NCBI GenBank assembly: GCA_965116475.1
Contig: OZ220691.1
Location: 1,216,001 to 1,280,000 of the forward strand
DNA length: 64,000 bases
Origin: Gemmatimonadota bacterium
Lineage (GTDB): Bacteria > Gemmatimonadota > Gemmatimonadetes > Palauibacterales > Palauibacteraceae
Reading direction: 5' to 3'
Part shown: positions 1 through 64,000 of the stretch, piece after piece
How the letters are laid out: each line of letters opens with the position of its first letter
How positions within the stretch are numbered: position 1 is the stretch's first letter
Translations under genes and position numbers: made by a program
Notes under the pieces: model-generated
Databases searched by the model: none
What the model was told of the DNA's origin: nothing
What the model saw: only the letters and a program-made list of their open reading frames with translations

Positions 1-1062
1 GAGCTGCCGGCCGGCGCTTGCCGTGGGCGCGATGAAGCGCGCATACAAATCAAGCGTGAAGTTGGAGGCGATCGTGTTGATGGTGCTGGAGAGCGTCGAC
101 ATGCTCGCCGCGAGCACGCACACGACGACGAGGCTCGCGAGTTCGTTCCCCGCCGCTCCGAAGGCGAGCGTGACGAAAGCGTCCTCCGCCGCGAGGCCGG
201 GCCCGTAGATCGTGCGGGCGACGATCCCGATCAAGGGCGGCGTCATGTACCAGATCGAGGCGATGACCCCTCCGTACAGGAATCCCTGCCGCGCCACGTC
301 CGCGCTCTTCGCCGCGAAGCCGCGCTGGATGAGTCCCTGGTACGCGCCCGTGATCGCGAGGCCGATGACGATCCACGCCAGGACCTGGGTGACGCCCGCC
401 CGCCCGAAGATGTCGATGAGGGCCGGATCGAGGTTGGCGCTCAGCCCGCCGAGCCCCCCGGCCGCGGCCAGCCCCGCCACCAGCACCGCGATCGAACCGG
501 CCAGGATGATGAAGAACTGGATCGCGTCGGTCGCCATCACCGCCCACATGCCGCCCAGGAACACGTAGACGGACGTGACCCCGAGCCACAGGAGGAGCGA
601 TTCCGCCACCGAGATGCCGAGCACCGCCGTGGTGACGAGGGTCAGCGCCCCGATCGTCCCGGCCGTGACCCCCATGTCCCGGAGGATGACGAGGAGGAGG
701 GAGACGATCCGGTGCCGCGGACCGAAGCAGCGGCCGAAGAGTTCGGGGATCGTGATGACGCCGGTCTCCCACAGCCGCGGGATGATGAAGTACGCGATCC
801 AGATCGTCCCCAGCATGAAGGAGCCGCCGCTCCAGTAGGCGTCGAGGCCGAAGTCCGCGCCGAGCGCCGAGATCCCGATCAGGGTGGTGCCGTTGATCCA
901 GGTGGCGGCGACGGAAAAGGCGATGAGCCACACGCCCGAGTGGCGCCCGGCCACCGCCATGTCCTCCACGGAGCGCACCCGCCGCCGGAACCACGCGCCG
1001 ACTCCGAGCATGAGGGCGAGGTAGGCCCCGATGAGCCACCACGAGAGTTGAGCCCCCTGCAT
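1..1062 (-). CDS. Sodium:solute symporter (SSS) family transporter, runs off left edge
   Basis: Manual minus-strand translation from ATG 1062 (GGAGGGG before it): MQGAQLSWWLIGAYLALMLGVGAWF...FSVAATWINGTT...YVFLGGMWAVMATDAIQFF; not in the ORF track because it is open at the edge. Confidence 0.85.
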   Translation of the reverse strand, partial: MQGAQLSWWLIGAYLALMLGVGAWFRRRVRSVEDMAVAGRHSGVWLIAFSVAATWINGTTLIGISALGADFGLDAYWSGGSFMLGTIWIAYFIIPRLWETGVITIPELFGRCFGPRHRIVSLLLVILRDMGVTAGTIGALTLVTTAVLGISVAESLLLWLGVTSVYVFLGGMWAVMATDAIQFFIILAGSIAVLVAGLAAAGGLGGLSANLDPALIDIFGRAGVTQVLAWIVIGLAITGAYQGLIQRGFAAKSADVARQGFLYGGVIASIWYMTPPLIGIVARTIYGPGLAAEDAFVTLAFGAAGNELASLVVVCVLAASMSTLSSTINTIASNFTLDLYARFIAPTASAGRQL

Positions 1063-1077
1063 CCCCTCCATCCCCGG

Positions 1078-1185
1078 CTACCCTCGCATCAGCCAGCCCC
1101 AGAGCCCGATGTAGCCGAAGCCCAGGAGTACGAGGATGAGGAGCGCGAGCCACGGGTTGAGGCGCGGGAGGGCAATCCGGTCCAT
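1078..1185 (-). CDS. 35-aa single-TM small protein directly upstream of the SSS gene
   Basis: MDRIALPRLNPWLALLILVLLGFGYIGLWGWLMRG; fills the gap between co-oriented genes. Confidence 0.55.
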   Translation of the reverse strand: MDRIALPRLNPWLALLILVLLGFGYIGLWGWLMRG

Positions 1186-1217
1186 GCGGGCCGGGTCCGG
1201 GCGCGGGTCTCGTCGGC

Positions 1218-3356
1218 TCACGGGGCGCGTCCCGGGGAGATCAGGAGATTCCCGAACTCGTCCACCGCGGCACCGTATCCCGCGTGGAGGAGCGTGGTCG
1301 AGTCGACCTCCTCGATGACCGCCGGGCCGGCGACAACGTGGTCCGCCCCGAGGCGCGCCCGGTCGTAAATCGCCGTCTCGACGAAGCCGCCGTCCCCGTC
1401 GGAGAAAAACACCGGCCTTGTCCCCCGCCGGGCATCCGAGGCGCCCGTTCCGTTCGTGCCGATCTTCGGAAGCCGGGGGCGCGCGATCCTGCCGATGGCT
1501 GTGACCGTGAAGTTCACGAGTTCGACGGGTTGTTCGGGGTATCCGTGCCCGTAAGCTCGTTCGTGTTCGTCGTGGAAGCGGCGCACCGCGTCGGCCAGCG
1601 TCGCGGCAGCCTGCTCCCCGCTCGGGCCCGCGTCGATCTCCTCCCGCGGCAACGCCACGGGCACCTCTGACGACTGGCCGGCATACCGCATCTCGATCCC
1701 GCGCCGAAACTCCATGTCCTCCGGGGCCACGCCTTCCCGCCGCAGCGTGCGCCGGCCCTCCTTCTCCATCTTCTCGAAGAGCGACCCGATCTGCGCCACG
1801 TCCGCGGCATCGGCGGCCATGACCCGTGTGCGCGAGAACTCGTGGCGCAGGTCCGTGACGAGGAGGCCCAGGGCGGACGCCGTCCCCGGGCTTGGGGGGA
1901 TCACGAGCGTGGGAATCTGCATCTCCATGCACAGCCGGTTCGCGTGCAGCGGCCCGGCCCCGCCGAAGGCGACCATCGTCAGTTCGCGCGGGTCGTTGCC
2001 CCGGCGCACGGTCACGAGCCGCAGCGCGTTGATCATCGTCGCGTTCGCGATCTCGACGATCCCGCTCGCCGCCTCGGTCGGGTCCAGCCCGAGCGGCTCG
2101 GCGCAGCGCTCGCGGATGCCCGCGGCGGCGGCCTCCACGTCGAGCGCCATCTCGCCGCCGAGAAAGTAGTCCGGGTTCAGGCGGCCGAGGACGAGGTTGG
2201 CATCGGTGATCGTCGGCTCGGTCCCGCCCTTCCCGTAGCAGATCGGCCCCGGGTCCGCGCCCGCGCTCCGGGGCCCCACGCGAAGCCCCCCTCCGGCGTC
2301 CACCCAGGCGAGGCTCCCCCCGCCCGCGCCCACCTCCACGAGGTCGATGACCGGTGTGCGGATCGGGTAGCCGGCGGCCCGCGTCATCCCCTGTCCCGGC
2401 TGGGCCTGCGCGCCGACCTCGTATTCCTTCGTGACCCGGGGGCGGCCGTCGAGAACGAGGCCCGCCTTGGCCGTCGTTCCCCCCATGTCGAACGAGATCA
2501 GATCCGCGTGGCCGAGTTGGCCCGCAATGAAATTGGCGGAGACCACGCCCGCCGCCGGACCCGACTCAACCATGAACACGGGCTTGCTCGCTGCCTGTTC
2601 CGCCGTCAGCACCCCGCCGTTCGACTGCATGACGAGAAGCTCCGCGTCGAGACCGGCCCGACTCAGCCCCTCCTCGATCCCGGCGAGATAGCGCGCCACG
2701 ACGGGGACAATGCAGGCGTTGATCACGCACGTGCTGGCCCGGAAGTACTCCCGGAACTCGGGGCACACGCTCGATGAGAGGGAGATGAGAAGCCCTGCAT
2801 CTTCTTCGCGAAGGATTTCGGCCACCCGCGCTTCGTGAACCGGGTTCGCGTAGCCGTGCAGGAGACAGACGGCCACGGACCGGACGTCTCTCGCCCGCAG
2901 CGCCGCGGCGATCTCCCGGACGGCGTCCTCATCGAGCGGCTTGAGCACGCCGCCCGCCGCGTCCAGCCGCTCCGGCACCTCGTAGCACAGGTCGCGCGGG
3001 ACGAGCGGACGGAGCTTCTCGAAGTGGACGTCGTAGAGAGAGGGCCGGACCTGGCGGGCGATCTCGAGCATGTCGCCGAAGCCCTCGGTGGTCACGAAGG
3101 CCGTGCGCGGCGTCTTCCCCTCGATGAGCGAGTTCGTCGCGACCGTCGTCCCGTGGACCAGGTGTGCGATGGCACCCGGGTCGACCCCGCTCCCTTCTAG
3201 TGCACGCCCCACCGCCGCCATGAAGCCGATGGAGGGATCCGCGGGCGTGGACGGGACCTTCGCCGTGTCGATGCGCCCCGTCTCCTCACAGATCAGGACC
3301 GCGTCCGTGAAGGTGCCGCCCACGTCTATCCCGAGGTGGAACTGGTTGCCCGTCAT
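1218..3356 (-). CDS. Hydantoinase A / 5-oxoprolinase family ATP-dependent subunit
   Basis: GIDVGGTFTD, HGTTVATN, ESGPAAG, DMGGTT, SAGADPGP, AFGGAGPLH motifs; start trimmed to MTGNQF. Confidence 0.93.
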   Translation of the reverse strand: MTGNQFHLGIDVGGTFTDAVLICEETGRIDTAKVPSTPADPSIGFMAAVGRALEGSGVDPGAIAHLVHGTTVATNSLIEGKTPRTAFVTTEGFGDMLEIARQVRPSLYDVHFEKLRPLVPRDLCYEVPERLDAAGGVLKPLDEDAVREIAAALRARDVRSVAVCLLHGYANPVHEARVAEILREEDAGLLISLSSSVCPEFREYFRASTCVINACIVPVVARYLAGIEEGLSRAGLDAELLVMQSNGGVLTAEQAASKPVFMVESGPAAGVVSANFIAGQLGHADLISFDMGGTTAKAGLVLDGRPRVTKEYEVGAQAQPGQGMTRAAGYPIRTPVIDLVEVGAGGGSLAWVDAGGGLRVGPRSAGADPGPICYGKGGTEPTITDANLVLGRLNPDYFLGGEMALDVEAAAAGIRERCAEPLGLDPTEAASGIVEIANATMINALRLVTVRRGNDPRELTMVAFGGAGPLHANRLCMEMQIPTLVIPPSPGTASALGLLVTDLRHEFSRTRVMAADAADVAQIGSLFEKMEKEGRRTLRREGVAPEDMEFRRGIEMRYAGQSSEVPVALPREEIDAGPSGEQAAATLADAVRRFHDEHERAYGHGYPEQPVELVNFTVTAIGRIARPRLPKIGTNGTGASDARRGTRPVFFSDGDGGFVETAIYDRARLGADHVVAGPAVIEEVDSTTLLHAGYGAAVDEFGNLLISPGRAP

Positions 3357-3541
3357 CGCGCTCCAACCTTCGATGCGGCCGCTGCGCCGGACAAGGCGCG
3401 CCGCCGGGCACGATCGAACACCCCGCCGTGGCGGTCGGACGCTCCGCCCGCCACGTCTGGACGCTGTGGTCGACGTCCGTAGGTTGGGAATCGCGGGTCC
3501 GCCGCCGCCGATTTCCCCCCTCACGCGCACTGGAGGGCCGT

Positions 3542-5488
3542 ATGGACCGCAGATCGTTCGTTCGAACCGGGCTGGCCGGAGCGGGTTTCGCCGGAATCGG
3601 CGCCGCCCTCGACCCCCGCGCCCTGGCGGGGGGTGTCGAGCCGGCGGATCGCGGGCTCTCGGCCGAGACCGATGGGGATGTCGTCATCGTGAAGGACGTG
3701 CCGGTCCCCATGCGCGACGGCCTCGAACTCATGACGGATCTCTACCTGCCCGCGGAAGACGGCGTCCCGCTGGAGGAGCCGCTCCCCGCCGTCCTCGCGC
3801 GGACCCCCTACGACAAGATGCGCCCGATCTCGATCGAGCACGCGATGTTCTTCGCGCGCAACGGATACGTCTCCGTCGTCCAGGACTGCCGGGGACGCTT
3901 CAACTCGCCGGGAGACTTCTTCCCCTTCGTGCAGGAACCGGAAGACGGCTACGACACGGTCGAATGGGTCGCCCAACACCCGTCCTGCGACGGCCAGGTG
4001 GGCACGTACGGCGTCTCGTACCAGGCGTGGGTCCAGTTCGAGACCGCGACGCTGAACCCGCCCGGCCTCAAGACGATGATCCCCTACCAGGGGCCGACGA
4101 ACGCCTACACCTACAGCATGAAGTGCGGCGGCGCCCTCGGCCTGGGACTACTGCAATGGATCCTCTCCGTCGCGTCGAACGGGAACGAGGCGCGGGCGAA
4201 CCCGCAGATCACCGAGGCGATCAACGAGATGCGGACCGGGCAGACCTTCCTCGACTGGGCCTCCCGCGTCCCGTGGCGGCGCGGGGAGACGCCGCTCAGC
4301 CTCGCGCCCACCTACGAGGAGGCCGCCCACCAGCTCTACTTCGACAACTACGACTACAGCGATTTCTGGCGGCAGCCGGGCCTGGGCATGGACGAGCACT
4401 TCGAGTCGTACCCGGACATGCCCACCCTCTGGGTCGTGGGCTGGTTCGACTGGTATCCCCGCACGATCAGCGACGGCTATCAGGCGATGGTTCGTATGGG
4501 GAGGGAGAACCAGCACATCCTCATCGGCCCCTGGACGCACAACAACTTCGCGTCATCGATCGGGGACGTGAACTTCGGCACCGAGGGCGCCCGGATCGTC
4601 ACCTACGACGACTACCTGAACCTCGAACTGCGCTGGTTCGACCGCTGGCTCAAGGGTGACGAGAGCGCCGACGTGTGGGCGCCCGCCAAGTACTTCATCA
4701 TGGGCGGCGGCGACGGCCGGAAGGCCGAGAACGGCCGCCTCAACCAGGGCGGGGAGTGGCGCTACGAGGGAAGCTGGCCCCCGGCGGCGTCCCGCCCCAC
4801 CGAGTTCCATCTCCACGAGGGAGGGGCGCTCGCCCCCGAGGCGCCGTCCGCGCGAGGATCTTCAACGACCTACACGTACGACCCACGCAACTCGGTCTCC
4901 AGCAACGGCCGCTGCATCGTGGCCTACGGCCCCGCGCTCGAGTTCGGGTTCCAGGGGATGGGCCCGCGCGACCAGATCGAGATGGAGACGCTGCCCGGCC
5001 ACGGGATCCCCGGCATGCCGATCGCCTCCCGCCCGGACGTGCTCGTCTTCCAGACGGACCCGCTGCCCGCCGACCTGACGATCGCCGGAGACATCACGGC
5101 GGTCCTCTTCGTCTCATCCGACGCGCCCGACACCGACTTCTACGTGAAGCTCCTCGACGTCCATCCGTCGAGCCCGGACTATCCGAGCGGCTACGCGTTC
5201 CCGGTCTCCGAGGGGATCCTCCGCGCGCGCTACCGGGACGGCTTCGAGCAGTCCGTACTCATGGAGGAGGGCGAGGTCTACCGGCTGGAGTTCCCGCTCG
5301 AACCCTCGGCGAACCTCTTCAAGGCGGGACATCGCATCCGCGTCGACGTCTACAGCAGCAGCTTCCCCAACTTCGACATCAACCGAAATACGGGAGATCC
5401 CCGCGACCGCAGGTGGCGCATCGCAAACAACACGGTCTACCACGAGGCGGGCCACGCCTCACACGTCCTGCTGCCCGTGATGCCCTAG
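3542..5488 (+). CDS. CocE/NonD (peptidase S15) family hydrolase with Tat signal
   Basis: MDRRSFVR twin-arginine signal; VPMRDG, RTPY, QDCRGRFNS, GVSY nucleophile, IGPWTH, C-terminal PepX_C-like region. Confidence 0.9.
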   Translation: MDRRSFVRTGLAGAGFAGIGAALDPRALAGGVEPADRGLSAETDGDVVIVKDVPVPMRDGLELMTDLYLPAEDGVPLEEPLPAVLARTPYDKMRPISIEHAMFFARNGYVSVVQDCRGRFNSPGDFFPFVQEPEDGYDTVEWVAQHPSCDGQVGTYGVSYQAWVQFETATLNPPGLKTMIPYQGPTNAYTYSMKCGGALGLGLLQWILSVASNGNEARANPQITEAINEMRTGQTFLDWASRVPWRRGETPLSLAPTYEEAAHQLYFDNYDYSDFWRQPGLGMDEHFESYPDMPTLWVVGWFDWYPRTISDGYQAMVRMGRENQHILIGPWTHNNFASSIGDVNFGTEGARIVTYDDYLNLELRWFDRWLKGDESADVWAPAKYFIMGGGDGRKAENGRLNQGGEWRYEGSWPPAASRPTEFHLHEGGALAPEAPSARGSSTTYTYDPRNSVSSNGRCIVAYGPALEFGFQGMGPRDQIEMETLPGHGIPGMPIASRPDVLVFQTDPLPADLTIAGDITAVLFVSSDAPDTDFYVKLLDVHPSSPDYPSGYAFPVSEGILRARYRDGFEQSVLMEEGEVYRLEFPLEPSANLFKAGHRIRVDVYSSSFPNFDINRNTGDPRDRRWRIANNTVYHEAGHASHVLLPVMP

Positions 5489-5562
5489 CCACTCGCTCGA
5501 GGGCTCAGCGGGTTCCAACAATAGCTCCGACTGCCCGACAAGGGATCCGTCTGGGATCCTTT

Positions 5563-6576
5563 CTAATCGCTGTCCGCGGATTCAAGCGCGGCGAGCGCCG
5601 CCCCTCGAAGCGTGGCTTCGACCTCGGGTCCGCCGAACACCCCGGCGCTGAACATGGACAGAAGATCGATGGGGGCCGAACGGAGTGAACCGCCGGACTC
5701 CCGGCTCAAGGTCAACTCAAGTGATCTCTCGGTGACAATCGCGCCAACGCTGTTGACTCCTCTTGAGCGTAGTTCCGCGCACTCAGCCAGCCTCCTCAAG
5801 TATCCGGCATGTTGCCACCTTGCCTCCATGGCGAGTGGATTGGGTGGAGCCTCCTCCCAGTCTCGGTTCGCGAGGTCGTTTACGAGTTCGGACAGCACCC
5901 GCGTTACTAGCCCGCCAGCGAGGTCAACGATCCGCCTCGCTGCCGCCTCCACGGAGGTGTCCTTGCCGATGCCTGGAAGGCGCACCCGGGAGGTGAACCA
6001 CTCCGGCACAGTGATCGTCAACTCGGAGGTTCCCCGGGTATACGACCGGCGGATCCACCCGCCGACTTCATCGCTGAAGTGGTGGATCAGTTCTGATCGA
6101 TACCGCTCAAGGCGCTTCACGAGGGACCCGTTCGCTTGCTGCATTGCGGGCCATACCGGGCTCTCCTGCGCTAGCGACCGAACCTTGCCACAAGCTTTGC
6201 TCCATTTAATTGATCGTTCGCTCGGGCCTTCGATCACAAATCCTATGAGACAACCGACGTAATCGAATAGCGACATGACGTTGAAGACGAGATCATCGAA
6301 TACGTATTGCTGTTGGGTTGCAACCGAACGAAGAAAACGGCGACCGGTGTGTGGCCGGGCTTGAACGTGATCGTTCGCACCGATCGCCGTTTGTTCAAGT
6401 AGATTCACGTGGAAAAGCAACGACTCGTAGCGGTATCGGATGCTCTCGATCAACGATCGGAGGTCCCGATCCGTTTCAGAATCATGAGTCAGCCACTCTC
6501 CTGTCCTTGCGGTCCACCAGATTCGGTACGCGGCTGCTACGTCCCTGGCAGTCTTACCGATACTCGGAGCTTCCAT
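5563..6576 (-). CDS. Hypothetical protein with probable HEPN domain (Cthe_2314-like)
   Basis: C-terminal part of ORF 5563..7251 from MEAPSIG; DDLVFNVMSLFDY helix and RSELIH (Rx4H); visibly lower GC than neighbours. Confidence 0.55.
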   Translation of the reverse strand: MEAPSIGKTARDVAAAYRIWWTARTGEWLTHDSETDRDLRSLIESIRYRYESLLFHVNLLEQTAIGANDHVQARPHTGRRFLRSVATQQQYVFDDLVFNVMSLFDYVGCLIGFVIEGPSERSIKWSKACGKVRSLAQESPVWPAMQQANGSLVKRLERYRSELIHHFSDEVGGWIRRSYTRGTSELTITVPEWFTSRVRLPGIGKDTSVEAAARRIVDLAGGLVTRVLSELVNDLANRDWEEAPPNPLAMEARWQHAGYLRRLAECAELRSRGVNSVGAIVTERSLELTLSRESGGSLRSAPIDLLSMFSAGVFGGPEVEATLRGAALAALESADSD

Positions 6577-6611
6577 CACAGGTATTGGCTCGTCGGTAGC
6601 GCGGCGCGCTG

Positions 6612-8187
6612 CTACTGCCTCGGCGTGCCGGCGGCCCAGTCGAGGGCGATCGGGTTCGTAGGGAGGGCGTCGATGTCGACGATCCGGCCGCCCTTGATGA
6701 CCGTTGAGAGCTGCCGGATGTTCGCGATATCGGCGAGCGGATCCGCGTCGAGGACGACGATGTCCGCCGCTTTCCCCGCCTCGAGCGTGCCGTACTCGTC
6801 GAGCGCCTTGCTCGCGATGGCGCCGTTCTTCGTCGCCGCGGTGATCGCCTCGAGCGGCGTTATACCGAGTTCGACCAGACCCTCGATCGCGAGGACCGTG
6901 CCGAGGCCGGGGAGCTGGTGCTCCATGTTCTCCGGTTCCTCGCGCAGGAAGTCCGCCGCGACGCCGCCGCGCCCGAACAGTGTATTGTCCGTGCCGACGG
7001 TCACGATGCAGCCGGCTTCGATGAGCTTCTTCGCGTTCGTGCGCTTCGTCGTCCAGCGTCCTTCCATCACCGACCCCGGCTGCGGGAGGCCGGTGTCCTG
7101 CACGCGACGCCGGATCTCCGCACTCGTCGGGGGGATGCGCCGCTGGCGCTCCCGGGCCTGGGCCTCGGCGAGGTCCTCCCGCGCGCGCTCCATGTTGCGG
7201 ACGTGGAACTGCCAGCTGGGGCCCGTGAACTGGTTGATGAGCATCGAGCACACGATGTCGCGCTCCACGATCAGGTCGACGAGTTCATCGGTGATCGTGC
7301 GGTTCCCGACGTTGTCCGGGTGCTGGATGAGATCTATGCCCGCCAGGATCGAGAGGCGCAGGCCTTCGAGGCTCGTGGCGTGGGTCTCCGCGACAAGTCC
7401 CCGCTTGTGCGTCTCCTCCACGATCACCCGCTGGGCGCGCGGCGAGAAGGAGATGCCCGCCGGATAGTTGAAGTGGTGCGTGGCGCCGTACTTGATGAAG
7501 TCCGGCCCGTGGTCGAGGTAGGCGTTGATCGCGACCCGCAGTTCGTCGGGCGTCATGTGCATCATCTCTTCGCCGCTTCCGAGCGTGACCTCGTCGTTCA
7601 TCCGCTCGGCGAAGAAGCTGATCTCCGACTCCGGGAGCCCGGCGAACGTCTCCGAGGCGGGGCCGCCCCAGCCTACGATGTTGCCGGCGAGGTACGTGCG
7701 CGGGCCGATCTCCTCCCCGGCATCGATCTTCTTCTTGACCCGCTGCATGGGACGCAGGACGCCGTAGCTGTCCCGGACGGTCGTCACCCCGTGCTTCAGG
7801 TGGAGCTGAAGCCCCTGGAGGATCAGCGCCTCGTGGTGCGCCCAGTACGCCGCGTGCTCTTCAACGCGCCCTCCCCGCCCGAAGGCGCCCCACCGCGAGC
7901 GACATGTGGACGTTCGTGTCCACGAACCCGGGCGTGACGAACTTGCCGCTCCCCTCGATGACCTCGGCACCCGCAGGCGGGGCCACGTCGGCGCTCGGCC
8001 CCACCGCGGTGATCCGGTCGCCCTCGATGACGATCGTCCCATCCGCGATGGGAGCACCCCCGTGTCCATCGATGATCGTCGCCCCGACGATCGCGAGCGG
8101 AGGAGAGGTGTCCTGCGCCGTTGCCGGACCCGGCTGGGACAGGAGGGAGAGAAAGGCGACCGTCGCGACAACCGATCGTGAGTCCAT
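6612..8187 (-). pseudogene. Secreted amidohydrolase-family gene split by a 1-nt frameshift near 7890-7897
   Basis: N-half (signal peptide, GATIIDGHG, TPGFVDTNVH) lies in ORF 7861..8544 and stops at 7861; C-half (GVTTVRD, ETHA, IQHPD, VGTDN, GKAADIVVL) lies in ORF 6612..8171. Confidence 0.75.
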
Positions 8188-8239
8188 GGTCCCGACTCCG
8201 GAGAAGGACAACGACACCGAAGTGCTGCAGTTTGGAAAA

Positions 8240-8313
8240 TCGGGGCGGCGAGATTTGAACTCGCGACCTCCTGAACCCCATTCAGGCGCGCTACCGGGCT
8301 GCGCCACGCCCCG
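8240..8313 (-). tRNA. tRNA-Pro(GGG), CCA not encoded
   Basis: CGGGGCGTGGCGCAGCCCGGTAGCGCG-CCTGA ATGGGGT TCAGG-AGGTCGCGAGTTCAAATCTCGCCGCCCCGA cloverleaf. Confidence 0.95.
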
Positions 8314-8324
8314 ATGTGGACGTG

Positions 8325-8352
8325 AAGCTAGCTTGTACCGTGATGGGGTCAA
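8325..8352 (-). promoter_or_regulatory. Sigma70-like promoter of tRNA-Pro(GGG)
   Basis: TTGACC-N16-TAGCTT ending 11 nt before the tRNA. Confidence 0.55.
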
Positions 8353-8397
8353 GCTGACGACCGAACGGACCGATCCGGAGCGAGGGAGGGGGGCGTA

Positions 8398-8634
8398 GTG
8401 CCAAATCACACGTTGGAGGTGGCGGTCTCCCCATCGTTGTACAACCGTCTGCGGGAGGCGGTGGGGCGATCGCACGTCGCGATGGAAGTATGGGTCCGCC
8501 GGGCGATCGAGGAACGCCTTGAGCGCGAGCCCGGCCACTCGCATGTGGGTGCGCTCGCGGCCCTGCGGAAGATCGAAGGTCCGACCGCCGACATAGATGA
8601 CATGATCGCGGAGATCGCGGCGGGCCGGTCGTAG
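8398..8634 (+). CDS. Ribbon-helix-helix antitoxin-like protein, no adjacent toxin
   Basis: 78 aa, N-terminal beta-helix-helix pattern, C-terminal PTADIDDMIAEI; GGAGG RBS. Confidence 0.55.
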   Translation: MPNHTLEVAVSPSLYNRLREAVGRSHVAMEVWVRRAIEERLEREPGHSHVGALAALRKIEGPTADIDDMIAEIAAGRS

Positions 8635-8658
8635 GGAGCGTGTAGCGCCGACATCGAT

Positions 8659-8686
8659 GTATCCATATATTTGGATTTATGGATAC
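8659..8686. promoter_or_regulatory. Palindromic operator overlapping the ArsR-methyltransferase start
   Basis: ATCCA-N6-TGGAT (8661-8676) nested in GTATCCATA-N10-TATGGATAC (8659-8686). Confidence 0.6.
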
Positions 8687-9662
8687 GATAGCCACGCGGG
8701 CGCCAGCTCCGACTCGGGATCTTCTCTCCCGCTTCGAGTCCCTCGGGGACGAGAACCGGTTGCGGCTGCTCACGCTGCTGGACCGGAACGAGTTCACCGT
8801 CTCGGAACTGGTCTCCGTGCTCCAGCTTCCGCAATCCACCGTCTCGCGCCATCTGAAGGTGCTTGCCGATGACGGATGGGTGCGCCGGCGGCACGAGGGC
8901 AAGACCCGGTTCTACCGCATGGAGGGCGCCCTCGAACCCGGCGCGCGGGAGTTGTGGCAGGTAACCGCCGGGACGCTCACGGGCGCGCGCTGGGTCGCGG
9001 ACGACGCCGAGCGGGCGCAGAGCGTGCTCGCCGAGCGCCGCGATCGGGCCGCGGCCTTCTTCTCGGAATCCGCCGCCGGCTGGGATGCCCTCCGGGACGA
9101 CCTGTTTGGAAGCGACGCCCGGTTTGCGGCGTTGTTCGGCCTGCTCGATCCCGAGTGGGTCGTGGGAGATCTCGGCGCGGGCACCGGGACGCTCGCGAAC
9201 ATGATCGCGCCCTTCGTGACGCGGGTGGTCGCCGTCGACCGGTCGCCGGAAATGCTGCAAGCGGCCGCCGTGCGCCTGGGCGAACGCGACAACGTCGACG
9301 TCCGCGAGGGGGAACTGGAATCACTCCCGGTCGAGGACGGGGAACTCGACCTCGCCGTGCTCATGCTCGTCCTCCACTTCACGGTCGAACCCGACCGGGT
9401 GCTGGCCGAAGCGGCACGGGCACTCGCCCCGAACGGAAGGCTCCTTGTGCTCGACATGCGCGCGCACGAGCGAGAGGAGTATCGCGAGACCATGGGCCAC
9501 TTGTGGCTCGGCTTCACGGAAGACCAGATGCGGGACTGGACGCGTCTCGCGGGCCTCGACGGATATCGTCACCTTCCGCTCGCCCCCGAACCCGAGGCGT
9601 CCGGGCCGGCGCTCTTCGCGGCCACCGCCAGGAAAGCCGTCTGCACACGGAAGACTGTTTGA
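8679..9662 (+). CDS. ArsR HTH + SAM-dependent methyltransferase-domain regulator (SahR-like)
   Basis: RLRLL..L...E.TVSEL...QSTVSRHLKVL HTH; DLGAGTG SAM motif; directly upstream of ahcY. Confidence 0.88.
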   Translation: MDTIATRAPAPTRDLLSRFESLGDENRLRLLTLLDRNEFTVSELVSVLQLPQSTVSRHLKVLADDGWVRRRHEGKTRFYRMEGALEPGARELWQVTAGTLTGARWVADDAERAQSVLAERRDRAAAFFSESAAGWDALRDDLFGSDARFAALFGLLDPEWVVGDLGAGTGTLANMIAPFVTRVVAVDRSPEMLQAAAVRLGERDNVDVREGELESLPVEDGELDLAVLMLVLHFTVEPDRVLAEAARALAPNGRLLVLDMRAHEREEYRETMGHLWLGFTEDQMRDWTRLAGLDGYRHLPLAPEPEASGPALFAATARKAVCTRKTV

Positions 9663-9698
9663 CACCGAAGACCGTCTGAACACCAGAGGAGATAGACG

Positions 9699-11192
<1,494 letters not shown>

Positions 11193-11201
11193 GAGGCACC
11201 C

Positions 11202-14200
11202 GTGGCGCCGAACCGATCCCGCGGTTCGAGCTTCCGCCTGCTACCGGCGCTGCTGCTCGCCGCGGCGTGCGGGGGTGGCGACAGCCCCGGCGTCATGCGG
11301 CCGCCGCCGACGCCCCCTCCGCCCCCGGCGCCGGTTCCCACGACCGTCACCGTTACGCCCTCCACCGCGACCCTCACGGCGCTGGGTCGCACGGTCGAGT
11401 TGACGGCCGAAGTGCGAGATCAGGCTGGCCAGGTGCTGGCCGGCGCGACGGTCGCGTGGTCGTCCTCCAACGCTTCCGTGGCGACGGTGGCCGCGGACGG
11501 GGTGGTGACCGCGGCCGGCCGCGGGATCGCGACGATCACGGCGGCGGCGGGAAACGCCACGGGCTCGGCGCGCGTGACCGTGGAGCAAGCCGCCGCGAGC
11601 GTCGCCGTCGAGCCGTCTTCACTGGACTTCACCGCGCTCGGCGACACGATGCGGGCGACGGCGATGGTTTCGGACGAAGGCGGGCACCCGATTCCGATGC
11701 CGGCCGTGACCTGGGTGTCGGACGACACGACGGTCGCGTCGGTGGACCCCACCGGGCTCGTAACCGCCACCGGCGAGGGTGCGGCGACGATCGAGGCCAC
11801 CGTTGGAACGGCCATCGGCGCCACCCAAGTGGCGGTGCAGCAGGCACCCGATTCGATGGAGGTCACGAGTCCCGGCAGCGCCCTCGCGATCGGCGATTCG
11901 ATGCAGTTCACGGCGACGGTGTTCGACCGCAACGGACACCCGGTGGGCGGCCTCACGGTCGCCTGGTCGTCGAGCGATCCCGCCGTGGCAACCGTCGACG
12001 AAGCGGGTCTTGTGACGGGGATCGCGGAAGGGTCGGTCGACATCAGTGCCGCGACGAACGGCCTCGACCCCGCCTCGAAGACCCTCGCCGTCCAGGGCGA
12101 GGCGGACCTCACGCGCGGGGCGCTCACCGCCCTCTACGAGAGCACGGGCGGTCCGAACTGGACGCGGAACGAGAACTGGCTCTCGGACGCGCCGCTCGCC
12201 GACTGGCATGGCGTCTCGACCGATGCCGAGGGTCGCGTGACCCAGGTGGCTCTCGTGGCCAACGGACTGCGCGGGGCGATCCCCCCGCAGATCGGGAACC
12301 TCAGGGCCCTCGAGAGACTCTGGCTCTATTCCAACGACCTGAGCGGGGAGATTCCGGCGGAACTCGGGAACCTGCAACGACTGGAATACCTGGGACTCTC
12401 ATCGAACGGCCTCAGCGGCCCGATCCCGCCTGAACTCGGCCGGTTGACACAGTTGACCACGCTGTGGCTCAACTTCAACGATCTCAGCGGACCGATCCCG
12501 CCTGAACTCGGGAACCTCGCGAGCCTCGGGGCCGCGTGGCTCTACAACAACCGGCTGAGCGGACCGATCCCCCCGGAGATCGGGAAACTCCCGAGCCTCA
12601 CGGATCTCCAGTTCCACGCGAACGACTTGAGCGGGCCGATCCCGGGCGAACTCGGAGATCTGACGGGCCTCACCAAATTGTACCTCTACCAGAATCGACT
12701 CGGCGGGGCGATTCCGGCGGAACTCGGCAAGCTGGCGAACCTCACCGAACTGCAGCTCCACGAGAATCTGCTGCGCGGACCGATACCGCCCGAACTCGGG
12801 AGACTCACGAAGCTCACGAAGCTGTATCTCAACGACAACGCCGGCCTGTCGGGGCTGCTGCCGCTGGAACTCGCGGAACTCGGCAGCCTGTCGGACCTGC
12901 TCCTCGAGGCGACGGCGTTGTGCGCGCCCAACGATCCCGGGTTCCGGGACTGGCTCGCGGGGCTGACCGTGGCGGAGGTCGCGCTCTGCCGGCAGGGGGG
13001 CGCGCCCTTCTATCTCATCCAGGCCGTCCAGTCGCTCGACAAGCCCGTGCCGCTCGTGGCGGGCGAGGATGCGCTGCTGCGCGTGTTCCCGATCGCGCTC
13101 CAGTCCACCGACGAACGGATTCCGCCGGTGCGCGTCACCTTCTACGACGACGGGTCGCTGAGCCATACGCTGGAGATTCCGGCGGGGTCGGCGGTGCTCC
13201 CGACGGAGTTCGCCGACAGTCCGCTCGAGCAATCGGCCAACGGTCTGGTCCCGGGCTCGGTGCTCCGGCCGGGCGTGGAGATGGTGATCGAAGTGGATCC
13301 CGACACGACGGTCACCCTCAGCCTCGGCGTCCACGAGCGGATTCCCGAGACGGGACGGTTCGCGCTCGAGGTGCTCGAGCTGGAGCCGCTGAAGCTGACG
13401 GTGGTGCCGTACCTGCAGCGCTCGGCGCCCGACACTGCGTTCGCGCGGCGGGTAGGCGAGTTGACGGCCGGTCACGATTCGTTGTGGGCGACCCGCCATC
13501 TTCTCCCGGTCGGCCAGTTCGAACTGGAAGTCCACGACCCCGTGTGGACGGATCTGGATCCGATCTACGACAACAGCCTGGCGCTGCTGCGGGAGGTCGA
13601 TGCGTTGCGGCTCATGGAGGGGTCGTCGGCCTACTACATGGGGATGCTCCGTGACGGTGGTGGAAAGGCGCACATCGCGCGCAAGGCGAGCGTATCGGGA
13701 ATCGATGGGCTCACGATGGCGCACGAGGTGGGGCATAACCTGTCCCTCCTCCATGCGCCGTGCGCCGTGAACGAGGCCCTCGACCCGCGGTATCCGTACG
13801 AGCGCGGGGTCATCGGGGGGCGCGGCTACGACAGCCGCGGCGGCACGCTCGTCGCGCCCGCCCTCGCGGACCTGATGGCCTACTGCCGACCGCGCTGGAT
13901 CAGCGACTATCACTTCACGAAGGCGGCCGAGTACCGGCTGCGGGTGGCCGCGTCGGCGACCCGCGTGGCGGGCGGGGCGACGCGGAATCTGCTGCTGTGG
14001 GGCGGTGTCGAGGGGGGGCGGATGGTCCTCGATCCCTCCTTCGTGGTCGAGTCGGCGCCGCGGGTGCCCGAGGCGGGCGGCCCGTACCGGCTCGAGGGGC
14101 GGGACGCGAGCGGCGTGGCGCTGTTCACCCTCGACTTCGATATGGCCGAAGTGTCGGACGGGGACCCGGGGGATGGCGGGTTCGTGTTCGCGCTGCCGGT

Positions 14201-14438
14201 CGGTGCGGGCTGGGAGGCGCTGGCGAGCATCACCCTGAGCGGGCCCGAGGGCTCCGTGTCGCTGGACCGCGACTCCGGGCCCGCGATGGGGCTGCTGATC
14301 GATGACGCCTCGGGGGCGGCGCGGGGGTTCCTGCGCGACGTCGTGGCGGCGGACGGGGGGGCGGCGTTGCCTGAGCCGGGCCTGCGCGTGCAGGTCAGCC
14401 CGGGGGTGCCTCGGCGAGAGGCGTGGGAGCGGCGGTAA
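11202..14438 (+). CDS. Lipoprotein: 3 Ig-like (Big_2) domains + plant-type LRRs + zinc metallopeptidase
   Basis: Lipobox LLAAAC; three W.S.(N/D)..VA.V...G.VT repeats; about 8 24-aa repeats LxxLxxLxLxxNxLSGxIPxELG; HEVGHNLSLLH metzincin motif. Confidence 0.85.
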   Translation: MAPNRSRGSSFRLLPALLLAAACGGGDSPGVMRPPPTPPPPPAPVPTTVTVTPSTATLTALGRTVELTAEVRDQAGQVLAGATVAWSSSNASVATVAADGVVTAAGRGIATITAAAGNATGSARVTVEQAAASVAVEPSSLDFTALGDTMRATAMVSDEGGHPIPMPAVTWVSDDTTVASVDPTGLVTATGEGAATIEATVGTAIGATQVAVQQAPDSMEVTSPGSALAIGDSMQFTATVFDRNGHPVGGLTVAWSSSDPAVATVDEAGLVTGIAEGSVDISAATNGLDPASKTLAVQGEADLTRGALTALYESTGGPNWTRNENWLSDAPLADWHGVSTDAEGRVTQVALVANGLRGAIPPQIGNLRALERLWLYSNDLSGEIPAELGNLQRLEYLGLSSNGLSGPIPPELGRLTQLTTLWLNFNDLSGPIPPELGNLASLGAAWLYNNRLSGPIPPEIGKLPSLTDLQFHANDLSGPIPGELGDLTGLTKLYLYQNRLGGAIPAELGKLANLTELQLHENLLRGPIPPELGRLTKLTKLYLNDNAGLSGLLPLELAELGSLSDLLLEATALCAPNDPGFRDWLAGLTVAEVALCRQGGAPFYLIQAVQSLDKPVPLVAGEDALLRVFPIALQSTDERIPPVRVTFYDDGSLSHTLEIPAGSAVLPTEFADSPLEQSANGLVPGSVLRPGVEMVIEVDPDTTVTLSLGVHERIPETGRFALEVLELEPLKLTVVPYLQRSAPDTAFARRVGELTAGHDSLWATRHLLPVGQFELEVHDPVWTDLDPIYDNSLALLREVDALRLMEGSSAYYMGMLRDGGGKAHIARKASVSGIDGLTMAHEVGHNLSLLHAPCAVNEALDPRYPYERGVIGGRGYDSRGGTLVAPALADLMAYCRPRWISDYHFTKAAEYRLRVAASATRVAGGATRNLLLWGGVEGGRMVLDPSFVVESAPRVPEAGGPYRLEGRDASGVALFTLDFDMAEVSDGDPGDGGFVFALPVGAGWEALASITLSGPEGSVSLDRDSGPAMGLLIDDASGAARGFLRDVVAADGGAALPEPGLRVQVSPGVPRREAWERR

Positions 14439-14456
14439 CTCGCGTCGGCCGCGGCT

Positions 14457-14830
14457 TCATTCTGGTAGTCGAAAGCGGAAGGATACGACCGAGTGCACCT
14501 CGAAGGTCGGGTCCATGACCACGCCGACGATGGTGTCTTCGCCGAAGAACGGAGGCGGCTCCGCGAGCAGCGGGAGCGGGACGACGACGGTGCCCACATG
14601 GCGTCCGTCGTACTCCAGGACGTCGAAATGCCGCGACGAGGCCATGCCTTCCGGAGGCCAGCGCTCGACCCAGATGCGGTCGGCGGCGCCCGCGTTGATC
14701 GAGATGAAGGCCGGCAGCGAGTCCGGGATCTCGCCGCTGAGGATCTCCGGCGCGACGTGAACGACTTCGTCCAGCGGGACGGGAAGCGAATCGATGCGCG
14801 CCTCGAGCTTGCGGGGACGCGCGACGGTGT
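14457..14830 (-). pseudogene. 5'-truncated remnant resembling the C-terminus of a 6-bladed beta-propeller protein
   Basis: Open frame ...IPDSLPAFISINAGAADRIWVERW...HFDVLEYDGRHVGTVVVP...; no credible start, in-frame stop at 14838-14840. Confidence 0.5.
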
Positions 14831-14845
14831 GTAATCCTTACACAC
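14827..14845. promoter_or_regulatory. Perfect inverted repeat, likely TA autoregulatory operator
   Basis: GTGTGTAA-TCC-TTACACAC, 25 nt upstream of the antitoxin start. Confidence 0.6.
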
Positions 14846-14870
14846 TAGGCTGTCCGGGAAGGAGAACCAC

Positions 14871-15104
14871 GTGGCTCGACGGGTCAACATCATGATGGAC
14901 GAGGACTCGTGGCGGGTGCTACAGAGGCTGCCGCGCGGTACCCGCAGCCGCGCCGTCAACGAGGCCATCCGCGAGTGGTCGGGCGCTTCCAGGCAGCGGG
15001 ACGCCTCCGCCCGGATGGACGCGTTGCGAGCGCGATTGCCCGCAGTCGAGACCGACCGGATCGTCCGCTGGATACGCGAAGAGCGGGAGCGACGGCTGCC
15101 GTGA
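14871..15104 (+). CDS. RHH-type antitoxin
   Basis: 77 aa, RRVNIMMD...RSRAVNEAIREW; AAGGAG RBS; GTGA overlap with PIN gene. Confidence 0.75.
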   Translation: MARRVNIMMDEDSWRVLQRLPRGTRSRAVNEAIREWSGASRQRDASARMDALRARLPAVETDRIVRWIREERERRLP

Positions 15105-15523
15105 TCGTAACGCCGGACGCGTCGGTTATCCTCAAGTGGGTTCTTCCGGGCGACGACGAGCAGGACACGGACGCGGCGCTCGAGCTTCGGGACGAGGCTG
15201 TGGCGGGAACCCTCGACCTTGTCGCTCCCCAACTCTGGATCTACGAGGTGGGCAACACGCTGGCGAGGCGGTTTCCCGATGACGCCGACGCGCTCCTGGC
15301 CTCCCTGGCCGACTTCGGCCTGACGGAGGCGCGGCTGGACGCCAACTGGAGAAAGCGCGCCGTGGCTCTGTCCGTGACGTACGGAGTCGCGTTCCAAGAC
15401 GCGGCGTACCACGCCGTGGCGCTTGGCCTCGGGGGCGTGTTTGTCACGGCCGACGAGCGATATGTGCGTCGCGCCTCGAGCGCCGGGAGGATCTCCTCGC
15501 TACGGCTTTGGCAAGCCCGCTGA
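15101..15523 (+). CDS. PIN-domain (VapC-like) toxin
   Basis: MIVTPDASVILKW...YEVGN...QDAAYHAVA...FVTAD acidic tetrad. Confidence 0.88.
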   Translation: MIVTPDASVILKWVLPGDDEQDTDAALELRDEAVAGTLDLVAPQLWIYEVGNTLARRFPDDADALLASLADFGLTEARLDANWRKRAVALSVTYGVAFQDAAYHAVALGLGGVFVTADERYVRRASSAGRISSLRLWQAR

Positions 15524-15582
15524 GGACGACCCATTGGATGCGTCGGGAGTGGCCTGAACGCTGCCGAGCTTGACCGCGCGGA

Positions 15583-15660
15583 ATCGCGGTCGATCAGGCC
15601 TTCCCTCTCGAACTCAAGGCGCCGAACGCCGAGACCCGCAGGGCCGCGGCCGAGGGAGCC
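15583..15660 (+). pseudogene. Fragment of a RelB/DinJ antitoxin C-terminus
   Basis: Manual translation IAVDQAFPLELKAPNAETRRAAAE matches the DinJ-type P.EL..PNAET..A pattern; no start codon. Confidence 0.55.
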
Positions 15661-15663
15661 ACT

Positions 15664-16785
15664 TCAGGGACTGGCCGGAGAATTCGTCACCGCGAGGGCC
15701 ATCACGGGGTAGAGCGTCCCGGTATAGGTGATGAAGTGCCACGTCTCGGTATTGAGCGACTTCGTCCACCAGCGGCCCGACTCTCTCTGGTTCCGCTTGA
15801 GCCACTCCACGCCTCGCTGCACGGCCGGGTGTGTGGGTGGCACCCCCGCGGACGACAGCACGACAACCGCCAGACCCGTTTGGTGGCCGTCGCTCGCGGG
15901 ATCGCCGAAGTCCGCCTCGGATCGCAGGCGTTCCGCGCGGTTGCCGCGGCCCCACTCCTCGGGCTGAGCGAAAGAGCGAATCGACCATCCCCCGTCCGGG
16001 CGCTGACGGTCCAGGATCGTCCGGACGATGTCCTGCTTCTCGTCGGCGCTGATCACGCCCGGGAGGTACCGGTCCGCCCAGAGCAGGGCCACCCGAGCGT
16101 AGTCATGGGGAGGAGGGACCCGCCGCAGGTAGTCTCGCAGACTGGCGATCTGCCTCTGCAACTCGGGGGAGGTTGCCTGCTCGAGCCATCCCGGAGCCAG
16201 GCCCACACCCATGGCGGCAACCGTCGCGAGTTGAAACGCGTCGGACTCGAACGGTGGCCAGGTGTCCGGCGAGTGCCACGCCCCGTCGTCGCGCTGAAGG
16301 CTGAACATGAGTTGGAGAGCCTGCCCGGTCTCGGGAGACAGCCGCCCATCCACGTGCGCATCCCACGATGCCAGGGACGCGGCCAGGTGCACGACCTCCG
16401 CAGGGTTCACATCCTGCTGGAGCTCTTCGGGGTCCGTGGCGAGCCTGTCCTGAAGTCGCTCTTCGAGGAAGGCCCGGAAGGCGGCATCGGGCCGACCCAG
16501 GCTCTCGGCGAGTTGCGGACGAAGGATCCCGTACCAACCCGTGGTGTGACACGAGACGCAGCCGCGGTTGTTCGCCCAGGCCCAGGCCCCATCCTCCAGG
16601 TAGGCGACCGCCCGCTCGAGAGACAGGTTCTCCGCAATCGGCTCGTCCTCCGACGCCGGCGGAATGGAGATCTCTCCGAAGTGATACTGATACGCGCGGT
16701 GGTCGCCCCAATCCTGCCCGTGAAGCTCCGAGCCGAGAAGCGAGATCCCAACCGACAGTCCGAGTGCGGCGTGCGTGAGTCTCAT
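15664..16785 (-). CDS. Secreted prenyltransferase/squalene-cyclase-repeat protein with CxxCH
   Basis: Signal peptide MRLTHAALG...; QW-type repeats LQRDDGAW, RQRPDGGW, NQRESGRW; CVSCH. Confidence 0.75.
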   Translation of the reverse strand: MRLTHAALGLSVGISLLGSELHGQDWGDHRAYQYHFGEISIPPASEDEPIAENLSLERAVAYLEDGAWAWANNRGCVSCHTTGWYGILRPQLAESLGRPDAAFRAFLEERLQDRLATDPEELQQDVNPAEVVHLAASLASWDAHVDGRLSPETGQALQLMFSLQRDDGAWHSPDTWPPFESDAFQLATVAAMGVGLAPGWLEQATSPELQRQIASLRDYLRRVPPPHDYARVALLWADRYLPGVISADEKQDIVRTILDRQRPDGGWSIRSFAQPEEWGRGNRAERLRSEADFGDPASDGHQTGLAVVVLSSAGVPPTHPAVQRGVEWLKRNQRESGRWWTKSLNTETWHFITYTGTLYPVMALAVTNSPASP

Positions 16786-16968
16786 AACCGGGCGCAATCC
16801 CAAGAGGTCCTCGTGCTGGGGGCCACAGCCATCGTAAACGCCGGTTTGCCGCCATGTAAAGGCACGCGCGCGAGTCTTGACGTTCCCGCAGGAACGTGCC
16901 TTGCGGCTGAACGAACCGCGACCGCCGGCGCCGTCGACGGGCACGGTCGGCAGCTATCGGTTCGGCCG

Positions 16969-17400
16969 TCAGGGGGGCGTTTCGATGCCGATCTCGGGTG
17001 CCGCAGCGGCGAAATGGCGGATGTTCCAGGTGACGATCGTCGAGGCGCGCGCTTTCAGCGCGCATGCCGCGATGAGCATGTCGTACGTCTGCCCGCTGAT
17101 GACTCCTCTTCGCTGTGCTCTGCGTAGCGTGCGCCAGGTCTCGGCCGCCGTCAGGTGTATGGTGGGAGTGGCGCCCCAGTTCGCCTCCAGCAGCGCGATG
17201 GCGTCTCCGGACCGCAGGCGATGGGGTCCGGGCAGCCGTGTGAGGACCGCGTACGTTTCCGCCAGCGAATGAGCGGCAAGCACAAGCTCTTCGCCGGCGC
17301 TCTCGCGCCGCGTCATCTCGGCACGGGTGCGCGCGTGATGTTCGTGCCAGGAACAGACCGTCGCGACCAGAGCGCTTGTGTCGCAGAGGTAACGGGTCAC
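16969..17400 (-). CDS. PIN-domain (VapC-like) toxin
   Basis: YLCDTSALV, LAETYAVLTRLP, YDMLIAACA, TWNIRHF. Confidence 0.88.
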   Translation of the reverse strand: MTRYLCDTSALVATVCSWHEHHARTRAEMTRRESAGEELVLAAHSLAETYAVLTRLPGPHRLRSGDAIALLEANWGATPTIHLTAAETWRTLRRAQRRGVISGQTYDMLIAACALKARASTIVTWNIRHFAAAAPEIGIETPP

Positions 17401-17678
17401 CCGGCCCCTTGAATCCCGCTCGCCGAGGGTGCGCCGGAGCGGAGGCCGGCCATCGTTTTCTCGACTTCCGCCGCCGACAACACTGGCTGGCCCTCGCGCG
17501 GAACCGCGACCACGGCAGAGCCGTGCCGCTCGATCGAGACATCCAGCGGTACCGGCTCGATCTCGATGCAGCCGTCCCGGACGCGGAATCGGACGCGGGT
17601 TCCGGGGCGCAACCGGCTCGCTTCTCGAACCGCCTTGGGCACAACCAGGCGGCCAGCTTTGTCGATGGTAGTTTCCAT
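17397..17678 (-). CDS. AbrB/MazE/SpoVT-family antitoxin
   Basis: METTIDKAGRLVVPKAVRE...LRPGTRV; GTGA overlap with PIN gene; tandem ATGGCA repeats upstream. Confidence 0.88.
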   Translation of the reverse strand: METTIDKAGRLVVPKAVREASRLRPGTRVRFRVRDGCIEIEPVPLDVSIERHGSAVVAVPREGQPVLSAAEVEKTMAGLRSGAPSASGIQGAG

Positions 17679-18065
17679 GGTAATAATAATGCCATTTTGA
17701 GTGCCATCGATCAAGATGACCTCGTTGTGGCGAAGCGGGTTCCTAACGCCCGTGTGAGTGTGGGCCCGAGACGATGGTGACGGGATGTCAGCGCGGAGGA
17801 GTCACCCGTCGTCCTGCTTCCGCGTCGTGGCCTCGGCGCTGCTAACCTTTAGAAAGAGTTATGACGAGTTAGATACGTATAAGGGAAAACGACGTCTAAT
17901 CACGCATAACTCTGTCAAGATGCTGTGGTCGCCCGCGTTGAACGCGCCGTGACGTTGGCTGGTATCCTCAGCGCAACAGCGCCAATCAACGCTGTTTCGA
18001 GCAACGTACCACTTGGTGGCGGGGGAGGTGAGATGGGTCGTGGGCACTGGATTGTCGTACCTTCG

Positions 18066-18359
18066 GGTACGATCCTCGGCTCGTACATGCAGTGCCGCGA
18101 GGACATCCCGGTGCCGGACACCACGGCGGGCGGGCGGGAGACGGTCGCGGTTCCGTTGGTCGTTGCGGCGAAGCTCGCCCTCTATACGGCCATGCGCGAG
18201 CAGGGACTTACGAAGGTCGGTCTGGCCCGGCGCCTGGGCTTGAGCGAGGGTGCGGTGCGGAAGCTCCTGAACCCGAATCACCGCTCCCACATCGGGCAGA
18301 TCGAACGAGCGCTCGCGAAGGTGGGCCGGCGGCTCGTCGCGGAGGACGCGGCCGTTTAG
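18066..18359 (+). pseudogene. N-terminally truncated HicB-like antitoxin (HTH half)
   Basis: ...SYMQCREDIPVP...AAKLALYTAMREQGLTKVGLARRLG...VRKLLNPNHRSHIGQIERAL; HicB N-terminus and hicA absent. Confidence 0.65.
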
Positions 18360-18382
18360 CGGAGGCGGGCGGGCGGACCCGC

Positions 18383-18559
18383 CTATTCTTCGCCGGCTTC
18401 GTTGAGGTCCGCCAACAGCTCTTCCGCTTCGGCGTCATCCTCCTGCTGCTGCGCGGCAATATCCTCCTCAGTGGTGGCGTCCAGCACCGCGTAATCGACC
18501 CTGCCCTCGGGCAGGCTCTCAGGATCGGCCAGATCAATCGTGATGCGCGTCGTGCTCAT
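18383..18559 (-). pseudogene. Antitoxin N-terminal fragment (58 aa, HTH missing), copy 1
   Basis: MSTTRITIDLADPESLPEGRVDYAVLDATTEEDIAAQQQEDDAEA...; resembles the N-terminus of XRE-HTH antitoxins. Confidence 0.5.
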
Positions 18560-18585
18560 GTTTCCGATCTCCCTTCCCATGCTTC
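18425..18585. repeat. 161-bp direct repeat, copy 1 (copy 2 at 20137-20297)
   Basis: Ungapped manual alignment, about 16 mismatches (about 90% identity). Confidence 0.9.
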
Positions 18586-18719
18586 TTGAACGTGCTGCGA
18601 GCCGCCTGGCGGGCGGTCGCCATTTCGCCCTCGACGCCGCTGACGGGGCGCAACTCTCCCCGGGCCTGCGGGTGCTGTAGGCCATTCGTCACAGCCCTTC
18701 GTTTCATGGGCGATGGCGC

Positions 18720-19541
18720 TCATTCATCCGAGGTCGCCTTCGGGAGTTCCAGCTGCTGCTCCTGGGGAATCCAGGCACCGATGTTCCCGGGCATTCGCCG
18801 GGTCGTGCAGGGCGGGCAGTCGCAGCCCCTTCCGCGATTGGGACCAAGGTGGACCAAGCCATGGATGACGCCCTCGCGCTGATCGAAGTAGCCTATGAGT
18901 CTTCGCGCCAGCGCGGGGTCTCGCCTCTCGTACAAGAGCCAGATTGCGTGTGCGATGAAGTCTGCTGCCTGGAGCAATCGCGATTCCCTCATCGGGGCGA
19001 AGTACGGAATGTCGGCGAGGTTGTTGATCGAACCCCACTGGGTCCCGCGGCGCCGAAACCCCCGCACCCAGAGCTTGGCGCGGGCATCAAACCGACCCTC
19101 GGAGAAGATCAGCAGCCCTCGTTGTGGATCTTGTCGCTCACGGTAGCGTCGCGTCAGGAAAGTATCGAAGCGCTGGCAGACCTGTTCGGTAGCAGCCTCA
19201 ACGGCGTCCTCACCGTAGAGGTCGGAGTCCTTCTCGATTGCCGCAGCGTAGAGCTGTAGGCCACCGTAGTCGTCCGTGGCGGTGATCGCCGAAACCACGT
19301 CATCCAGAACTTCCTGTCGCTTTTCCTCGCCAACGCTACGCCAGAGTTTGCGGCCGGCTCGTATCGCCGATGCGTGAAATGGAACCGGTTGCTGGTTGGG
19401 AAAGTGCTTCTCTTGCACGCCTTCGAGACGCCGATTCAGGTGGTAGGTCTGGCGCTCGAAGAGAGCCAAGCCGGCCAACACGAAATAGCGATCGCCAGGA
19501 TCGTTCTCGTTCCCCGACTCGTCGAGGTAGAGCAGGTACAT
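18720..19541 (-). CDS. DUF3800-domain protein
   Basis: MYLLYLDESG, YFVLAG, LLQAADFIAHA signatures; C-terminal CDCPPC; GGAG 7 nt before ATG. Confidence 0.85.
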   Translation of the reverse strand: MYLLYLDESGNENDPGDRYFVLAGLALFERQTYHLNRRLEGVQEKHFPNQQPVPFHASAIRAGRKLWRSVGEEKRQEVLDDVVSAITATDDYGGLQLYAAAIEKDSDLYGEDAVEAATEQVCQRFDTFLTRRYRERQDPQRGLLIFSEGRFDARAKLWVRGFRRRGTQWGSINNLADIPYFAPMRESRLLQAADFIAHAIWLLYERRDPALARRLIGYFDQREGVIHGLVHLGPNRGRGCDCPPCTTRRMPGNIGAWIPQEQQLELPKATSDE

Positions 19542-19548
19542 GCGCGAG

Positions 19549-19812
19549 CTCCAGCGTTTGACGGGTCGCGCCACCCACCGGTAAGTTTCCTGTCAGCAGT
19601 CCTGCGACCGGCGTGGTTGCCTTAGCGATCCGATTGAACGGTTGCCTTGGGGGCGGCGGGTCTCTCATGCGGTGAGAGGCCGCCGCCCCTTTCGCGTCCT
19701 GATGTAGTGGATCCCTGGCGGGCGCCAAGGCCACTTCGACCACTCCGCGGGCTGGCTGGTCTCCCGTTTCGCGGATTTTGTCTCGGCCCTCAACCCGTCA
19801 AACGGTCTGGAG
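19549..19812 (-). ncRNA. Candidate structured RNA/leader 5' of the DUF3800 gene
   Basis: Terminal 18-bp pairing with 2-nt bulge, internal 17-bp hairpin 19650-19689, further nested inverted repeats; no credible ORF. Confidence 0.55.
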
Positions 19813-19862
19813 GGTATGGCGTCAAGCAGACGATCTGCCTTCGAACCCATCTCCGCAGATTT

Positions 19863-20105
19863 TCACGCCTTGGTCCGACTCTCCCGCGTGGGGCGACGCT
19901 CGCCCTCTACAAGCATCGTCGTGGCAAGCTCAAGCAGTTCGACCGCCTGATCCCGCGAGACCGTAGGGTAGTCGTTGAGGAAATCGTCGAGCCGGTCGCC
20001 CGCTTCGAGATGCTCCATCAGGATGTGCACCGGAACCCTCGTGCCCGCGAACACGGGAGTCCCGCTCACGATGTCGGGGTTCCTGTCGATAACCTTGTCC
20101 GTCAT
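19863..20105 (-). CDS. DUF433-family antitoxin, cognate toxin absent
   Basis: MTDKVIDRNPDIVSGTPVFAGTRVPV...LEAGDRLDDFLNDYPTV. Confidence 0.85.
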   Translation of the reverse strand: MTDKVIDRNPDIVSGTPVFAGTRVPVHILMEHLEAGDRLDDFLNDYPTVSRDQAVELLELATTMLVEGERRPTRESRTKA

Positions 20106-20106
20106 G

Positions 20107-20271
20107 CTAGTCCGAGCGCCGCTCCCTGTCCCTTGTCGCTTCGGCGTCATCCTCCCGCTGTTGCGAGGCGATATCCTCCTCGGTGGTGGCGTCCAGCACC
20201 GCGTAATCGACCCTTCCCTCGGGCCAGCTTCCGGGATCGTCCGGATCAACCGTGATGCGCGTCGTGCTCAT
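20107..20271 (-). pseudogene. Antitoxin N-terminal fragment (54 aa), copy 2
   Basis: Manual translation MSTTRITVDPDDPGSWPEGRVDYAVLDATTEEDIASQQREDDAEATRDRERRSD*. Confidence 0.5.
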
Positions 20272-20297
20272 GTTTCCGACCTCCCTTCCCGTGCTTC
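20137..20297. repeat. 161-bp direct repeat, copy 2
   Basis: About 90% identical to 18425-18585. Confidence 0.9.
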
Positions 20298-20414
20298 CGT
20301 GCCTCCTGCATCTGGTTGCGATACACCATGCTAGCGGGTTGTGTGCCCGGCCGCCCGAAGACGGTGAGGCAGTGGCTGTCGACGTGGTAGGCTACGCTGG
20401 AGGGAGGAAGGAGG

Positions 20415-20513
20415 ATGATCATGAATGACGCAGACGGCGAGTCCGGGCGCTCGATGTTCCGCCCTCCGCACCTGGGGGAACTGATCCGCGAGAACTCGAG
20501 GAAGGGGCGATGA
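20415..20513 (+). pseudogene. HigA antitoxin N-terminal remnant
   Basis: MIMNDADGESGRSMFRPPHLGELIREN then early stop; PPH.GE.IRE is a HigA hallmark; strong GGAGG RBS. Confidence 0.55.
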
Positions 20514-20986
20514 CGGCGAGGGTGCGTTGGTTGCGGCGGATTGCGGAGGGGCTGGCGCGGCGGAAGCGGTCGCAGGTGGAGGCGTGGACCTGCACGCCGT
20601 CGGCGGGTCACCCCGGCGAGACCGTCAAGGACGGATGCGGGATACGGCATCGGTCACGCCAGGCGGCGGACCGCTGCGCCCGACGCTTCACGCGACGCAT
20701 GCGGCGGCCGGTCCCCGGGTTCCGGCGCGGGGCGCGGGACGCGATCCTCCCAGCCGTCCCGGTGCGCATCGACCCCCAAACGCGGCGTCGCCTTCCGCCC
20801 TCAACACACGCCGCGCCCGAGGCAGAGGCGAGGGACGAGACCGCCGACGCCCTCGCGGCCATCGCGCGGCGCGCACGGCAGCAGCGGACGTGCGGGGAGT
20901 GTGGCCACGTCCGAGACGGGGCGCTGGGGGGACGGTGTCCAGCCTGCGGGACCGCCGTGAGCGGATTCGGGGTGGACCACCTGTGA
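20510..20986 (+). CDS. Hypothetical protein with C-terminal rubredoxin-like zinc ribbon
   Basis: CGECGH...CPACG; remainder Arg-rich and unrecognised. Confidence 0.35.
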   Translation: MTARVRWLRRIAEGLARRKRSQVEAWTCTPSAGHPGETVKDGCGIRHRSRQAADRCARRFTRRMRRPVPGFRRGARDAILPAVPVRIDPQTRRRLPPSTHAAPEAEARDETADALAAIARRARQQRTCGECGHVRDGALGGRCPACGTAVSGFGVDHL

Positions 20987-21020
20987 GGGCGTGCCAGTCG
21001 AAACCGGAGACCGACGACCG

Positions 21021-21818
21021 ATGTCGGTAGATCAGATCGTTTCCCGCCTAAAGCTGTTCGGGGCGGAGTCGATCAAGCGGGAGGATGGCGTTTCCGGCAT
21101 CAACGTCGAGCCTGCCGCACGCGACCTCGTGAAGGACCTCGAGCGTTATCCGCCCGCGTTCGTGCTGGCCTGCATCGCGAATCGGCAAACGAAAGCCGAC
21201 ATTGCATGGAGTCTTCCACACGCGATCCGGAAGGCGGCCAGGGGTTTCGACGTCGACACGCTGCTGGGGCTTGAGAAGGATACGTGGACCTCCGTACTCG
21301 CGTCGTCCGGCCACCGGCTGGCCACCCAAATGGAGCAACTGCTACCTGCGGCCATCCGGCACATCCGGGACAAGTACGGCGGGGACGCCTCCCGTATCTG
21401 GGCCGACGGGAGCAGCGGCGCTGCCGTGGCCAGACGGTTCCTTGCCTTCGACGGTGTTGGCCCGAAGATCGCCAACATGGCCGTGAACATCCTGATTCGC
21501 GACTTCCGTATCCAGCTCACCAGGCCCATGCCCGACATCGCGGTCGATACCCACGTCCTGCGCGTGTTCGAGCGGCTGGGCCTTCTCGGCCGGCTGGAAC
21601 ACAGCCAGCTACGCTGGACCAAGGACAAGCAGGCACTCCGGCTCCAGCTGCGCGCTCGCGAACTCAATCCGGAGTGGCCCGGGGAACTCGACTGGCCCGC
21701 ATGGATGGTCGGAAAAACATGGTGTCACGCCGGGCGCGCGCCGGAGTGCGACGGGTGCTGCATGAGATTGGTGTGCCCGAGGGATGGGGTGGCTGCGAAC
21801 TCAACGACAGTAGCGTAA
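21021..21818 (+). CDS. HhH-GPD / endonuclease III-like DNA glycosylase with 4Fe-4S motif
   Basis: FDGVGPKIANM (HhH Lys), AVDTHVLRVFERLG (catalytic Asp), C-x6-C-x2-C-x5-C. Confidence 0.85.
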   Translation: MSVDQIVSRLKLFGAESIKREDGVSGINVEPAARDLVKDLERYPPAFVLACIANRQTKADIAWSLPHAIRKAARGFDVDTLLGLEKDTWTSVLASSGHRLATQMEQLLPAAIRHIRDKYGGDASRIWADGSSGAAVARRFLAFDGVGPKIANMAVNILIRDFRIQLTRPMPDIAVDTHVLRVFERLGLLGRLEHSQLRWTKDKQALRLQLRARELNPEWPGELDWPAWMVGKTWCHAGRAPECDGCCMRLVCPRDGVAANSTTVA

Positions 21819-21888
21819 ACTTGAGCGCGACCGGACGGTGGGCGGGACCTTACTTTACGCCCGCGCCGAACTCAGCGCCGGAGGCCTG

Positions 21889-22101
21889 ATGTCTCTCTCC
21901 GAAGAGAACATGTTCGCGACGCGCCGCCATGTAGAGGCCGCTTGGGATCGTCTCTCGGCGTGCCCATCCCGGAAGCAGATACAGGAACTCAAGTCGGCCA
22001 TCATCGCCGAGCGCGAAGCAACGGATCACTTCATCTACGACGTTCTTCTCGGAGACAGAGGTCGGAGAAAGAGCTCGGCGATAGCTCGGCGAGTACGATA
22101 G
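21889..22101 (+). CDS. Small hypothetical protein
   Basis: GGAGG RBS, helical 70-aa frame between co-oriented genes. Confidence 0.35.
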   Translation: MSLSEENMFATRRHVEAAWDRLSACPSRKQIQELKSAIIAEREATDHFIYDVLLGDRGRRKSSAIARRVR

Positions 22102-22105
22102 AGCA

Positions 22106-22900
22106 TTGCGAAAGCAAACCCACGATAAGATACGGAAGCGTTACGAGGATGCACTGGGTTCCGAATTCGGTGGCTTGTTGTGGCACTTGTGGAACGACCT
22201 TGCCAACGCGCGGCTCGCTTGCGACGAGCTTACCTTTCTGTTCGGTAAAGAGCGCCATGCGGAAGAGCTATCCATTCTCGGAAACGTGTTTACGGCTGAT
22301 ATCTTCCGCACGTTCTCCGAGTCACTGGTCCTCCGTATTGCACGGCTGACGGATCCAGCAACCACTGGGCGACACCGCAACATCACGATCCGCGCGCTCC
22401 CACAGTACCTCGACAGCTACGAGCCTCTGAGGGGGAAAGTAAAAGTCCTCATTGCGGAGGCGCTGGATCGGACAGGATTTGCGCGGCAGCTGCGGAACAA
22501 GCACTTGGCACACCGTGACCTGTTATCCGCCGATTACCCCGAACGCATGAACCTTCTCGCCGAAATACTCCCCAAGAGCGATGCCGCGATAAAGTCGATC
22601 CACGCCGTCCCAGGTAGAGTTGCGGCGGACCTTCTTGACGAGGGTTGGGTGGACATGATTGCCGCACCTCCGCGAGCCGGGAGTCTCACCGCAAACGTCA
22701 GGATTCTCCGTGAGATTGCGCGGACCATTGAAGAGTATATCGAGCCATCGGGCGATGATATCTCAGGCTACCTTGAAGCTGCTTTCGCGGCCCTGGACCC
22801 ACATGGGGTCCGTGAACGGAGTCAAATGCAGCGAATTGCTTTGAATCTGCGTAAGCTCAAGAAGTGGGGAAAGCTAGTAGAGAGAGATCGCGGAAGATAA
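22106..22900 (+). CDS. AbiU2-like HEPN domain protein
   Basis: LVLRIARLTDP...NITI and ARQLRNKHLAHRD (RNKxxAH); lower GC. Confidence 0.7.
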   Translation: MRKQTHDKIRKRYEDALGSEFGGLLWHLWNDLANARLACDELTFLFGKERHAEELSILGNVFTADIFRTFSESLVLRIARLTDPATTGRHRNITIRALPQYLDSYEPLRGKVKVLIAEALDRTGFARQLRNKHLAHRDLLSADYPERMNLLAEILPKSDAAIKSIHAVPGRVAADLLDEGWVDMIAAPPRAGSLTANVRILREIARTIEEYIEPSGDDISGYLEAAFAALDPHGVRERSQMQRIALNLRKLKKWGKLVERDRGR

Positions 22901-23016
22901 TCCCACAAATCGGGGATTGCGGGTCAACGACCGACGTTCCGTCGGCCTTGGGTTGGAGCGGCCGATTCAAAGTAGCATGCCGGTCATCGGAACGGCGGCT
23001 CTTCGACGCTCTCGAT

Positions 23017-23898
23017 CTACTCGTCTGTCGCGGAGGCGATCGCATAGAATCGGGTGGCGATGTCCTCCGCACGGTCCTCCACCATCGCGTCGTGGATCAG
23101 CTTCCGCTTCGCGACAAGACGAACGCATAACCCGAGCCGGTCATCATACTTCACGAGCTGGTAGAGAACGGCTTCACCAAAATCGAGGTAGACCGGGCAC
23201 TTGGCATCGAACCACGTCCGTCTTGGACGGATCCAGTGGAACTGATGATGGCCGCGGTAGTTGGCTTCGACTTGGTCTCGCACGTCATCTCCGTCATGAC
23301 ACAGGACAAGCCCGTCCGGTCGCATGACGGTCTCGATGTTCTCCCGCGTCAGGTCCGCGTAGCGCTTCCGTTCTTCGGAAATCCGCCAGAAAGGTGCAAC
23401 TCTGTGAGTCCACTCCGAGGTATGCTTGAACGCGTCTCGCGGTTGGTGAAACCAGACGATGTCCTCAAACCCGACCGCGTTCGGGTCGGGCAACAACGAT
23501 CCAACGTGGAATCGGTTCCGAAACGACCTTCCGTCCACGATCCAGAAGAGGTTCCCGTAGAAGGCCTCCCGCGATTCCCGCTCTTCATCGGTCATCGTCG
23601 AATGCTGGACTTCGATCACGATCCCAGTCGGGGTCTTGATGTCGGCTCGATGGACCTCGCCGTCCGGAGCCATATGCGTCACCTCCCGGCACTCCTCGGG
23701 AAAGTGGCCCTTCCATTCACGATGCCAAGTCGTTTCGTTCTCCCACCAGGGATCGCAGTTTCGTCGCCCCTTGTGAGCCCAATGGTGCATGACGCGAGGT
23801 CCACACTTCGCGACCATCGGGGAGCCGCAGAGGGGACAAGTGCCCCTTGCACCCTTCTGAGGAGCACTCTTCCGACCGTTCAGAAGAGCGTATTGCAT
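23017..23898 (-). CDS. CoiA-like zinc-finger + PD-(D/E)XK nuclease
   Basis: CPLCG...AKCG...HHWAH...C, ETTWHREWK, HRADI...IEVQHS. Confidence 0.8.
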   Translation of the reverse strand: MQYALLNGRKSAPQKGARGTCPLCGSPMVAKCGPRVMHHWAHKGRRNCDPWWENETTWHREWKGHFPEECREVTHMAPDGEVHRADIKTPTGIVIEVQHSTMTDEERESREAFYGNLFWIVDGRSFRNRFHVGSLLPDPNAVGFEDIVWFHQPRDAFKHTSEWTHRVAPFWRISEERKRYADLTRENIETVMRPDGLVLCHDGDDVRDQVEANYRGHHQFHWIRPRRTWFDAKCPVYLDFGEAVLYQLVKYDDRLGLCVRLVAKRKLIHDAMVEDRAEDIATRFYAIASATDE

Positions 23899-23911
23899 GT
23901 CGGGAAACTAG

Positions 23912-26773
23912 TCAGGTGTCAACCGAAAGATTTCGCGCAAGCAGCTTGTGTAGCGCCTCGTCGTTGGTGATGTCGCTCGGCCAGCCGTAGGCGGCGGCGA
24001 CAGCGGTATCGAGTTGGGCGTGCGCGTCGGCGAGCCATTGCGGTCGGACGTTGTAGAGGTTGGTCAGGGTCCGTTTCTTGAGCGCGGCCGCAGCCTTCTT
24101 GTCACGTGGCACCGGGCGGAGGGGATAGCCGGTCACGGGTTCATCGACCCATTCCACCCACTCGGGCGGATTGAGCCAGCGGTCGCGGAGTTCGACGAGC
24201 CGCCGTGCTGCCGAGGCGATCGCCTGCGCTCGTGGATCCGTGACGTAGTCGCTGGCGGACACGTCGGGTGAGAGTCTCTCCGGGAAGGGGAAGGTCTCGA
24301 AGGTTGTGGTCGGCGTGTAGCGGGGATCGTTCCCCTTGCCGAGCCAAGTGCCCATGCGGAGCGACCATACCTCGTGGAACCGGCTGTGCAGGATCCCGAA
24401 CGTCGTGTCGTCCTCCCGCGCGATCACGATCAGCTGGTGGTCGGGGCAGATCCGGGTGTCGAGCCAAGCGAACAAGCGGTGCTTGGCGACGGTTGGCGTA
24501 ACGATGTACCGCGACAGAGCATCAAGCTCTTGCCACATGTCTTGTCGCGGCCGGAGATGCCGCCACCACTGTCGGCGGTGAACTTCACTCCGGTTCCGCT
24601 GTCGCATCGGGTGGACGTGTTCCTGGGCGTGCTCGAAGGGAGCTTCGTACAGGGCGGCTTCCTCCTTAACCATCGTCCAGCCGAAATCGACGATCCACTT
24701 GTCAGCGGGACGTCGGGTGATTGCCATGCCGTTCATCCAAGGCGCGAGGACGTCGGAGTTGGGTCGGCCGTTGGGGTTCGTGGGCTCGCGAAGCCAATCC
24801 CGGGCGAGGTCGCCGGGAACGTCGAACGGGCCGCCCTTCGTGTCGCCCATGAAGGCCACTCCAGCGTTCCGGGCGAGGCGCCGCGCTTTCGTCAGATCGA
24901 CCCCGGCCTCGCCGCGACGCGCCGTCAGGTCCGTGTAGATCTCGTCCACCGCCTCGCCGTCGAGCCGACGCTCGGGCGCGAGTTCGTCGTCCGCCTGCGA
25001 GAAGCACACCAGCGAGACGCGGACGGCCGCCCCATCGACCACCCACGGCTCATCGCTCCAAGCGTCGAAGATCGGGCTTTCTTCCGTTGCCCTCTCAAGC
25101 GCACGACGGTTGGCGCCGCCCCGGATGGAGTTGGTTGCGACCAGGCCAACTCGATTCGAGGCCCCTCCGCCCAGATGCTCTCCAGCCTTCACGAACCAGT
25201 AGCAGACCAAGTCTGCCTCGCGCGGCACCCGGTCCTTGTACGCGCCGAAGAGGGCCGAGACGTATTCCTCGCCAAGGTTGGTGATGAGCAGCTTGCCGCC
25301 CAGGAACGGCGGGTTGCCGATGATCACATCGGCCTCGGGCCACTCCGGCTCGCCGCCGTCGGGCGTCAGAATCGCATCTCGGCATTCGATCGTCTCGAGC
25401 GGATCGAGCACAGGCTGGCGCGAGCCGGGAAACCCGTTGCGCCGCATCCACTGGATCTCGCCGACCCACACTGAGACGCGGGCAAGTTCCGCCGCATACC
25501 CGTTCAACTCGATCCCCTTCACGTTAGCGGGGCCGACCGAGGGGAAGGCGCGCTGGAGCCCCATCGCCTCGGCTTCCAATTGCACGCGGTGCTCCAGGTC
25601 ATGGAGGGCGTGGAGTGCCAGATAGAGGAAGTTGCCGGAGCCGCAGGCCGGGTCGAGCACCGTGAACTTTCGGAGCCGCTCGAGGAATGAGCCAAGCGAG
25701 TTCTCCGCCTGTCTGCGATGCCGCGTCGCCGCAGCCCGTGATTTGGCTGCGTTCGCGCGCTCGAGGCTGTCGGCGATCCCAGCCTTCGCGGTCTCCCACG
25801 CGGCCAACCACGGGCGAACGATCACGGGATCGATGATCCGCATGATCTTGTCTCGGTCCGTGTAGTGTGCGCCGAGCTGCGAGCGCTTGTCCGGATCGAG
25901 ACCGCGCTCGAAAAGCGTGCCGAGGATCGAGGGGTCGATGTTGGACCAGTCGAGTTCGGACGCCTCCAGCGTCGTCTCGATCTGCTCCTTGTCCATGGGG
26001 AGGGTCGCGTCGTCCTCGAACAGCCCGCCGTTGAACCACTCCACGGTCTCGAACCCGACCCGGCCACCGACGGACATCGCACCGAAAAGATCCCGCGCCA
26101 GTGTGGCGAACTCCTCAGGCTCTCGGCGCGCGTGCTGGAGCATGCGGGTGAACATCTCGCCGGGGAGCAGCCCCACGTCTTCCGCGAACATGCAGAACAC
26201 GAGGCGGTTGACGAAGTGCGCCACCTCCTGCGGAGCGTGTCCGTCTTCGCGGAGCGACTGCGCGAGCTGCGCGAACGTCTGCGCGGCGCGTTCGGTGAGC
26301 GTCTGCCGCGTTTCCCCCGGCCGCAGCCGCTCGGGGTCGGACATCGCCCACTTGAGCTTGTCCCGCACTGCGGCGTCGGCGAGATCGTCCAGCCCGAACT
26401 CCAGCGTCTTGCTCACGGAGTTCGTCCAGTTCGTCCGGATCCGGAACCGGCGCATGTCCGAGACGATCAGAAGCGGCGGGTTCTCGAGCGCGAGCGCGTA
26501 CTGCCTTAGCTGGTCGAACGCTGCGTCGAGGTCGGCGTGCTTCCCCTTGTACTCCCAGGCGAAGCAGTGCCGCTTCCACACGTCCGCCCAGCCTTCCCCG
26601 CCGGAATCCTTCCGCGCCCCCCGCTCGAAGCAGTAGTGCTCACCCTTGGGGTCGGCTTCGGCCGGCGTGGGCTCTCCGAGCAGCCGGCACAGGTCGATGA
26701 AGTGCTCCTGCGCCGCGGAGCGCTCCTTCAATTCCGACGCCTGCCACTTCGCAATAAACTCGTTCGGCGTCAA
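23912..26773 (-). CDS. MmeI-like (type IIL) fused restriction endonuclease / N6-adenine methyltransferase
   Basis: N-terminal ADVWK...WEYK nuclease motif, FNGGLF, GAHYT, LDPACGSGNFL (motif I), GNPPF (motif IV), TRD with RYTPTTTFETFPFP. Confidence 0.9.
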   Translation of the reverse strand: MTPNEFIAKWQASELKERSAAQEHFIDLCRLLGEPTPAEADPKGEHYCFERGARKDSGGEGWADVWKRHCFAWEYKGKHADLDAAFDQLRQYALALENPPLLIVSDMRRFRIRTNWTNSVSKTLEFGLDDLADAAVRDKLKWAMSDPERLRPGETRQTLTERAAQTFAQLAQSLREDGHAPQEVAHFVNRLVFCMFAEDVGLLPGEMFTRMLQHARREPEEFATLARDLFGAMSVGGRVGFETVEWFNGGLFEDDATLPMDKEQIETTLEASELDWSNIDPSILGTLFERGLDPDKRSQLGAHYTDRDKIMRIIDPVIVRPWLAAWETAKAGIADSLERANAAKSRAAATRHRRQAENSLGSFLERLRKFTVLDPACGSGNFLYLALHALHDLEHRVQLEAEAMGLQRAFPSVGPANVKGIELNGYAAELARVSVWVGEIQWMRRNGFPGSRQPVLDPLETIECRDAILTPDGGEPEWPEADVIIGNPPFLGGKLLITNLGEEYVSALFGAYKDRVPREADLVCYWFVKAGEHLGGGASNRVGLVATNSIRGGANRRALERATEESPIFDAWSDEPWVVDGAAVRVSLVCFSQADDELAPERRLDGEAVDEIYTDLTARRGEAGVDLTKARRLARNAGVAFMGDTKGGPFDVPGDLARDWLREPTNPNGRPNSDVLAPWMNGMAITRRPADKWIVDFGWTMVKEEAALYEAPFEHAQEHVHPMRQRNRSEVHRRQWWRHLRPRQDMWQELDALSRYIVTPTVAKHRLFAWLDTRICPDHQLIVIAREDDTTFGILHSRFHEVWSLRMGTWLGKGNDPRYTPTTTFETFPFPERLSPDVSASDYVTDPRAQAIASAARRLVELRDRWLNPPEWVEWVDEPVTGYPLRPVPRDKKAAAALKKRTLTNLYNVRPQWLADAHAQLDTAVAAAYGWPSDITNDEALHKLLARNLSVDT

Positions 26774-27294
26774 GGCGTCCCCTCGTCCTCCGAGAACAGA
26801 TCGGTTTGACCCAGCCCCGGTGGCAACTCCAGATCGCGGGTCCGTACGACGGGAATTCCAGCCACCTCACCCAATCGATATAAGCCTCGATCGTCCGAGT
26901 ATATCGTCGTGGCTCCGCGCGCCTTCGCGATGGCTACGATCTGACGGTCGAACTTCAACTTCGCCCAGGTCGCAGGCCCCTCCCGCGGCGGCGTTGGCAC
27001 CATTAGCGCCAGCTCGATTGCGGCCCGCTGGTCGAAGGGTTCGATGCTGAAAACCGCGCGTCGATTCAGGAGGTTCACGATACGCCGCGCATCCGTCGGA
27101 TCCCTCTTCATGAGCACTTCCGAGAGGACGGGCGTTGGTATCGCGATGGTCTCGCGGGGCTTCGCGTCCAGCCTCTCGATCAGGTACTCCACGCGCTCTC
27201 GGGCGTGAGGAAGGGGTTTCCCTTCCGCGTCGGTCGGCCCCGGAGTGTCGGGCTGGAGGAACAGGAGCAGCGTGGTGGCGTCAATCACCACCAT
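26770..27294 (-). CDS. PIN-domain protein
   Basis: VVIDATTL, PTPVLSEVL, KFDRQIVAIA, IYSDD; TTGA overlap with the RM gene. Confidence 0.8.
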   Translation of the reverse strand: MVVIDATTLLLFLQPDTPGPTDAEGKPLPHARERVEYLIERLDAKPRETIAIPTPVLSEVLMKRDPTDARRIVNLLNRRAVFSIEPFDQRAAIELALMVPTPPREGPATWAKLKFDRQIVAIAKARGATTIYSDDRGLYRLGEVAGIPVVRTRDLELPPGLGQTDLFSEDEGTP

Positions 27295-28063
27295 TTTGTT
27301 CCGGCCCTTGTCGGATGCGTTCCAGATCCCGGTAATCGTCTTCGGTCCAGTCTCCGGCTACCGCCCGAAGTTCCCGGAGAGCTTCGGACACCTTCGTACT
27401 CTCGACCGGCTCGAACGCGTCGATGCTGAAGCGTTGCACGTTCCAGCGGCCTTTGGCATCGCGCAGCCAGGAACCCTTCCCCACCAAACGGACGGGCTCG
27501 AAGAGATGGTGCGCCAGCATCTTCGCGACGTCCCTACTCGCGCTGCATCCGGCGATGGGTTCGCCATCGGACTCGATGAGGATGGGAATCCTGTCGCCGG
27601 TTCCGCCCACTCGAATGACGATACCGGAGATTCGCCCGCGCTCGCGCACCAACGGGTAGGGGTCCTCCGCGTCATCGGCACCCGGGAATTCGAGGACCTT
27701 GTGATCGTTGTCTCGTTCCCTCAACTCGGCGCTAGCCCGGTCCTCTCGCAGATAGCCGTCCAGACTCCGATAGGCTTCCTGAGCATCGCGCGGCGCTTCG
27801 CCACGGCCGACGGCTTGCAAACGGGAACGGACGTTCCGCACGGCCGTTGGCTCGATCTCATGCACGAGCGCAGTGCTACTCTCCTCAATGCCCACCAGAT
27901 GGACGCGGTTTCGCTCTCCGAGGATGTCCGCGAGCTTCGCCAGGTACTGGGCCAGGCGCGCCATCGGTAGGGTACGCGGCGTGAACGCGTCGATCGTGAA
28001 CCGATACTCCGCGCGCTCGCGGCTCGGCTTTTGTTCCTCGCGTTCCGGCGTTTCCGGGTTCAC
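27281..28063 (-). CDS. Hypothetical 260-aa protein, PIN partner
   Basis: Globular composition, FTPRTLPMARLAQYL..LA..LG...VH motif, beta-rich C-half; 14-nt overlap with PIN gene. Confidence 0.7.
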   Translation of the reverse strand: MNPETPEREEQKPSRERAEYRFTIDAFTPRTLPMARLAQYLAKLADILGERNRVHLVGIEESSTALVHEIEPTAVRNVRSRLQAVGRGEAPRDAQEAYRSLDGYLREDRASAELRERDNDHKVLEFPGADDAEDPYPLVRERGRISGIVIRVGGTGDRIPILIESDGEPIAGCSASRDVAKMLAHHLFEPVRLVGKGSWLRDAKGRWNVQRFSIDAFEPVESTKVSEALRELRAVAGDWTEDDYRDLERIRQGPEQNGGD

Positions 28064-28278
28064 GCTCGCCTCATGTTTGCACGTTACGTTTGCTGAGAAT
28101 ACGGCAGCATCGGGTCAGAGTATACGAAAAAGACGAAGATCGGGTCCAGAAATGCCGGCACCCGCTGCGACGGGAGGTGGCGGCGCGTTCCTGCGGGAAC
28201 GTTTCTGCGCGGCATGTGGATCCGTGGCCGCTGGCGCGGCCGACGAGGGAGCATGCAACTGCCGCATGTTGACAGGGC

Positions 28279-28294
28279 CGGGGCGCCCGGATTT
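28279..28294 (-). repeat. 16-bp duplicate of the tRNA-Pro(CGG) 3' end (att-like scar)
   Basis: cggggcgcccggattt at 28279-28294 is identical to 28397-28412. Confidence 0.7.
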
Positions 28295-28395
28295 CGCTAC
28301 GACCGCCTTCGGCGGCCCGCGTAATCCTGGGGGGCAGCTTGGACGACCAGGCAGACTTAACAGTACGCCCAGCCAACATGACTGGGCGGGCGGAA

Positions 28396-28469
28396 TCGGG
28401 GCGCCCGGATTTGAACCGGGGACCTCTGCGTCCCGAACGCAGCGCTCTACCGGACTGAGCCACGCCCCG
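28396..28469 (-). tRNA. tRNA-Pro(CGG)
   Basis: Anticodon arm CTGCG TTCGGGA CGCAG; GGTTCAAATCC T-arm. Confidence 0.95.
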
Positions 28470-28540
28470 AGGGGTACTGCGGACCGCGCGTTGGGCGCGG
28501 GGGCCGGGCTCGCGAACGAGATGGCGAGCCGGCGACGAAG

Positions 28541-28613
28541 AGCGGGTGACCGGATTCGAACCGGCGACCTCAACCTTGGCAAGGTTGCGCTCTACCAACT
28601 GAGCTACACCCGC
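28541..28613 (-). tRNA. tRNA-Gly(GCC)
   Basis: Anticodon arm CAACC TTGCCAA GGTTG. Confidence 0.95.
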
Positions 28614-28674
28614 GTGTGCTGCTCCCTCCAGGCCTGCGGCCCGTTGGGCCGGCCGAGCCGGAGGGGTCCTTCAG

Positions 28675-28746
28675 AGCCACCGGTCGGATTTGAACCGACG
28701 ACCGCCGCATTACGAATGCGGTGCTCTACCCCTGAGCTACGGTGGC
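28675..28746 (-). tRNA. tRNA-Thr(CGT)
   Basis: Anticodon arm CCGCA TTCGTAA TGCGG. Confidence 0.95.
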
Positions 28747-28820
28747 GAGCCGTCGGCCGCTACCCGTGGCGGCCCTGGCGAGAAGGCTCGCCGGGGCTGC
28801 GGGGGTGGACGCGACGGGAG

Positions 28821-28894
28821 TGGAGCCGGCGGGATTTGAACCCGCGACCTCTTGAGTGCGATTCAAGCGCTCTCCCAAACTGAGCTACGGCCCC
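28821..28894 (-). tRNA. tRNA-Ala(CGC)
   Basis: Anticodon arm CTTGA ATCGCAC TCAAG; G3:U70 pair. Confidence 0.95.
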
Positions 28895-28916
28895 TCGCTC
28901 GACACGCTTTTCGGAA

Positions 28917-28991
28917 CGGGGCTGACGGGATTTGAACCCGCGACCTCCGGTGTGACAGACCGGCACTCTAACCAGACTGAGCTACAGCCCC
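28917..28991 (-). tRNA. tRNA-Asp(GTC)
   Basis: Anticodon arm CCGGT CTGTCAC ACCGG. Confidence 0.95.
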
Positions 28992-29008
28992 CTGCGGCGG
29001 CGTTTCGA

Positions 29009-29082
<74 letters not shown>

Positions 29083-29134
29083 TCCGAAAGACACGACGAG
29101 CGGGCCCCGGGTGGGAGCCCGCTCGGACGGACAT

Positions 29135-29163
29135 ATGCTAAAGGAACGGCCCGAATCGGTCAA
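29135..29163 (-). promoter_or_regulatory. Sigma70-like promoter of the tRNA cluster
   Basis: TTGACC-N17-TAGCAT upstream of tRNA-Val. Confidence 0.65.
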
Positions 29164-29301
29164 CCTTGGCGGGCGCCGGATCGGCGGTCCCGGGGGACGG
29201 TTGCATCCACCGGAGCGGGCTTTACCTTGTTCGCGACCCGCGCCTCCGCCGGCGGAGGCTGTCGGGCGACTCACATCGTCGATTCCCCCTCAGAGAGGCG
29301 G

Positions 29302-30111
29302 ATGAAGATAAGCTCTCGCGCGGTCGCGGGCGTCCTTGCCGCGGCCCTCGGCGCCACCGCTCTGGCGCTGTACCGGCCTTCAACCGGCGAACTCGAGCTC
29401 GCGGCCGCGAGCCTCGATCCGTCCTCCTTCCTTCACATCCAGGAGAGCGCGGATCCGCAGGCGGCGGGCGAGGGCGAGACGGCTGCCGCATCGGCCCAGT
29501 TCGCCGAGGAGCAGGATCTCGCGACGATGCCCGCCCAGTGGCGCGCGATCTACGATCACGAGAACGCGAGCCGCGGGCCCGAGCAGCCCATCCCGTTCAA
29601 CCACCGCTTCCACGTCACGGATCTCCAGATCGACTGCATGTACTGCCATGTCGGGACGGAGCGGTCGGTGTCGGGCGTCGTGCCGTCGCTCGAGGTGTGC
29701 ATGGGGTGCCACCGCATCGCGGGCACGGGGCTGCCGCCGGTCGAGGAATTGCGTCAGTACGAAGCGCGCGGCGAGCCCATCGAGTGGGAGTGGGTGTACA
29801 AGCTGCCGGAGTTCGTGCAGTTCAGCCACAAGGCCCACGTGCGGAACCTCGAGTGCCAGGATTGCCACGGCCCGGTGGAGGAGATGGATCGGGTCTACCA
29901 GTGGGCGCCGCTGACGATGGGCTGGTGCCTCGAATGCCACCGGCAGGCTCCCTTCGACGGCGATGTCGCGACCGACCACACGCTGGCGCGGGACAACCCG
30001 CCGCCGCAGGCGCCGGCGCCTCGTCAGCCGGAAGGGTTCTACCCGAGGGACATCGACACGGACTACGGGCGGACCCGGGCTCCCACGGATTGCGCGGCAT
30101 GTCACTACTAA
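29302..30111 (+). CDS. actA: Alternative complex III pentaheme cytochrome c subunit
   Basis: Five CxxCH (CMYCH, CMGCH, CQDCH, CLECH, CAACH), QPIPFNH, PLTMGWC. Confidence 0.9.
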   Translation: MKISSRAVAGVLAAALGATALALYRPSTGELELAAASLDPSSFLHIQESADPQAAGEGETAAASAQFAEEQDLATMPAQWRAIYDHENASRGPEQPIPFNHRFHVTDLQIDCMYCHVGTERSVSGVVPSLEVCMGCHRIAGTGLPPVEELRQYEARGEPIEWEWVYKLPEFVQFSHKAHVRNLECQDCHGPVEEMDRVYQWAPLTMGWCLECHRQAPFDGDVATDHTLARDNPPPQAPAPRQPEGFYPRDIDTDYGRTRAPTDCAACHY

Positions 30112-33100
30112 ACGGGGGCAACGGCGGCTGCGGCTGCGAGGGGAGTTGCTCCGGCGGCGCCGCCCCTGAAGCCGACGCGCTGAACGGCGCCGCCGCGAAC
30201 GGGACGGGGACCTCCCGCCGCCGCTTCCTCAAGGTGCTGGGGACTTCCGGGGCCGGGGCCGCGACGCTGGCGGCGTGCGGCCCGCCGGACTTCGGGGACA
30301 AGCTCATCCCCAGTCTCGTCGAGGAAGAGGGGATCACGCCGGGCGTTTCCGACACCTACGCGACCGTGTTGGCGGATGCGGGGCCGGAACCGGTCGCCGT
30401 CCATGCGCAGGTGCGCGACGGCCGCGTCCTCGGCCTGAGCCCCAACAACCGGTTCGGCGGAGGCACGAGCGGCCTGTCCTCGCTCACGCACTCGACGCTG
30501 CAGGACCTCTACGATCCGGATCGCGTGAGCCAGCCGCTGCAGCGCAATCCGTCCACGGAGGAGGGGGCGCCTCCCTTCCAGTTCGCGAACTGGGACGATG
30601 CGACGGCCGCGCTGACCAATGCGGTGCGCGTCGGCGGCGGGGTGCTCCTGACGGGCCGGGTCACGGGCACCACGGGCCGGTTCATCGCCGACTGGGCGCG
30701 CGTGATGGGAGTCGAACACATCGCGTGGGAACCGTTCTCGAACGGCGCGCTGGCGGGCGGGACCGCGGACGTGAGCGGGGGCGCGGGCATGCCGCGCTAC
30801 GACCTCTCCTCGGCCGACCGGATCGCCTGCTTCGGGGCCGACTTCCTGGGCACCTGGCTCGCCCCGACGCAGTTGTCGGCGGGCTTCGCGGCGGCGCGCG
30901 ACATCGAGGCCCACCACCACGCGAAGTTCACCTTCGTCGGCCCGAGGCTCTCCCTGACGGGCGCCAACGCGGACGAATGGATCGAAGCGCGGGCCGGGAC
31001 CGAGGGCGCCGTGGCGCTGGCCGTCGCCGGCGTCGTTGCGGCGGCGAGGGGCGTCGCGCTTCCGGCCGGCATGTCCGCCGTGTCGCCGGAGTCGGCCGCG
31101 GAGGCGGCGGGCGTCCCGGCCGACGCGATCCGTGCGCTGGGTGAGGAACTGGCCGCCGCCGAGAACGCGGTCGCAGTCCCGCCGGGGCTCGAGTCGCAGG
31201 GAGCCGCCGCGCGGCAGGCGCATCAGGCGGTCGCGGCGCTCAACGAGGTGCTGGGAGCCGTGGGCACCCGGGTGTTCCCGGGGGGCGGCGCGCCCGAAGG
31301 CGCAGCGGCCAGCTTCGCGGACATGCAGGCGCTGATCGGTCGCATGCGGGCCGGCCAGGTGCGGACGCTCATCGTATCCGGCTGCAACCCCGCCTACGCG
31401 CTCCCCGCCGCCGCGGGGTTCGACGAGGCCCTGGCCAACGTGACGAACACCGTCGCGATCACACCGCACCTCGACGAGACGGCGTCGGCCTGCGGCTGGG
31501 TGCTGCCCTGCCACCACGCGCTCGAGTCGTGGTGCGACGCGGACCTGGCGGACGGCGCGATGGCGCTCGGACAGCCGCTCATGCACCCGGTGTTCGACAC
31601 GCGCCAGCGCGAGGACCTGCTGCTGGACGTCGCAAACGCGGCGGGACAGGGCGGCGCCTTCAGCGGGACGGACTACGCGACCGTGCTGCGGAACACCTGG
31701 ACCGAGCGGCTCGGCGACCACGCCGCATGGCTCGACGCGCTCCGGCGCGGCGGCGCCTCGGCGGCCGCCTGGGGGGACGACGACGGTGCGGAGGCCGGCG
31801 AGGACGGTGCGCCCGCGGGCGGCGCCGGCGGCTTCGCGCTTCCGCAGGCGCCCTCCGGCACGCAGCTCGTCGTCTACCCGACGGCCCAGTTCTACGATGG
31901 CCGGGGCGCGAACCGCTCCTGGATGCAGGAACAGCCCGACGCGATCACGAAGGTCGTGTGGAACTCGTGGGTCGAGATGCACCGCGACATGGCGGACGAA
32001 CTCGGCGTGGAGCGCGGCGACATCGTCCGCGTCGAGTCCGCCCACGGCGCCATCGAGGCGCCGGTCTACGTCTACCGCGGCATCCGCCCGGATACGGTGG
32101 CGATCCCGCTCGGACAGGGACACACGGAGTACGGCCGCTACGCGCGGAACCGCGGCGTGAACCCGCTGAACCTCCTCGCGGCGGACGCGGACCCCGGCTC
32201 CGGCGCGCTGGCCTACGCCGGGACGGCGGTCACCGTCGCGGCCACCGGGGAGACCGCCCGGCTCGTCGTCACGCAGGGGTCCACCGACGACCTCGACCGC
32301 GAGATCGTCCACGCCATGAACGTCGAGGACGCGCTGCACGAGATCGAGGCGCACGAGATCGACCTCGTCGAGATGGTCGAGGCCGCGTGGGACTCCGATC
32401 CGAACAGCCCGTACCGCTGGGGCATGACCATCGACCTCAACGCCTGCACCGGCTGCGGCGCCTGCGTCACCTCCTGCTACTCCGAGAACAACATCCCCAC
32501 CGTGGGCGAGGAGCAGGCGGCGCTCCGGCGGGAGATGTCGTGGATGCGGATCCACCGCTTCGAGGAGGAGACGGAAGACGGCGGCTTCCAGACGGTGCAG
32601 CAGCCGATGCTGTGCCAGCACTGCGGCGACGCGCCGTGCGAGCCGGTGTGCCCGGTCTACGCGACGTACCACAGCCCCGAGGGGCTCAACGTCCAGGTCT
32701 ACAACCGCTGCGTCGGCACGCGGTACTGCGCGAACAACTGCCCCTACAAGGTCCGCCGCTTCAACTGGTTCAACCATGACGCGCGCGGCCGTGGCGACGG
32801 AGGAGCCTTCGCCTGGCCCCTGAACCTCCAGCTCAACCCGGACATCACCGTCCGCGAGGTGGGGGTGATGGAGAAGTGCACGATGTGCGTGCACCGGATC
32901 AACAAGGCGAAGATCGACGCCAAGGACGAAGGGCGGATGGTGAGAGACGGCGAGGTGATGACGGCCTGCCAGTCCAGCTGCCCGTCGAACGCGATCACCT
33001 TCGGCAACCTCAAGGATCCGGAGAGCGAGGTCTCCCGCAAGGCCAAGAGCGCCCGCGGCTACCACGCGCTCGGAGAACTCGGCGTGCGCCCCGCGATCAC

Positions 33101-33188
33101 CTACCTCGAGGACGTCACGCACAAGCACATGGCGGCCGGCGGGCACGGCGAACCGGCGGCGGCCGGGGAAGGCGAAGAGGCGCACTGA
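30099..33188 (+). CDS. actB: Alternative complex III ActB (molybdopterin-oxidoreductase-like + Fe-S domain)
   Basis: SRRRFLK Tat signal + LAAC lipobox; CTGCGAC, CQHCGDAPCEPVCP, CVGTRYCANNCPY, EKCTMC; start trimmed to MSLLNG. Confidence 0.9.
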   Translation: MSLLNGGNGGCGCEGSCSGGAAPEADALNGAAANGTGTSRRRFLKVLGTSGAGAATLAACGPPDFGDKLIPSLVEEEGITPGVSDTYATVLADAGPEPVAVHAQVRDGRVLGLSPNNRFGGGTSGLSSLTHSTLQDLYDPDRVSQPLQRNPSTEEGAPPFQFANWDDATAALTNAVRVGGGVLLTGRVTGTTGRFIADWARVMGVEHIAWEPFSNGALAGGTADVSGGAGMPRYDLSSADRIACFGADFLGTWLAPTQLSAGFAAARDIEAHHHAKFTFVGPRLSLTGANADEWIEARAGTEGAVALAVAGVVAAARGVALPAGMSAVSPESAAEAAGVPADAIRALGEELAAAENAVAVPPGLESQGAAARQAHQAVAALNEVLGAVGTRVFPGGGAPEGAAASFADMQALIGRMRAGQVRTLIVSGCNPAYALPAAAGFDEALANVTNTVAITPHLDETASACGWVLPCHHALESWCDADLADGAMALGQPLMHPVFDTRQREDLLLDVANAAGQGGAFSGTDYATVLRNTWTERLGDHAAWLDALRRGGASAAAWGDDDGAEAGEDGAPAGGAGGFALPQAPSGTQLVVYPTAQFYDGRGANRSWMQEQPDAITKVVWNSWVEMHRDMADELGVERGDIVRVESAHGAIEAPVYVYRGIRPDTVAIPLGQGHTEYGRYARNRGVNPLNLLAADADPGSGALAYAGTAVTVAATGETARLVVTQGSTDDLDREIVHAMNVEDALHEIEAHEIDLVEMVEAAWDSDPNSPYRWGMTIDLNACTGCGACVTSCYSENNIPTVGEEQAALRREMSWMRIHRFEEETEDGGFQTVQQPMLCQHCGDAPCEPVCPVYATYHSPEGLNVQVYNRCVGTRYCANNCPYKVRRFNWFNHDARGRGDGGAFAWPLNLQLNPDITVREVGVMEKCTMCVHRINKAKIDAKDEGRMVRDGEVMTACQSSCPSNAITFGNLKDPESEVSRKAKSARGYHALGELGVRPAITYLEDVTHKHMAAGGHGEPAAAGEGEEAH

Positions 33189-34564
33189 TGGCGACCGCAG
33201 AGGCGAAGGTGCCCGCCACGCCGACGCTGGCCGACGCGAACCGCGACATCACGCGGCCCATCGCGATGCCCGAGAAGCGCTTCTACCTCGTGCTCGGGGT
33301 CGCGGCCGCGGGTCTCGCCCTCATGTTCGGCGCCTGGTTCTACCAGATCGGGGCCGGCATCGGCGTCGCGGGCATCACGCACCCGGTCTTCTGGGGCGTG
33401 TACATCACGACCTTCGTCTTCTGGGTCGGGATCGCCCACTCCGGGACGCTGATCTCGGCGATTCTCTACCTCTTCCGCTCCGGCTGGCGCACGACGATCA
33501 ACCGGACCGCGGAGGCGATGACGATCTTCGCGGTGATGACGGCGGGGCTCTTCCCTCTCATCCACCTGGGTCGCGTCTGGTACTTCTACTACCTGATGCC
33601 GTATCCGTCGCAGCGGCAGATCTGGCCCGACTTCCGGTCGCCGCTCGTGATGGACGTGTTCGCGGTGTCGACGTACCTCACGATCTCCGCGCTCTTCTGG
33701 TACACCGGCCTCATCCCCGATTTCGCGATCCTGCGCGACCGGGCCAAGGGCTGGATGTACAAGATCTACGGCGCTTTCTCGCTCGGATGGCAGGGGACGG
33801 TGAGCGAGTGGCGGCACTACCGCCGCATCTACCTCTACATGGCGGGGATCGCGACGCCGCTGGTGCTCTCGGTGCACTCCGTGGTTTCGTGGGACTTCGC
33901 CCTCTCGATCGTGCCGGGGTGGCACTCGACGATCTTCGCCCCGTACTTCGTGGCCGGAGCGATCTTCAGCGGGGTCGCCCTCGTGATCACGATCATGATC
34001 CCGCTGCGGTGGGCGTTCGGGCTCGAGGCGTACATCACCGAGAACCACTTCGAGAACATGGCGAAGCTGGTCCTCCTCACGTCGCTCATCGTGGGCTTCT
34101 CGTACGGGACGGAGTTCTTCCTCGCCTACTACTCGGCGGACCCGATCGAGATCGAGAGCTTCCGCTGGCGGGCCATGGGGGCCTACGCGCTCCCCTTCTG
34201 GGTCATGGTGTTCTGCAACGTGGTCGTGCCGCAGGCGCTGTGGTTCAAGAAGGTGCGCACGAGCCTGCCGGCGCTGTTCGCGCTCACGATCTTCGTCAAC
34301 ATCGGGATGTGGTACGAGCGGTTCGTGATCATCGTCACGTCGCTCGCCCACGAGTACGAGCCGGGCGGATGGGGCCTGTACACGCCGAGCTGGGTGGAGA
34401 TGTCGATTCTCGTCGGCAGCTTCTGCTGGTTCTTCTTCTGGTTCCTCCTCTTCTCGCGCAGCCTGCCGGTGATCTCGATCGCCGAGGTGAAGGAACATCT
34501 CGCGCACGAGCACGCGCACGGGAGCGACGGAAACGACGGAGAAAACGGGGATGGCCATGAGTAG
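33188..34564 (+). CDS. actC: Alternative complex III NrfD-like membrane subunit
   Basis: WGVYITTFVFWVGIAHSGTLISAIL, IHLGR, LSVHSVVSWDF, GMWYERF. Confidence 0.93.
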   Translation: MATAEAKVPATPTLADANRDITRPIAMPEKRFYLVLGVAAAGLALMFGAWFYQIGAGIGVAGITHPVFWGVYITTFVFWVGIAHSGTLISAILYLFRSGWRTTINRTAEAMTIFAVMTAGLFPLIHLGRVWYFYYLMPYPSQRQIWPDFRSPLVMDVFAVSTYLTISALFWYTGLIPDFAILRDRAKGWMYKIYGAFSLGWQGTVSEWRHYRRIYLYMAGIATPLVLSVHSVVSWDFALSIVPGWHSTIFAPYFVAGAIFSGVALVITIMIPLRWAFGLEAYITENHFENMAKLVLLTSLIVGFSYGTEFFLAYYSADPIEIESFRWRAMGAYALPFWVMVFCNVVVPQALWFKKVRTSLPALFALTIFVNIGMWYERFVIIVTSLAHEYEPGGWGLYTPSWVEMSILVGSFCWFFFWFLLFSRSLPVISIAEVKEHLAHEHAHGSDGNDGENGDGHE

Positions 34565-35060
34565 CGGCGTCCTCGGGCAGTACGACACGCTGCACGGCAC
34601 GCTCGACGCCATTGCGCGCCTGCGGGAGGCGGGACACCGGGACATCGAGGTCTTCTCGCCGATCCCGTCGCCGGAGATCGAGGAGGCGATGGACATCCAC
34701 TCCTCGCCGGTGCGCGTGTGGGCGCTGACGGGCGCGATCACCGGGTGTACGCTCGGGGTGCTGCTCACGGCGGGCACGTCGCTGGCCTACCCGCTCGTCA
34801 CGCAGGGCAAGCCGCTCGTGTCGCTGCCTCCGTTCGTCGTGTTCATGTTCGAACTCACGGTGCTGCTCACGGGAATCTTCGGGCTGGTCGCGCTGCTCGT
34901 GCACACGAAACGGCCGGTGATCAACCTCGACCCGGCGTATCGGACGTCGTTCTCGGTCGACCGCTGGGGGATCTTCGTGCCGGTCAACGGCGAGGGACAC
35001 GCCGCCGCCGAGGCGCTCGTGCGGGAGACCGCCGCCGTGGACGTGGAGGTGCAGGGATGA
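34557..35060 (+). CDS. actD: Alternative complex III ActD (DUF3341)
   Basis: EVFSPIP, GKP..S.P.F...MFELTVL; position in operon. Confidence 0.85.
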   Translation: MSSGVLGQYDTLHGTLDAIARLREAGHRDIEVFSPIPSPEIEEAMDIHSSPVRVWALTGAITGCTLGVLLTAGTSLAYPLVTQGKPLVSLPPFVVFMFELTVLLTGIFGLVALLVHTKRPVINLDPAYRTSFSVDRWGIFVPVNGEGHAAAEALVRETAAVDVEVQG

Positions 35061-35722
35061 CCGCCCGCGCCGCCCGGACCGCCCGCGCCGCCGCGACCGT
35101 GGTCCTCGCCGCCTTCGCGCTGGGCGGCTGCGACGACCAGATCAAGCATCTGGATCAGCGGACGCCGTTCTTCAACACGATGTCCTGGCAGCCCTCGGTG
35201 GAGGCCTTCGAGGAGCGGGCGCGGGCGCCGGTGCCGGGCACGATGCCGATCGACGGCGAGCGCACGTACGACCTGATGGCGGCCGACACGATGCTGGTCA
35301 GCCCGATCTCCGGCACCGAGGCCGACCTGGCCCGGGGAGCGGAGCTGTACAGCCAGTTCTGCATCGTCTGTCACGGCGTGACGGGGGCCGGCGACGGCTC
35401 CGTGGTGGGGCAGAACCGGATTCCCGACATCCCGCTCCTCAACATCCGGGGCGAACTCACGCGCGGATACACGGACGGATACATCTGGGGCATGATCGGG
35501 AACGGACGCGGGCTGATGCCGCCCTACCGGCGCATCCCGGCCATGGACCGCTGGTACCTGGTCGCGTACGTGCGGCAACTGCAGGCCGAGGCGATGGCCG
35601 AGGAAGCGGCGGCGGCCGAGGCTGCGGCGGCTGAGGCGGCAGCGGCCGAAGCGGCGGCGGAGTCCGAGACGGGCGAGACGGGCGAAACGGGCGAGGTCCC
35701 CGGGACGGGAGGAGGACTGTGA
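35057..35722 (+). CDS. actE: Alternative complex III monoheme cytochrome c lipoprotein
   Basis: Lipobox LGGC, PVPGT, CIVCHG, GRGLMP; Ala/Glu-rich tail. Confidence 0.85.
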   Translation: MTARAARTARAAATVVLAAFALGGCDDQIKHLDQRTPFFNTMSWQPSVEAFEERARAPVPGTMPIDGERTYDLMAADTMLVSPISGTEADLARGAELYSQFCIVCHGVTGAGDGSVVGQNRIPDIPLLNIRGELTRGYTDGYIWGMIGNGRGLMPPYRRIPAMDRWYLVAYVRQLQAEAMAEEAAAAEAAAAEAAAAEAAAESETGETGETGEVPGTGGGL

Positions 35723-36999
35723 GCGGCGGCGGCGACCGTCCGGCGCTCACCACGGGCGAGGCGCTGCAGACGATCAGCGGCCGCATTCCGACGGTGTGGC
35801 TGGCCGTCTGGCTGGCGGCGGTCGCGATCGGGGCCGTGGGCTTTGCGACCACGGTCGGCGGCGACGCCCAGCGCGCCTGGATGAGCGTGTGGTCGAACTT
35901 CCTCTTCTGGACGGCGATCTCGATGGCCGGGGTCGTCTTCGGGGCCGTCCTCCAGGTCGCGAAGGGGCACTGGGGCAAGAGCTTCCGCCGGCTGGCGGAG
36001 GCCGCGGGCGCCTTCCTCCCCATCTCCTTCGCCCTCTTCTTCGCGCTCCGGCTCGGCGCCGAACACGTCTTCCCCTGGATCGGGCCCGTGGAGACGGAAC
36101 ACCTGAACCGCGACTGGCTGACGCTCGAGGGCGTCTTCATGCGGAACGGGGTCCTGCTCGCGGTGCTCTATCTGCTCGGCTTCGTGTGGCTCTTCTACTC
36201 GATCCGGGCCGACGCGCCGCTGGTCGCCGCGGAGAGCCGGGGCTGGCGCAAGGCCGTCGTGTCCCTCTTCGCCCGGGGCTGGCGCGGCGACGACGTGGAG
36301 GTCGAGCGCTGCCGGGCCCGCATCGGGCGGCTGTCCGCCGTGCTGATCCTGAGTTGGGCCGTCATCTTCTCGCTCCTGTCGTTCGATTTCGGGATGTCGC
36401 TCACGCCGGGCTTCATGAGCATGGTGTGGGGGCCGTACTACTTCATCGGCGGCTGGCTCGGCATGCTCGCGCTCGTCGCGGTCATGGCCCACCGCTTCAA
36501 CGGGCAGGCCGACGGCATCCGGCTGTGGGGCAAGTACGACTTCCACGATCTCGGCAAGCTGACGTTCGCCTTCGTGGCGTTCTGGACCTACCTCTGGTTC
36601 GCCCAGTATCTCGTGATCTGGTACGGCAACATCCCGCGCGAGACGAACTTCTTCATGCCGCGCTCGACGGGCGGCTTCGGGCGCATGTTCTGGCTCCAGA
36701 TGGTGCTCATCTTCGCCCTCCCCTTCCCCTTCCTCCTGGGGCGGAGCCCGAAGATGAGTTCGCGCTGGCTGGCGTTCGTCGGGCTGCTGATCCTGGTCGG
36801 TTTCTGGGTCGAGCGCTGGAACATGGTGGCGCCGTCGATCTGGCACGGGGAAGGACTGCCGCTCGGCGTGCCGGAGGCGATGATCTCGATCGGTTTCGTC
36901 GGCCTGTTCGCCCTCGCCTACGGCGCCTATTCGACGACCTTCCCGAAGGTTCCGATGCGCGAGACGATCGCGCTGGGGAGTCCCGGCCGCGGCCCGTAG
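35719..36999 (+). CDS. actF: Alternative complex III ActF membrane subunit
   Basis: Multi-TM, HDLGKLTFAF..FWTYLWFAQYLVIWYGNIPRE. Confidence 0.88.
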   Translation: MSGGGDRPALTTGEALQTISGRIPTVWLAVWLAAVAIGAVGFATTVGGDAQRAWMSVWSNFLFWTAISMAGVVFGAVLQVAKGHWGKSFRRLAEAAGAFLPISFALFFALRLGAEHVFPWIGPVETEHLNRDWLTLEGVFMRNGVLLAVLYLLGFVWLFYSIRADAPLVAAESRGWRKAVVSLFARGWRGDDVEVERCRARIGRLSAVLILSWAVIFSLLSFDFGMSLTPGFMSMVWGPYYFIGGWLGMLALVAVMAHRFNGQADGIRLWGKYDFHDLGKLTFAFVAFWTYLWFAQYLVIWYGNIPRETNFFMPRSTGGFGRMFWLQMVLIFALPFPFLLGRSPKMSSRWLAFVGLLILVGFWVERWNMVAPSIWHGEGLPLGVPEAMISIGFVGLFALAYGAYSTTFPKVPMRETIALGSPGRGP

Positions 37000-37149
37000 G
37001 CGGCCGCCGATTTCGGGCCGACGGACGACGGGGGTGCCCCGGCTGCCCTCCGGCCTCTACTTTCAAGGTCGGCCGTATGACGTGACGGTGCGGACCATGC
37101 CGATGTGGCGTGGCCTCGTGCCGCGAAGTTCTTGACCGAGGCGGTTTGG

Positions 37150-37449
37150 ATGGAGCTTTCCGACAACTACGAGCAGTTGCTGCAGCGAACGACCGCGACG
37201 GTCGAGAAGTACCGCGAGGGGGCCGAGGAGCTGAGGGTGAAGCTCCGCGAGGCCCGCGCCGGCCGAAAGGTTCAGATCATGGCCATGATCGACCGGCTGG
37301 AGCGCAAGTACGACGGGGCGAAGACGCGCCTCGAGGAGCTTTCGGACTCCGAGGAAGACGGCAACAGCCAGGCCCTCGGCGTCCTCCACCAGAAGGTGGT
37401 CTCCGAACTCTCGGACATGAAGCGGACGATCCAGACCCGCATCCGCTGA
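37150..37449 (+). CDS. Hypothetical coiled-coil protein
   Basis: Heptad-rich 99-aa frame with host-like codon usage. Confidence 0.6.
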   Translation: MELSDNYEQLLQRTTATVEKYREGAEELRVKLREARAGRKVQIMAMIDRLERKYDGAKTRLEELSDSEEDGNSQALGVLHQKVVSELSDMKRTIQTRIR

Positions 37450-37472
37450 CCTCGTCCTCTCGAGTCGTCCCG

Positions 37473-37673
37473 ATGCGAAAGATCGATGGCGAAGCGGTCG
37501 ACCGCAGTTCGGATTCCGAGTCGCCGAGTTGCCTCGAACTTGCCGGGGATCTCGCCGGTTGCTTCGAGAGCGGTCGTGCCGATGCGGCGACGGATCCGCG
37601 CTTGCTCGAGGAGGCCATGCTCCTTGACGCCCGACCATCGGCCCCTGCGCTCGAGCAGGCGGGGGCTGACTAG
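37473..37673 (+). pseudogene. Possible remnant of a CopG-type antitoxin C-terminus
   Basis: SCLELAGDLAGCFESGRADAATDP resembles the S.L.LAGDL.GC...G..D..T.P tail of RHH antitoxins; RHH domain absent. Confidence 0.35.
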
Positions 37674-38095
37674 GCCGAATCCGTGCCGGTATCCGGCAGT
37701 GGGATGCCCAGGACACTGCCCTCGATTCTGGCCACCGCCATGCGCGTCCGAGTCAACTCTGTGGCGACCCCGTCGATCCGGCCCCCGAGTTCCGTTCGCA
37801 CACCCTTGATCTCGCCGCGAAGCTCCGTGCGCATGCTCGTCATCTCGCCGCGCACCCCTTTGATCTCGCTCCGAAGCTCGTCGCGCAAACTGCTGATATC
37901 GCTCCGAAGCTCGTCGCGGAGGCCCGTGATGCCGCCCTGAAGCTCCCCGCGCAGACCCTTGATGTCTCCCTTGAACTCCCCGCGCAGGCCGTCGAGCTTC
38001 TCGTCGAGCTTGCGCATAAAGCGGCCCAGCGTCAGGCCCACGCCGATGATTGCCAACGTAATGGTGACGAGTCCGATGATCACGTCCAACCCCAT
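37670..38095 (-). CDS. Membrane-anchored coiled-coil protein with 11-residue repeats
   Basis: N-terminal TM then LRGEFKGDIKG/LRGELQGGITG/LRDELRSDISS/LRDELRSEIKG repeats, VARIEG end. Confidence 0.7.
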   Translation of the reverse strand: MGLDVIIGLVTITLAIIGVGLTLGRFMRKLDEKLDGLRGEFKGDIKGLRGELQGGITGLRDELRSDISSLRDELRSEIKGVRGEMTSMRTELRGEIKGVRTELGGRIDGVATELTRTRMAVARIEGSVLGIPLPDTGTDSA

Positions 38096-38236
38096 CTCTA
38101 CCGGCTCCCGTTGAAGGCTCCGTGCGACGCCCGGCCTACCGGCCGCGACCCCGATCTGCACGAACCTCCACGTCCCGATCAAGGTGGTATCAAACGGCGA
38201 ACACCTCAAGCCGAAGGACCGGAAACGGGGTCGTCG

Positions 38237-41053
38237 TCAGTCCAGGCGCAGGGCGGTTCTGAGGAGCCTGCGCTGGCGGTGGACGTGTTTGCCGAAGTAG
38301 CCCTCCGCCGGGCTGGCGCGCTCCGGGCGGCCCACGTAGACCGGTTCGCGGCCGATGAGTGCTCGCAGGTGCGGGCGCATGAACGTCCAGGCGCCCATGT
38401 TCTCCGGCTCCTCCTGCACCCAGCAGATCTCCGCCTCGCGGGGATAGGGGGCCAGGGCCGCAGCCAGTTCCAGGGCCGGGAAGGGATACGGCTGTTCCAC
38501 GCGCAGGATCGGGATGTCGTGGGCCTCGGGAGCTTCCGCCAGCAGGTCGAAGTAGACCTTTCCGCTGCACACGATGACCCGGCTCACGCTCGACGGGTCG
38601 GCGCGGAAGTCGGGGTCCGGGAGGACGGGGCGAAAGGGGCCGCCGGTGAGGTCGCCGATGGACGAGCGGGCGCGCGGGTGGCGCAGCAGGCTCTTCGGCG
38701 TCATCACGATCAGGGGACGGCACGTGGCGCGCAGCGCCTGCCAGCGCACGGCGTGGAAGTACTGCGCGGGCGTCGTGCAGTTCACGACGCGGATGTTGCC
38801 TTCGGCGGCGAGTTGCAGGAAGCGCTCCAGCCGGGCGCTCGAGTGTTCCGGGCCCTGGCCCTCGTAGCCGTGGGGGAGGAGCAGGACGAGCCGCGACTCC
38901 AGACCCCACTTCGTGCGGCCCGACACGATGAACTGGTCGATGATCGCCTGCCCGACGTTGGCGAAATCGCCGAACTGCGCTTCCCACATCACGAGCGCGT
39001 TGGCGGCGATCGTGGAGAAGCCGTACTCGAAGCCGAGCGTGGCGATCTCGGACAGGGGGCTGTTGGCGATGCGGAACGCCGCCTGCCCCTCCTCGAGGTG
39101 GGCCATGGGCGTGTACGGACGCCCGTCCTCGGCGTCGTGCAGCACGAGGTGGCGGTGGCTGAACGTGCCGCGCTCGGTGTCCTCGCCGGTGAGACGCACG
39201 GGGACGCCCTCCGTGAGCAGGCCCGCCAGTGCGAGCGCCTCGGCATGCCCCCAGTCGATCCCGTCGTCCAGCGCCGCGCGACGCCGTTCCAGTTGCCGCC
39301 CGAGCTTGTGGAAGGGCTTGAAGTCGTCGGGCCAGCGGTGGACCGCCTCGTTGAGTTCCCGCAGCCGCGCCTCCGGAATGCCGGTCGGCCGCTCCGGCTC
39401 CGCCGGGTCCAGCAGCCGCTTCGGGTCCGGCGCCGCTCCCGTCTGTGCGTCCGCCTCCTTGTGCGCGGCGATCGCCCCCCTCGCCGCTTCGAGTTCCGCG
39501 TCCACATCCGCGACCATGGCGTCGACTTCGTCGTGGGAGAGAAGCCCCCGCTCGACGACGCTGTTCGCGAACTGCGCGCGCACCCTCGGGTGCGAGGCGA
39601 CCCGCTCGTACATCATGGGCTGGGTGTAGGAGGGTTCGTCCCCCTCGTTGTGCCCGTAGCGCCGGTAGCCCACGAGGTCGATGACCAGGTCTTCTCCGAA
39701 CTCGAACCGGTAGTCGACGGCGAGCCGCACCGCGGCCATGCACGCCTCGGGGTCGTCCGCGTTCACGTGCACGACGGGTAGCCGGAAGCCGAGCGCGAGG
39801 TCGCTCGCGTACCGGGTCGAGCGGCTGTCGCCGGGCAGGGTCGTGAAGCCCAGCTGGTTGTTGGTGATGATGTGGAGCGTGCCGCCCGTCTCGTAGGCGC
39901 GCAGCCGGCACAGGTTCAGCGTTTCCGCCACGACGCCCTGCCCCGCGAAGGAGGCGTCGCCGTGGATGAGGATGGGGAGGATGGCCGACGAGTCGGAGGC
40001 TTCGCCGGTGAAGCGGGCGGCCCGGGCCATGCCGAGGACGACGGGGTTCACGTGCTCGAGGTGGCTCGGGTTGGGGGCGAGCCGGACGTCCAGTTCCACT
40101 TCGTCCTCCGCGACCTGGGATCTGCCGCCCACGTGGTACTTGACGTCGCCGGATCCGTGCTCCGGGAGCGCGGTCATGATGCCGCGCGCGGCCTGTTCCT
40201 CGAACTCGGCCACGATCGACTCGTAGGAAAGCCCCATAACGTGGGCCAGCACATTCAGGCGCCCGCGGTGCGCCATCCCCAGGAACACCTGCCGCGCCCC
40301 GCGCCGCCCCGCGCTACCGATGATCCCCCGCAGCATGGGCACGAGCATGTCGAGGCCCTCGACGGAGAACCGCTTCTTCCCGAGGTAGGTGCGGTGCAGG
40401 AACGTCTCGAGCCCTTCCACGCGGGTCAGCCACTCGAGGCACGCCTTCGCCCGTTCGCGGCTCATGAGGAGCCGGTGGCGGTGCGACTCGATGTAGTCCA
40501 CGAGCCAGTCGCGCTGGGTCGGGTTCTCCATCTGGTCGAGTTCGTAGCCGATCGGGCCGCAGTAGATCTCCTCGAGGCGGTCCACGACCTCGGCCGCGTT
40601 GTCGCCCAGGTGCTTGAGCCAGACGGCGGAGGCGGGCACGCGCGCGAGTTCCTCGCGGCGGATGCCGTGGTATTCCGGTTCGAGCACCGGGTGCCTCGGA
40701 GGTTCGGAGCCGAGCGGGTCGATGCGCGCCCCCAGGTGTCCGTACGCGCGGTAGTCCTCGACGAGGGCCCCGGCGATGGCGGCAAGCCGCAGGTCCTCCG
40801 TCGCCACCACCTCCGCCTCGGCAGGCACAGGCAGGGGGACGGGAGGAGCCGCGGGAGGAGCCGCAGGAGGAACCGCTTCGACAGTTGCGTCTGCCGATGG
40901 ATCCCAACCCGCCAGCGGCGGCGGAATCACGCCCCGGTCGCGCAGCGTCCGTTCGACGAGCCCCTCGGCGTATCCCGCGTTATAACCGTCGGCGACCCAG
41001 CCGCGGTCGTCGGCCGAGCGGCTTCCGTCCTCGCTCACCCGGGAGTCGCTCAC
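38237..41053 (-). CDS. sucA: 2-oxoglutarate dehydrogenase E1
   Basis: GMAHRGRLNVL, GDVKYH, NPSHLE, HGDASFAGQG, GHNEGDEP, WEAQFGDFAN, GPEHSSARLERFLQL. Confidence 0.96.
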   Translation of the reverse strand: MSDSRVSEDGSRSADDRGWVADGYNAGYAEGLVERTLRDRGVIPPPLAGWDPSADATVEAVPPAAPPAAPPVPLPVPAEAEVVATEDLRLAAIAGALVEDYRAYGHLGARIDPLGSEPPRHPVLEPEYHGIRREELARVPASAVWLKHLGDNAAEVVDRLEEIYCGPIGYELDQMENPTQRDWLVDYIESHRHRLLMSRERAKACLEWLTRVEGLETFLHRTYLGKKRFSVEGLDMLVPMLRGIIGSAGRRGARQVFLGMAHRGRLNVLAHVMGLSYESIVAEFEEQAARGIMTALPEHGSGDVKYHVGGRSQVAEDEVELDVRLAPNPSHLEHVNPVVLGMARAARFTGEASDSSAILPILIHGDASFAGQGVVAETLNLCRLRAYETGGTLHIITNNQLGFTTLPGDSRSTRYASDLALGFRLPVVHVNADDPEACMAAVRLAVDYRFEFGEDLVIDLVGYRRYGHNEGDEPSYTQPMMYERVASHPRVRAQFANSVVERGLLSHDEVDAMVADVDAELEAARGAIAAHKEADAQTGAAPDPKRLLDPAEPERPTGIPEARLRELNEAVHRWPDDFKPFHKLGRQLERRRAALDDGIDWGHAEALALAGLLTEGVPVRLTGEDTERGTFSHRHLVLHDAEDGRPYTPMAHLEEGQAAFRIANSPLSEIATLGFEYGFSTIAANALVMWEAQFGDFANVGQAIIDQFIVSGRTKWGLESRLVLLLPHGYEGQGPEHSSARLERFLQLAAEGNIRVVNCTTPAQYFHAVRWQALRATCRPLIVMTPKSLLRHPRARSSIGDLTGGPFRPVLPDPDFRADPSSVSRVIVCSGKVYFDLLAEAPEAHDIPILRVEQPYPFPALELAAALAPYPREAEICWVQEEPENMGAWTFMRPHLRALIGREPVYVGRPERASPAEGYFGKHVHRQRRLLRTALRLD

Positions 41054-42004
41054 CTAGGGGTGACCGTGGCTGTGGCTGGAGCCGTGGCCGTGGCTGGGGC
41101 CGTGGCCGTGTTCGACGTTCCCGGCGCCCGCCGCGCCCGAAAGGCTGCGGTGCACGGTGTCGAGCCAGCGTTCCGTCGAGATGAACCCGGCGCCCCAGTC
41201 CGCCCACTCCTCGGCGACGCCCTCGCCCTGGATCTGTTCGCTGCTCAGCCCCGCTTCGATCTTGCCGCGGACCATCGCGATCGTCTCGGTGATCATGCGG
41301 TGGTACGTCCGCAGGTCGTCCACGGTGGAGAGCGGACCGTGCCCGGGGATGATCCGGATGTCGGCCGGCACGTTGGCCAGCACCTGCGAGATCCCGTTCG
41401 CGAGCCCCTCCACGTTCCCGCCACTGTCGATGTCGACGAAGGGGAAGCGGCCGGCGAAGAAGTCGTCTCCCATGTGGAGGACGTTCGAGCCCGTGAAATG
41501 GATGAGCGCGTCCCCGTCGGTGTGTCCGTGCGGGATGTGGAACGCCCGGATCTCCTCGCCGTTGAAGTGGATGGAGACGGCGTCGTCGAAGGTGACGACG
41601 GGCAGGGCCACGTCGGGCGATCCGCCCGCCTGGAGCCTCGTGCGCACGTTCGTGTGCGCGACGATCGTGGAGGCCTCCCCGAACTCGGCGTTGCCTCCCG
41701 TGTGGTCGCCGTGAAAATGCGTGTTGATGAGGAACTGCGGCTCCGCAGCCGCCTCCGACTGTCCCACTTCCCGCAGTGCGTCCCGGATCTTGTCCGCCAG
41801 CGGCGCGAACTGGTCGTCGACCATCACGACGCCGTCGGGGCCCGAGGACACGCCGATGTTGCCGCCGCTCCCGACCAGCATCCAGACGTTGCCGGCGACG
41901 TGCGTCGCCTCGATCTGGACGGCCGCGAAGTCACGCTGCGAGAATGCGGGGGTGGAGAAGAGACCCGCGCAAAGGGTCGCGAGAAAAAGCGATCGAACTT
42001 TCAT
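41054..42004 (-). CDS. Secreted MBL-fold metallo-hydrolase (cyclase-like) with His-rich tail
   Basis: Signal peptide; THFHGDHTGGN, GHTDGD, HMGD, IPGHG; tail HGHGPSHGHGSSHSHGHP. Confidence 0.9.
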   Translation of the reverse strand: MKVRSLFLATLCAGLFSTPAFSQRDFAAVQIEATHVAGNVWMLVGSGGNIGVSSGPDGVVMVDDQFAPLADKIRDALREVGQSEAAAEPQFLINTHFHGDHTGGNAEFGEASTIVAHTNVRTRLQAGGSPDVALPVVTFDDAVSIHFNGEEIRAFHIPHGHTDGDALIHFTGSNVLHMGDDFFAGRFPFVDIDSGGNVEGLANGISQVLANVPADIRIIPGHGPLSTVDDLRTYHRMITETIAMVRGKIEAGLSSEQIQGEGVAEEWADWGAGFISTERWLDTVHRSLSGAAGAGNVEHGHGPSHGHGSSHSHGHP

Positions 42005-42178
42005 GGAAAGAAACTCCTGAATACGGGCGCCGCGTGGCGCCGAACGCGTATCTCCGGGCACGTACCGCCGGGCGCCCGAAGATGGGGCAGGGCGCGGGCC
42101 AATGCCACCTTTGGCCGCCGCCGGCCGAAGCGCCGGAACTCTTGACCACCCGAGGATCCCCGAAGCACACTGCGCAAA

Positions 42179-42871
42179 ATGCGCAGCTATGTCGTTTTTC
42201 TCCTGCTCTTTTCGGTCAAGGTCGCGGCAAAGGCGCTCTGCCGGGTGCGGCTGGAGTGGCTCCGCGAAGCCGACGATCCCTGGGCGGGGCTGCGCGTGCT
42301 CGCCCTGCTCAACCACACGAGTCTCTTCGAACCGGTATTCCTCGCCGCGGTCCCCAGCCGCGTGCTGTGGCAACTCGCGACGCACGGCGTCGTGCCGCTC
42401 GCGGACAAGACCGCGGCCCGACCGATCCTGGGTCGGCTCTTCCTGCTCTTCGCCAAACACGTGGTGCCGGTGACGCGCGAGAAGGATGACACGTGGGAGG
42501 AAGTGCTCCGGCAGGTCCGGGATCCGGAGGCCGTACTCCTCATCCTGCCGGAAGGGCGGATGATGCGGCGCACGGGGCTGGACGTTCAGGGGAATCCCAT
42601 GACGATCCGCGGGGGAATCGCGGATATCCTCCGGGCGATGCCGGACGGTCGGCTGTTCATCGCCTACAGCGGCGGGCTTCATCACATCCAGGCCCCCGGG
42701 GAACGGTTCCCGCGACCCTTCCGGAGCGCCTGGCTGGGCGCCGAGGTCGTGGATATCGAGGAATACTGCGGAGAACTGGGCGGCACGGAGTGCGCGGAGA
42801 CCTTCAAGGTGGCCGTGATCGAGGACCTGACGCGCCGGCGCGACGCGTACTGCTACGGCAACCGGAAGTAA
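42179..42871 (+). CDS. Lysophospholipid acyltransferase-family protein
   Basis: NHTSLFE (Hx4E variant), LPEGR block. Confidence 0.75.
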   Translation: MRSYVVFLLLFSVKVAAKALCRVRLEWLREADDPWAGLRVLALLNHTSLFEPVFLAAVPSRVLWQLATHGVVPLADKTAARPILGRLFLLFAKHVVPVTREKDDTWEEVLRQVRDPEAVLLILPEGRMMRRTGLDVQGNPMTIRGGIADILRAMPDGRLFIAYSGGLHHIQAPGERFPRPFRSAWLGAEVVDIEEYCGELGGTECAETFKVAVIEDLTRRRDAYCYGNRK

Positions 42872-42888
42872 GCCGGAGGGGCGCCCCG

Positions 42889-44214
42889 TCAGTTGAAGCG
42901 GGCGCGCCTCCAGTCGCCCTCCCGGTCGAAGGTCCACGCATCCCCGTCGATCACGACGAACGAGATGCGGCGCGCGTTCCGGATGTCGGCAAGGGGGTTC
43001 GCCTCCAGGACGACGAAGTCGGCACGCTTCCCGATCTCGATCGTCCCCCGCTCGTGCAATTGGCCGAGCGCGATCGCGCCGTTCCTCGTGGCCATGCCGA
43101 GGACTTCGAGGGGCGGGATGCCGGCCGCCACGAGCAACTGCATCTCACTGTGGAAACCCTCACCCCACGGCGTCGTGCGCGGAGCGTCGGATCCCACGAG
43201 CAGGCGGACGCCGTGGCCGTGAAAAGTCCGGACCAGCGCCTCGGCCTTGGGCCACACCGCCTCGAGCGCCGTCCGGTCGTCGTTGGACAGCGGAGCGCAG
43301 GTGGCGACGCCGGCCGGACAATCGAGGGAGGCGGACGCGCTGGCGAGCATTGGCAGGAGGGCCGAGTCGTTCGAGAGGAGCGCGGTGACGGCGCGGTCGA
43401 CGTCGGGCCCCTGCGGCTCCAGCCGCTCGAGCCAGGCGACCTGGGCCGGAACCTGCCCCGCCTCGGCCAGCGCCTCGAAGGGTCCGCGTTCTCCCTCGGG
43501 AAGCAGCTCGGCGTCGCCGGAGACGAGCGGACCCGCGACGGTGGAGCCCGCACGGAGGGCCAGCAGCCACCCGCCATCGCGGCGATCGGCCCACAGCGGC
43601 ACTTCCGCGCGGCGCGCGGCCCGCGCGATCCCCACCAGCCACGACGGAGGCACGCCGGAAGCGACGGAGACGAAGCCGGCCCCATCCGCCGCCTGCCGCT
43701 CCACCTCCGCGACGGCGGCGGCTTCCGACTCCAGCGCGACGCCGCGCGTAGCGCTCCCGGCATCGAGGACGGGCCCGCCGACGTAGACGGAAGGAACGGG
43801 ATCATCGCCGAACCCTCCGCGGCCCCGCTCCTCGAAGGCGGCCAGGGATGTGGCTCCGTCGCGCACGCCCGTGATTCCGGCGGCCAGCAACGCGCGCAGT
43901 TCTTCCGTGGTTTGGGGCGAGGCGTGCGCATCGATGAACCCGGGCATGAGGTACGAGCCCGAGAGGTCCACGACGACGGTGCCCTCCGGGGCGGCCACGG
44001 AACCCTGGGCGCCGATGTCCCGGATTCGGCCGCCCCACACGAGGACGGCCGAGGAAGGCCTGGGCGGCCCGCCGCGGCCGTCGATCACGGTCACGTTGGT
44101 GAACAACTCGGATTGCGGCGTGATGAACGTGTCCTGGCCGACGCCCGCCAAACCGCCGGGGAGGCCCAGCCCCGCCAGGATCGCGGAGGCGGCGAGGCGC
44201 GGCCGGCGTCTCAT
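42889..44214 (-). CDS. Amidohydrolase-fold secreted protein with degenerate metal ligands
   Basis: NVTVIDG, LMPGFIDAHAS, GITGVRD, VGSDA, GKRADFVVL. Confidence 0.8.
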   Translation of the reverse strand: MRRRPRLAASAILAGLGLPGGLAGVGQDTFITPQSELFTNVTVIDGRGGPPRPSSAVLVWGGRIRDIGAQGSVAAPEGTVVVDLSGSYLMPGFIDAHASPQTTEELRALLAAGITGVRDGATSLAAFEERGRGGFGDDPVPSVYVGGPVLDAGSATRGVALESEAAAVAEVERQAADGAGFVSVASGVPPSWLVGIARAARRAEVPLWADRRDGGWLLALRAGSTVAGPLVSGDAELLPEGERGPFEALAEAGQVPAQVAWLERLEPQGPDVDRAVTALLSNDSALLPMLASASASLDCPAGVATCAPLSNDDRTALEAVWPKAEALVRTFHGHGVRLLVGSDAPRTTPWGEGFHSEMQLLVAAGIPPLEVLGMATRNGAIALGQLHERGTIEIGKRADFVVLEANPLADIRNARRISFVVIDGDAWTFDREGDWRRARFN

Positions 44215-44233
44215 CGTCGCGGCGCGTCGCAAC

Positions 44234-45358
44234 TCAGACGCCGTCCGCCGCTGGTCCATCCGCTGGTCCATCCGCCGGTCCATCCGCCGGTCCATCCGCG
44301 GACCGGATGAAGAGTTCCCGCTTCGGGTAGGGGATCTCCACGCCGGCCTCCGCGAAGGCGCGGAGCGCCCCCTCGCTGATGTCGTCCGCGATGCGCCGTC
44401 GCGCCCTCGCCTCCACGATCCAGACGCGCAGTTGGAGGTTGACCTCGGAGGGGCCGAAGCTGCGGGCGATGACGATCGGCGTGGGATCATCCTTGACCCC
44501 CTCGACGCCCAGGGCGATGTCCACCAGCAGCGACTTCGCCCGCTCGATGTCCGATTCGTACGCGACCGAGAAGGGGATGCGAAGCCGGATGTCCTGGCCG
44601 GACATCGTGTAGTTGACGATGTCGCGCAGCATGAGCTGACTGTTGGGGACGACGATGACGAGATTGTCGGGATTGCGGATCTTCGTGGCCCGGAGACCGA
44701 TCTCGATCACGTCGCCCCAGGACCCCGTCTCGTTGGGCGCGGTCCACAGTTCGATTCGGTCCCCGACCTGGAAGGGGCGATCGACGATGAGGAGCACTCC
44801 CGCGATCACGTTGGAGAGCGTGTCTTTGGCGGCGAGCGACAGGGCGAGACCCATGACGCCGGCCCCGGCGAGGAGAGGCGCGATGTTGATGCCCAGTTCC
44901 GCGAGCGCGAGGACGATGCCGAGGGCGATGACCGCGAAGCGGATCGCCTTGTTGATCATCGGGAGCGCCGTCTTGTCGAGCGGTGTCGACGTGCGCGAGA
45001 CGACCTCGGTTTCGAGCGCCGTCAGGAGATCTCCGATGAAGCGGCTCAACGGGAAGAAGAGGACGCCGATCCAGATCGCGTAGACCCACTGGGCCGCGGT
45101 CGCCAGAGTCCAGATGTCCAGCAGACGCCAGACCGCCCACGCCCCGCTCGACAGCAGCAGGGCCTGGCGGAGCAGCCGCACGGCCAGATCGTCGACCTGC
45201 GTCGCGGTTCGCGTGACCCACTGCTTCTGGGCACGGCCCAGGACCATCAGGGCCACGAGGTAGACGAGGCCGGCGACCACGATGTGGATCAGGCTGGGCA
45301 GCCAGCGCGGAGCCATGAAGGCGACCGCTTCGCTCCACAGTTGTGACAGTGTCTCCAT
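44234..45358 (-). CDS. MscS-family mechanosensitive channel
   Basis: GAGVMGLALSLAAKDTLSN, RPFQVGDRI, IGLRAT, VPNS, IPYP; C-terminal ADGP tandem repeat. Confidence 0.9.
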   Translation of the reverse strand: METLSQLWSEAVAFMAPRWLPSLIHIVVAGLVYLVALMVLGRAQKQWVTRTATQVDDLAVRLLRQALLLSSGAWAVWRLLDIWTLATAAQWVYAIWIGVLFFPLSRFIGDLLTALETEVVSRTSTPLDKTALPMINKAIRFAVIALGIVLALAELGINIAPLLAGAGVMGLALSLAAKDTLSNVIAGVLLIVDRPFQVGDRIELWTAPNETGSWGDVIEIGLRATKIRNPDNLVIVVPNSQLMLRDIVNYTMSGQDIRLRIPFSVAYESDIERAKSLLVDIALGVEGVKDDPTPIVIARSFGPSEVNLQLRVWIVEARARRRIADDISEGALRAFAEAGVEIPYPKRELFIRSADGPADGPADGPADGPAADGV

Positions 45359-45540
45359 CGGGCCTCGCCTCTCTCAAGCTATTGCAGCCACGCGCCGGGC
45401 TCTCGCACCCGCGGGGCACCTGCACCCCTGCGCGCGGGTGCCGCACGATGCCGCGCAGAATCGTATCGTAATGGTACCGTGGCAGCCTTCTTGCGGATAA
45501 CTTGGGGGATCGAGCGGCAGGAATCGAACCGGGAGCGGTG

Positions 45541-46104
45541 ATGTTGAACGGAAAGTTCGGAAATGCGGTTGTCGGAGCGGCCTTCCTCGGGTTGGCGATG
45601 CTCGTCAGCGCGTGCGCGCCGGAAGCAGCGGGGGAGAGCGGGCGCACGGCGGCCGCGGTCTCGTCAACGGCCGCGGCCTCGTCGACGGCCATGGTCGATG
45701 CGACGCTGGCCGCGACCATCGCGGAGACGCCGACGATCAAGGTCTACAAGTCTCCCACCTGCGGGTGCTGCGCCCTCTGGGTAGACCACATGCGGGAGGC
45801 GGGGTTCGAACTTGACGTCCTCGACGTGGACGATGCGGAACTGGTCCGCGTGAAGCTCGACGGGGACGTACCGCTGCGGATGCAGACCTGCCACACGGCG
45901 TTCGTGGGCGACTACGTGTTCGAGGGTCACATCCCCGCGGACGTCATCGCCCGGTTCCTCGCCGAGAAGCCCTCCGCGCGCGGACTCGCGGTGCCCGGGA
46001 TGCCGATCGGGTCCCCGGGCATGGAGTTCGGCGATCGCGTCGACCCGTACGACGTGATCCGCTTCGACGACGCCGGCAACACGTCGATCTACGAGAGCCG
46101 CTGA
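45541..46104 (+). CDS. DUF411 metal-binding lipoprotein
   Basis: LVSAC lipobox; KSPTCGCC, CHT, EGHIP, VPGMPIGSPGME. Confidence 0.88.
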   Translation: MLNGKFGNAVVGAAFLGLAMLVSACAPEAAGESGRTAAAVSSTAAASSTAMVDATLAATIAETPTIKVYKSPTCGCCALWVDHMREAGFELDVLDVDDAELVRVKLDGDVPLRMQTCHTAFVGDYVFEGHIPADVIARFLAEKPSARGLAVPGMPIGSPGMEFGDRVDPYDVIRFDDAGNTSIYESR

Positions 46105-46234
46105 CTGCCGTGATCCGATGGTCCCTTGACTACCGATCTCGAATCGTACTTTTTCGGGAAGGCAGGGCTGTCGGCGCGCGCAGGGGGGGCGGTAGCTTTT
46201 CCGCTGCGGCAGCCAGTCCCACCAACCATCTCGG

Positions 46235-47332
46235 ATGGCGGTGGTTTCCATGAGCTCCAGCGATGGTCACGGACACGATCATGACCACGATCATGGGCAT
46301 GATCACGACCACGCGCATGATCACGACGATGATCACGACCATGATCACCACCACCACGGGCATGATCACGACCACCATCACCACCACGGTATTTTCGGCG
46401 CCCACGATCATTCGGACGAACTGAGGAACGCCAGCAAGCGCGACCTGACGGTCGCCCTGCTGATCATCGCCAGCTTCATGTTCGTAGAGGTGGTCGGGGG
46501 CATCCTGTCCGGAAGTCTGGCGCTCATCGCCGACGCGGGGCACATGCTCACCGACGCGGCTTCCATCGGCCTCGCGCTGTTCGCCGTGCACTTCGCGACG
46601 CGTGCCGCCTCGGTGGAGCGCACGTTCGGCTACCACCGGCTTGAGATCCTCGCCGCCCTCATCAACGCCCTCACGCTGTGGCTGATCTCGGCCTGGGTGA
46701 TCTTCGAGGCGTACCACCGCTTCCAGGATATCCCGGAGGTCGAGGGCGGCCTGATGCTGATCGTGGGGACCCTCGGGCTGCTCGCCAATCTCGCCGCGGC
46801 CTGGGTGCTGCACCGGTCGGCGAAGCACAGCGTGAACGTCGAAGGCGCCCTGGCCCACGTGATCGCCGACATCCTCGGGTCGGTGGCAGTCATCGTGTCC
46901 GGCGTGCTCGTATGGGCCTTCGGCTGGTACATCTCGGATCCGATCCTCAGCGTCCTCATCGGGATACTGATCCTGCTCAGCACATGGCGCCTGCTGGCCA
47001 AGGTTGTACACGTGCTGCTCGAGGGGACGCCGGATCACGTCGACGTGTACAAGCTCTGCCACCAGATCGAGGATCTTGAGGGGGTCACGGTGATTCACGA
47101 TGTCCATGTGTGGACGCTCGCACCGGGCTACGACGCGCTCACGGCGCATGTCCTGGTGGATCCGGAGCACGGGGGCGATACGACGAAGCTCCTCGACAGG
47201 ATCCGGGAGATCGCCTACGACGACTTCAACCTGCAGCACGTCACGGTCCAGGTGGAGACCAGTGCCGCGCAGTGCAACGAAGACCACCACGTCGACCATT
47301 TGGTCGCAACGGCGCGACCTCACTCTCACTAG
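46235..47332 (+). CDS. Cation diffusion facilitator (CzcD/ZitB-like) with long His/Asp N-terminus
   Basis: (HD)n leader; SLALIADAGHMLTD, TFGYHRLE, HVIAD, HDVHVW. Confidence 0.93.
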   Translation: MAVVSMSSSDGHGHDHDHDHGHDHDHAHDHDDDHDHDHHHHGHDHDHHHHHGIFGAHDHSDELRNASKRDLTVALLIIASFMFVEVVGGILSGSLALIADAGHMLTDAASIGLALFAVHFATRAASVERTFGYHRLEILAALINALTLWLISAWVIFEAYHRFQDIPEVEGGLMLIVGTLGLLANLAAAWVLHRSAKHSVNVEGALAHVIADILGSVAVIVSGVLVWAFGWYISDPILSVLIGILILLSTWRLLAKVVHVLLEGTPDHVDVYKLCHQIEDLEGVTVIHDVHVWTLAPGYDALTAHVLVDPEHGGDTTKLLDRIREIAYDDFNLQHVTVQVETSAAQCNEDHHVDHLVATARPHSH

Positions 47333-47347
47333 TCAAGGAGAACGCAA

Positions 47348-47671
47348 ATGGGCGGCCACGACCACAACTGCGAGGGTCACGACAGCAGCCATAAGCACGG
47401 TGACGGTTGCGGCCACGAAGCCGTGGAGCATGATGGCCATACGGACTACGTCGTCGATGGCCACCTGCACCATGTGCACGGAGATCACTGCGACGACCAC
47501 GGCCCGGCCGAGGGTCATGGCCACGATTGCGATGGGCACGCCAGCGACCACACGCACGGCGACGGCTGCGGCCACGAGGCCGTGGAGCACGATGGCCACA
47601 CGGATTATGTCGTCGATGGCCGCTTGCACCACGTGCACGCCGGGCACTGCGACGATCACGGTCCGGCTTAG
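47348..47671 (+). CDS. His/Cys-rich small metal-binding protein with internal duplication
   Basis: AAGGAG RBS; two copies of HxHGDGCGHEAVEHDGHTDYVVDG.LHHVH..HCDDHGPA; 27 His and 6 Cys in 107 aa. Confidence 0.85.
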   Translation: MGGHDHNCEGHDSSHKHGDGCGHEAVEHDGHTDYVVDGHLHHVHGDHCDDHGPAEGHGHDCDGHASDHTHGDGCGHEAVEHDGHTDYVVDGRLHHVHAGHCDDHGPA

Positions 47672-47782
47672 CGGTCCGTCAGCTTTTTTCGGGAGCAGCC
47701 GTCGGCCGGGGTCGGAGGCGGCTCCTCCCGATCCACCTCCGCCGCGAGCTTCCGGCGCGGGACGCCACCTGACAGGTTCTGA

Positions 47783-48382
47783 ATGACCCCGTTCATCCTT
47801 GCGCTGTTGGCGCCGGTTGCCGGAGTGCTTCTTTACGTCTGGCTACACAACCGCCCTCACACCATGCGGATGATCGACACGATCGTCTTCGTGGCGCTGC
47901 CGCTGCTGGTCGCGTGGCAAATCTTCCCGCACGTCTGGCTGGAACGTCAGATCACGCCCCTCCTCGCCGTGATCGCGGGGGGCGGCGTCCTCTATCTCAT
48001 CGAGAAGATCTCCCACAGAATGGCGCAGCACACGGACAACCTCACGATTCTACTTGGCGTGGCGTCGATGGTGCTGCACGCGTTGCTGGAGGGCGGCGCC
48101 CTGACGCCCGCCCTGGCGAGCACTCCTTTCGCCTTCGCCGTCATCGTGCATCGGGTCGCCGTGGGGCTGCTCATCTGGTGGCTGCTCGAGCCTCGGCATG
48201 GTGTCATCGTGGCCATTGGCGGGGTCGGCGCCATCCTCCTGGCGACGATGATCGGCTTCGCGGCGGGGACGGAGATACTCCCGGATGAGCACGCGGCCAT
48301 CGAACTCTACCAGGCCTTTATCGCGGGGTCTCTGCTACACGTCGTGTTTCACCAGGGGCGCCACGACCACGTTCACGACTAG
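47783..48382 (+). CDS. ZIP-like membrane protein
   Basis: Multi-TM; HALLEG and VHR at positions analogous to ZIP TM4/TM5; GSLLHVVFH. Confidence 0.6.
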   Translation: MTPFILALLAPVAGVLLYVWLHNRPHTMRMIDTIVFVALPLLVAWQIFPHVWLERQITPLLAVIAGGGVLYLIEKISHRMAQHTDNLTILLGVASMVLHALLEGGALTPALASTPFAFAVIVHRVAVGLLIWWLLEPRHGVIVAIGGVGAILLATMIGFAAGTEILPDEHAAIELYQAFIAGSLLHVVFHQGRHDHVHD

Positions 48383-48404
48383 CAGGCCCGGCCGCCGGGC
48401 CGGC

Positions 48405-50723
48405 TCACCGCCTCGGCGAGGTGCGCCACGGACTTCCTCGTCGCCAGCCTCGGACCGGGTAGCCGCACGAAGCCTCGGGCGCCGTGCCCGCGAGGAAGAG
48501 TTCGGGCTGGCCCCGACATCCCCACCCGGCGCGCAGGCCGGTCCGGGGCTCGACTTCGACCCATTCCACGCCTGCCGGGAATCGGAAGTCGCTTCCGCCG
48601 TCGCGTCCGAGGACCCGGATGAGGAAGTCCGTGAAGATCGGCTGGGCGGCGCGCGACCCGGAGAGGCCCAGACGCGTCCCGTCGTCGAAGCCGACCCAGA
48701 CGCCGATGGCCAGTTCCGGCGTGTAACCGACGAACCAGGCATCGCGCGAGCCGTTCGTGGTCCCGGACTTTGCCGCGAGGGGACCCCTGTACCCGGCCGC
48801 GCGCACGCCGCTCCCGGTGCCGCGCTCCACCACGCCGCCTAGCGCGGACGTCACGAGGTACGCCTCCGCCGGGCTGATGACGGCCTCGCGATGAAGCTCG
48901 GCCGGTCGGATGGGCTCGCCCTCTCGACCCAGAACCGCGCGGGCGGCGCGCGGAGGCGCCCGTCTTCCCTCCGCCGCGAACACCGCGTAGGCCGCCGTCA
49001 GCTCGAGCAGCGTCACCTCCGAGGCGCCGAGGGCAAGACTCGGATATGGGGCCAGGGGACTCTCGACACCCAGCCGTTGCGCTGTTTCCACGATCCGCTC
49101 GGGACCGACGGCGAGTCCCAGCCGGGCGAACGGCACGTTGCGAGACCCTTCGAGCGCGTCGCGCAGCCGTACGGGACCGAGGAACTCGCGATCCGCGTTG
49201 GCGGGCCGCCACATCCCGGCCGGCGTCTCGAGCGCCAGCGGTTCGTCCCGCAGCGTGGAAGCCAGGGTGAACGGGACGTCCGCCCGCGGATCCAGCGCGG
49301 CCAGCGCCACGATCGGCTTGAAGGCGCTTCCCGGCTGACGCAGCGCGTCCGCGGCGCGGTTGAACTGCGACGTGCCGTAGGAACGTCCGCCGACCATCGC
49401 GAGGATGTCGCCGCTCCGCGGATCGAGGGCGACGAGGGCCGCCTGGAGAGGCCCCGCCTGCTCGCTGAGGCGGGGACGGATGCGCTCGAGCCTCCGGATG
49501 CCGTCCGACACGGCCAGCTCCGCCGCCCGCTGAATCTCCGGCTCCAGTGACGACACGACGGTCAGGCCCGCGCCCTCCAGGCTCAGCGGCCGCGCTCCGG
49601 ACCCCAGCTCTCGCCGCAGGAAGTCCAGGTACCAGCGGGCATCGGCGCTCCGCTCCCGCGGGGAACGGAGCGTCAGACTCGCTTCGAGTTCGGCGTCCAG
49701 CCGGTCCGCGTCGATGTGCCCGAGCGCGTGCATCTGCCGCAGGACCACGTCCCGCCGGGCCCGGGCGCGCTCCGGGTGCCGGTGCGGCGCATACATGCTG
49801 GGACCTCGAATGATCCCCACGAGCATGGCGGACTGCCCCAGCGTCAACCCGGACACGTCGCGGTCGAAGAAGAACGGCGCGGCGCGGCCAACGCCGTGAA
49901 TCGCCACGCCTCGATCCTGCCCGAGGTAGATGTGGTTCACATACGCTTCGAGGAGACGCCGCTTCGAGAACCGCCTCTCCAGGGCCACGGCGATGGCCGC
50001 CTCGCGCGCCTTCCGGAGCAGCGTGCGATCGGTCGACAGGAAGAGCGTGCGCGCGAGCTGCTGGGTGAGCGTGCTGCCGCCTTCAGCGATCCGCCCCTGA
50101 CGCAGGTTCGAGAGCATGGCGCCGGCGATGCGGCGGGGATCCAGCGCGCCGTGTTCGTAGAAACGGCGATCCTCCACGGTCAGGAGCGCGTCGATGAGAT
50201 GGTCGGGCACTTCCTCGAGCCTCACCGGGATGCGGTCGCGGCCGTGCTCGCCGGGCACGGCGCCGATGACCTCGGGATCCAGGATGAGCGTCTCGATGTG
50301 TTGCCCGTCCGCGTCACGAATCGATGCCACGCGACCCGCCCCGGCGTACCCGCGGAACCGGACGCGCACCAACCCGCCGGGATCCATGTAGCCGCCCAGC
50401 CGCAGCGCCCGCCGGCCGAGCCTCAGTTCTCCGCCGCGCCACGCGAACTCTCCGCGGTCGGGTGCGCGCTTCGAAACGGACCGATAGCCGGCTCGCGTCA
50501 GATGGCCTGCGACCTGCCGGGGCTCCGCGCGGTCGCCCGGACGGAGGACCAGCGGCCGAGCGACGACGCGGGTCGGGGAGACCCCATCGATCGCCTCGAA
50601 GTCGCGCACAACCTTTGCCTCGAAACCGAGATACCCGAGCCAGCCCGCCGCGACGACGCCGGCCAGGATCCCCAGCCTCCGCCAGATTCTGCGCCGGCCT
50701 TTCCTGCCTCTCTTGCGTTTCAC
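48405..50723 (-). CDS. Class A penicillin-binding protein (PBP1B-like)
   Basis: EDRRFYEH, GGSTLTQQL, QPGSAFK, SRN, KSGT; UB2H-like insert; start GTG KRKRG. Confidence 0.9.
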   Translation of the reverse strand: MKRKRGRKGRRRIWRRLGILAGVVAAGWLGYLGFEAKVVRDFEAIDGVSPTRVVARPLVLRPGDRAEPRQVAGHLTRAGYRSVSKRAPDRGEFAWRGGELRLGRRALRLGGYMDPGGLVRVRFRGYAGAGRVASIRDADGQHIETLILDPEVIGAVPGEHGRDRIPVRLEEVPDHLIDALLTVEDRRFYEHGALDPRRIAGAMLSNLRQGRIAEGGSTLTQQLARTLFLSTDRTLLRKAREAAIAVALERRFSKRRLLEAYVNHIYLGQDRGVAIHGVGRAAPFFFDRDVSGLTLGQSAMLVGIIRGPSMYAPHRHPERARARRDVVLRQMHALGHIDADRLDAELEASLTLRSPRERSADARWYLDFLRRELGSGARPLSLEGAGLTVVSSLEPEIQRAAELAVSDGIRRLERIRPRLSEQAGPLQAALVALDPRSGDILAMVGGRSYGTSQFNRAADALRQPGSAFKPIVALAALDPRADVPFTLASTLRDEPLALETPAGMWRPANADREFLGPVRLRDALEGSRNVPFARLGLAVGPERIVETAQRLGVESPLAPYPSLALGASEVTLLELTAAYAVFAAEGRRAPPRAARAVLGREGEPIRPAELHREAVISPAEAYLVTSALGGVVERGTGSGVRAAGYRGPLAAKSGTTNGSRDAWFVGYTPELAIGVWVGFDDGTRLGLSGSRAAQPIFTDFLIRVLGRDGGSDFRFPAGVEWVEVEPRTGLRAGWGCRGQPELFLAGTAPEASCGYPVRGWRRGSPWRTSPRR

Positions 50724-50761
50724 ATCGTCTAGGACGCTCCGGGTCGAAAAAAGGTTCCGGA

Positions 50762-51763
50762 TCAGTCGGCCGCTCGCATGTGTGTCGCGAACGTGTCCAG
50801 ATCGATGTTCGAGCCGGAGAGGACGAGGCCGACGCGACGGCCTTCCAGCCTCTCCCGGAGGGGACCGCACGCGGCGGCCAGCGGAGCGGCGGACGCGGGT
50901 TCGGCGACCAGTTTCGCGTCGAGGAACAGCGCTTTAAGGGCGGCGCGGATCGCGTCGTCATCGACGAGCACGACGTCGTCCACGTAGCGCTGCACGAGTC
51001 CGAAGCTGTACGGGGCCGCGTGGGGGGCGCCGAGGCTGTCCGCGATGGTGTCGATGCGATCGAGCGCCACCGGCTCGCCCGCAGCGAGGCTGCGTCGCAT
51101 GGAGTCGGCGCCGACGGGCTCCACGCCGTAGACCCTGCACGCGGGCGCAAGCTGTTTCACGATGCTCGACGTGCCGGAGATGAGACCGCCGCCTCCGATG
51201 GGGACGACGAGCGCGTCGAGGTCGGGAAGCTGTTCCGCGACCTCGAGACCTACGGTCGACGTGCCGAGAACCGTCGCCTCCCCCTCGAACGGGTGGATCG
51301 CGAGCCGGCCCTCTTCCCGGGCAATCTCCTCCATGCGCGCAAAGCCGCTCGCCCCGTCTGCGGCGAACTCGATCTCCGCCCCGAAGTTCCGGCAGCGGGC
51401 GACGCGGGCCGGGTTGGCGGAGGAGAGCATGACGACCCTGGCGGTCGTGCCGCCGGCCCGAGCGGCGTAAGCCACGGAAATGGCATGGTTCCCGGCGCTC
51501 ACGGCCGTGACGCCCCGCCGCAGCGTCTCCGTCTCCGCGCAGAGCACGTTGTTCAGGGCGCCCCGGACCTTGTAGGAACCCGTGCGCTGGAAGAGTTCCA
51601 GCTTGAGAAAGAGCTCGACACCTTCGGGCAGGAAAGCGACGCCGCGGTCGGGAACCCAGCGCCTCACCGGCGTGCGTTCGATCCATTGCGCGACGCGCGC
51701 GCGTGTCTCCCGGCTCTGTGTCGGCGTCGGGGGCCGGGGGCTGGCGGCCGGAGGTTCGGTCAT
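50762..51763 (-). CDS. PLP-dependent threonine/serine dehydratase family
   Basis: KLELFQRTGSYKVRGA, SAGNHA, PIGGGGL, LSGSN. Confidence 0.9.
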   Translation of the reverse strand: MTEPPAASPRPPTPTQSRETRARVAQWIERTPVRRWVPDRGVAFLPEGVELFLKLELFQRTGSYKVRGALNNVLCAETETLRRGVTAVSAGNHAISVAYAARAGGTTARVVMLSSANPARVARCRNFGAEIEFAADGASGFARMEEIAREEGRLAIHPFEGEATVLGTSTVGLEVAEQLPDLDALVVPIGGGGLISGTSSIVKQLAPACRVYGVEPVGADSMRRSLAAGEPVALDRIDTIADSLGAPHAAPYSFGLVQRYVDDVVLVDDDAIRAALKALFLDAKLVAEPASAAPLAAACGPLRERLEGRRVGLVLSGSNIDLDTFATHMRAAD

Positions 51764-51840
51764 GGTTTCCCCGGGGTTGAGGTGGAGCTGGGCGCGGGCC
51801 GGCGCCGGTCGACGGCGCAGGGCCCCGCCGGGTCGCCGGC

Positions 51841-51869
51841 TTGACAAGCTAACGGCGCGATGCGATCCT
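51841..51869 (+). promoter_or_regulatory. his operon promoter
   Basis: TTGACA-N17-GATCCT with TGn extension. Confidence 0.5.
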
Positions 51870-51877
51870 CCGCGCCC

Positions 51878-51940
51878 ATGACGAACACCCATCCGTTTTT
51901 CGGCCATTATTGCTACCACCGCGTGCGCGGAGGCCGGTGA
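51878..51940 (+). CDS. Putative his leader peptide (20 aa)
   Basis: MTNTHPFFGHYCYHRVRGGR*, three His codons, followed by antiterminator/terminator. Confidence 0.6.
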   Translation: MTNTHPFFGHYCYHRVRGGR

Positions 51941-51979
51941 TCGTCTAACTGTATCCCGAACACAGATTGCGAACGATCG

Positions 51980-52008
51980 AAGCCGGCCCGGGGTGGCCGG
52001 CTTTTTTT
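51980..52008 (+). terminator. Attenuator terminator upstream of hisG
   Basis: AAGCCGGCC-CGGGGT-GGCCGGCTT with a run of 7 T. Confidence 0.85.
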
Positions 52009-52051
52009 GTCGCTGCCTCCCCTCCGGCCTCGGCCTTCCCGGGCCCAGGAC

Positions 52052-52918
52052 ATGAACCACAAAACGACAAGACTCGCCCTGCCCAAGGGGCGGATGCAGT
52101 CCGGCGTACTCGAACTGCTGACCGCCGCCGGCGTGCGCGTGGATCTCGGGGAGCGCCGCTACCGCCCGGTCATCTCGGTCCCCGGCTTCGGCGCCAAGCT
52201 GCTAAAGCCGCAGAACGTCGTGGAGATGCTGCATGCGGGATCCCGCGACCTGGGATTCGCGGGCGCCGACTGGGTGGCGGAACTGAACGGATCGCTGGTC
52301 GAACTGCTGGACACGGGGCTCGACCCGGTGCGCGTCGTGGCGGCCGCTCCGACGCAGATCGCCGGGGCGGGACTGCGCGCCGCCGGCCGTCGTCTCACCG
52401 TCGCGTCCGAATACGCGCGGCTTTCCGCGCGCTGGATCGACGAGCGGGGACTCGACGCGACGCTCGTGCGGTCGTACGGGGCGACGGAGGTGTTTCCGCC
52501 GGAGGACGCCGACGTGATCGTCGACAACACCGCGACGGGCGCGACGCTCGACGCCAACGGGCTTGAGATCGTCGACGAACTCATGGCCTCCTCGACCCGC
52601 CTCTACGCGAACCCGCGGGCGCTCGAGGACCCGCGGCACCGCGAGCGAATCGAGAACCTGGTCGTCGTGCTAAAGTCGGTCGTGGAAGCCCGTCAGCGGG
52701 TCATGCTGGAAGTCAACGTGGACGCGGCGCGGCTGGATGACCTGGTGGCCGTGCTCCCCTGCATGCGCAAGCCGACGGTTTCGCGCCTGCACGGTGAAGG
52801 GGGCTACGCCATCCGGGTCGCCGTGCTGCGCGAAGCCCTCCCGGGCCTGATCCCGCGCGTGAAGGCGCGGGGCGGGACCGATCTCGTCGTGACGACGCCG
52901 GGACAGATCGTCGCATGA
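52052..52918 (+). CDS. hisG: ATP phosphoribosyltransferase, long form
   Basis: RLALPKGR, DLGFAGADWVAE, GATE..PPEDADVIVD...TGATL; C-terminal regulatory domain. Confidence 0.95.
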   Translation: MNHKTTRLALPKGRMQSGVLELLTAAGVRVDLGERRYRPVISVPGFGAKLLKPQNVVEMLHAGSRDLGFAGADWVAELNGSLVELLDTGLDPVRVVAAAPTQIAGAGLRAAGRRLTVASEYARLSARWIDERGLDATLVRSYGATEVFPPEDADVIVDNTATGATLDANGLEIVDELMASSTRLYANPRALEDPRHRERIENLVVVLKSVVEARQRVMLEVNVDAARLDDLVAVLPCMRKPTVSRLHGEGGYAIRVAVLREALPGLIPRVKARGGTDLVVTTPGQIVA

Positions 52919-53931
52919 GCGGGATGGCGGTGGCCGCACCACCGGGCGAACGGCTCCGGCTCGATCACAACGAGCGCCTGTTTCCGGCGCCGGAACTCGT
53001 CCGTCTCCTCGCGCGCGTCCCGGCGAGCGCCCTGACGCGGTATCCGGAGACGGCCGCCCTGGAAGAGTCCCTCGGTGCGGTTTTGGGGCTGGACGCCGAC
53101 CGCGTCCTGGTCACGGCGGGGGCGGATGACGCGATCGACCGCGTGTGCCGCCGCTACCTGTCCGGCGGACGCGAGCTGATCACCGTGACCCCCACATTCG
53201 AGATGATCCCGGCTTTCGCGTCGCTCGCGGGCGGCCGCGTGCGGTCGATCCCCACGCTGAACGACCCCGCTCCCCTCGGACCCATACGCGACCGTATCGG
53301 GGGACGGACGGGGCTGGTCGCCGTGATCTCGCCGCACAACCCCACGGGAGAGGCGGTCCCGGCCGCGCGAATCCTCGAGATCGCCGACAGCCTGCCGGAC
53401 GGCGCGGCCCTGCTCGCGGATCTCGCCTACGTCGAGTTCGCCGACCGCGATCCGACGGCGGAACTGCTGGGGCGCGACAACGTCCTCGTCGCGCGGACGC
53501 TGTCCAAGGCCTGGGGCCTCGCGGGGCTTCGGGTGGGGTTCGTGCTGGGCCCGCCCTCGGCGATCGCGGACCTCCGCACCGGCGGTGCGCCCTTCCCTCT
53601 TGCGGCCCCCTCCATCTGGCTGGCGGAGCAGGCGCTGGCGTTGGGCGACCGGGTCACCTCGACGTACGTCGCCGCCGTGCGCCGCGAGCGCGAGAGGCTC
53701 GTCTCGGCGCTGCGCGCGGCGGGGGCGGAGCCCTTCGAGTCGCAGGCGAACTTCGTGCTCGCCTCCACCGACCGGGCCGCCGCCCTGTACCGCGGCTTTC
53801 GGCAGCGGGGCGTCGCGATCCGGCGCTTTCCGAACTTCCCGGACCTGGTCCGGATCACGCTTCCGGGGGACGAGGCGACGTTCCGCCTCCTCCTCCGGGT
53901 GCTCGACACGACGGTTGGACACTTCTCGTGA
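52915..53931 (+). CDS. hisC: Histidinol-phosphate aminotransferase
   Basis: RLDHNE, SPHNPTG, DLAYVEF, RTLSKAWGLAGLRVG, SQANF. Confidence 0.92.
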   Translation: MSGMAVAAPPGERLRLDHNERLFPAPELVRLLARVPASALTRYPETAALEESLGAVLGLDADRVLVTAGADDAIDRVCRRYLSGGRELITVTPTFEMIPAFASLAGGRVRSIPTLNDPAPLGPIRDRIGGRTGLVAVISPHNPTGEAVPAARILEIADSLPDGAALLADLAYVEFADRDPTAELLGRDNVLVARTLSKAWGLAGLRVGFVLGPPSAIADLRTGGAPFPLAAPSIWLAEQALALGDRVTSTYVAAVRRERERLVSALRAAGAEPFESQANFVLASTDRAAALYRGFRQRGVAIRRFPNFPDLVRITLPGDEATFRLLLRVLDTTVGHFS

Positions 53932-53942
53932 AGGGGATTCCC

Positions 53943-54647
53943 ATGAATGCGAATTCCGAAGACAGTCGCTCGGCCGGCGGACGGGTGGGAGAACGGTCCC
54001 GGCGGACGCTCGAGACCCGCATCGAAGCCGGGCTTGATCTGGACTGCCGCGGGCGCAGCCGCATCGACACGGGGCTCGCGTTTCTCGATCACATGATCGG
54101 CGCCTCGGTGTTTCACGCCGGCATGACGCTGGATCTGCGCGCGCAGGGCGACCTCGACATCGACGATCACCACACGGTGGAAGACTGCGGACTCGTGTTC
54201 GGGTCGGTCATCCGCGACGCACTCGGGGACCGGCAGGGGATTCGCCGCTTCGGGTACGCCTACGCGCCGCTCGACGAAGCGCTCGCCCGCGCGGTCGTCG
54301 ACCTCTCCGGGCGTCCCTTCGCCGAGGTGGACCTCGGCCTCCGGCGCGAGATGCTGGGGGCCGTGGCGACCGAGAACCTCAGCCATTTCTTCGCCTCGCT
54401 CGCGACGGCGGGAGGTCTCACGCTGCACGTCGATGTCATCCGCGGAGACAACGACCACCACAGGGCGGAAGCCGCCTTCAAGGCGTTCGGTCTCGCCCTC
54501 GCCGAAGCGGTAGCCGAACGCTCCGCGGCCGGAGTTCCGAGCACGAAAGGGGTGCTCGGATCGGGCGACGTGCCCGCAGGCGACGTGCCCGCAGGCGACA
54601 TGGAAGAGGACTCGGGGGCGGAGACCCTCGAGAGGGTGTCTCGATGA
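53943..54647 (+). CDS. hisB: Imidazoleglycerol-phosphate dehydratase (monofunctional)
   Basis: FLDHM, DDHHTVED, NDHHRAEAAFKAFG, PSTKG. Confidence 0.95.
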   Translation: MNANSEDSRSAGGRVGERSRRTLETRIEAGLDLDCRGRSRIDTGLAFLDHMIGASVFHAGMTLDLRAQGDLDIDDHHTVEDCGLVFGSVIRDALGDRQGIRRFGYAYAPLDEALARAVVDLSGRPFAEVDLGLRREMLGAVATENLSHFFASLATAGGLTLHVDVIRGDNDHHRAEAAFKAFGLALAEAVAERSAAGVPSTKGVLGSGDVPAGDVPAGDMEEDSGAETLERVSR

Positions 54648-55327
54648 GCGCCGCGCGGGTGGCCACGGGCCCGGAAGACGTGGGGATCGTTCCGACCGGA
54701 GTGGCGAACCTGGAGGCGGTGGCGGCCGCCTTCCGGCGGTTGGGGAAGACCCCGCGGCTGCTGGACTCCGCCGCCGGAATATCGCGCGCCGACTACGTCG
54801 TCCTCCCCGGCGTGGGGTCTTTCGCCGGAGGCATGGCGGAGCTGCGCCGGCGCGGATGGGCGGAGGCCGTCTGCGGGCGCGTGGAGGAGGGACGGCCGAC
54901 GCTCGCCATCTGCCTCGGACTGCAGCTTCTGTGCGAGGAGAGCGAGGAAGCTCCGGGCACCGCCGGGCTTGGGTGTGTGCCGGGCCGCGTGGTCCGGCTG
55001 GCGGAGAGTTGCCGGGTTCCCCAGTTGGGCTGGAACCGCGTCGCGGCTCCGGGCGGGACCGCGTTCCTGCGGTCTTCTGTCGTCTACTTCGCCAACTCCT
55101 ACGGGCTCGAAGCGGGTCCCGCCGGCTGGACGGCCGCGATGGGACGGCACGGGAGCCGCTTCGTGGCGGGGCTGGAGCGCGGCGGCGTCCTCGCCTGCCA
55201 GTTCCACCCGGAGTTGTCGGGGAAGGTCGGCGCGGGCCTTCTGAAGCGATGGCTCGAAGAGTCGCCGGGCGCGGCGGAGGCGTTCGAACGGCGCGCGCAA
55301 TGGCCCACGCTCGCGGCGGCATGCTGA
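54644..55327 (+). CDS. hisH: IGP synthase glutaminase subunit
   Basis: LPGVGSF, ICLGLQ, VPQLGWN, QFHPELSG. Confidence 0.93.
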   Translation: MSAARVATGPEDVGIVPTGVANLEAVAAAFRRLGKTPRLLDSAAGISRADYVVLPGVGSFAGGMAELRRRGWAEAVCGRVEEGRPTLAICLGLQLLCEESEEAPGTAGLGCVPGRVVRLAESCRVPQLGWNRVAAPGGTAFLRSSVVYFANSYGLEAGPAGWTAAMGRHGSRFVAGLERGGVLACQFHPELSGKVGAGLLKRWLEESPGAAEAFERRAQWPTLAAAC

Positions 55328-56112
55328 ACGTTCGGGTCATTCCGTGCCTGGACGTGAGGGACGGCAGGGTCGTGAAGGGCGTCCGGTTCGACAACCTCGC
55401 GGATCAGGGCGACCCCGCCCGGCTCGCGCGACGCTACGAGCGCGAGGGGGCGGACGAACTCGTGATCCTCGATGTCTCGGCCACGGCGGAGGGAAGAGTG
55501 GCCCGGTTCGAAACGGTGGGCCGCGTGCGTGACGAGATTTCGATTCCGCTCACGGTCGGCGGCGGCGTGCGGACGGCGGAAGACGCGGGCGCCCTGCTGG
55601 AGGCGGGGGCGGACCGGGTCGCGGTGAACACGGCGGCGGTCGAGCGACCTGAACTCCTGTCGGAGATCGCGAGCCGTTTCGGCGCCCAGTGCGCGGTCCT
55701 GGCGCTGGACGCCGGCGCGGCGGCCGACGAGGGGGACGCCGGCGCGGCCAGCGGGGCGTGTCCGAGCGGCTTCGAGGTTCTGACCCACTCCGGAAGCCGA
55801 CGCACGGGCCTCGATGCCGCGGAGTGGGGCCGCCGCGCGGCGGAGCTGGGCGCGGGCGAGATCCTCCTCACGAGCTTCGACCGCGACGGCACGCGGAGCG
55901 GCTACGACCTGGCCCTGGTCGGCGTCATCCGCGAGGCCGTGCCGGTGCCGATCGTGGCTTCCGGCGGGGGAGCCCATGCGGGTCACATGTGCGCGGCGGT
56001 CGAGGCCGGCGCCGACGCGGTCCTGGCGGCGTCGATTTTCCATCAGGGCGACTGGTCGATCGGCCGACTCAAGGATCGACTGCAGCAGCTCGGCGTCGCG
56101 GTGCGTCGATGA
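55321..56112 (+). CDS. hisF: IGP synthase cyclase subunit
   Basis: RVIPCLDV, GADELVILD, VGGG, GEILLTS.DRDGT, ASGG, LAASIFH. Confidence 0.95.
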   Translation: MLNVRVIPCLDVRDGRVVKGVRFDNLADQGDPARLARRYEREGADELVILDVSATAEGRVARFETVGRVRDEISIPLTVGGGVRTAEDAGALLEAGADRVAVNTAAVERPELLSEIASRFGAQCAVLALDAGAAADEGDAGAASGACPSGFEVLTHSGSRRTGLDAAEWGRRAAELGAGEILLTSFDRDGTRSGYDLALVGVIREAVPVPIVASGGGAHAGHMCAAVEAGADAVLAASIFHQGDWSIGRLKDRLQQLGVAVRR

Positions 56113-58760
56113 TCGTCCCATCCATCGACCTGATGGGCGGCCGGGCCGTGCAGCTTCGGCAGGGCTCGACGCTCGAAATCGACGCCGGCGACCCGCGGCC
56201 TCTCGCCGAACGGTTCGCCGTCGCGGGAGAAGTCGCGGTCATCGATCTCGACGCGGCGCTCGGCCGCGGAGACAACGCCGCCGTCATCCGGGAACTGCTC
56301 CGGCTCGCCCCGTGTCGGGTGGGAGGCGGCATCCGGTCCCGCGAGGCGGCGCTCGACTGGCTCGACGCGGGAGCGCGGCGCGTGATCCTGGGCACGGCGG
56401 CGAATCCCGACATCCTGAGCGGACTCCCTGCGGAACGGGTGATCGCGGCGCTCGACGCGCGCGATGGCGAGGTCGTCGTGGAGGGCTGGCAACGCGGGAC
56501 GGGCCGTGACGTCCTCGGGCGGATGGCGGAACTCGACGGCCTCGCGGGCGGCTACCTGGTCACCTTCGTGGAGGTCGAAGGGACGCTGGAGGGGATCCCG
56601 CTGGATCGCGTCGCCGCCCTCGTCGCGGCCGCGGGATCCGCGCGGGTGACGGTGGCGGGAGGTGTCCGCGAGGTGTCGGAGATCGCGGCGCTGGACCGGA
56701 TGGGCGCCGACGCGCAGGTGGGGATGGCGATCTACAGCGGGCGCATGGACCTCGCCGACGCCTTCTCCGCTCCGCTGCGGTCCGACCGGGCCGACGGGTT
56801 GTGGGCGACGCTGGTCGAGGACACGGCCGGTCGCGCGCTCGGGCTCGCGTGGTCGAGCGCGGAGAGCCTCCGCACCGCCGTCAGTGAACGGCGCGGCGTC
56901 TACCAGAGCCGCTCGCGGGGACTCTGGAGGAAGGGCGAGACCTCCGGCGCCACGCAGGAACTCGTCCGCGTGGCGGCGGACTGCGACCGCGACACGCTGC
57001 GCTTCACGGTGCGGCAGCACGGGACCGGCTTCTGCCACACCGGCGCCGCGACGTGTTTCGACGCCGCGCCGTCGCGGATGTCGGCGGCGCTGCCGTCCCT
57101 GTCGGGCATGGGACTGTCCGACCTTGAAACCCGCCTCCGCGATCGGCTCGCCGACGCGGAGGCGGGCTCGCTGACCGCGCGGCTCGCGGGGGACCCCGAA
57201 CTGCTGCGGGGGAAACTCGTCGAGGAAGCGCAGGAACTGGCGGAAGCCGGATCGAAGGCGGAAGCGGTGGCGGAGTTCGCGGACCTGCACTACTTCGCCC
57301 TAACGCGGCTCGTGAACGCCGGCGGCTCACTCGAAGACGTACGCCGCGAACTCGAGCGGCGCGCCCTCAAGGTGCGCCGACGGGCCCCGCGGCTGCCGGG
57401 AGGGCAGACGGGGCGGGCGGCGGCGCCCGCTCCGGCCGCGGCGGGCGCCGCGGGCGCGGTCCTGCCGCCGATCGGCCTCGAGGAGGCCGTGCGGGCGGTG
57501 CGCTCGCCGGCGCTCGATCCCGCGGCCCTCGAGGTCGCGCGGACGATCCTCGACGATGTCGAGCGGCGGGGAGAGCCGGCGCTCCGCGAGCACGCCGAGC
57601 GGCTGGGCGACATCGAGCCGGACGACGACCTACTCCTCGACCGGGCGGCTCTCAAGCGCGCGGCAGAGGCACTGCACGCCGACGACCGCGCGTTGCTGCG
57701 CCGCGTGGCCGACCGGATCCGCGCGTTCGCGGAGGCCCAGCGGGCATCCGCGGATGACCTCGACACGCCGGTCGCCGGCGGCCGCGGCGGCCATCGCCTC
57801 GTACCCGTCGGAGCGGCCGGCTGCTACGCGCCCGGGGGGCGCTTCCCCCTCCCATCCTCGGTGCTCATGACCGCCATTCCGGCGCGGGTGGCGGGCGTGG
57901 CCGGCGTCTGGGCGGCATCGCCGCGCCCGACCGCGGCGGTCCAGGCCGCGGCGTTCATGGCGGGGGCGGACGGCCTGCTCGCCATCGGCGGCGCGCAGGC
58001 GATCGGCGCGCTCGCCTTCGGCGTCGGCGGCGTCTCCCGCTGCGAGAAGATCGTGGGGCCGGGCAACCGGTTCGTCACCGGGGCCAAGCGCCTCCTCTAC
58101 GGCCGGGTAGGCCTCGACACCATCGCCGGCCCGTCCGAGTTGCTCGTCGTCGCCTCGCCGGATGCGTCACCGACGCGCGTCGCGGCCGACCTGCTCGCCC
58201 AGGCCGAGCACGACCCCGACGCCGTCCCGCTTCTGTGCGTCTTCGACGAAGCGACCGTCGAGGCCGTCCGCGAAGAGGCCGGGCGGCAGTTGGCCGCGCT
58301 CCCGACCGCGCCGATCGCGCGTCAGGCCCTGGCGGCCGGCGGCACCCTCCTCGCGGCCAGCCCCGACGAGGCCGCCGCCATCTGCGACGCGTTGGCGCCG
58401 GAGCACCTGCACCTGCACGGGGAGCGGGCCGAGGCCCTCGCCCCCCGCGTCCACCGCTACGGATCGCTCTTCCTGGGCGCGGCCACGCCCGAGGCGGCGG
58501 GCGACTACGGAGCGGGACCGAACCACACGCTGCCCACATCGGGCGCGGCGGCGTTCGACGCGGGACTCTCGGTGTTTTCGTTCCTGCGCCGACCGACGTG
58601 GCTGTCGCTGTCGTCCGACGAGGACGGTTACGAGGAGCTGCTGCGCGACACCGCCGCGCTCGCCCGGCTGGAGGGACTGGAAGCCCACGCGCTTTCAGCG
58701 GAACTGCGGCTCACGGTAGCGGCCCGGGAGGGTCCCGGTCGGACGGCCCGCGCTTCGTGA
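56109..58760 (+). CDS. HisA-HisI-HisE-HisD four-domain fusion (883 aa)
   Basis: HisA: MIVPSIDLMGGRAVQL, VGGGIR; HisI: SRSR.LWRKGETSG, DCDRD, CHTG...CF; HisE: KLVEEAQEL, EFADL.YF; HisD: GPGNRFV, AGPSE, QAEHD, APEHL, GDY..GPNHTLPT. Confidence 0.9.
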   Translation: MIVPSIDLMGGRAVQLRQGSTLEIDAGDPRPLAERFAVAGEVAVIDLDAALGRGDNAAVIRELLRLAPCRVGGGIRSREAALDWLDAGARRVILGTAANPDILSGLPAERVIAALDARDGEVVVEGWQRGTGRDVLGRMAELDGLAGGYLVTFVEVEGTLEGIPLDRVAALVAAAGSARVTVAGGVREVSEIAALDRMGADAQVGMAIYSGRMDLADAFSAPLRSDRADGLWATLVEDTAGRALGLAWSSAESLRTAVSERRGVYQSRSRGLWRKGETSGATQELVRVAADCDRDTLRFTVRQHGTGFCHTGAATCFDAAPSRMSAALPSLSGMGLSDLETRLRDRLADAEAGSLTARLAGDPELLRGKLVEEAQELAEAGSKAEAVAEFADLHYFALTRLVNAGGSLEDVRRELERRALKVRRRAPRLPGGQTGRAAAPAPAAAGAAGAVLPPIGLEEAVRAVRSPALDPAALEVARTILDDVERRGEPALREHAERLGDIEPDDDLLLDRAALKRAAEALHADDRALLRRVADRIRAFAEAQRASADDLDTPVAGGRGGHRLVPVGAAGCYAPGGRFPLPSSVLMTAIPARVAGVAGVWAASPRPTAAVQAAAFMAGADGLLAIGGAQAIGALAFGVGGVSRCEKIVGPGNRFVTGAKRLLYGRVGLDTIAGPSELLVVASPDASPTRVAADLLAQAEHDPDAVPLLCVFDEATVEAVREEAGRQLAALPTAPIARQALAAGGTLLAASPDEAAAICDALAPEHLHLHGERAEALAPRVHRYGSLFLGAATPEAAGDYGAGPNHTLPTSGAAAFDAGLSVFSFLRRPTWLSLSSDEDGYEELLRDTAALARLEGLEAHALSAELRLTVAAREGPGRTARAS

Positions 58761-59160
58761 GGTGGTCGAGGGCACGGTCCACGGCGTCCTTCGTCGAGGC
58801 CGTCATCCCGCCCCGCTCGTACTCCTGCACCGCCAGCCGCTCCAGGCGGTCGACGAGCGCATCGACGCCGGGCCGCGGGGACGACGGCAGGGCGCGGACG
58901 TGATCCGTGGCGCCGAAGAGGTTGATCCAGTACTCCGTCCGGCGCCCCCACTCCAGCAACCCGTAGAACTGCCGGCCCGCCCGGGGCCCGACGCCGAGCA
59001 CATCGAGCAGGGCGACGAAGAGCGAGATCGGCAGCAGCAACGCATCCCTCAGGCCATCGAGAATGAGCTTCAGCTGAAAGACGGCCACGTCGCGGATGAG
59101 CGTCCAGCGCGAGGGCACGATTTCGGGATGCAGGGTTGCTCTGGCCGGAAACTCGTTCAT
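58711..59160 (-). CDS. Hypothetical protein
   Basis: RDVAVFQLKLILDGLRD.LL.P.S and E.WINLFG; coherent coding frame. Confidence 0.65.
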   Translation of the reverse strand: MNEFPARATLHPEIVPSRWTLIRDVAVFQLKLILDGLRDALLLPISLFVALLDVLGVGPRAGRQFYGLLEWGRRTEYWINLFGATDHVRALPSSPRPGVDALVDRLERLAVQEYERGGMTASTKDAVDRALDHLTKRGPSDRDPPGPLP

Positions 59161-59273
59161 CCTGTGTCTCGATTCCTTGATCCGCAAAATAAACTCCGCG
59201 GCTTCGTGTAACCCTCACGTAGCACACAGCCACCACAGATCTACGCCGGTGCCCGCGACCATGGGAGCCATCA

Positions 59274-59876
59274 TTGAACAGCTCGGAGGCAACCGACCGC
59301 ATGCTCGTTCTTCGCGCGCAGGACGGCGAGCGTGCGGCCTTCGGCGAACTCGTCACGCGATACATGCAACGTGCCTACTATACCGCGCTCGGCCTCGTCG
59401 GGAACCACGACGATGCGCTGGACCTCTCCCAGGAGGCCTTCGCCAGGGCGTTCCGCGCCCGCGCCAGGATCGACCCCGAACGTCCCTTCTTCCCCTGGCT
59501 GTACCAGATCATCCGACGACTCTGTTTCAACCATACGCGGGACCAGCGCTTGCACCGCCTGAAACTCGAGACGGCGGGCAGCTGGCTCACGGACACGACG
59601 ATGGGGCGGCGCCCGCTCAGCCCCGATCAGGCGGTGTTGCGTTCCGAGTTGCGCGAACAAGTCGGCGCGGCCATCGAACGTCTGCCGGAGCGGGAGCGGG
59701 AGACTCTCGTCCTGCGAGAGTTCGAGGAACTGCGTTACCGGGAGATCGCCGAGTTGCTGGGCATCCCCATCGGCACGGTGATGTCGCGCCTCTATCGGGC
59801 GCGGCGGTCTCTCGCACGCGAGATGGAGGCGGCGGGAACACGCCCCGACCAGGGGGGAGGTGCCGGCGATGAGTGA
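59274..59876 (+). CDS. ECF sigma-70 factor
   Basis: AFGELV.RY, DLSQEAF, WLYQI, Y.EIAELLGIPIGTVMSRLYRAR. Confidence 0.93.
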   Translation: MNSSEATDRMLVLRAQDGERAAFGELVTRYMQRAYYTALGLVGNHDDALDLSQEAFARAFRARARIDPERPFFPWLYQIIRRLCFNHTRDQRLHRLKLETAGSWLTDTTMGRRPLSPDQAVLRSELREQVGAAIERLPERERETLVLREFEELRYREIAELLGIPIGTVMSRLYRARRSLAREMEAAGTRPDQGGGAGDE

Positions 59877-60339
59877 GAGAAACGTGCATCCGCCCGGCGA
59901 CGAGCGGGTGCGCCAGTTGATGATGGCCGAACTGGACCGGGAGATTTCGGGAGAGGGACGGCGAGAACTCGAGTCCGCACTCGACGAGAACCCGGGTCTT
60001 CGCGACGAACTGGCGACATACCAGCGCCTGAAGGAGGTCACCGACACCATGACTCCGCTGAAGCCGCCGGAGGAAACCTGGGACAGCTACTGGGAACACG
60101 TCTATCGCCGGCTCGAACGCCGCATCGGCTGGGTCCTGGTATCGCTGGGAACGATCATCGTGGGGACATGGGCGCTGTGGACCGCCGTGAGTGAGCTGAT
60201 TCGGGACACGACGCTGCCCGCGTACATTCGCTGGAGCATGCTCGCGCTGGTCGCGGGCTTCGTGATCCTCTTCGTGTCCGTGGTGCGCGAGCGCCTGTTC
60301 ATGCAGAAGAAAGACCCCTACAAGGACGTGGTCCGATGA
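59869..60339 (+). CDS. Putative two-TM anti-sigma factor
   Basis: Overlaps sigma stop; LM..LD.E.S helix bundle without Zn Cys; two TMs; DPYKDV end. Confidence 0.7.
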   Translation: MSERNVHPPGDERVRQLMMAELDREISGEGRRELESALDENPGLRDELATYQRLKEVTDTMTPLKPPEETWDSYWEHVYRRLERRIGWVLVSLGTIIVGTWALWTAVSELIRDTTLPAYIRWSMLALVAGFVILFVSVVRERLFMQKKDPYKDVVR

Positions 60340-60656
60340 TCATCACCTCCCGAAACGACCTCGCCGGACACCGGATCGTCGAGGAATTCGGCCTCGTCCG
60401 CGGCAGCACGATCCGGGCGCGCCACCTGGGCCGCGACATTCTCGCCGGCCTGAAGACCATCGTGGGTGGCGAAATCCAGGAGTACACGAAGATGATGGCC
60501 GAGGCGCGGGAGCAGGCGGTCGACCGGATGGAGGCCGAGGCGGCCGCGGCCGGCGCCAACGCGATCCTCTGCGTCCGCTTCTCCACCTCCTACATCCTGG
60601 GAGGGACCGCCGAAATCGTGGTCTACGGCTCCGCCGTCAAGGTCGAGGAGGCCTGA
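60336..60656 (+). CDS. YbjQ/UPF0145 family protein
   Basis: GRDILAGLKTIVGGEIQEYT, GANAI, YGSAV. Confidence 0.9.
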   Translation: MIITSRNDLAGHRIVEEFGLVRGSTIRARHLGRDILAGLKTIVGGEIQEYTKMMAEAREQAVDRMEAEAAAAGANAILCVRFSTSYILGGTAEIVVYGSAVKVEEA

Positions 60657-60658
60657 CC

Positions 60659-62089
60659 GTGGTCCTGAGAATGATGGTCGCGGCCGGATGTGCGCTCGCC
60701 TCTCCGGTGCTGGCGCAGGAGCCGGATCCGGACCCCGAGGGAAGCGGCGGAGGCGTCGAGGGCAGGTGGGCGGGGTCCGTCGTTCTCCCCACGGGCGAGC
60801 TGCCCTTCTCGGTCACCTTCGAGCGCACGGATGGAGCGAATAACGTGTTCTCCGCCACGATGGACATCCCGGCGCAGGGCGCGATGGGGCTACCCCTCAC
60901 GGCCGTGTCCCACGAGGACGGCCGCGTGCATTTCGAACTCGATACGCCGATCGGTCTCGCCGTGTGGGACGGAGCCCTCGCGGGGGACACGATCGAGGGC
61001 GAGTTCACCCAGGGGGCCGCGGCCGGCACGTTCTCCGTGTCGCGGGCCGACCTTCCGGAAGCGGAGGCGGAAGAACCGCCACCGTACCGGGAGGAAGAGG
61101 TCTCGTTCGAGAATGGTGACGTGCATCTCGAGGGGACGTTGACGCTGCCGGAGGGGACGGGACCGTTCCCGGGCGTCGTCCTGATCACGGGCTCGGGACC
61201 CCAGGACCGGGACGAGGTCGTGGCCGGTTTCGCCGTCTTCCGCCTTCTCTCCGACCACCTCACCCGGCAGGGCATCGCCGTCCTCCGCTACGACGACCGC
61301 GGCGTGGGCGGCTCGACGGGCAGCGTCTCCGGCTCCACCTCGTCCGACTTCGCGGGCGACGCGCTGGCGGGGATCGCCCGACTCTCGGAGCACCCGGACG
61401 TCGACCCCGCGCGTGTCGGCCTCGTGGGACACAGCGAGGGAGCCATCGTGGCGCCCATTGCGGCCTCGCGGTCGGACGCCGTCCGCTTCGCCGTGCTGCT
61501 GGCCGGCTCGACCGTGCCCGGCACCGAGATCCTGTACGAGCAGTCGGCGGCCATCCAGCGCGCGAGCGGCGTGCCCGAGGATCGCATCGAATGGAACACC
61601 GACTTCCAGCGCCGGCTGTTCGCGGCCCTCGACGCGGGGGAGGATATCGAGGCGTATCGCGAGGAGCTCGGGGCCGCAATCCGCGAGGGCATCGAGACCC
61701 TGCCCGAGGCGCAGCGGGCGGCGATCTCCGACGTCGACGCCTACGTACAGGCCCAGATCGACGCGCAGATCGACCGCGTCGAGACGCCCTGGTTCCGCTA
61801 TTTTCTCACGTACGACCCGACCGAAGGTCTCCGGGGCACGCGGGTGCCGGTGCTCGCGCTCTTCGGCGGGCTCGACCTGCAGGTGCTCGCCGACCAGAAC
61901 CGTCCTCCGCTGGAGGAGGCGCTGGCCGGGAACCCGGACGTGACGGTCGAGGTGCTCCCGGGCGCCAATCACCTCTTCCAGGCCGCCACGACCGGGTCCC
62001 CGGCCGAATACGCGCTGCTCGAGAAGCGCTTCGTCGACGGCTTCCTCGAAACGATCTCCGACTGGATCCTCGCCCGCTTCGGGGGCTGA
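60659..62089 (+). CDS. Secreted alpha/beta hydrolase
   Basis: Signal peptide; GSGPQDRD, RYDDRG, GHSEG, DLQV, NHLFQ. Confidence 0.88.
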   Translation: MVLRMMVAAGCALASPVLAQEPDPDPEGSGGGVEGRWAGSVVLPTGELPFSVTFERTDGANNVFSATMDIPAQGAMGLPLTAVSHEDGRVHFELDTPIGLAVWDGALAGDTIEGEFTQGAAAGTFSVSRADLPEAEAEEPPPYREEEVSFENGDVHLEGTLTLPEGTGPFPGVVLITGSGPQDRDEVVAGFAVFRLLSDHLTRQGIAVLRYDDRGVGGSTGSVSGSTSSDFAGDALAGIARLSEHPDVDPARVGLVGHSEGAIVAPIAASRSDAVRFAVLLAGSTVPGTEILYEQSAAIQRASGVPEDRIEWNTDFQRRLFAALDAGEDIEAYREELGAAIREGIETLPEAQRAAISDVDAYVQAQIDAQIDRVETPWFRYFLTYDPTEGLRGTRVPVLALFGGLDLQVLADQNRPPLEEALAGNPDVTVEVLPGANHLFQAATTGSPAEYALLEKRFVDGFLETISDWILARFGG

Positions 62090-62119
62090 CGGTTCGGAGC
62101 TACTGCCGTCGCAACCCGT

Positions 62120-63154
62120 TCACCCGCCGGGCCAGAGGGCGGCCCGCTGCCGGAAGACGGACGGGTTGGCGAGCCACTCCGCAAACCCGGTGCGGCGTTC
62201 GTCGGTCAGCCAGTCGATTCGGGCATCGATGCAGGCCAACAGGTCACGGTCGTCCGCATCCAGCGTGAAGCCTCCGAACTCGACGAGAGAGTCCTGGGCG
62301 GCCACGACGAACGCTCCGCCTGAGCTGTGCGCGGCCTCGCCGCCACGGATCTCCCCGCTGGCCACGGCGTCGATGCGTCCGTCGCGCAGGGCGTCGAACA
62401 ATTCCGTCTCGCCCGACTCCCGGCCGAGGTACACCACCTCGGGCATGTCATCGGATGGGGGGTGAAGGCGGGTCCGGCCCTCCAGGACGGACGATGCCAT
62501 CGCGGGCGTGATCGTATACGTGCCCGTACCGTCCGCCACGACGGTGCCGGCGGGCGTCTCCACGCGCGTCCCCGCTCGGAGCACGCCGGAACCGTCCACG
62601 ATTCCCGTGATCTGGAGCAACCGTGCCTCTCCGGTGCTCCCCGGAAGGACGCCCACGCGCACCGCGCTCGTGAGCGCGTCGTAGGAGGAGAGCCGCGCGG
62701 CGTCCCCGCTTCGTACGAGGAGCGACTGGCGGAACGTGATGTGGCCGGACGTGAACGCGACCGCCGGCGCGCCGGCATCGTCAACCGTCCGCGACTCGAG
62801 AATCGTGATGCCGCCGCCGGCCATGTCGAAGCTGGACGTGGCGGGCAGGAGCCAGATTCCGGGCCAGTCGGCGATCGGGCGGCGCACGAAGGAGAGCCCC
62901 GTGCCGGGCATGGCTTCGAGCGCGCTGAGGAGGTCGGCCTCGTAGCCCATGTGCAGACTGAACCCGGGCGAGTTCGGGTCCTCGTCCGCGCTGTAGCTGA
63001 CGGGGGGGTAATATGCGTAGAACGCCACCGTAAGCCGAGCATCGCCGCACGCCGCCGACGGCTGCGGCTCCACGGCGTCCCCACAGCCCGCACCGACGAG
63101 AGCGAGCCCGGCCAGAAGGGGCCGCACGATCGACTCTGTCACCTTGAACTTCAC
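62120..63154 (-). CDS. Family-3 substrate-binding lipoprotein
   Basis: GAGC lipobox; Y.PVSY, GYEADLL, GGGITI...R, L.DG.IDA. Confidence 0.75.
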   Translation of the reverse strand: MKFKVTESIVRPLLAGLALVGAGCGDAVEPQPSAACGDARLTVAFYAYYPPVSYSADEDPNSPGFSLHMGYEADLLSALEAMPGTGLSFVRRPIADWPGIWLLPATSSFDMAGGGITILESRTVDDAGAPAVAFTSGHITFRQSLLVRSGDAARLSSYDALTSAVRVGVLPGSTGEARLLQITGIVDGSGVLRAGTRVETPAGTVVADGTGTYTITPAMASSVLEGRTRLHPPSDDMPEVVYLGRESGETELFDALRDGRIDAVASGEIRGGEAAHSSGGAFVVAAQDSLVEFGGFTLDADDRDLLACIDARIDWLTDERRTGFAEWLANPSVFRQRAALWPGG

Positions 63155-63316
63155 CTCGGCACCGCTCCCAGCGGTCGGTCCTCAGCGGGCCCGCGTTTTC
63201 GACATGTGTTCGGAAACGGTATTCTTGACGAGCAGGCTCCCGCCAGAGACCGGCATCCCGTGCCCCTGGCGGCCGACGACCGCCCAAGAGACCTGACGCC
63301 AGGAGACTCAGCCGCC

Positions 63317-64000
63317 ATGTACGCCCGATATGCCCGGACCATCACCGGATTCATCGTCCCCGCCCTCTTCGGCATGGCCGTCGGCGGGGGTGCCCCGGCT
63401 GTAGCGAAGGCCCAGTCTCCGGGTGACGACGTGCGGCGCCTCGCCGAGCATCCCGCGGTGCGGAGCGCCTTCGAGATCATCGAGGAACTCGAGCCGAGGA
63501 CGATCCGCGAACTCATCGAGCTCACGGAAGTTCCGGCGCCCCCCTTCATGGAAGACGAGCGCGGCCGGATCTACGCAGAGTGGCTCCGCGAGGCCGGGGC
63601 CGACTCCGTGTTCATCGACGAGGAGGGCAACGCGGTCGGGATCCGGTACGGGCGGGGAGGCGCGCGGGGATCGACGCCGGAGGGGGAGCGGCGGACGGTG
63701 GCGCTGTCGGGACACCTCGACACGGTCTTCCCGGCGGACGTCGACGTGACGGTCACGCAGCGCGGCGACACGCTCTTCGCGCCCGGCATCGGCGACGACA
63801 CGCGCGGCCTCATCGCGGTCCTCACCGTGCTGCGGGCGCTCGAGGCCGCCGGCATCGAGACGGAGGCGGACGTTCGGTTCATCGGGACGGTCGGGGAGGA
63901 AGGGCTCGGCGACCTGCGCGGGATGAAGTACCTGTTTCGCGAGGGCGCGGACCCCATCCACACATGGATCGACATCGATGGCACGGGGCTGGGGAGGATC
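63317..64000 (+). CDS. M20/M25/M40 family peptidase, runs off right edge
   Basis: Manual translation: signal peptide, PAPPFME, SGHLDTVFP, APGIGDD, VGEEGLGDLRG; AGGAG upstream. Confidence 0.88.
   Translation, partial: MYARYARTITGFIVPALFGMAVGGGAPAVAKAQSPGDDVRRLAEHPAVRSAFEIIEELEPRTIRELIELTEVPAPPFMEDERGRIYAEWLREAGADSVFIDEEGNAVGIRYGRGGARGSTPEGERRTVALSGHLDTVFPADVDVTVTQRGDTLFAPGIGDDTRGLIAVLTVLRALEAAGIETEADVRFIGTVGEEGLGDLRGMKYLFREGADPIHTWIDIDGTGLGRI

What the first reader, a model, noticed from the sequence alone, without database searches (positions are those of the whole stretch)
23017..28063. Coupled four-gene operon: unknown 260 aa, PIN, MmeI-like RM, CoiA-like nuclease
Seen: four co-oriented genes with a 14-nt overlap (27281-27294), a TTGA stop/start overlap (26770-26773) and a 13-nt gap, starting just downstream of the tRNA cluster. 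The PIN partner is far larger than a typical VapB antitoxin and has a beta-rich C-half. Established: type IIL enzymes are stand-alone RM systems, and some RM systems are guarded by toxic nucleases (PrrC with type I RM). Inference: a candidate undescribed defence system in which the 260-aa/PIN pair backs up or guards the RM enzyme and a Zn-finger PD-(D/E)XK nuclease is a further effector.
Basis: partly seen in the sequence, partly recalled or inferred. Interest (0 to 1): 0.75.

Follow-up and report, generated by a model that had tools for sequence, protein, structure and literature searches.

The report
Mobile PIN toxin pair beside restriction enzyme
The four genes are real, but they are three separate mobile pieces rather than one system: a widespread, undescribed two-gene PIN nuclease module, an ordinary MmeI-type restriction enzyme and a stray CoiA-like gene, with the PIN module turning up next to this class of restriction enzyme oddly often.

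Summary
All four minus-strand genes and their junctions are as described. They are not one conserved system.

- **The pair.** The 260-aa gene and the PIN gene form a discrete two-gene module. A PIN relative follows the 260-aa gene in 69 of 80 related loci. Start and stop overlap or lie 0-7 nt apart in 60 of 60 scorable loci.
- **Spread.** The family has 2211 representative clusters and no Pfam, NCBIfam or PADLOC model. It also sits on plasmids and next to the cI repressor of Pseudomonas phages.
- **The partner.** It folds as a ferredoxin-like domain, an OB fold and two C-terminal helices.
- **The restriction enzyme.** The MmeI-like gene is intact but separable. A 91%-identical copy of the pair in a sister genome ends exactly at the PIN stop.
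- **The CoiA-like gene.** It is absent from all 80 loci.
- **The unexpected part.** Type IIG/IIL enzymes of four families flank the pair in 10 of 81 loci, at least five separate times, and appear nowhere else in the flanks.

Best reading: a new toxin-antitoxin-like or abortive-infection module living in defence islands. A functional tie to type IIG enzymes remains possible.

The parts
28395..29082 (-). Cluster of six tRNA genes (Pro-CGG, Gly, Thr, Ala, Asp, Val). It forms the conserved upstream border of the variable island.
   Evidence: ARAGORN and Rfam. The flank is syntenic with L002 up to window position 36000.
28279..28294 (.). Exact 16-nt copy of the 3' end of tRNA-Pro(CGG) (28397-28412). 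It looks like an att-type scar of an earlier integration at this tRNA.
   Evidence: (family D15) and 72: 2 matches in the window against 0.18 expected; 2 of 100 shuffles reach 2.
28119..28148 (-). Promoter-like site (TGGACC, 18-nt spacer, TATACT) 56 nt upstream of the first gene. It lies inside the block that moves with the pair.
   Evidence: consensus match only, 1 found against 0.6 expected. Homology with the L001 copy of the pair starts at 28150.
27281..28063 (-). 260-aa partner protein ('A260'). It consists of an N-terminal ferredoxin-like domain, an OB-fold barrel and two C-terminal helices with an invariant Arg251. It is the presumed antitoxin or regulatory/RNA-binding subunit.
   Evidence: No Pfam, NCBIfam or PADLOC match.
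26770..27294 (-). 174-aa PIN-domain nuclease with its acidic residues intact (D5, E59 and D116 invariant; D135 nearly so). It is the presumed toxin or effector.
   Evidence: It follows A260 in 69 of 80 loci.
23912..26773 (-). 953-aa MmeI-family type IIL/IIG restriction-modification enzyme. It is a separate module, co-transcribed here with the pair.
   Evidence: aligned to MmeI (5hr4), with the D-x9-E-x-K, DPACGSGNF and GNPPF motifs conserved. Separability is shown.
23017..23898 (-). 293-aa CoiA-like protein with an N-terminal Zn finger. The D...EVQ nuclease-like motif was read by eye only. It is a lineage-specific addition and not part of the module.
   Evidence: Absent from 80 of 80 loci and from the syntenic L002. 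A stand-alone gene on plasmids.
22106..22900 (+). HEPN_AbiU2-like gene, convergent with the operon. It is part of the same variable island.
   Evidence: PF18734, E = 1.1e-7, 31.9 bits.

Best explanation
The locus is a stack of independent mobile modules in a hypervariable island next to a tRNA cluster.

**Module 1: the pair.** The 260-aa gene and the PIN gene, with their own promoter region, form an autonomous bicistronic unit built like a type II toxin-antitoxin module.
- The PIN protein is a Mg-dependent RNase with an intact active site. This is inferred from the fold family and the conserved acidic residues.
- The upstream protein is made with it by translational coupling.
- The upstream protein most likely holds the PIN inactive by direct binding, probably through its C-terminal helices and invariant Arg251. 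This is inferred by analogy with VapB-VapC and is not shown.
- Unlike known VapB antitoxins, the partner has no RHH, AbrB or HTH DNA-binding domain. It carries a ferredoxin-like domain and an OB fold, which are typical single-stranded nucleic-acid binders.
- It may therefore also sense or present a nucleic acid (inferred).
- Release or activation of the PIN would stop growth. That would stabilise the element carrying it, exclude phages, or both.

**Module 2: the restriction enzyme.** An intact MmeI-family type IIL enzyme has been joined to the 3' end of the pair, so all three genes are read from one transcript here.

**Module 3: the CoiA-like gene.** It is an unrelated single-gene cassette.
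For: **The pair is a conserved, discrete unit.**
- 212 of 221 candidate stretches in species-representative genomes encode a relative of the 260-aa protein, across Gemmatimonadota, Alpha-, Beta- and Gammaproteobacteria, Acidobacteriota and Binatota. The best 80 were kept as loci.
- A PIN relative follows in 69 of the 80 loci; 67 of these are directly adjacent.
- The junction overlaps or is at most 7 nt apart in 60 of 60 scorable loci.
- All 7 plasmid-collection records with this PIN also have an A260-like gene upstream.

**The pair is discrete from its neighbours.**
- The L001 copy (90.7% nt identity) matches the window only at 28150-26765. That is the promoter region through the PIN stop.
- In L001 it is followed by an Avs4-like gene instead of MmeI.

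**The pair is mobile, like an addiction or defence module.**
- On the 21-kb plasmid pSM30-2 it sits between XerD and Soj.
- It lies directly after the cI repressor in Pseudomonas phage Pacha_bin_1, with an equal match in phage Ostro. It lies after a cI/LexA-like repressor in Proteus.
- Transposase or integrase genes flank it in 14 of 80 loci.
- One genome holds three copies (L001, L004, and the truncated L069).

**The PIN active site is kept.** D5, E59 and D116 are invariant and D135 is conserved in at least 90% of 36 sequences.

**The decay pattern fits a toxin.** The PIN is absent in 10 loci and visibly disrupted in about 10, while the partner stays full length. The loci were chosen by the partner, so this count is biased.

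**The partner's fold.**
- Whole-protein model: pLDDT 80.7. It gives 52 Foldseek hits at E <= 1e-3. All 40 listed rows are OB-fold proteins: ExoVII, LysRS N-domain, SSB, RPA, Stn1.
- N-domain model: pLDDT 88.5, a beta-alpha-beta-beta-alpha-alpha-beta-beta layout.

**The MmeI gene is intact.**

**The CoiA-like gene is not part of it.** It is missing from 80 of 80 loci.
Against: - No experiment or complex prediction shows that the two proteins bind, or that the PIN is toxic.
- The partner is three times the size of a usual VapB and lacks a DNA-binding domain. A non-antitoxin role (sensor, or substrate-presenting subunit) fits as well.
- Type IIG/IIL genes sit beside the pair in 10 of 81 loci. The A260 tree needs at least 5 to 7 changes of that label. 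None of the 55 further large ORFs in the same flanks is of that type. This argues against pure independence of modules 1 and 2.
- In the window and in L057 the type IIG gene is joined in operon fashion (an overlap and a 13-nt gap).
- Only the best 80 of 212 loci could be inspected.
Confidence: 0.6

Rival explanations
1. **Accessory of type IIG/IIL enzymes.** The pair is a functional accessory of these restriction enzymes. It could be a guard that fires the PIN when restriction is blocked, a back-up abortive-infection layer, or a post-transcriptional regulator of the enzyme's expression. On this reading the window shows the fully fused form.
For: - Type IIG-like genes lie within about 2 kb of the pair in the window and in L002, L023, L039, L041, L057, L058, L059, L070 and L071. 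They are directly adjacent in eight of these ten, L058 and L070 being the exceptions.
- They belong to four PADLOC families (PDLC03627, 03613, 03630, 03610). They occur in three arrangements: downstream co-directional, upstream co-directional and convergent.
- The label needs 7 changes on the A260 tree, at least 5 of them forced by well-supported branches.
- 0 of 55 other ORFs of 550 aa or more in the same +-8 kb flanks is type IIG-like.
- Operon-style joints occur in the window (TTGA overlap) and in L057 (13-nt gap).
- Matelska et al. 2017 (PMC5499597, section 17, read) saw PIN genes coupled to type I RM subunits but none with type II. This link is therefore not in that survey.
Against: - 70 of 80 loci have no type IIG neighbour.
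- The pair stands alone on plasmids and prophages.
- L001 shows the same pair at 91% identity without MmeI.
- In 3 of the 10 IIG-adjacent loci the PIN is lost or broken (L023, L039, L070).
- In several the IIG gene is itself split (L041, L059, L058).
- The neighbouring IIG enzymes are not one family, so a specific protein-protein interface is unlikely.
- No matched control family was counted, so the baseline rate of IIG adjacency for island-borne toxin-antitoxin genes is unknown.
Confidence: 0.2
2. **Autonomous defence system that is not a toxin-antitoxin.** The 260-aa protein is a required sensor or RNA-presenting subunit rather than an antidote. This would resemble the validated DS-5 system, in which a PIN nuclease needs a larger partner and deleting the partner does not unleash toxicity.
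For: - The partner has two nucleic-acid-binding-type folds and no antitoxin-type DNA-binding domain.
- It is highly conserved along its whole length: 20 invariant columns in 27 sequences. This is unlike the fast-evolving tails of many antitoxins.
- 19 of 80 loci have known defence genes within about 2.5 kb. These include Avs4, DISARM DrmA/B, Druantia DruE, Dsr1, CBASS, Hma, HEC-01, PDC-S06, AbiV, TIR and RM.
- It occupies the cI-adjacent moron position in phages.
- DS-5 precedent: PMC13092281, passages read with 'find'.
Against: - The gene order (partner first, PIN second), the translational coupling, the plasmid position next to partition genes, and loss of the PIN with the partner retained all fit a classical antidote-toxin pair as well or better.
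- The partner has no DUF5830 match, so it is not DS-5 itself.
Confidence: 0.17
3. **The first reader's model.** All four genes form one integrated defence system, with the CoiA-like Zn-finger nuclease as a further effector.
For: All four genes are co-oriented and tightly spaced. No terminator-like site lies between them, and the only promoter-like site on that strand is upstream of the first gene.
Against: - The CoiA-like gene is absent from 80 of 80 related loci.
- Synteny with L002, which has A-PIN-MmeI at about 92% nt identity, ends at 23942, just inside the 3' end of MmeI.
- The family (905 clusters at E <= 0.001) occurs as a stand-alone gene. Examples are an Agrobacterium plasmid next to an IS5 element and a Vibrio cassette array.
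- Neither PADLOC nor NCBIfam places it in any system.
Confidence: 0.03

Closest known systems
VapBC-type (PIN) type II toxin-antitoxin modules
   Same: Bicistronic, with the partner gene first and the PIN second. Start and stop overlap. The PIN acidic residues are conserved. The module is mobile, multi-copy, and found on plasmids and prophages.
   Different: - The partner is 245-260 aa, not about 70-90 aa (the usual size is recalled).
- It has no RHH, AbrB, HTH or Phd domain.
- Its fold is ferredoxin-like plus OB.
- Neutralisation and autoregulation are untested.
MmeI (PDB 5hr4), type IIL restriction-modification enzymes
   Same: The 953-aa gene has the MmeI domain order. It aligns to MmeI at E = 2.7e-42, with the nuclease D-x9-E-x-K, motif I and NPPF conserved.
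   Different: Low overall identity. Recognition site, cleavage distance and methylation are unknown. Here it is fused into the operon of a PIN pair.
PIN toxin-antitoxin genes transcriptionally coupled to type I RM subunits (Matelska et al. 2017, PMC5499597, section 17 read)
   Same: A PIN module joined to a restriction-modification gene, in an arrangement not conserved between close relatives.
   Different: That survey reports type I contexts and explicitly none with type II. Here the neighbours are single-chain type IIG/IIL enzymes, and the adjacency recurs in at least five lineages. The paper's Supplementary Figure S7 was not looked at.
PrrC-EcoprrI (anticodon nuclease kept silent by a type Ic RM enzyme; recalled, no call)
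   Same: A latent RNase gene embedded in an RM operon.
   Different: PrrC is a single ABC-ATPase/nuclease protein with no separate partner. The pair here has no such domains and mostly occurs without any RM gene.
DefensePredictor DS-5: PIN nuclease plus a DUF5830/AcrIF4-like partner (PMC13092281, passages read)
   Same: A two-gene system of a PIN effector plus a larger partner of no classical antitoxin type.
   Different: The partner families are unrelated: no DUF5830 match. DS-5 was tested; this pair was not.
Type II toxin-antitoxin module that modulates a Hachiman system (PMC13064477, search listing and abstract start only)
   Same: A precedent for a toxin-antitoxin pair embedded in and tuning another defence system.
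   Different: A different defence system and a different toxin-antitoxin family. The paper was not read beyond the listing.

Membership tests
VapBC-type type II toxin-antitoxin | Toxin is a PIN domain with the conserved acidic active-site residues | tested here: met
   PF01850, E = 3e-7. D5, E59 and D116 are invariant and D135 is conserved in at least 90% of 36 sequences.
VapBC-type type II toxin-antitoxin | Antitoxin gene directly upstream and translationally coupled | tested here: met
   14-nt overlap in the window. 40 overlaps and 20 gaps of 0-7 nt in 60 of 60 scorable loci.
VapBC-type type II toxin-antitoxin | Small antitoxin with an N-terminal DNA-binding domain (RHH, AbrB, HTH or Phd) | tested here: not met
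   260 aa. 0 Pfam, NCBIfam or PADLOC families at E <= 0.1. The folds are ferredoxin-like plus OB.
VapBC-type type II toxin-antitoxin | Antitoxin binds and neutralises the toxin; the toxin alone arrests growth | not testable with these tools
No bench data exist.
MmeI-family type IIL/IIG RM enzyme | Single chain with an N-terminal nuclease, helical spacer, gamma-class N6-adenine MTase, TRD and C-terminal domain | tested here: met
   MmeI_N, _hel and _Mtase score above their cut-offs. _TRD (26.8) and _C (20.6) fall just below 27. PADLOC PDLC03627 scores 1009 bits.
MmeI-family type IIL/IIG RM enzyme | Catalytic motifs: D-x9-E-x-K nuclease, motif I (FxGxG-type) and motif IV NPPF | tested here: met
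   The alignment to MmeI 5hr4_C pairs D64/E74/K76, DPACGSGNF and GNPPF with the MmeI residues.
MmeI-family type IIL/IIG RM enzyme | Cuts about 20/18 nt from an asymmetric site and methylates one strand | not testable with these tools
   Needs an enzyme assay and a SMRT methylome.
CoiA family | CoiA N-terminal zinc-finger domain | tested here: inconclusive
   PF25164 scores 26.4 bits against a cut-off of 26.3. Many homologues carry PF25164 and the name CoiA.
CoiA family | CoiA-type nuclease domain | tested here: not met
   No Pfam or NCBIfam nuclease-domain model at E <= 0.1. No PDB sequence match at E <= 1. The D85...E96-V-Q98 motif was read by eye only.
RM-guard of the PrrC/EcoprrI kind | Guard gene regularly embedded in or next to the RM operon it guards | tested here: not met
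   A type IIG gene lies beside the pair in 10 of 81 loci and is absent in 70 of 80.
RM-guard of the PrrC/EcoprrI kind | Nuclease kept latent by contact with the RM enzyme and released by an anti-restriction factor | not testable with these tools
   Needs binding and phage experiments.
Any named defence system in PADLOC-DB 2.0 | A profile match to a component of a described or candidate system | tested here: not met
   0 families for the 260-aa protein, the PIN and the CoiA-like protein at E <= 0.1. Only the MmeI-like gene matches.
DefensePredictor DS-5 | The partner carries DUF5830 and an AcrIF4-like domain | tested here: not met
   The 260-aa protein has no Pfam match. The DS-5 description comes from PMC13092281.

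The most novel reading that the evidence does not exclude
The 260-aa OB-fold protein and its PIN nuclease are a new abortive-infection module with a specific working relationship to single-chain type IIG/IIL restriction enzymes. The OB/ferredoxin-like partner would read a nucleic-acid signal that appears when such an enzyme is evaded or inhibited, or would tune the enzyme's mRNA. It would then release the PIN. This would explain why enzymes of four different type IIG families have been captured next to the pair at least five separate times.
Probability: 0.2. Interest if true: 0.8.

Novelty: new variant of a known kind. Interest (0 to 1): 0.5.

Why it matters
**A family worth characterising.**
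- It has 2211 clusters at 50% identity and spans several phyla, plasmids and temperate phages.
- It has no model in Pfam, NCBIfam or PADLOC.
- It was not found in the four literature searches run here.
- It would add a new antitoxin or sensor architecture (ferredoxin-like plus OB fold) to PIN-based systems.

**A cautionary example.** Tight operon-like packing in a defence island can be a recent stacking of independent modules.

**A cheap test of a wider idea.** If the recurrent adjacency to type IIG/IIL enzymes survives a controlled census, it would be the first reported specific link between a PIN module and type II restriction enzymes. That contrasts with the 2017 PIN survey, which found none. 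It would give a concrete case for how single-chain RM enzymes are backed up or regulated.

Tried and rejected
- **PDB sequence searches.**
  - The A260 profile gave one chance-level hit, E = 0.62.
  - The PIN profile gave none at E <= 0.01.
  - The CoiA-like protein gave none at E <= 1.
- **Foldseek on the N-terminal domain alone.** 0 hits at E <= 1e-3. The best hits (Pop5, ACT, cyclase and dimeric ferredoxin-like proteins, E = 7e-3 to 0.1) say only 'ferredoxin-like'.
- **ESM Atlas.** Only unnamed 'hypothetical protein' clusters.
- **Island borders by att repeats.** Only a 16-nt tRNA-Pro repeat 118 nt from the tRNA was found. No distal att site and no integrase appeared among the ORFs examined at 14000-30000.
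- **Rfam on 22000-29300.** Nothing but the six tRNAs.
- **Alternative effectors.** I looked for other effectors replacing the PIN behind the partner, in the loci without a PIN. Only unrelated or spurious ORFs turned up: HTH capH, DUF1501, an MFS antisense ORF and others. There is no sign of effector swapping.
- **Fused forms.** None of the 150 listed hits of the all-lengths profile search is long enough to hold both proteins; the longest is 342 aa.
- **Considered and rejected.**
  - A260 is not a mis-called ORF. Its GC3 is 0.73, and its 44 homologue clusters include full-length ones.
  - The antisense ORF at 27245-27970 is an artefact of the high G+C content.
- **Not checked.**
  - Metagenome and viral contig collections (closed).
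  - The 132 of 212 loci that were not returned.
  - PHROGs.
  - Supplements of the papers cited.
Full report
**1. What is in the sequence**

The window has about 69% G+C. Relatives found later point to Candidatus Palauibacter, a genus of Gemmatimonadota.

On the minus strand there are four ORFs with a good coding signal. GC3 is 0.72-0.84 against GC2 of 0.44-0.47:
- 27281-28063: 260 aa, GTG start, called 'A260' below.
- 26770-27294: 174 aa.
- 23912-26773: 953 aa, TTG start.
- 23017-23898: 293 aa.

Six tRNA genes lie 331 nt upstream on the same strand.

**2. What the four proteins are**

*PIN.* It matches PF01850 at E = 3e-7. In an alignment of 36 orthologues D5, E59 and D116 are invariant and D135 is nearly so. 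These are the usual PIN acidic residues.

*MmeI-like enzyme.*
- All five MmeI Pfam domains match. The TRD and C-terminal domains fall just below their cut-offs.
- It scores 1009 bits on PADLOC's type IIG model PDLC03627.
- It aligns to MmeI (5hr4) at E = 2.7e-42. The nuclease D-x9-E-x-K, motif I (DPACGSGNF) and NPPF are conserved.
- It looks like an intact type IIL enzyme.

*CoiA-like protein.*
- It has a borderline CoiA_N zinc-finger match: 26.4 bits against a cut-off of 26.3.
- 905 homologous clusters exist, and the few that carry a source name are mostly called CoiA.
- No nuclease-domain model matched it. The D...EVQ motif is my reading by eye.

*A260.*
- It matches nothing in Pfam, NCBIfam or PADLOC and nothing in the PDB by sequence.
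- The ESM Atlas shows only unnamed clusters.

**3. The fold of A260**

An AlphaFold model built from 27 homologues has a mean pLDDT of 80.7. It has three parts:
- an alpha/beta domain at residues 18-126;
- a five-stranded barrel at residues 139-219;
- two helices at residues 225-252.

Foldseek against the PDB gives 52 hits at E <= 1e-3. All 40 listed rows are OB folds: the ExoVII large subunit, the LysRS N-domain, SSB, RPA and Stn1. TM-scores normalised to the small targets are 0.4-0.5.

The N-terminal domain was modelled alone from 63 sequences, giving pLDDT 88.5 and pTM 0.82. Its order of elements is beta-alpha-beta-beta-alpha-alpha-beta-beta. It finds only weak ferredoxin-like matches (Pop5, ACT, cyclase domains; best E = 6.6e-3). 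I take that as 'ferredoxin-like, otherwise inconclusive'.

Invariant residues include the PMARLA-x-Y motif, VH, the GG of the barrel, R192, R201, W207, F217 and R251 near the C-terminus.

**4. The pair is a conserved, autonomous module**

*Family size.*
- The word-indexed search found 44 clusters, all unnamed or 'hypothetical'.
- The exhaustive profile search found 2211 representatives at E <= 1e-3 and 604 at E <= 1e-30.
- Among the 150 listed, most are 241-265 aa (range 194-342), and none is long enough to be a fusion with the PIN.

*Genome loci.* In species-representative genomes, 212 of 221 candidate stretches encode a relative, and the best 80 were returned. tblastn with the four window proteins gave these counts:
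- PIN in 69 of 80 loci, 67 of them directly downstream;
- MmeI-like in 6 of 80;
- CoiA-like in 0 of 80.

*PIN status*:
- 51 intact and adjacent by a strict rule. About six more are intact ORFs with shorter alignments.
- About 10 visibly frameshifted, truncated or split by an insertion. In L006 an IS1595 element splits the PIN.
- 2 displaced by an insertion.
- 10 absent.
- 1 locus with no room on the contig.

*The junction.* Where it can be scored (60 loci), the two genes overlap in 40. Of these, 15 have the same 14-nt overlap, 8 overlap by 4 nt and 15 by 1 nt. In the other 20 they are 0-7 nt apart.

*No third conserved gene.* Clustering all 1177 greedy ORFs of the loci found no third family shared by more than 11 loci. 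The 11-locus cluster is antisense ORFs of A260. The next is an IS1595 transposase.

**5. The pair is separable from MmeI and from the CoiA-like gene**

These results come from blastn of the window against the loci.
- L002 (Ca. Palauibacter ramosifaciens) is syntenic at 91.7% identity from window position 36000 down to 23942. That is just inside the 3' end of MmeI, and homology stops there. The CoiA-like gene and everything beyond it differ.
- L001 (another Palauibacter) matches only 28150-26765 at 90.7% identity. This block starts at the promoter-like site (28148-28119) and ends at the PIN stop codon.
- In L001 the pair is followed by an Avs4-like STAND gene. It is preceded by a T5orf172 gene, an AAA_21 ATPase gene and a transposase.
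- The same genome has a second copy next to ccmE/ccmF (L004), with a frameshifted PIN. It also has a truncated copy still attached to the tRNA cluster (L069).

The region downstream of tRNA-Pro is therefore a site of repeated rearrangement. A 16-nt copy of the tRNA-Pro 3' end at 28279-28294 fits that picture.

**6. Other carriers**

*Plasmids.* tblastn finds A260 in 6 of 72,556 plasmid records, each with the PIN behind it.
- On the 21-kb plasmid pSM30-2 the pair sits between XerD and the Soj partition gene.
- In a Methylobacterium plasmid it sits near a recombinase gene, and in a Cupriavidus plasmid directly downstream of an IS5 transposase. PGAP calls both genes hypothetical.
- The seventh PIN hit is a Proteus mirabilis record. 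It has a 232-aa A260-like ORF upstream and a cI/LexA-like repressor before that.

*Phages.* Two Pseudomonas phages, Pacha_bin_1 and Ostro, match A260. In Pacha_bin_1, the one I inspected, the pair lies directly after the cI repressor.
- The A260-like ORF (246 aa) is mis-annotated there.
- The 168-aa ORF after it aligns to the window PIN at E = 5e-11.

**7. Neighbourhoods**

I scanned these sets against Pfam:
- the two nearest greedy-called ORFs of at least 80 aa on each side of the pair in all 80 loci (128 + 133 proteins);
- selected cluster representatives (32 proteins);
- all 55 remaining ORFs of 550 aa or more in the +-8 kb flanks, plus three extra ORFs (58 proteins).

29 proteins were also scanned against PADLOC.

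*Defence genes.* Known defence genes lie within about 2.5 kb of the pair in 19 of 80 loci:

| Locus | Defence neighbour |
|---|---|
| L001 | Avs4 |
| L014 | DISARM DrmA + DrmB |
| L020 | Druantia DruE |
| L019 | PDC-S06 + HmaA |
| L016 | HEC-01A + HmaB |
| L047 | Dsr1 |
| L012 | CBASS with capH (also PglZ) |
| L009 | MTase + type III Res + GmrSD |
| L028 | AbiV |
| L070 | TIR |
| L052 | type I S subunit |
| nine loci (list below) | type IIG enzymes |

*Mobile elements.* Transposase or integrase genes flank the pair in 14 loci.

*The rest.* The remainder are ordinary housekeeping contexts.

*The window's own island.* It also holds a MazE/AbrB gene followed by an unscanned 143-aa ORF that I read as PIN-like, plus DUF3800, DUF433 and HEPN_AbiU2 genes. 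PADLOC matches none of these.

**8. The unexpected part: type IIG neighbours**

Large fused methyltransferase-nuclease genes lie next to the pair in the following loci:

| Locus or loci | PADLOC family | Arrangement |
|---|---|---|
| Window and L002 | PDLC03627 (MmeI type) | downstream, overlapping |
| L071, L058, L070 (Polaromonas) | PDLC03627 | convergent; 22 nt apart in L071; a TIR gene lies between in L070 |
| L057 | PDLC03613 / DrmMI-like | downstream, 13-nt gap |
| L059 | PDLC03613 / DrmMI-like, split in two ORFs | upstream |
| L023 and L039 | PDLC03630 | upstream |
| L041 | PDLC03610 plus a Type_ISP_C ORF | upstream |

- That is 10 of 81 loci.
- The A260 tree has 79 loci plus the window, with the fragment L069 left out. 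It was built with the quick method.
- On that tree the label needs 7 changes, at least 5 of them forced by branches with SH-aLRT of 95 or more.
- None of the 55 other large ORFs in the flanks is of this type. The enzymes are therefore concentrated at the position next to the pair and are not merely somewhere in the same island.

The 2017 PIN survey (PMC5499597, section 17, read) reports PIN genes coupled to type I RM subunits. It states that none was seen with type II systems.

*Caveats.*
- I have no matched control family.
- Only 80 of 212 loci were visible.
- ORFs under 550 aa beyond the second neighbour were not scanned.
- In three of the ten loci the PIN is lost or broken.
- In three the type IIG gene is split.

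**9. How it most likely works**

*Shown.*
- Gene order, coupling, conservation and mobility of the pair.
- An intact PIN active site.
- The OB and ferredoxin-like folds of the partner.
- Separability from MmeI and from the CoiA-like gene.

*Inferred.*
- The PIN is an RNase toxin.
- The partner binds and silences it, probably with its C-terminal helices and Arg251. I recall, without a call, that arginines in VapB tails plug the VapC site.
- The OB and ferredoxin-like domains bind a single-stranded nucleic acid, either as a trigger or as a substrate handle.
- Activation stops growth. That would serve plasmid or prophage maintenance, phage exclusion, or both.

In this genome the MmeI-type enzyme has been joined to the 3' end of the pair and is probably read from the same transcript. 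The CoiA-like gene is a further, unrelated cassette. On plasmids it stands alone, once in a Vibrio cassette array.

**10. Rivals**

- **(a) A specific working link between the pair and type IIG enzymes.** Section 8 supports it. The 70 loci without such an enzyme, and the plasmid and phage copies, speak against it being obligatory.
- **(b) A two-gene defence system that is not a toxin-antitoxin.** Here the partner is a needed sensor, as in DS-5 of DefensePredictor (PMC13092281, passages read). The partner's folds and high conservation favour this. The classical operon layout and the PIN-first decay pattern favour a toxin-antitoxin. The decay count is biased because the loci were chosen by the partner.
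It is contradicted by the absence of the CoiA-like gene everywhere else.

**11. Novelty and literature**

No library model covers the partner. Four literature searches were run:
- PIN domain, OB-fold, antitoxin, defense island (at least 3 of the 4);
- MmeI, PIN domain, toxin-antitoxin (at least 2 of the 3);
- type IIG, toxin-antitoxin, defense island, PIN (at least 3 of the 4);
- VapC + OB-fold + antitoxin.

Judged from titles and abstract starts, none returned a paper describing such a pair. The last search returned 2 papers, both unrelated by title. This is not proof of absence, because subscription journals and supplements were not searched.

I file the pair as a new variant of a known kind: a PIN toxin-antitoxin or abortive-infection module with a new partner architecture. 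The MmeI-like and CoiA-like genes are ordinary members of known families.

**12. What stayed open**

- Toxicity, the RNA target, any phage phenotype and the methylation motif.
- The true rate of type IIG adjacency across the whole family against a control.
- The metagenome and viral contig collections, which were closed.

Noticed in passing
L005 6848-7822, L006 5626-6600 and 7725-8771, L010 6997-7953, L011 5874-6824 and 6948-7928, L013 7339-7968, L043 6860-7798: An IS1595-family transposase (DDE_Tnp_IS1595 plus a zinc ribbon) lies directly upstream of the 260-aa gene, on the same strand, in six loci from different lineages. A 87-aa fragment in L055 (5576-5839) that clustered with these transposases was not scanned. 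In L006 a second copy splits the PIN gene. The pair may travel as passenger cargo of such elements, or may be a preferred target for them.
   Followed up: partly
window 28279-28294 and 28397-28412: An exact 16-nt direct repeat of the 3' end of tRNA-Pro(CGG) lies 118 nt downstream of the tRNA. It looks like an att-type scar. No integrase gene and no distal repeat were found.
   Followed up: partly
window 27977-28003 and 27407-27433 (also 27028-27054): The 260-aa gene has an internal repeat. 'RFTIDAFTP' (residues 21-29, the first strand of the N-domain) recurs as 'RFSIDAFEP' (residues 211-219, the last strand of the OB barrel), with 81% identity over 27 nt of DNA. The PIN has a similar 'VFSIEPFDQ'. 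The meaning is unknown.
   Followed up: no
window 18425-18585 and 20137-20297: A 161-nt direct repeat (90% identity) links the 5' part of a 100-aa ORF (18383-18685) to the 5' part of the DUF433 gene (19863-20249). This suggests a duplicated leader or N-terminal segment within the island.
   Followed up: no
window 16969-22900: The island also holds a MazE/AbrB antitoxin gene (17397-17714), followed by an unscanned 143-aa ORF (16969-17400) that I read as PIN-like. It further holds a DUF3800 gene (18720-19574), a DUF433 gene (19863-20249), an unassigned 275-aa gene (20991-21818) and a HEPN_AbiU2 gene (22106-22900, + strand). None matches PADLOC.
   Followed up: partly
L081 5028-5768 (Pseudomonas phage Pacha_bin_1, record 13144-13884): The phage record annotates a minus-strand ORF and a short plus-strand ORF where a 246-aa homologue of the 260-aa protein is encoded, right after the cI repressor and before a 168-aa PIN gene. 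This is probably a mis-annotation.
   Followed up: yes
L001, L004, L069 (one Ca. Palauibacter genome): Three copies of the module occur in one genome. One is intact beside an Avs4-like gene. One, next to ccmE/ccmF, has a frameshifted PIN. One is truncated after residue 88 and still attached to the tRNA cluster.
   Followed up: partly
window 29166-33188 and 29227-30111: Upstream of the tRNA cluster, on the + strand, lie a multihaem cytochrome c7-type gene and a large ORF. The counterpart of that ORF in L002 has molybdopterin-binding and 4Fe-4S domains. This is core metabolism and marks the conserved flank.
   Followed up: no

Follow-up and report, generated by a model that had tools for sequence, protein, structure and literature searches.

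The window, a stretch of DNA of 64,000 nucleotides, carries a histidine biosynthesis operon in the order hisG-C-B-H-F-(AIED), the last gene of which is a single ATG-started ORF without internal stops. The genes and the parts of the last gene are as follows.

52052..52918, + strand: hisG, long form (TIGR00070, TIGR03455, tree); protist HisG domains fall in the same clade
52915..53931, + strand: hisC-like aminotransferase (best family TIGR01141, below its cut-off)
53943..54647, + strand: hisB, named by motifs and operon position
54644..55327, + strand: hisH (TIGR01855, above cut-off)
55324..56112, + strand: hisF (TIGR00735, above cut-off); its stop overlaps the ATG of the fusion gene as ATGA
56109..58760, + strand: hisAIED fusion gene, 883 aa (P0001)
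56109..56768, + strand: HisA (ProFAR isomerase) TIM-barrel domain, residues 1-220, with D7, D116, E157 and the GGGIR and AGG motifs (Pfam PF00977; alignment to E. coli HisA)
56781..56801, + strand: SDRADGL junction motif at the HisI start, common to fungal, choanoflagellate and amoebozoan proteins
56781..57068, + strand: HisI (PR-AMP cyclohydrolase) domain, with D291-C292-D293-x-D295, C309-H310 and C316 (Pfam PF01502)
57117..57362, + strand: HisE (PR-ATP pyrophosphohydrolase) domain (Pfam PF01503; TIGR03188 above cut-off)
57363..57488, + strand: Ala/Pro/Gly linker, where split relatives have a stop/start overlap
57525..58712, + strand: HisD (histidinol dehydrogenase) domain (TIGR00069 above cut-off)

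The fusion is one polypeptide with HisA, HisI, HisE and HisD domains. Pfam placed all four above their gathering scores, namely His_biosynth (PF00977) at residues 1-213 (E 9.6e-40), PRA-CH at residues 246-317 (E 3.6e-25), PRA-PH at residues 337-418 (E 7.6e-13) and Histidinol_dh at residues 473-868 (E 2.8e-118), which bears out the uninterrupted 883-codon frame of four enzymes given in the preliminary description; the Ala/Pro linker described there ahead of HisD was located at residues 435-449 (GRAAAPAPAAAGAAG; 57411-57455). Its statement that the operon has no separate hisA, hisIE or hisD was also borne out: when the 3.62-Mb genome was searched in full by tblastn with each of the four domains, no second hisA, hisI or hisD came up, the only other matches being hisF (E 2.5e-6) and a weak match of HisE type (E 0.002). 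Alignment to E. coli HisA indicated that the beta1 Asp D7, D116 and the phosphate-binding motifs GGGIR and AGG are all kept in the HisA domain, and that Glu157 occupies the position of the E. coli loop-6 catalytic Asp176, where Glu is found in 64 of 73 family rows; the catalytic roles of these residues and motifs are presumed to be those assigned in S. enterica work. On TIGR00007 the domain scored 137 bits against an equivalog cut-off of 229. In residue alignments, DCDxD, CH and C are kept in HisI and EExxE and ExxD in HisE, and all 10 checked E. coli active-site positions are identical in the HisD domain. Judged from its sequence, the encoded protein likely carries out steps 2-4 of the histidine pathway and the last two oxidations.

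The E-D junction was checked on assembled contigs, not raw reads. The contig of run X1, possibly from the source sample, covers 55900-58070 with zero differences, and that of run X2, from another study, covers 57200-57754 with linker insertions that total 21 nt and thus keep the frame; no stop or frameshift, which the preliminary description had named as grounds for refutation, was found. Contigs of the RNA run X3 over the A/I and D parts were divergent and uninformative on junction and expression. A sequencing or assembly error behind the E-D join might be considered, given that the genome apparently comes from a metagenome (the relatives with names are MAGs) and that contigs were used, but this was rejected on the two independent in-frame contigs, on the full-length frame without a stop in three same-genus genomes and on the same fusion in >100 database proteins, and can be regarded as practically out of the question.

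The nearest relatives of the fusion protein are in Ca. Palauibacter (Gemmatimonadota). Among the database matches listed, 108 of 120 carry all four Pfam domains, and the preliminary description had allowed that the architecture might already be widely annotated: it is indeed common, and its Acanthamoeba core has been published (PMC6029752, in the accessible part of that paper), yet the proteins are mostly named 'histidinol dehydrogenase', a label that hides the HisA, HisI and HisE functions of the family. The 80 GTDB loci comprised 63 AIE, 13 AIED and 4 cut or extended forms, so that the commonest bacterial form is HisA-I-E with an adjoining hisD. With A-I-E right after hisF and with clade-specific HisG and HisD, the present gene belongs to this bacterial HisA-I-E operon family, and is one ordinary housekeeping gene in a group that is widespread and under-annotated. 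The hisG-C-B-H-F-AIE-D operon is spread patchily over several phyla, probably by horizontal transfer. In 35 of the 56 split junctions the hisD start and the AIE stop share the letters ATGA, and a single frameshift can therefore join or split the two genes; the median distance between the domain matches at the linker is 123 nt in fused and 101 nt in split loci. Fused and split states alternate along the tree, and a single clade of bacterial AIED proteins was rejected in an AU test on the A-I-E region (p=0.0001). Joining or splitting of AIE and hisD thus appears from the trees to have happened several times, the state-change counts fitting fusion and fission alike.

The preliminary description had proposed that the N-terminal region of fungal His4 resembles this HisA domain in decayed form, and profile-profile comparison supported such homology. 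A profile of 23 fungal N-termini (11 rows from Mortierellomycota; S. cerevisiae His4 not among them) matched the bacterial HisA profile in HHalign at 96.3% (E 1.7e-9, 122 columns), 29 block shuffles reaching at most 58.6%, and 8 of 12 fungal N-termini singly beat all 200 shuffles. Within a specificity set of AIE-type HisA, stand-alone HisA and HisF, the AIE-type profiles matched the fungal N-termini at 91-96%, the profile of 34 stand-alone HisA at 12% and that of 40 HisF at 26%; two of the N-termini, P0155 and P0159, scored slightly higher on the HisF profile. When the 17,793 ORFs of the genome were searched with the HMM of the fungal N-termini, the fusion ORF came out on top (E 3.4e-4), with hisF at E 2.6. 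Intermediates were found in a choanoflagellate (28.8 bits) and in P0307, and the [ST]DRxDGL junction at the HisI start is common to the fungal proteins and the AIE family. GGG[IV]R and AGG were present in 8/8 intact protist domains and 0/14 fungal N-regions. Because hmmalign set many fungal residues as inserts, the evidence for this residue-level loss comes from motif searches and from the central part of the alignment.

Two fungal His4 N-termini were predicted to be TIM barrels. AlphaFold2 with a fungal-only alignment modelled residues 1-205 of the Actinomortierella protein as eight beta/alpha repeats (block pLDDT 77-93), for which the best barrel match of 48,161 chains was HisA 4gj1 (Z 17.5, rmsd 2.4, 184 aligned), with Z 15.9 for HisF-LUCA and 15.6 for His6; in an ascomycete-like model, GlpP-type barrels (Z 11.6) matched as well as HisA (Z 11.2), which was thus not singled out. 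None of the fungal N-termini received a Pfam family at E 0.05, so that Pfam is blind to this homology. Used alone as a query, the Actinomortierella N-terminus matched only 24 Mortierellomycota proteins, the Foldseek matches of a full-length fungal model were confined to HisD, HisIE and large proteins of no relation, and ESM Atlas with residues 1-182 of P0159 returned one uninformative match at 0.75. Collectively, the profiles and models suggest that the fungal His4 front end is likely a dead copy of a HisA barrel, and that the HisA domain of the bacterial HisA-I-E family is the likely source of this predicted, probably inactive barrel.

Next to these comparisons stand the phylogenies of the individual domains. 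In the AIE tree, 8 protists formed one clade (100/98) within the bacteria, and the sampled sister of this protist clade is a split AIE from Ca. Sumerlaeia (99/91). In the HisIE tree, fungi and protists nested within the AIE family behind branches with support 97 and 95, the branch joining the 30 outgroup rows, from four phyla only, having support 61. Protist HisD (100) and HisG (99) fell with this operon, and protist HisH and HisF domains were closer to it by BLAST, which suggests transfer of a whole operon; protist HisC was not closer. The A-I-E-D core was also found in Thecamonas and other amoebae. Fungal HisD, by contrast with fungal HisIE, grouped with the E. coli type (98; alternative rejected, AU p=0.016), so that His4 would be chimeric, and its descent as an intact copy of the four-domain form was rejected. 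The lineage of this gene as sister of the eukaryotic proteins was rejected as well (AU p=0.037), as was its role as direct donor; on the sequence evidence it is a cousin, not an ancestor, of the eukaryotic proteins. The preliminary picture is thus borne out for the four-domain fusion and the N-region homology, and needs correcting in that the architecture is common, this lineage is no sister to the eukaryotic proteins, bacterial AIED proteins do not form a single clade and the fungal HisD came from elsewhere.

Other histories of these proteins were weighed against this evidence. One of them makes the His4 N-terminus a TIM barrel of generic kind, or one fused independently, for instance from HisF or His6. 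It gains something from the structural scores of those two barrels, which lie near that of HisA, and from P0155 and P0159, but is improbable in view of the profile specificity, the shared junction motif, the intermediates and the matching place of the domain in front of a HisIE that itself falls within the AIE family. Still less credible is acquisition of the bacterial operon or fusion from eukaryotes: bacterial AIED proteins are ~50-55% identical to that of Protostelium over the A-I-E-D core and are patchily distributed, but the protist clade is nested in bacterial diversity with deeper bacterial relatives, and bacteria carry the genes individually, as overlapping members of an operon.

A more serious contender, though a doubtful one, holds that A-I-E-D is the ancestral state of the family, was passed as one gene to eukaryotes and gave the bacterial AIE and hisD pairs by repeated fission, which corresponds to the 'intact ancestral-type architecture' of the preliminary description. 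AIED proteins at deep tree positions (P0124, P0073), the fused A-I-E-D of most named protists and the similar linker-region length in fused and split loci speak for it; the split majority, the clean ATGA translational coupling and the split sampled sister of the protists speak against it, and the fungal HisD is foreign either way. The reading that we consider probable is that the present gene encodes a four-domain protein in the AIE family whose HisA is likely the source of the His4 barrel, via operon transfer. What probably entered an ancestor of Amoebozoa and Obazoa is a related operon from outside this lineage, which Acanthamoeba and Thecamonas would retain as H-F-A-I-E-D-G. Loss of the catalytic motifs in fungi would have left the HisA domain with its fold, and an E. 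coli/plant-type domain would have replaced HisD. We lean, by a little, towards the fuller account in which hisG, H, F, A-I-E and D of the bacterial operon reached that ancestor together and were joined, with the gene order of the operon, into H-F-A-I-E-D-G. His4 would then be a chimeric remnant (a dead HisA TIM barrel pseudoenzyme, HisIE and a swapped-in HisD), and choanoflagellates and tubulinean amoebae would show parallel decay of the barrel.

In literature covering few subscription journals, we found no statement of an A-I-E-D protein in bacteria or of a HisA-derived His4 N-terminus. In its accessible part, Fani et al. 2007 (PMC1963479) gives the function of the His4 N-region as unknown and reports no HIS4-like protein in prokaryotes; the AIED proteins overturn the latter result, and the N-region left unassigned there gains a testable identity. 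The fungal layout, as described in that part, is HisI-HisE-HisD in one chain behind an N-region of 160-220 aa. Fungal His4 resembles the present protein in length class, domain order, HisI junction motif, HisIE family and an N-region homologous to HisA, and its HisIE part is of common descent by tree and junction motif, whereas its HisD is of E. coli/plant type and of other descent, and its N-region lacks the HisA phosphate-binding and catalytic motifs (absent in 14/14) that are intact here.

The A-I-E-D core is intact, contiguous and in the same order within the heptafunctional H-F-A-I-E-D-G enzyme of Acanthamoeba (P0308; Rice et al. 2018, PMC6029752, accessible part), which differs in being eukaryotic and in having H, F and G also fused in; in the trees, its A-I-E, D and G domains share clades with their counterparts from this operon. 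The accessible text leaves the origin of that enzyme open and names no bacterial counterpart, and early uptake of a bacterial operon, followed by fusion, decay and patching, is offered here as its origin. The bacterial trifunctional PRA-PH / PRA-CH / ProFAR isomerase proteins of Witek et al. 2021 (PMC8102479) likewise join HisA and HisIE in one chain, but without HisD, and the accessible portion of that paper does not tie the isomerase domain to the His4 N-terminus. Finally, the E. coli his operon (hisGDCBHAF-IE) has the same enzymes with conserved active-site residues, whereas the order here is G-C-B-H-F-A-I-E-D with HisA fused, and its HisA, HisG, HisIE and HisD belong to subfamilies distinct from those of the present operon.

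The frame at 56109-58760 on the forward strand was found to be open through 883 codons, and four Pfam domains scored above the gathering score in its protein:

Residues 1-213, forward-strand gene: His_biosynth
Residues 246-317, forward-strand gene: PRA-CH
Residues 337-418, forward-strand gene: PRA-PH
Residues 473-868, forward-strand gene: Histidinol_dh

The uninterrupted four-enzyme frame claimed in the preliminary description was thereby borne out. The genes hisG, a hisC-like gene, hisB, hisH and hisF lie upstream, and hisF overlaps the start of the fusion gene by an ATGA. The whole 3.62-Mb genome yielded no second hisA, hisI or hisD, in agreement with the claimed absence of separate copies from the operon. 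The HisE-HisD linker, where a break had been considered, is crossed in frame by contigs, as distinct from raw reads, of two studies. The nearest proteins, named as Ca. Palauibacter or Gemmatimonadota, share 83-98% identity over residues 1-430. The analysis showed the four-domain gene to be real and to belong to a his operon family that is distinct and scattered widely. Among the operon genes (52052-58760), no recognisable histidinol-phosphate phosphatase gene (hisN) was seen.

Active-site positions were compared with those of the E. coli enzymes. The HisD domain was identical at 10 of 10 checked positions, HisI retained the DCDxD, CH and C motifs, and HisE its acidic motifs. In HisA, D7, D116 (E. 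coli D129) and the two glycine-rich motifs that bind phosphate are conserved; Glu157 occupies the E. coli Asp176 position, a family trait seen in 64 of 73 rows. Judged from sequence, all four domains likely work, because they are the sole copies found in the genome and lie in a his operon.

Elsewhere in the window, the following were observed:

46235-47671, forward strand: membrane protein whose long N-terminus is rich in His and Asp and which resembles a cation-diffusion metal exporter; after it comes a His-rich protein of 107 aa that contains an internal repeat
about 28395-29082, reverse strand: cluster of six tRNA genes (Pro, Gly, Thr, Ala, Asp, Val), converted from genome coordinates
about 8239-8314, reverse strand: lone tRNA-Pro, converted likewise

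A length-limited database search returned 277 proteins, and all four Pfam domains were present in 108 of the 120 matches listed, which mostly carry, where named, the name 'histidinol dehydrogenase' (Gemmatimonadota, Phycisphaerales, Deltaproteobacteria). In the best 80 of at least 142 confirmed GTDB loci, from Myxococcota, Planctomycetota, Acidobacteriota, Geminicoccaceae and others, HisA-I-E formed a single frame (AIE) in 63, HisA-I-E-D (AIED) in 13 and a cut or extended frame in 4, with the prevailing order G-(C)-B-H-F-AIE-(D). Within the phylum of the window, full-length matches occurred in 4 of 151 genomes, all of one genus, and residues 1-430 were matched as a separate piece in about 20 further genomes, all six checked having AIE plus hisD. 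Of 56 split junctions, 35 show a 4-nt overlap between the AIE stop and hisD. Over starred branches of the A-I-E tree, at least four changes of the fused state are needed, and monophyly of bacterial AIED was rejected (AU p=0.0001). We infer that the two genes were joined or split repeatedly at the ATGA overlap; the fusion gene is ordinary within its own family.

For the 160-220 aa N-region preceding HisI in fungal His4, Fani et al. 2007 (PMC1963479) report neither a conserved domain nor a PSI-BLAST match, and no prokaryotic HIS4-like protein. A similarity network mentions bacterial A+I+E proteins and their closeness to fungal HIS4 (PMC8102479), yeast His4 is listed among foci-forming enzymes (PMC6874960), and the accessible portions of PMC7284861, PMC3518814 and PMC6874960 hold nothing further on origin. 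Homology of the N-region was tested in five ways, using N-termini of the fungal proteins retrieved, with the junction motif removed in the HMM, profile-profile and specificity tests. On a 73-row bacterial HisA-domain HMM, 8 of 12 fungal N-termini outscored all 200 shuffles (the exceptions being Ascoidea, Zancudomyces, Melampsora and the database protein P0214), and the front end of the choanoflagellate Hartaetosiga scored 28.8 bits. By HHalign, in a profile-profile comparison as suggested, a 23-row fungal profile reached 96.3% against the bacterial HisA profile (E 1.7e-9), and shuffled blocks at most 58.6%; the fungal profile ranked the fusion ORF first of 17,793 six-frame genome ORFs, and matched AIE-type HisA profiles at 91-96% versus 12% for stand-alone HisA and 26% for HisF. 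Given fungal-only alignments, AlphaFold2 predicted that the Actinomortierella N-terminus forms a beta/alpha barrel; its closest structural match was HisA 4gj1 (Z 17.5, rmsd 2.4, 184 aligned), followed by HisAp (Z 16.1), HisF-LUCA (15.9) and His6 (15.6; structure 2agk). A barrel was also predicted for an ascomycete-like protein, where the HisA match (Z 11.2, rmsd 3.2, 176 aligned) is no better than a tie with other barrels. The GGG[IV]R and AGG motifs occur in 8/8 intact protist domains and 0/14 fungal domains, and many fungal N-regions still carry the structural stretches LDxGAxKV and LPxER. Sequence and predicted structure thus relate the HisA domain of the fusion to the His4 N-region, and the likeness to a decayed HisA proposed in the preliminary description stands; together, the sequence, profile, predicted-fold and motif results indicate that the N-region is most likely a HisA barrel that has lost catalysis. 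Fungi run the HisA step with a separate His6. Our literature search found no published identification of the N-region as HisA.

Among eukaryotes, an intact A-I-E-D core was returned from Acanthamoeba, Thecamonas, Paramoeba, Stygamoeba, Protostelium, Copromyxa and Sexangularia, that of Acanthamoeba being already published with its origin left open (PMC6029752). I-E-D behind an unrecognised front end was returned from Hartaetosiga, Arcella, Vermamoeba and fungi (Mycena, Actinomortierella, Ascoidea, Blastocladiella, Zancudomyces, Melampsora, Cladochytrium, with nameless proteins assigned to fungi by sequence and tree). An [ST]DRxDGL-type motif at the HisI start is common to the fusion protein, the checked protists and all but one of 13 fungal proteins. 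As in fungi, the HisA domain has decayed or become shorter in P0306 (Vermamoeba), P0125 (Arcella), P0307 and P0126 (Hartaetosiga), some of which may be incomplete transcripts, but it is intact in Thecamonas and other amoebae, which suggests parallel decay in tubulinean amoebae, a choanoflagellate and fungi. Further His megaproteins were seen among P0122, P0123, P0312, P0128, P0142, P0149 and P0177, with A-I-E-D-C-HAD in Protostelium and Sexangularia and the other orders A-I-E-G (Clastostelium), D-C-HAD-B, C-HAD-D and C-D-G; the HAD domain may be a histidinol-phosphatase. In P0147 (Ascoidea rubescens, 1414 aa) a nucleoside transporter precedes His4, probably through a merged gene model.

Trees were built from hand-picked subsets of the fetched sequences with outgroups from four phyla, those of HisD, HisG and A-I-E under LG+G4 without mixtures. 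In the HisIE tree (122 rows), fungi and protists fell within the AIE family behind starred branches of 97 and 95, apart from 30 ordinary HisI/HisIE rows (branch support 61). In the A-I-E tree (47 rows, bootstrap), eight protists grouped as a single clade (100/98), whose sister was a split AIE from Ca. Sumerlaeia (99/91). In the HisD tree (86 rows), one clade (starred 100) united the fusion's HisD, the operon hisD genes and the HisD of protists, that of the choanoflagellate among them, whereas seven fungal domains clustered with E. coli-type HisD (starred 98); a tree constrained to place fungi in the operon clade was rejected (p=0.016), and a fungal model shared 55% identity with plant HisD. 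The per-domain phylogenies therefore placed fungal HisIE inside the AIE family and fungal HisD outside the operon clade. In the HisG tree (73 rows), ten protist domains clustered with those of AIE genomes (starred 99); median identity to the latter was about 47%, and to 36 others 31%. By BLAST, HisH and HisF of Acanthamoeba and Thecamonas were nearer the fusion-type operon (43-46% versus 32%, and 60% versus 50-52%), and protist HisC was not. The Ca. Sumerlaeia locus (L112) lies near protists in the HisD tree and not in the HisG tree; among the bacteria sampled it comes closest to the protist A-I-E clade, and it offers only a lead to the donor lineage. Of the suggestion that this protein could represent the intact ancestral-type architecture, the HisA and HisIE kinship survives, but grouping protists with Palauibacter proteins over the A-I-E region was rejected (p=0.037) and fungal HisD is E. 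coli-type.

The fusion gene renders the long-standing His4 question directly testable. An operon of the fusion-type family would have been transferred to an early amorphean, and the fungal lineage would later have undergone HisA decay and HisD replacement. Acanthamoeba and Thecamonas would have kept the order H-F-A-I-E-D after the transfer; their proteins read H-F-A, whereas ordinary his operons have the order H-A-F.
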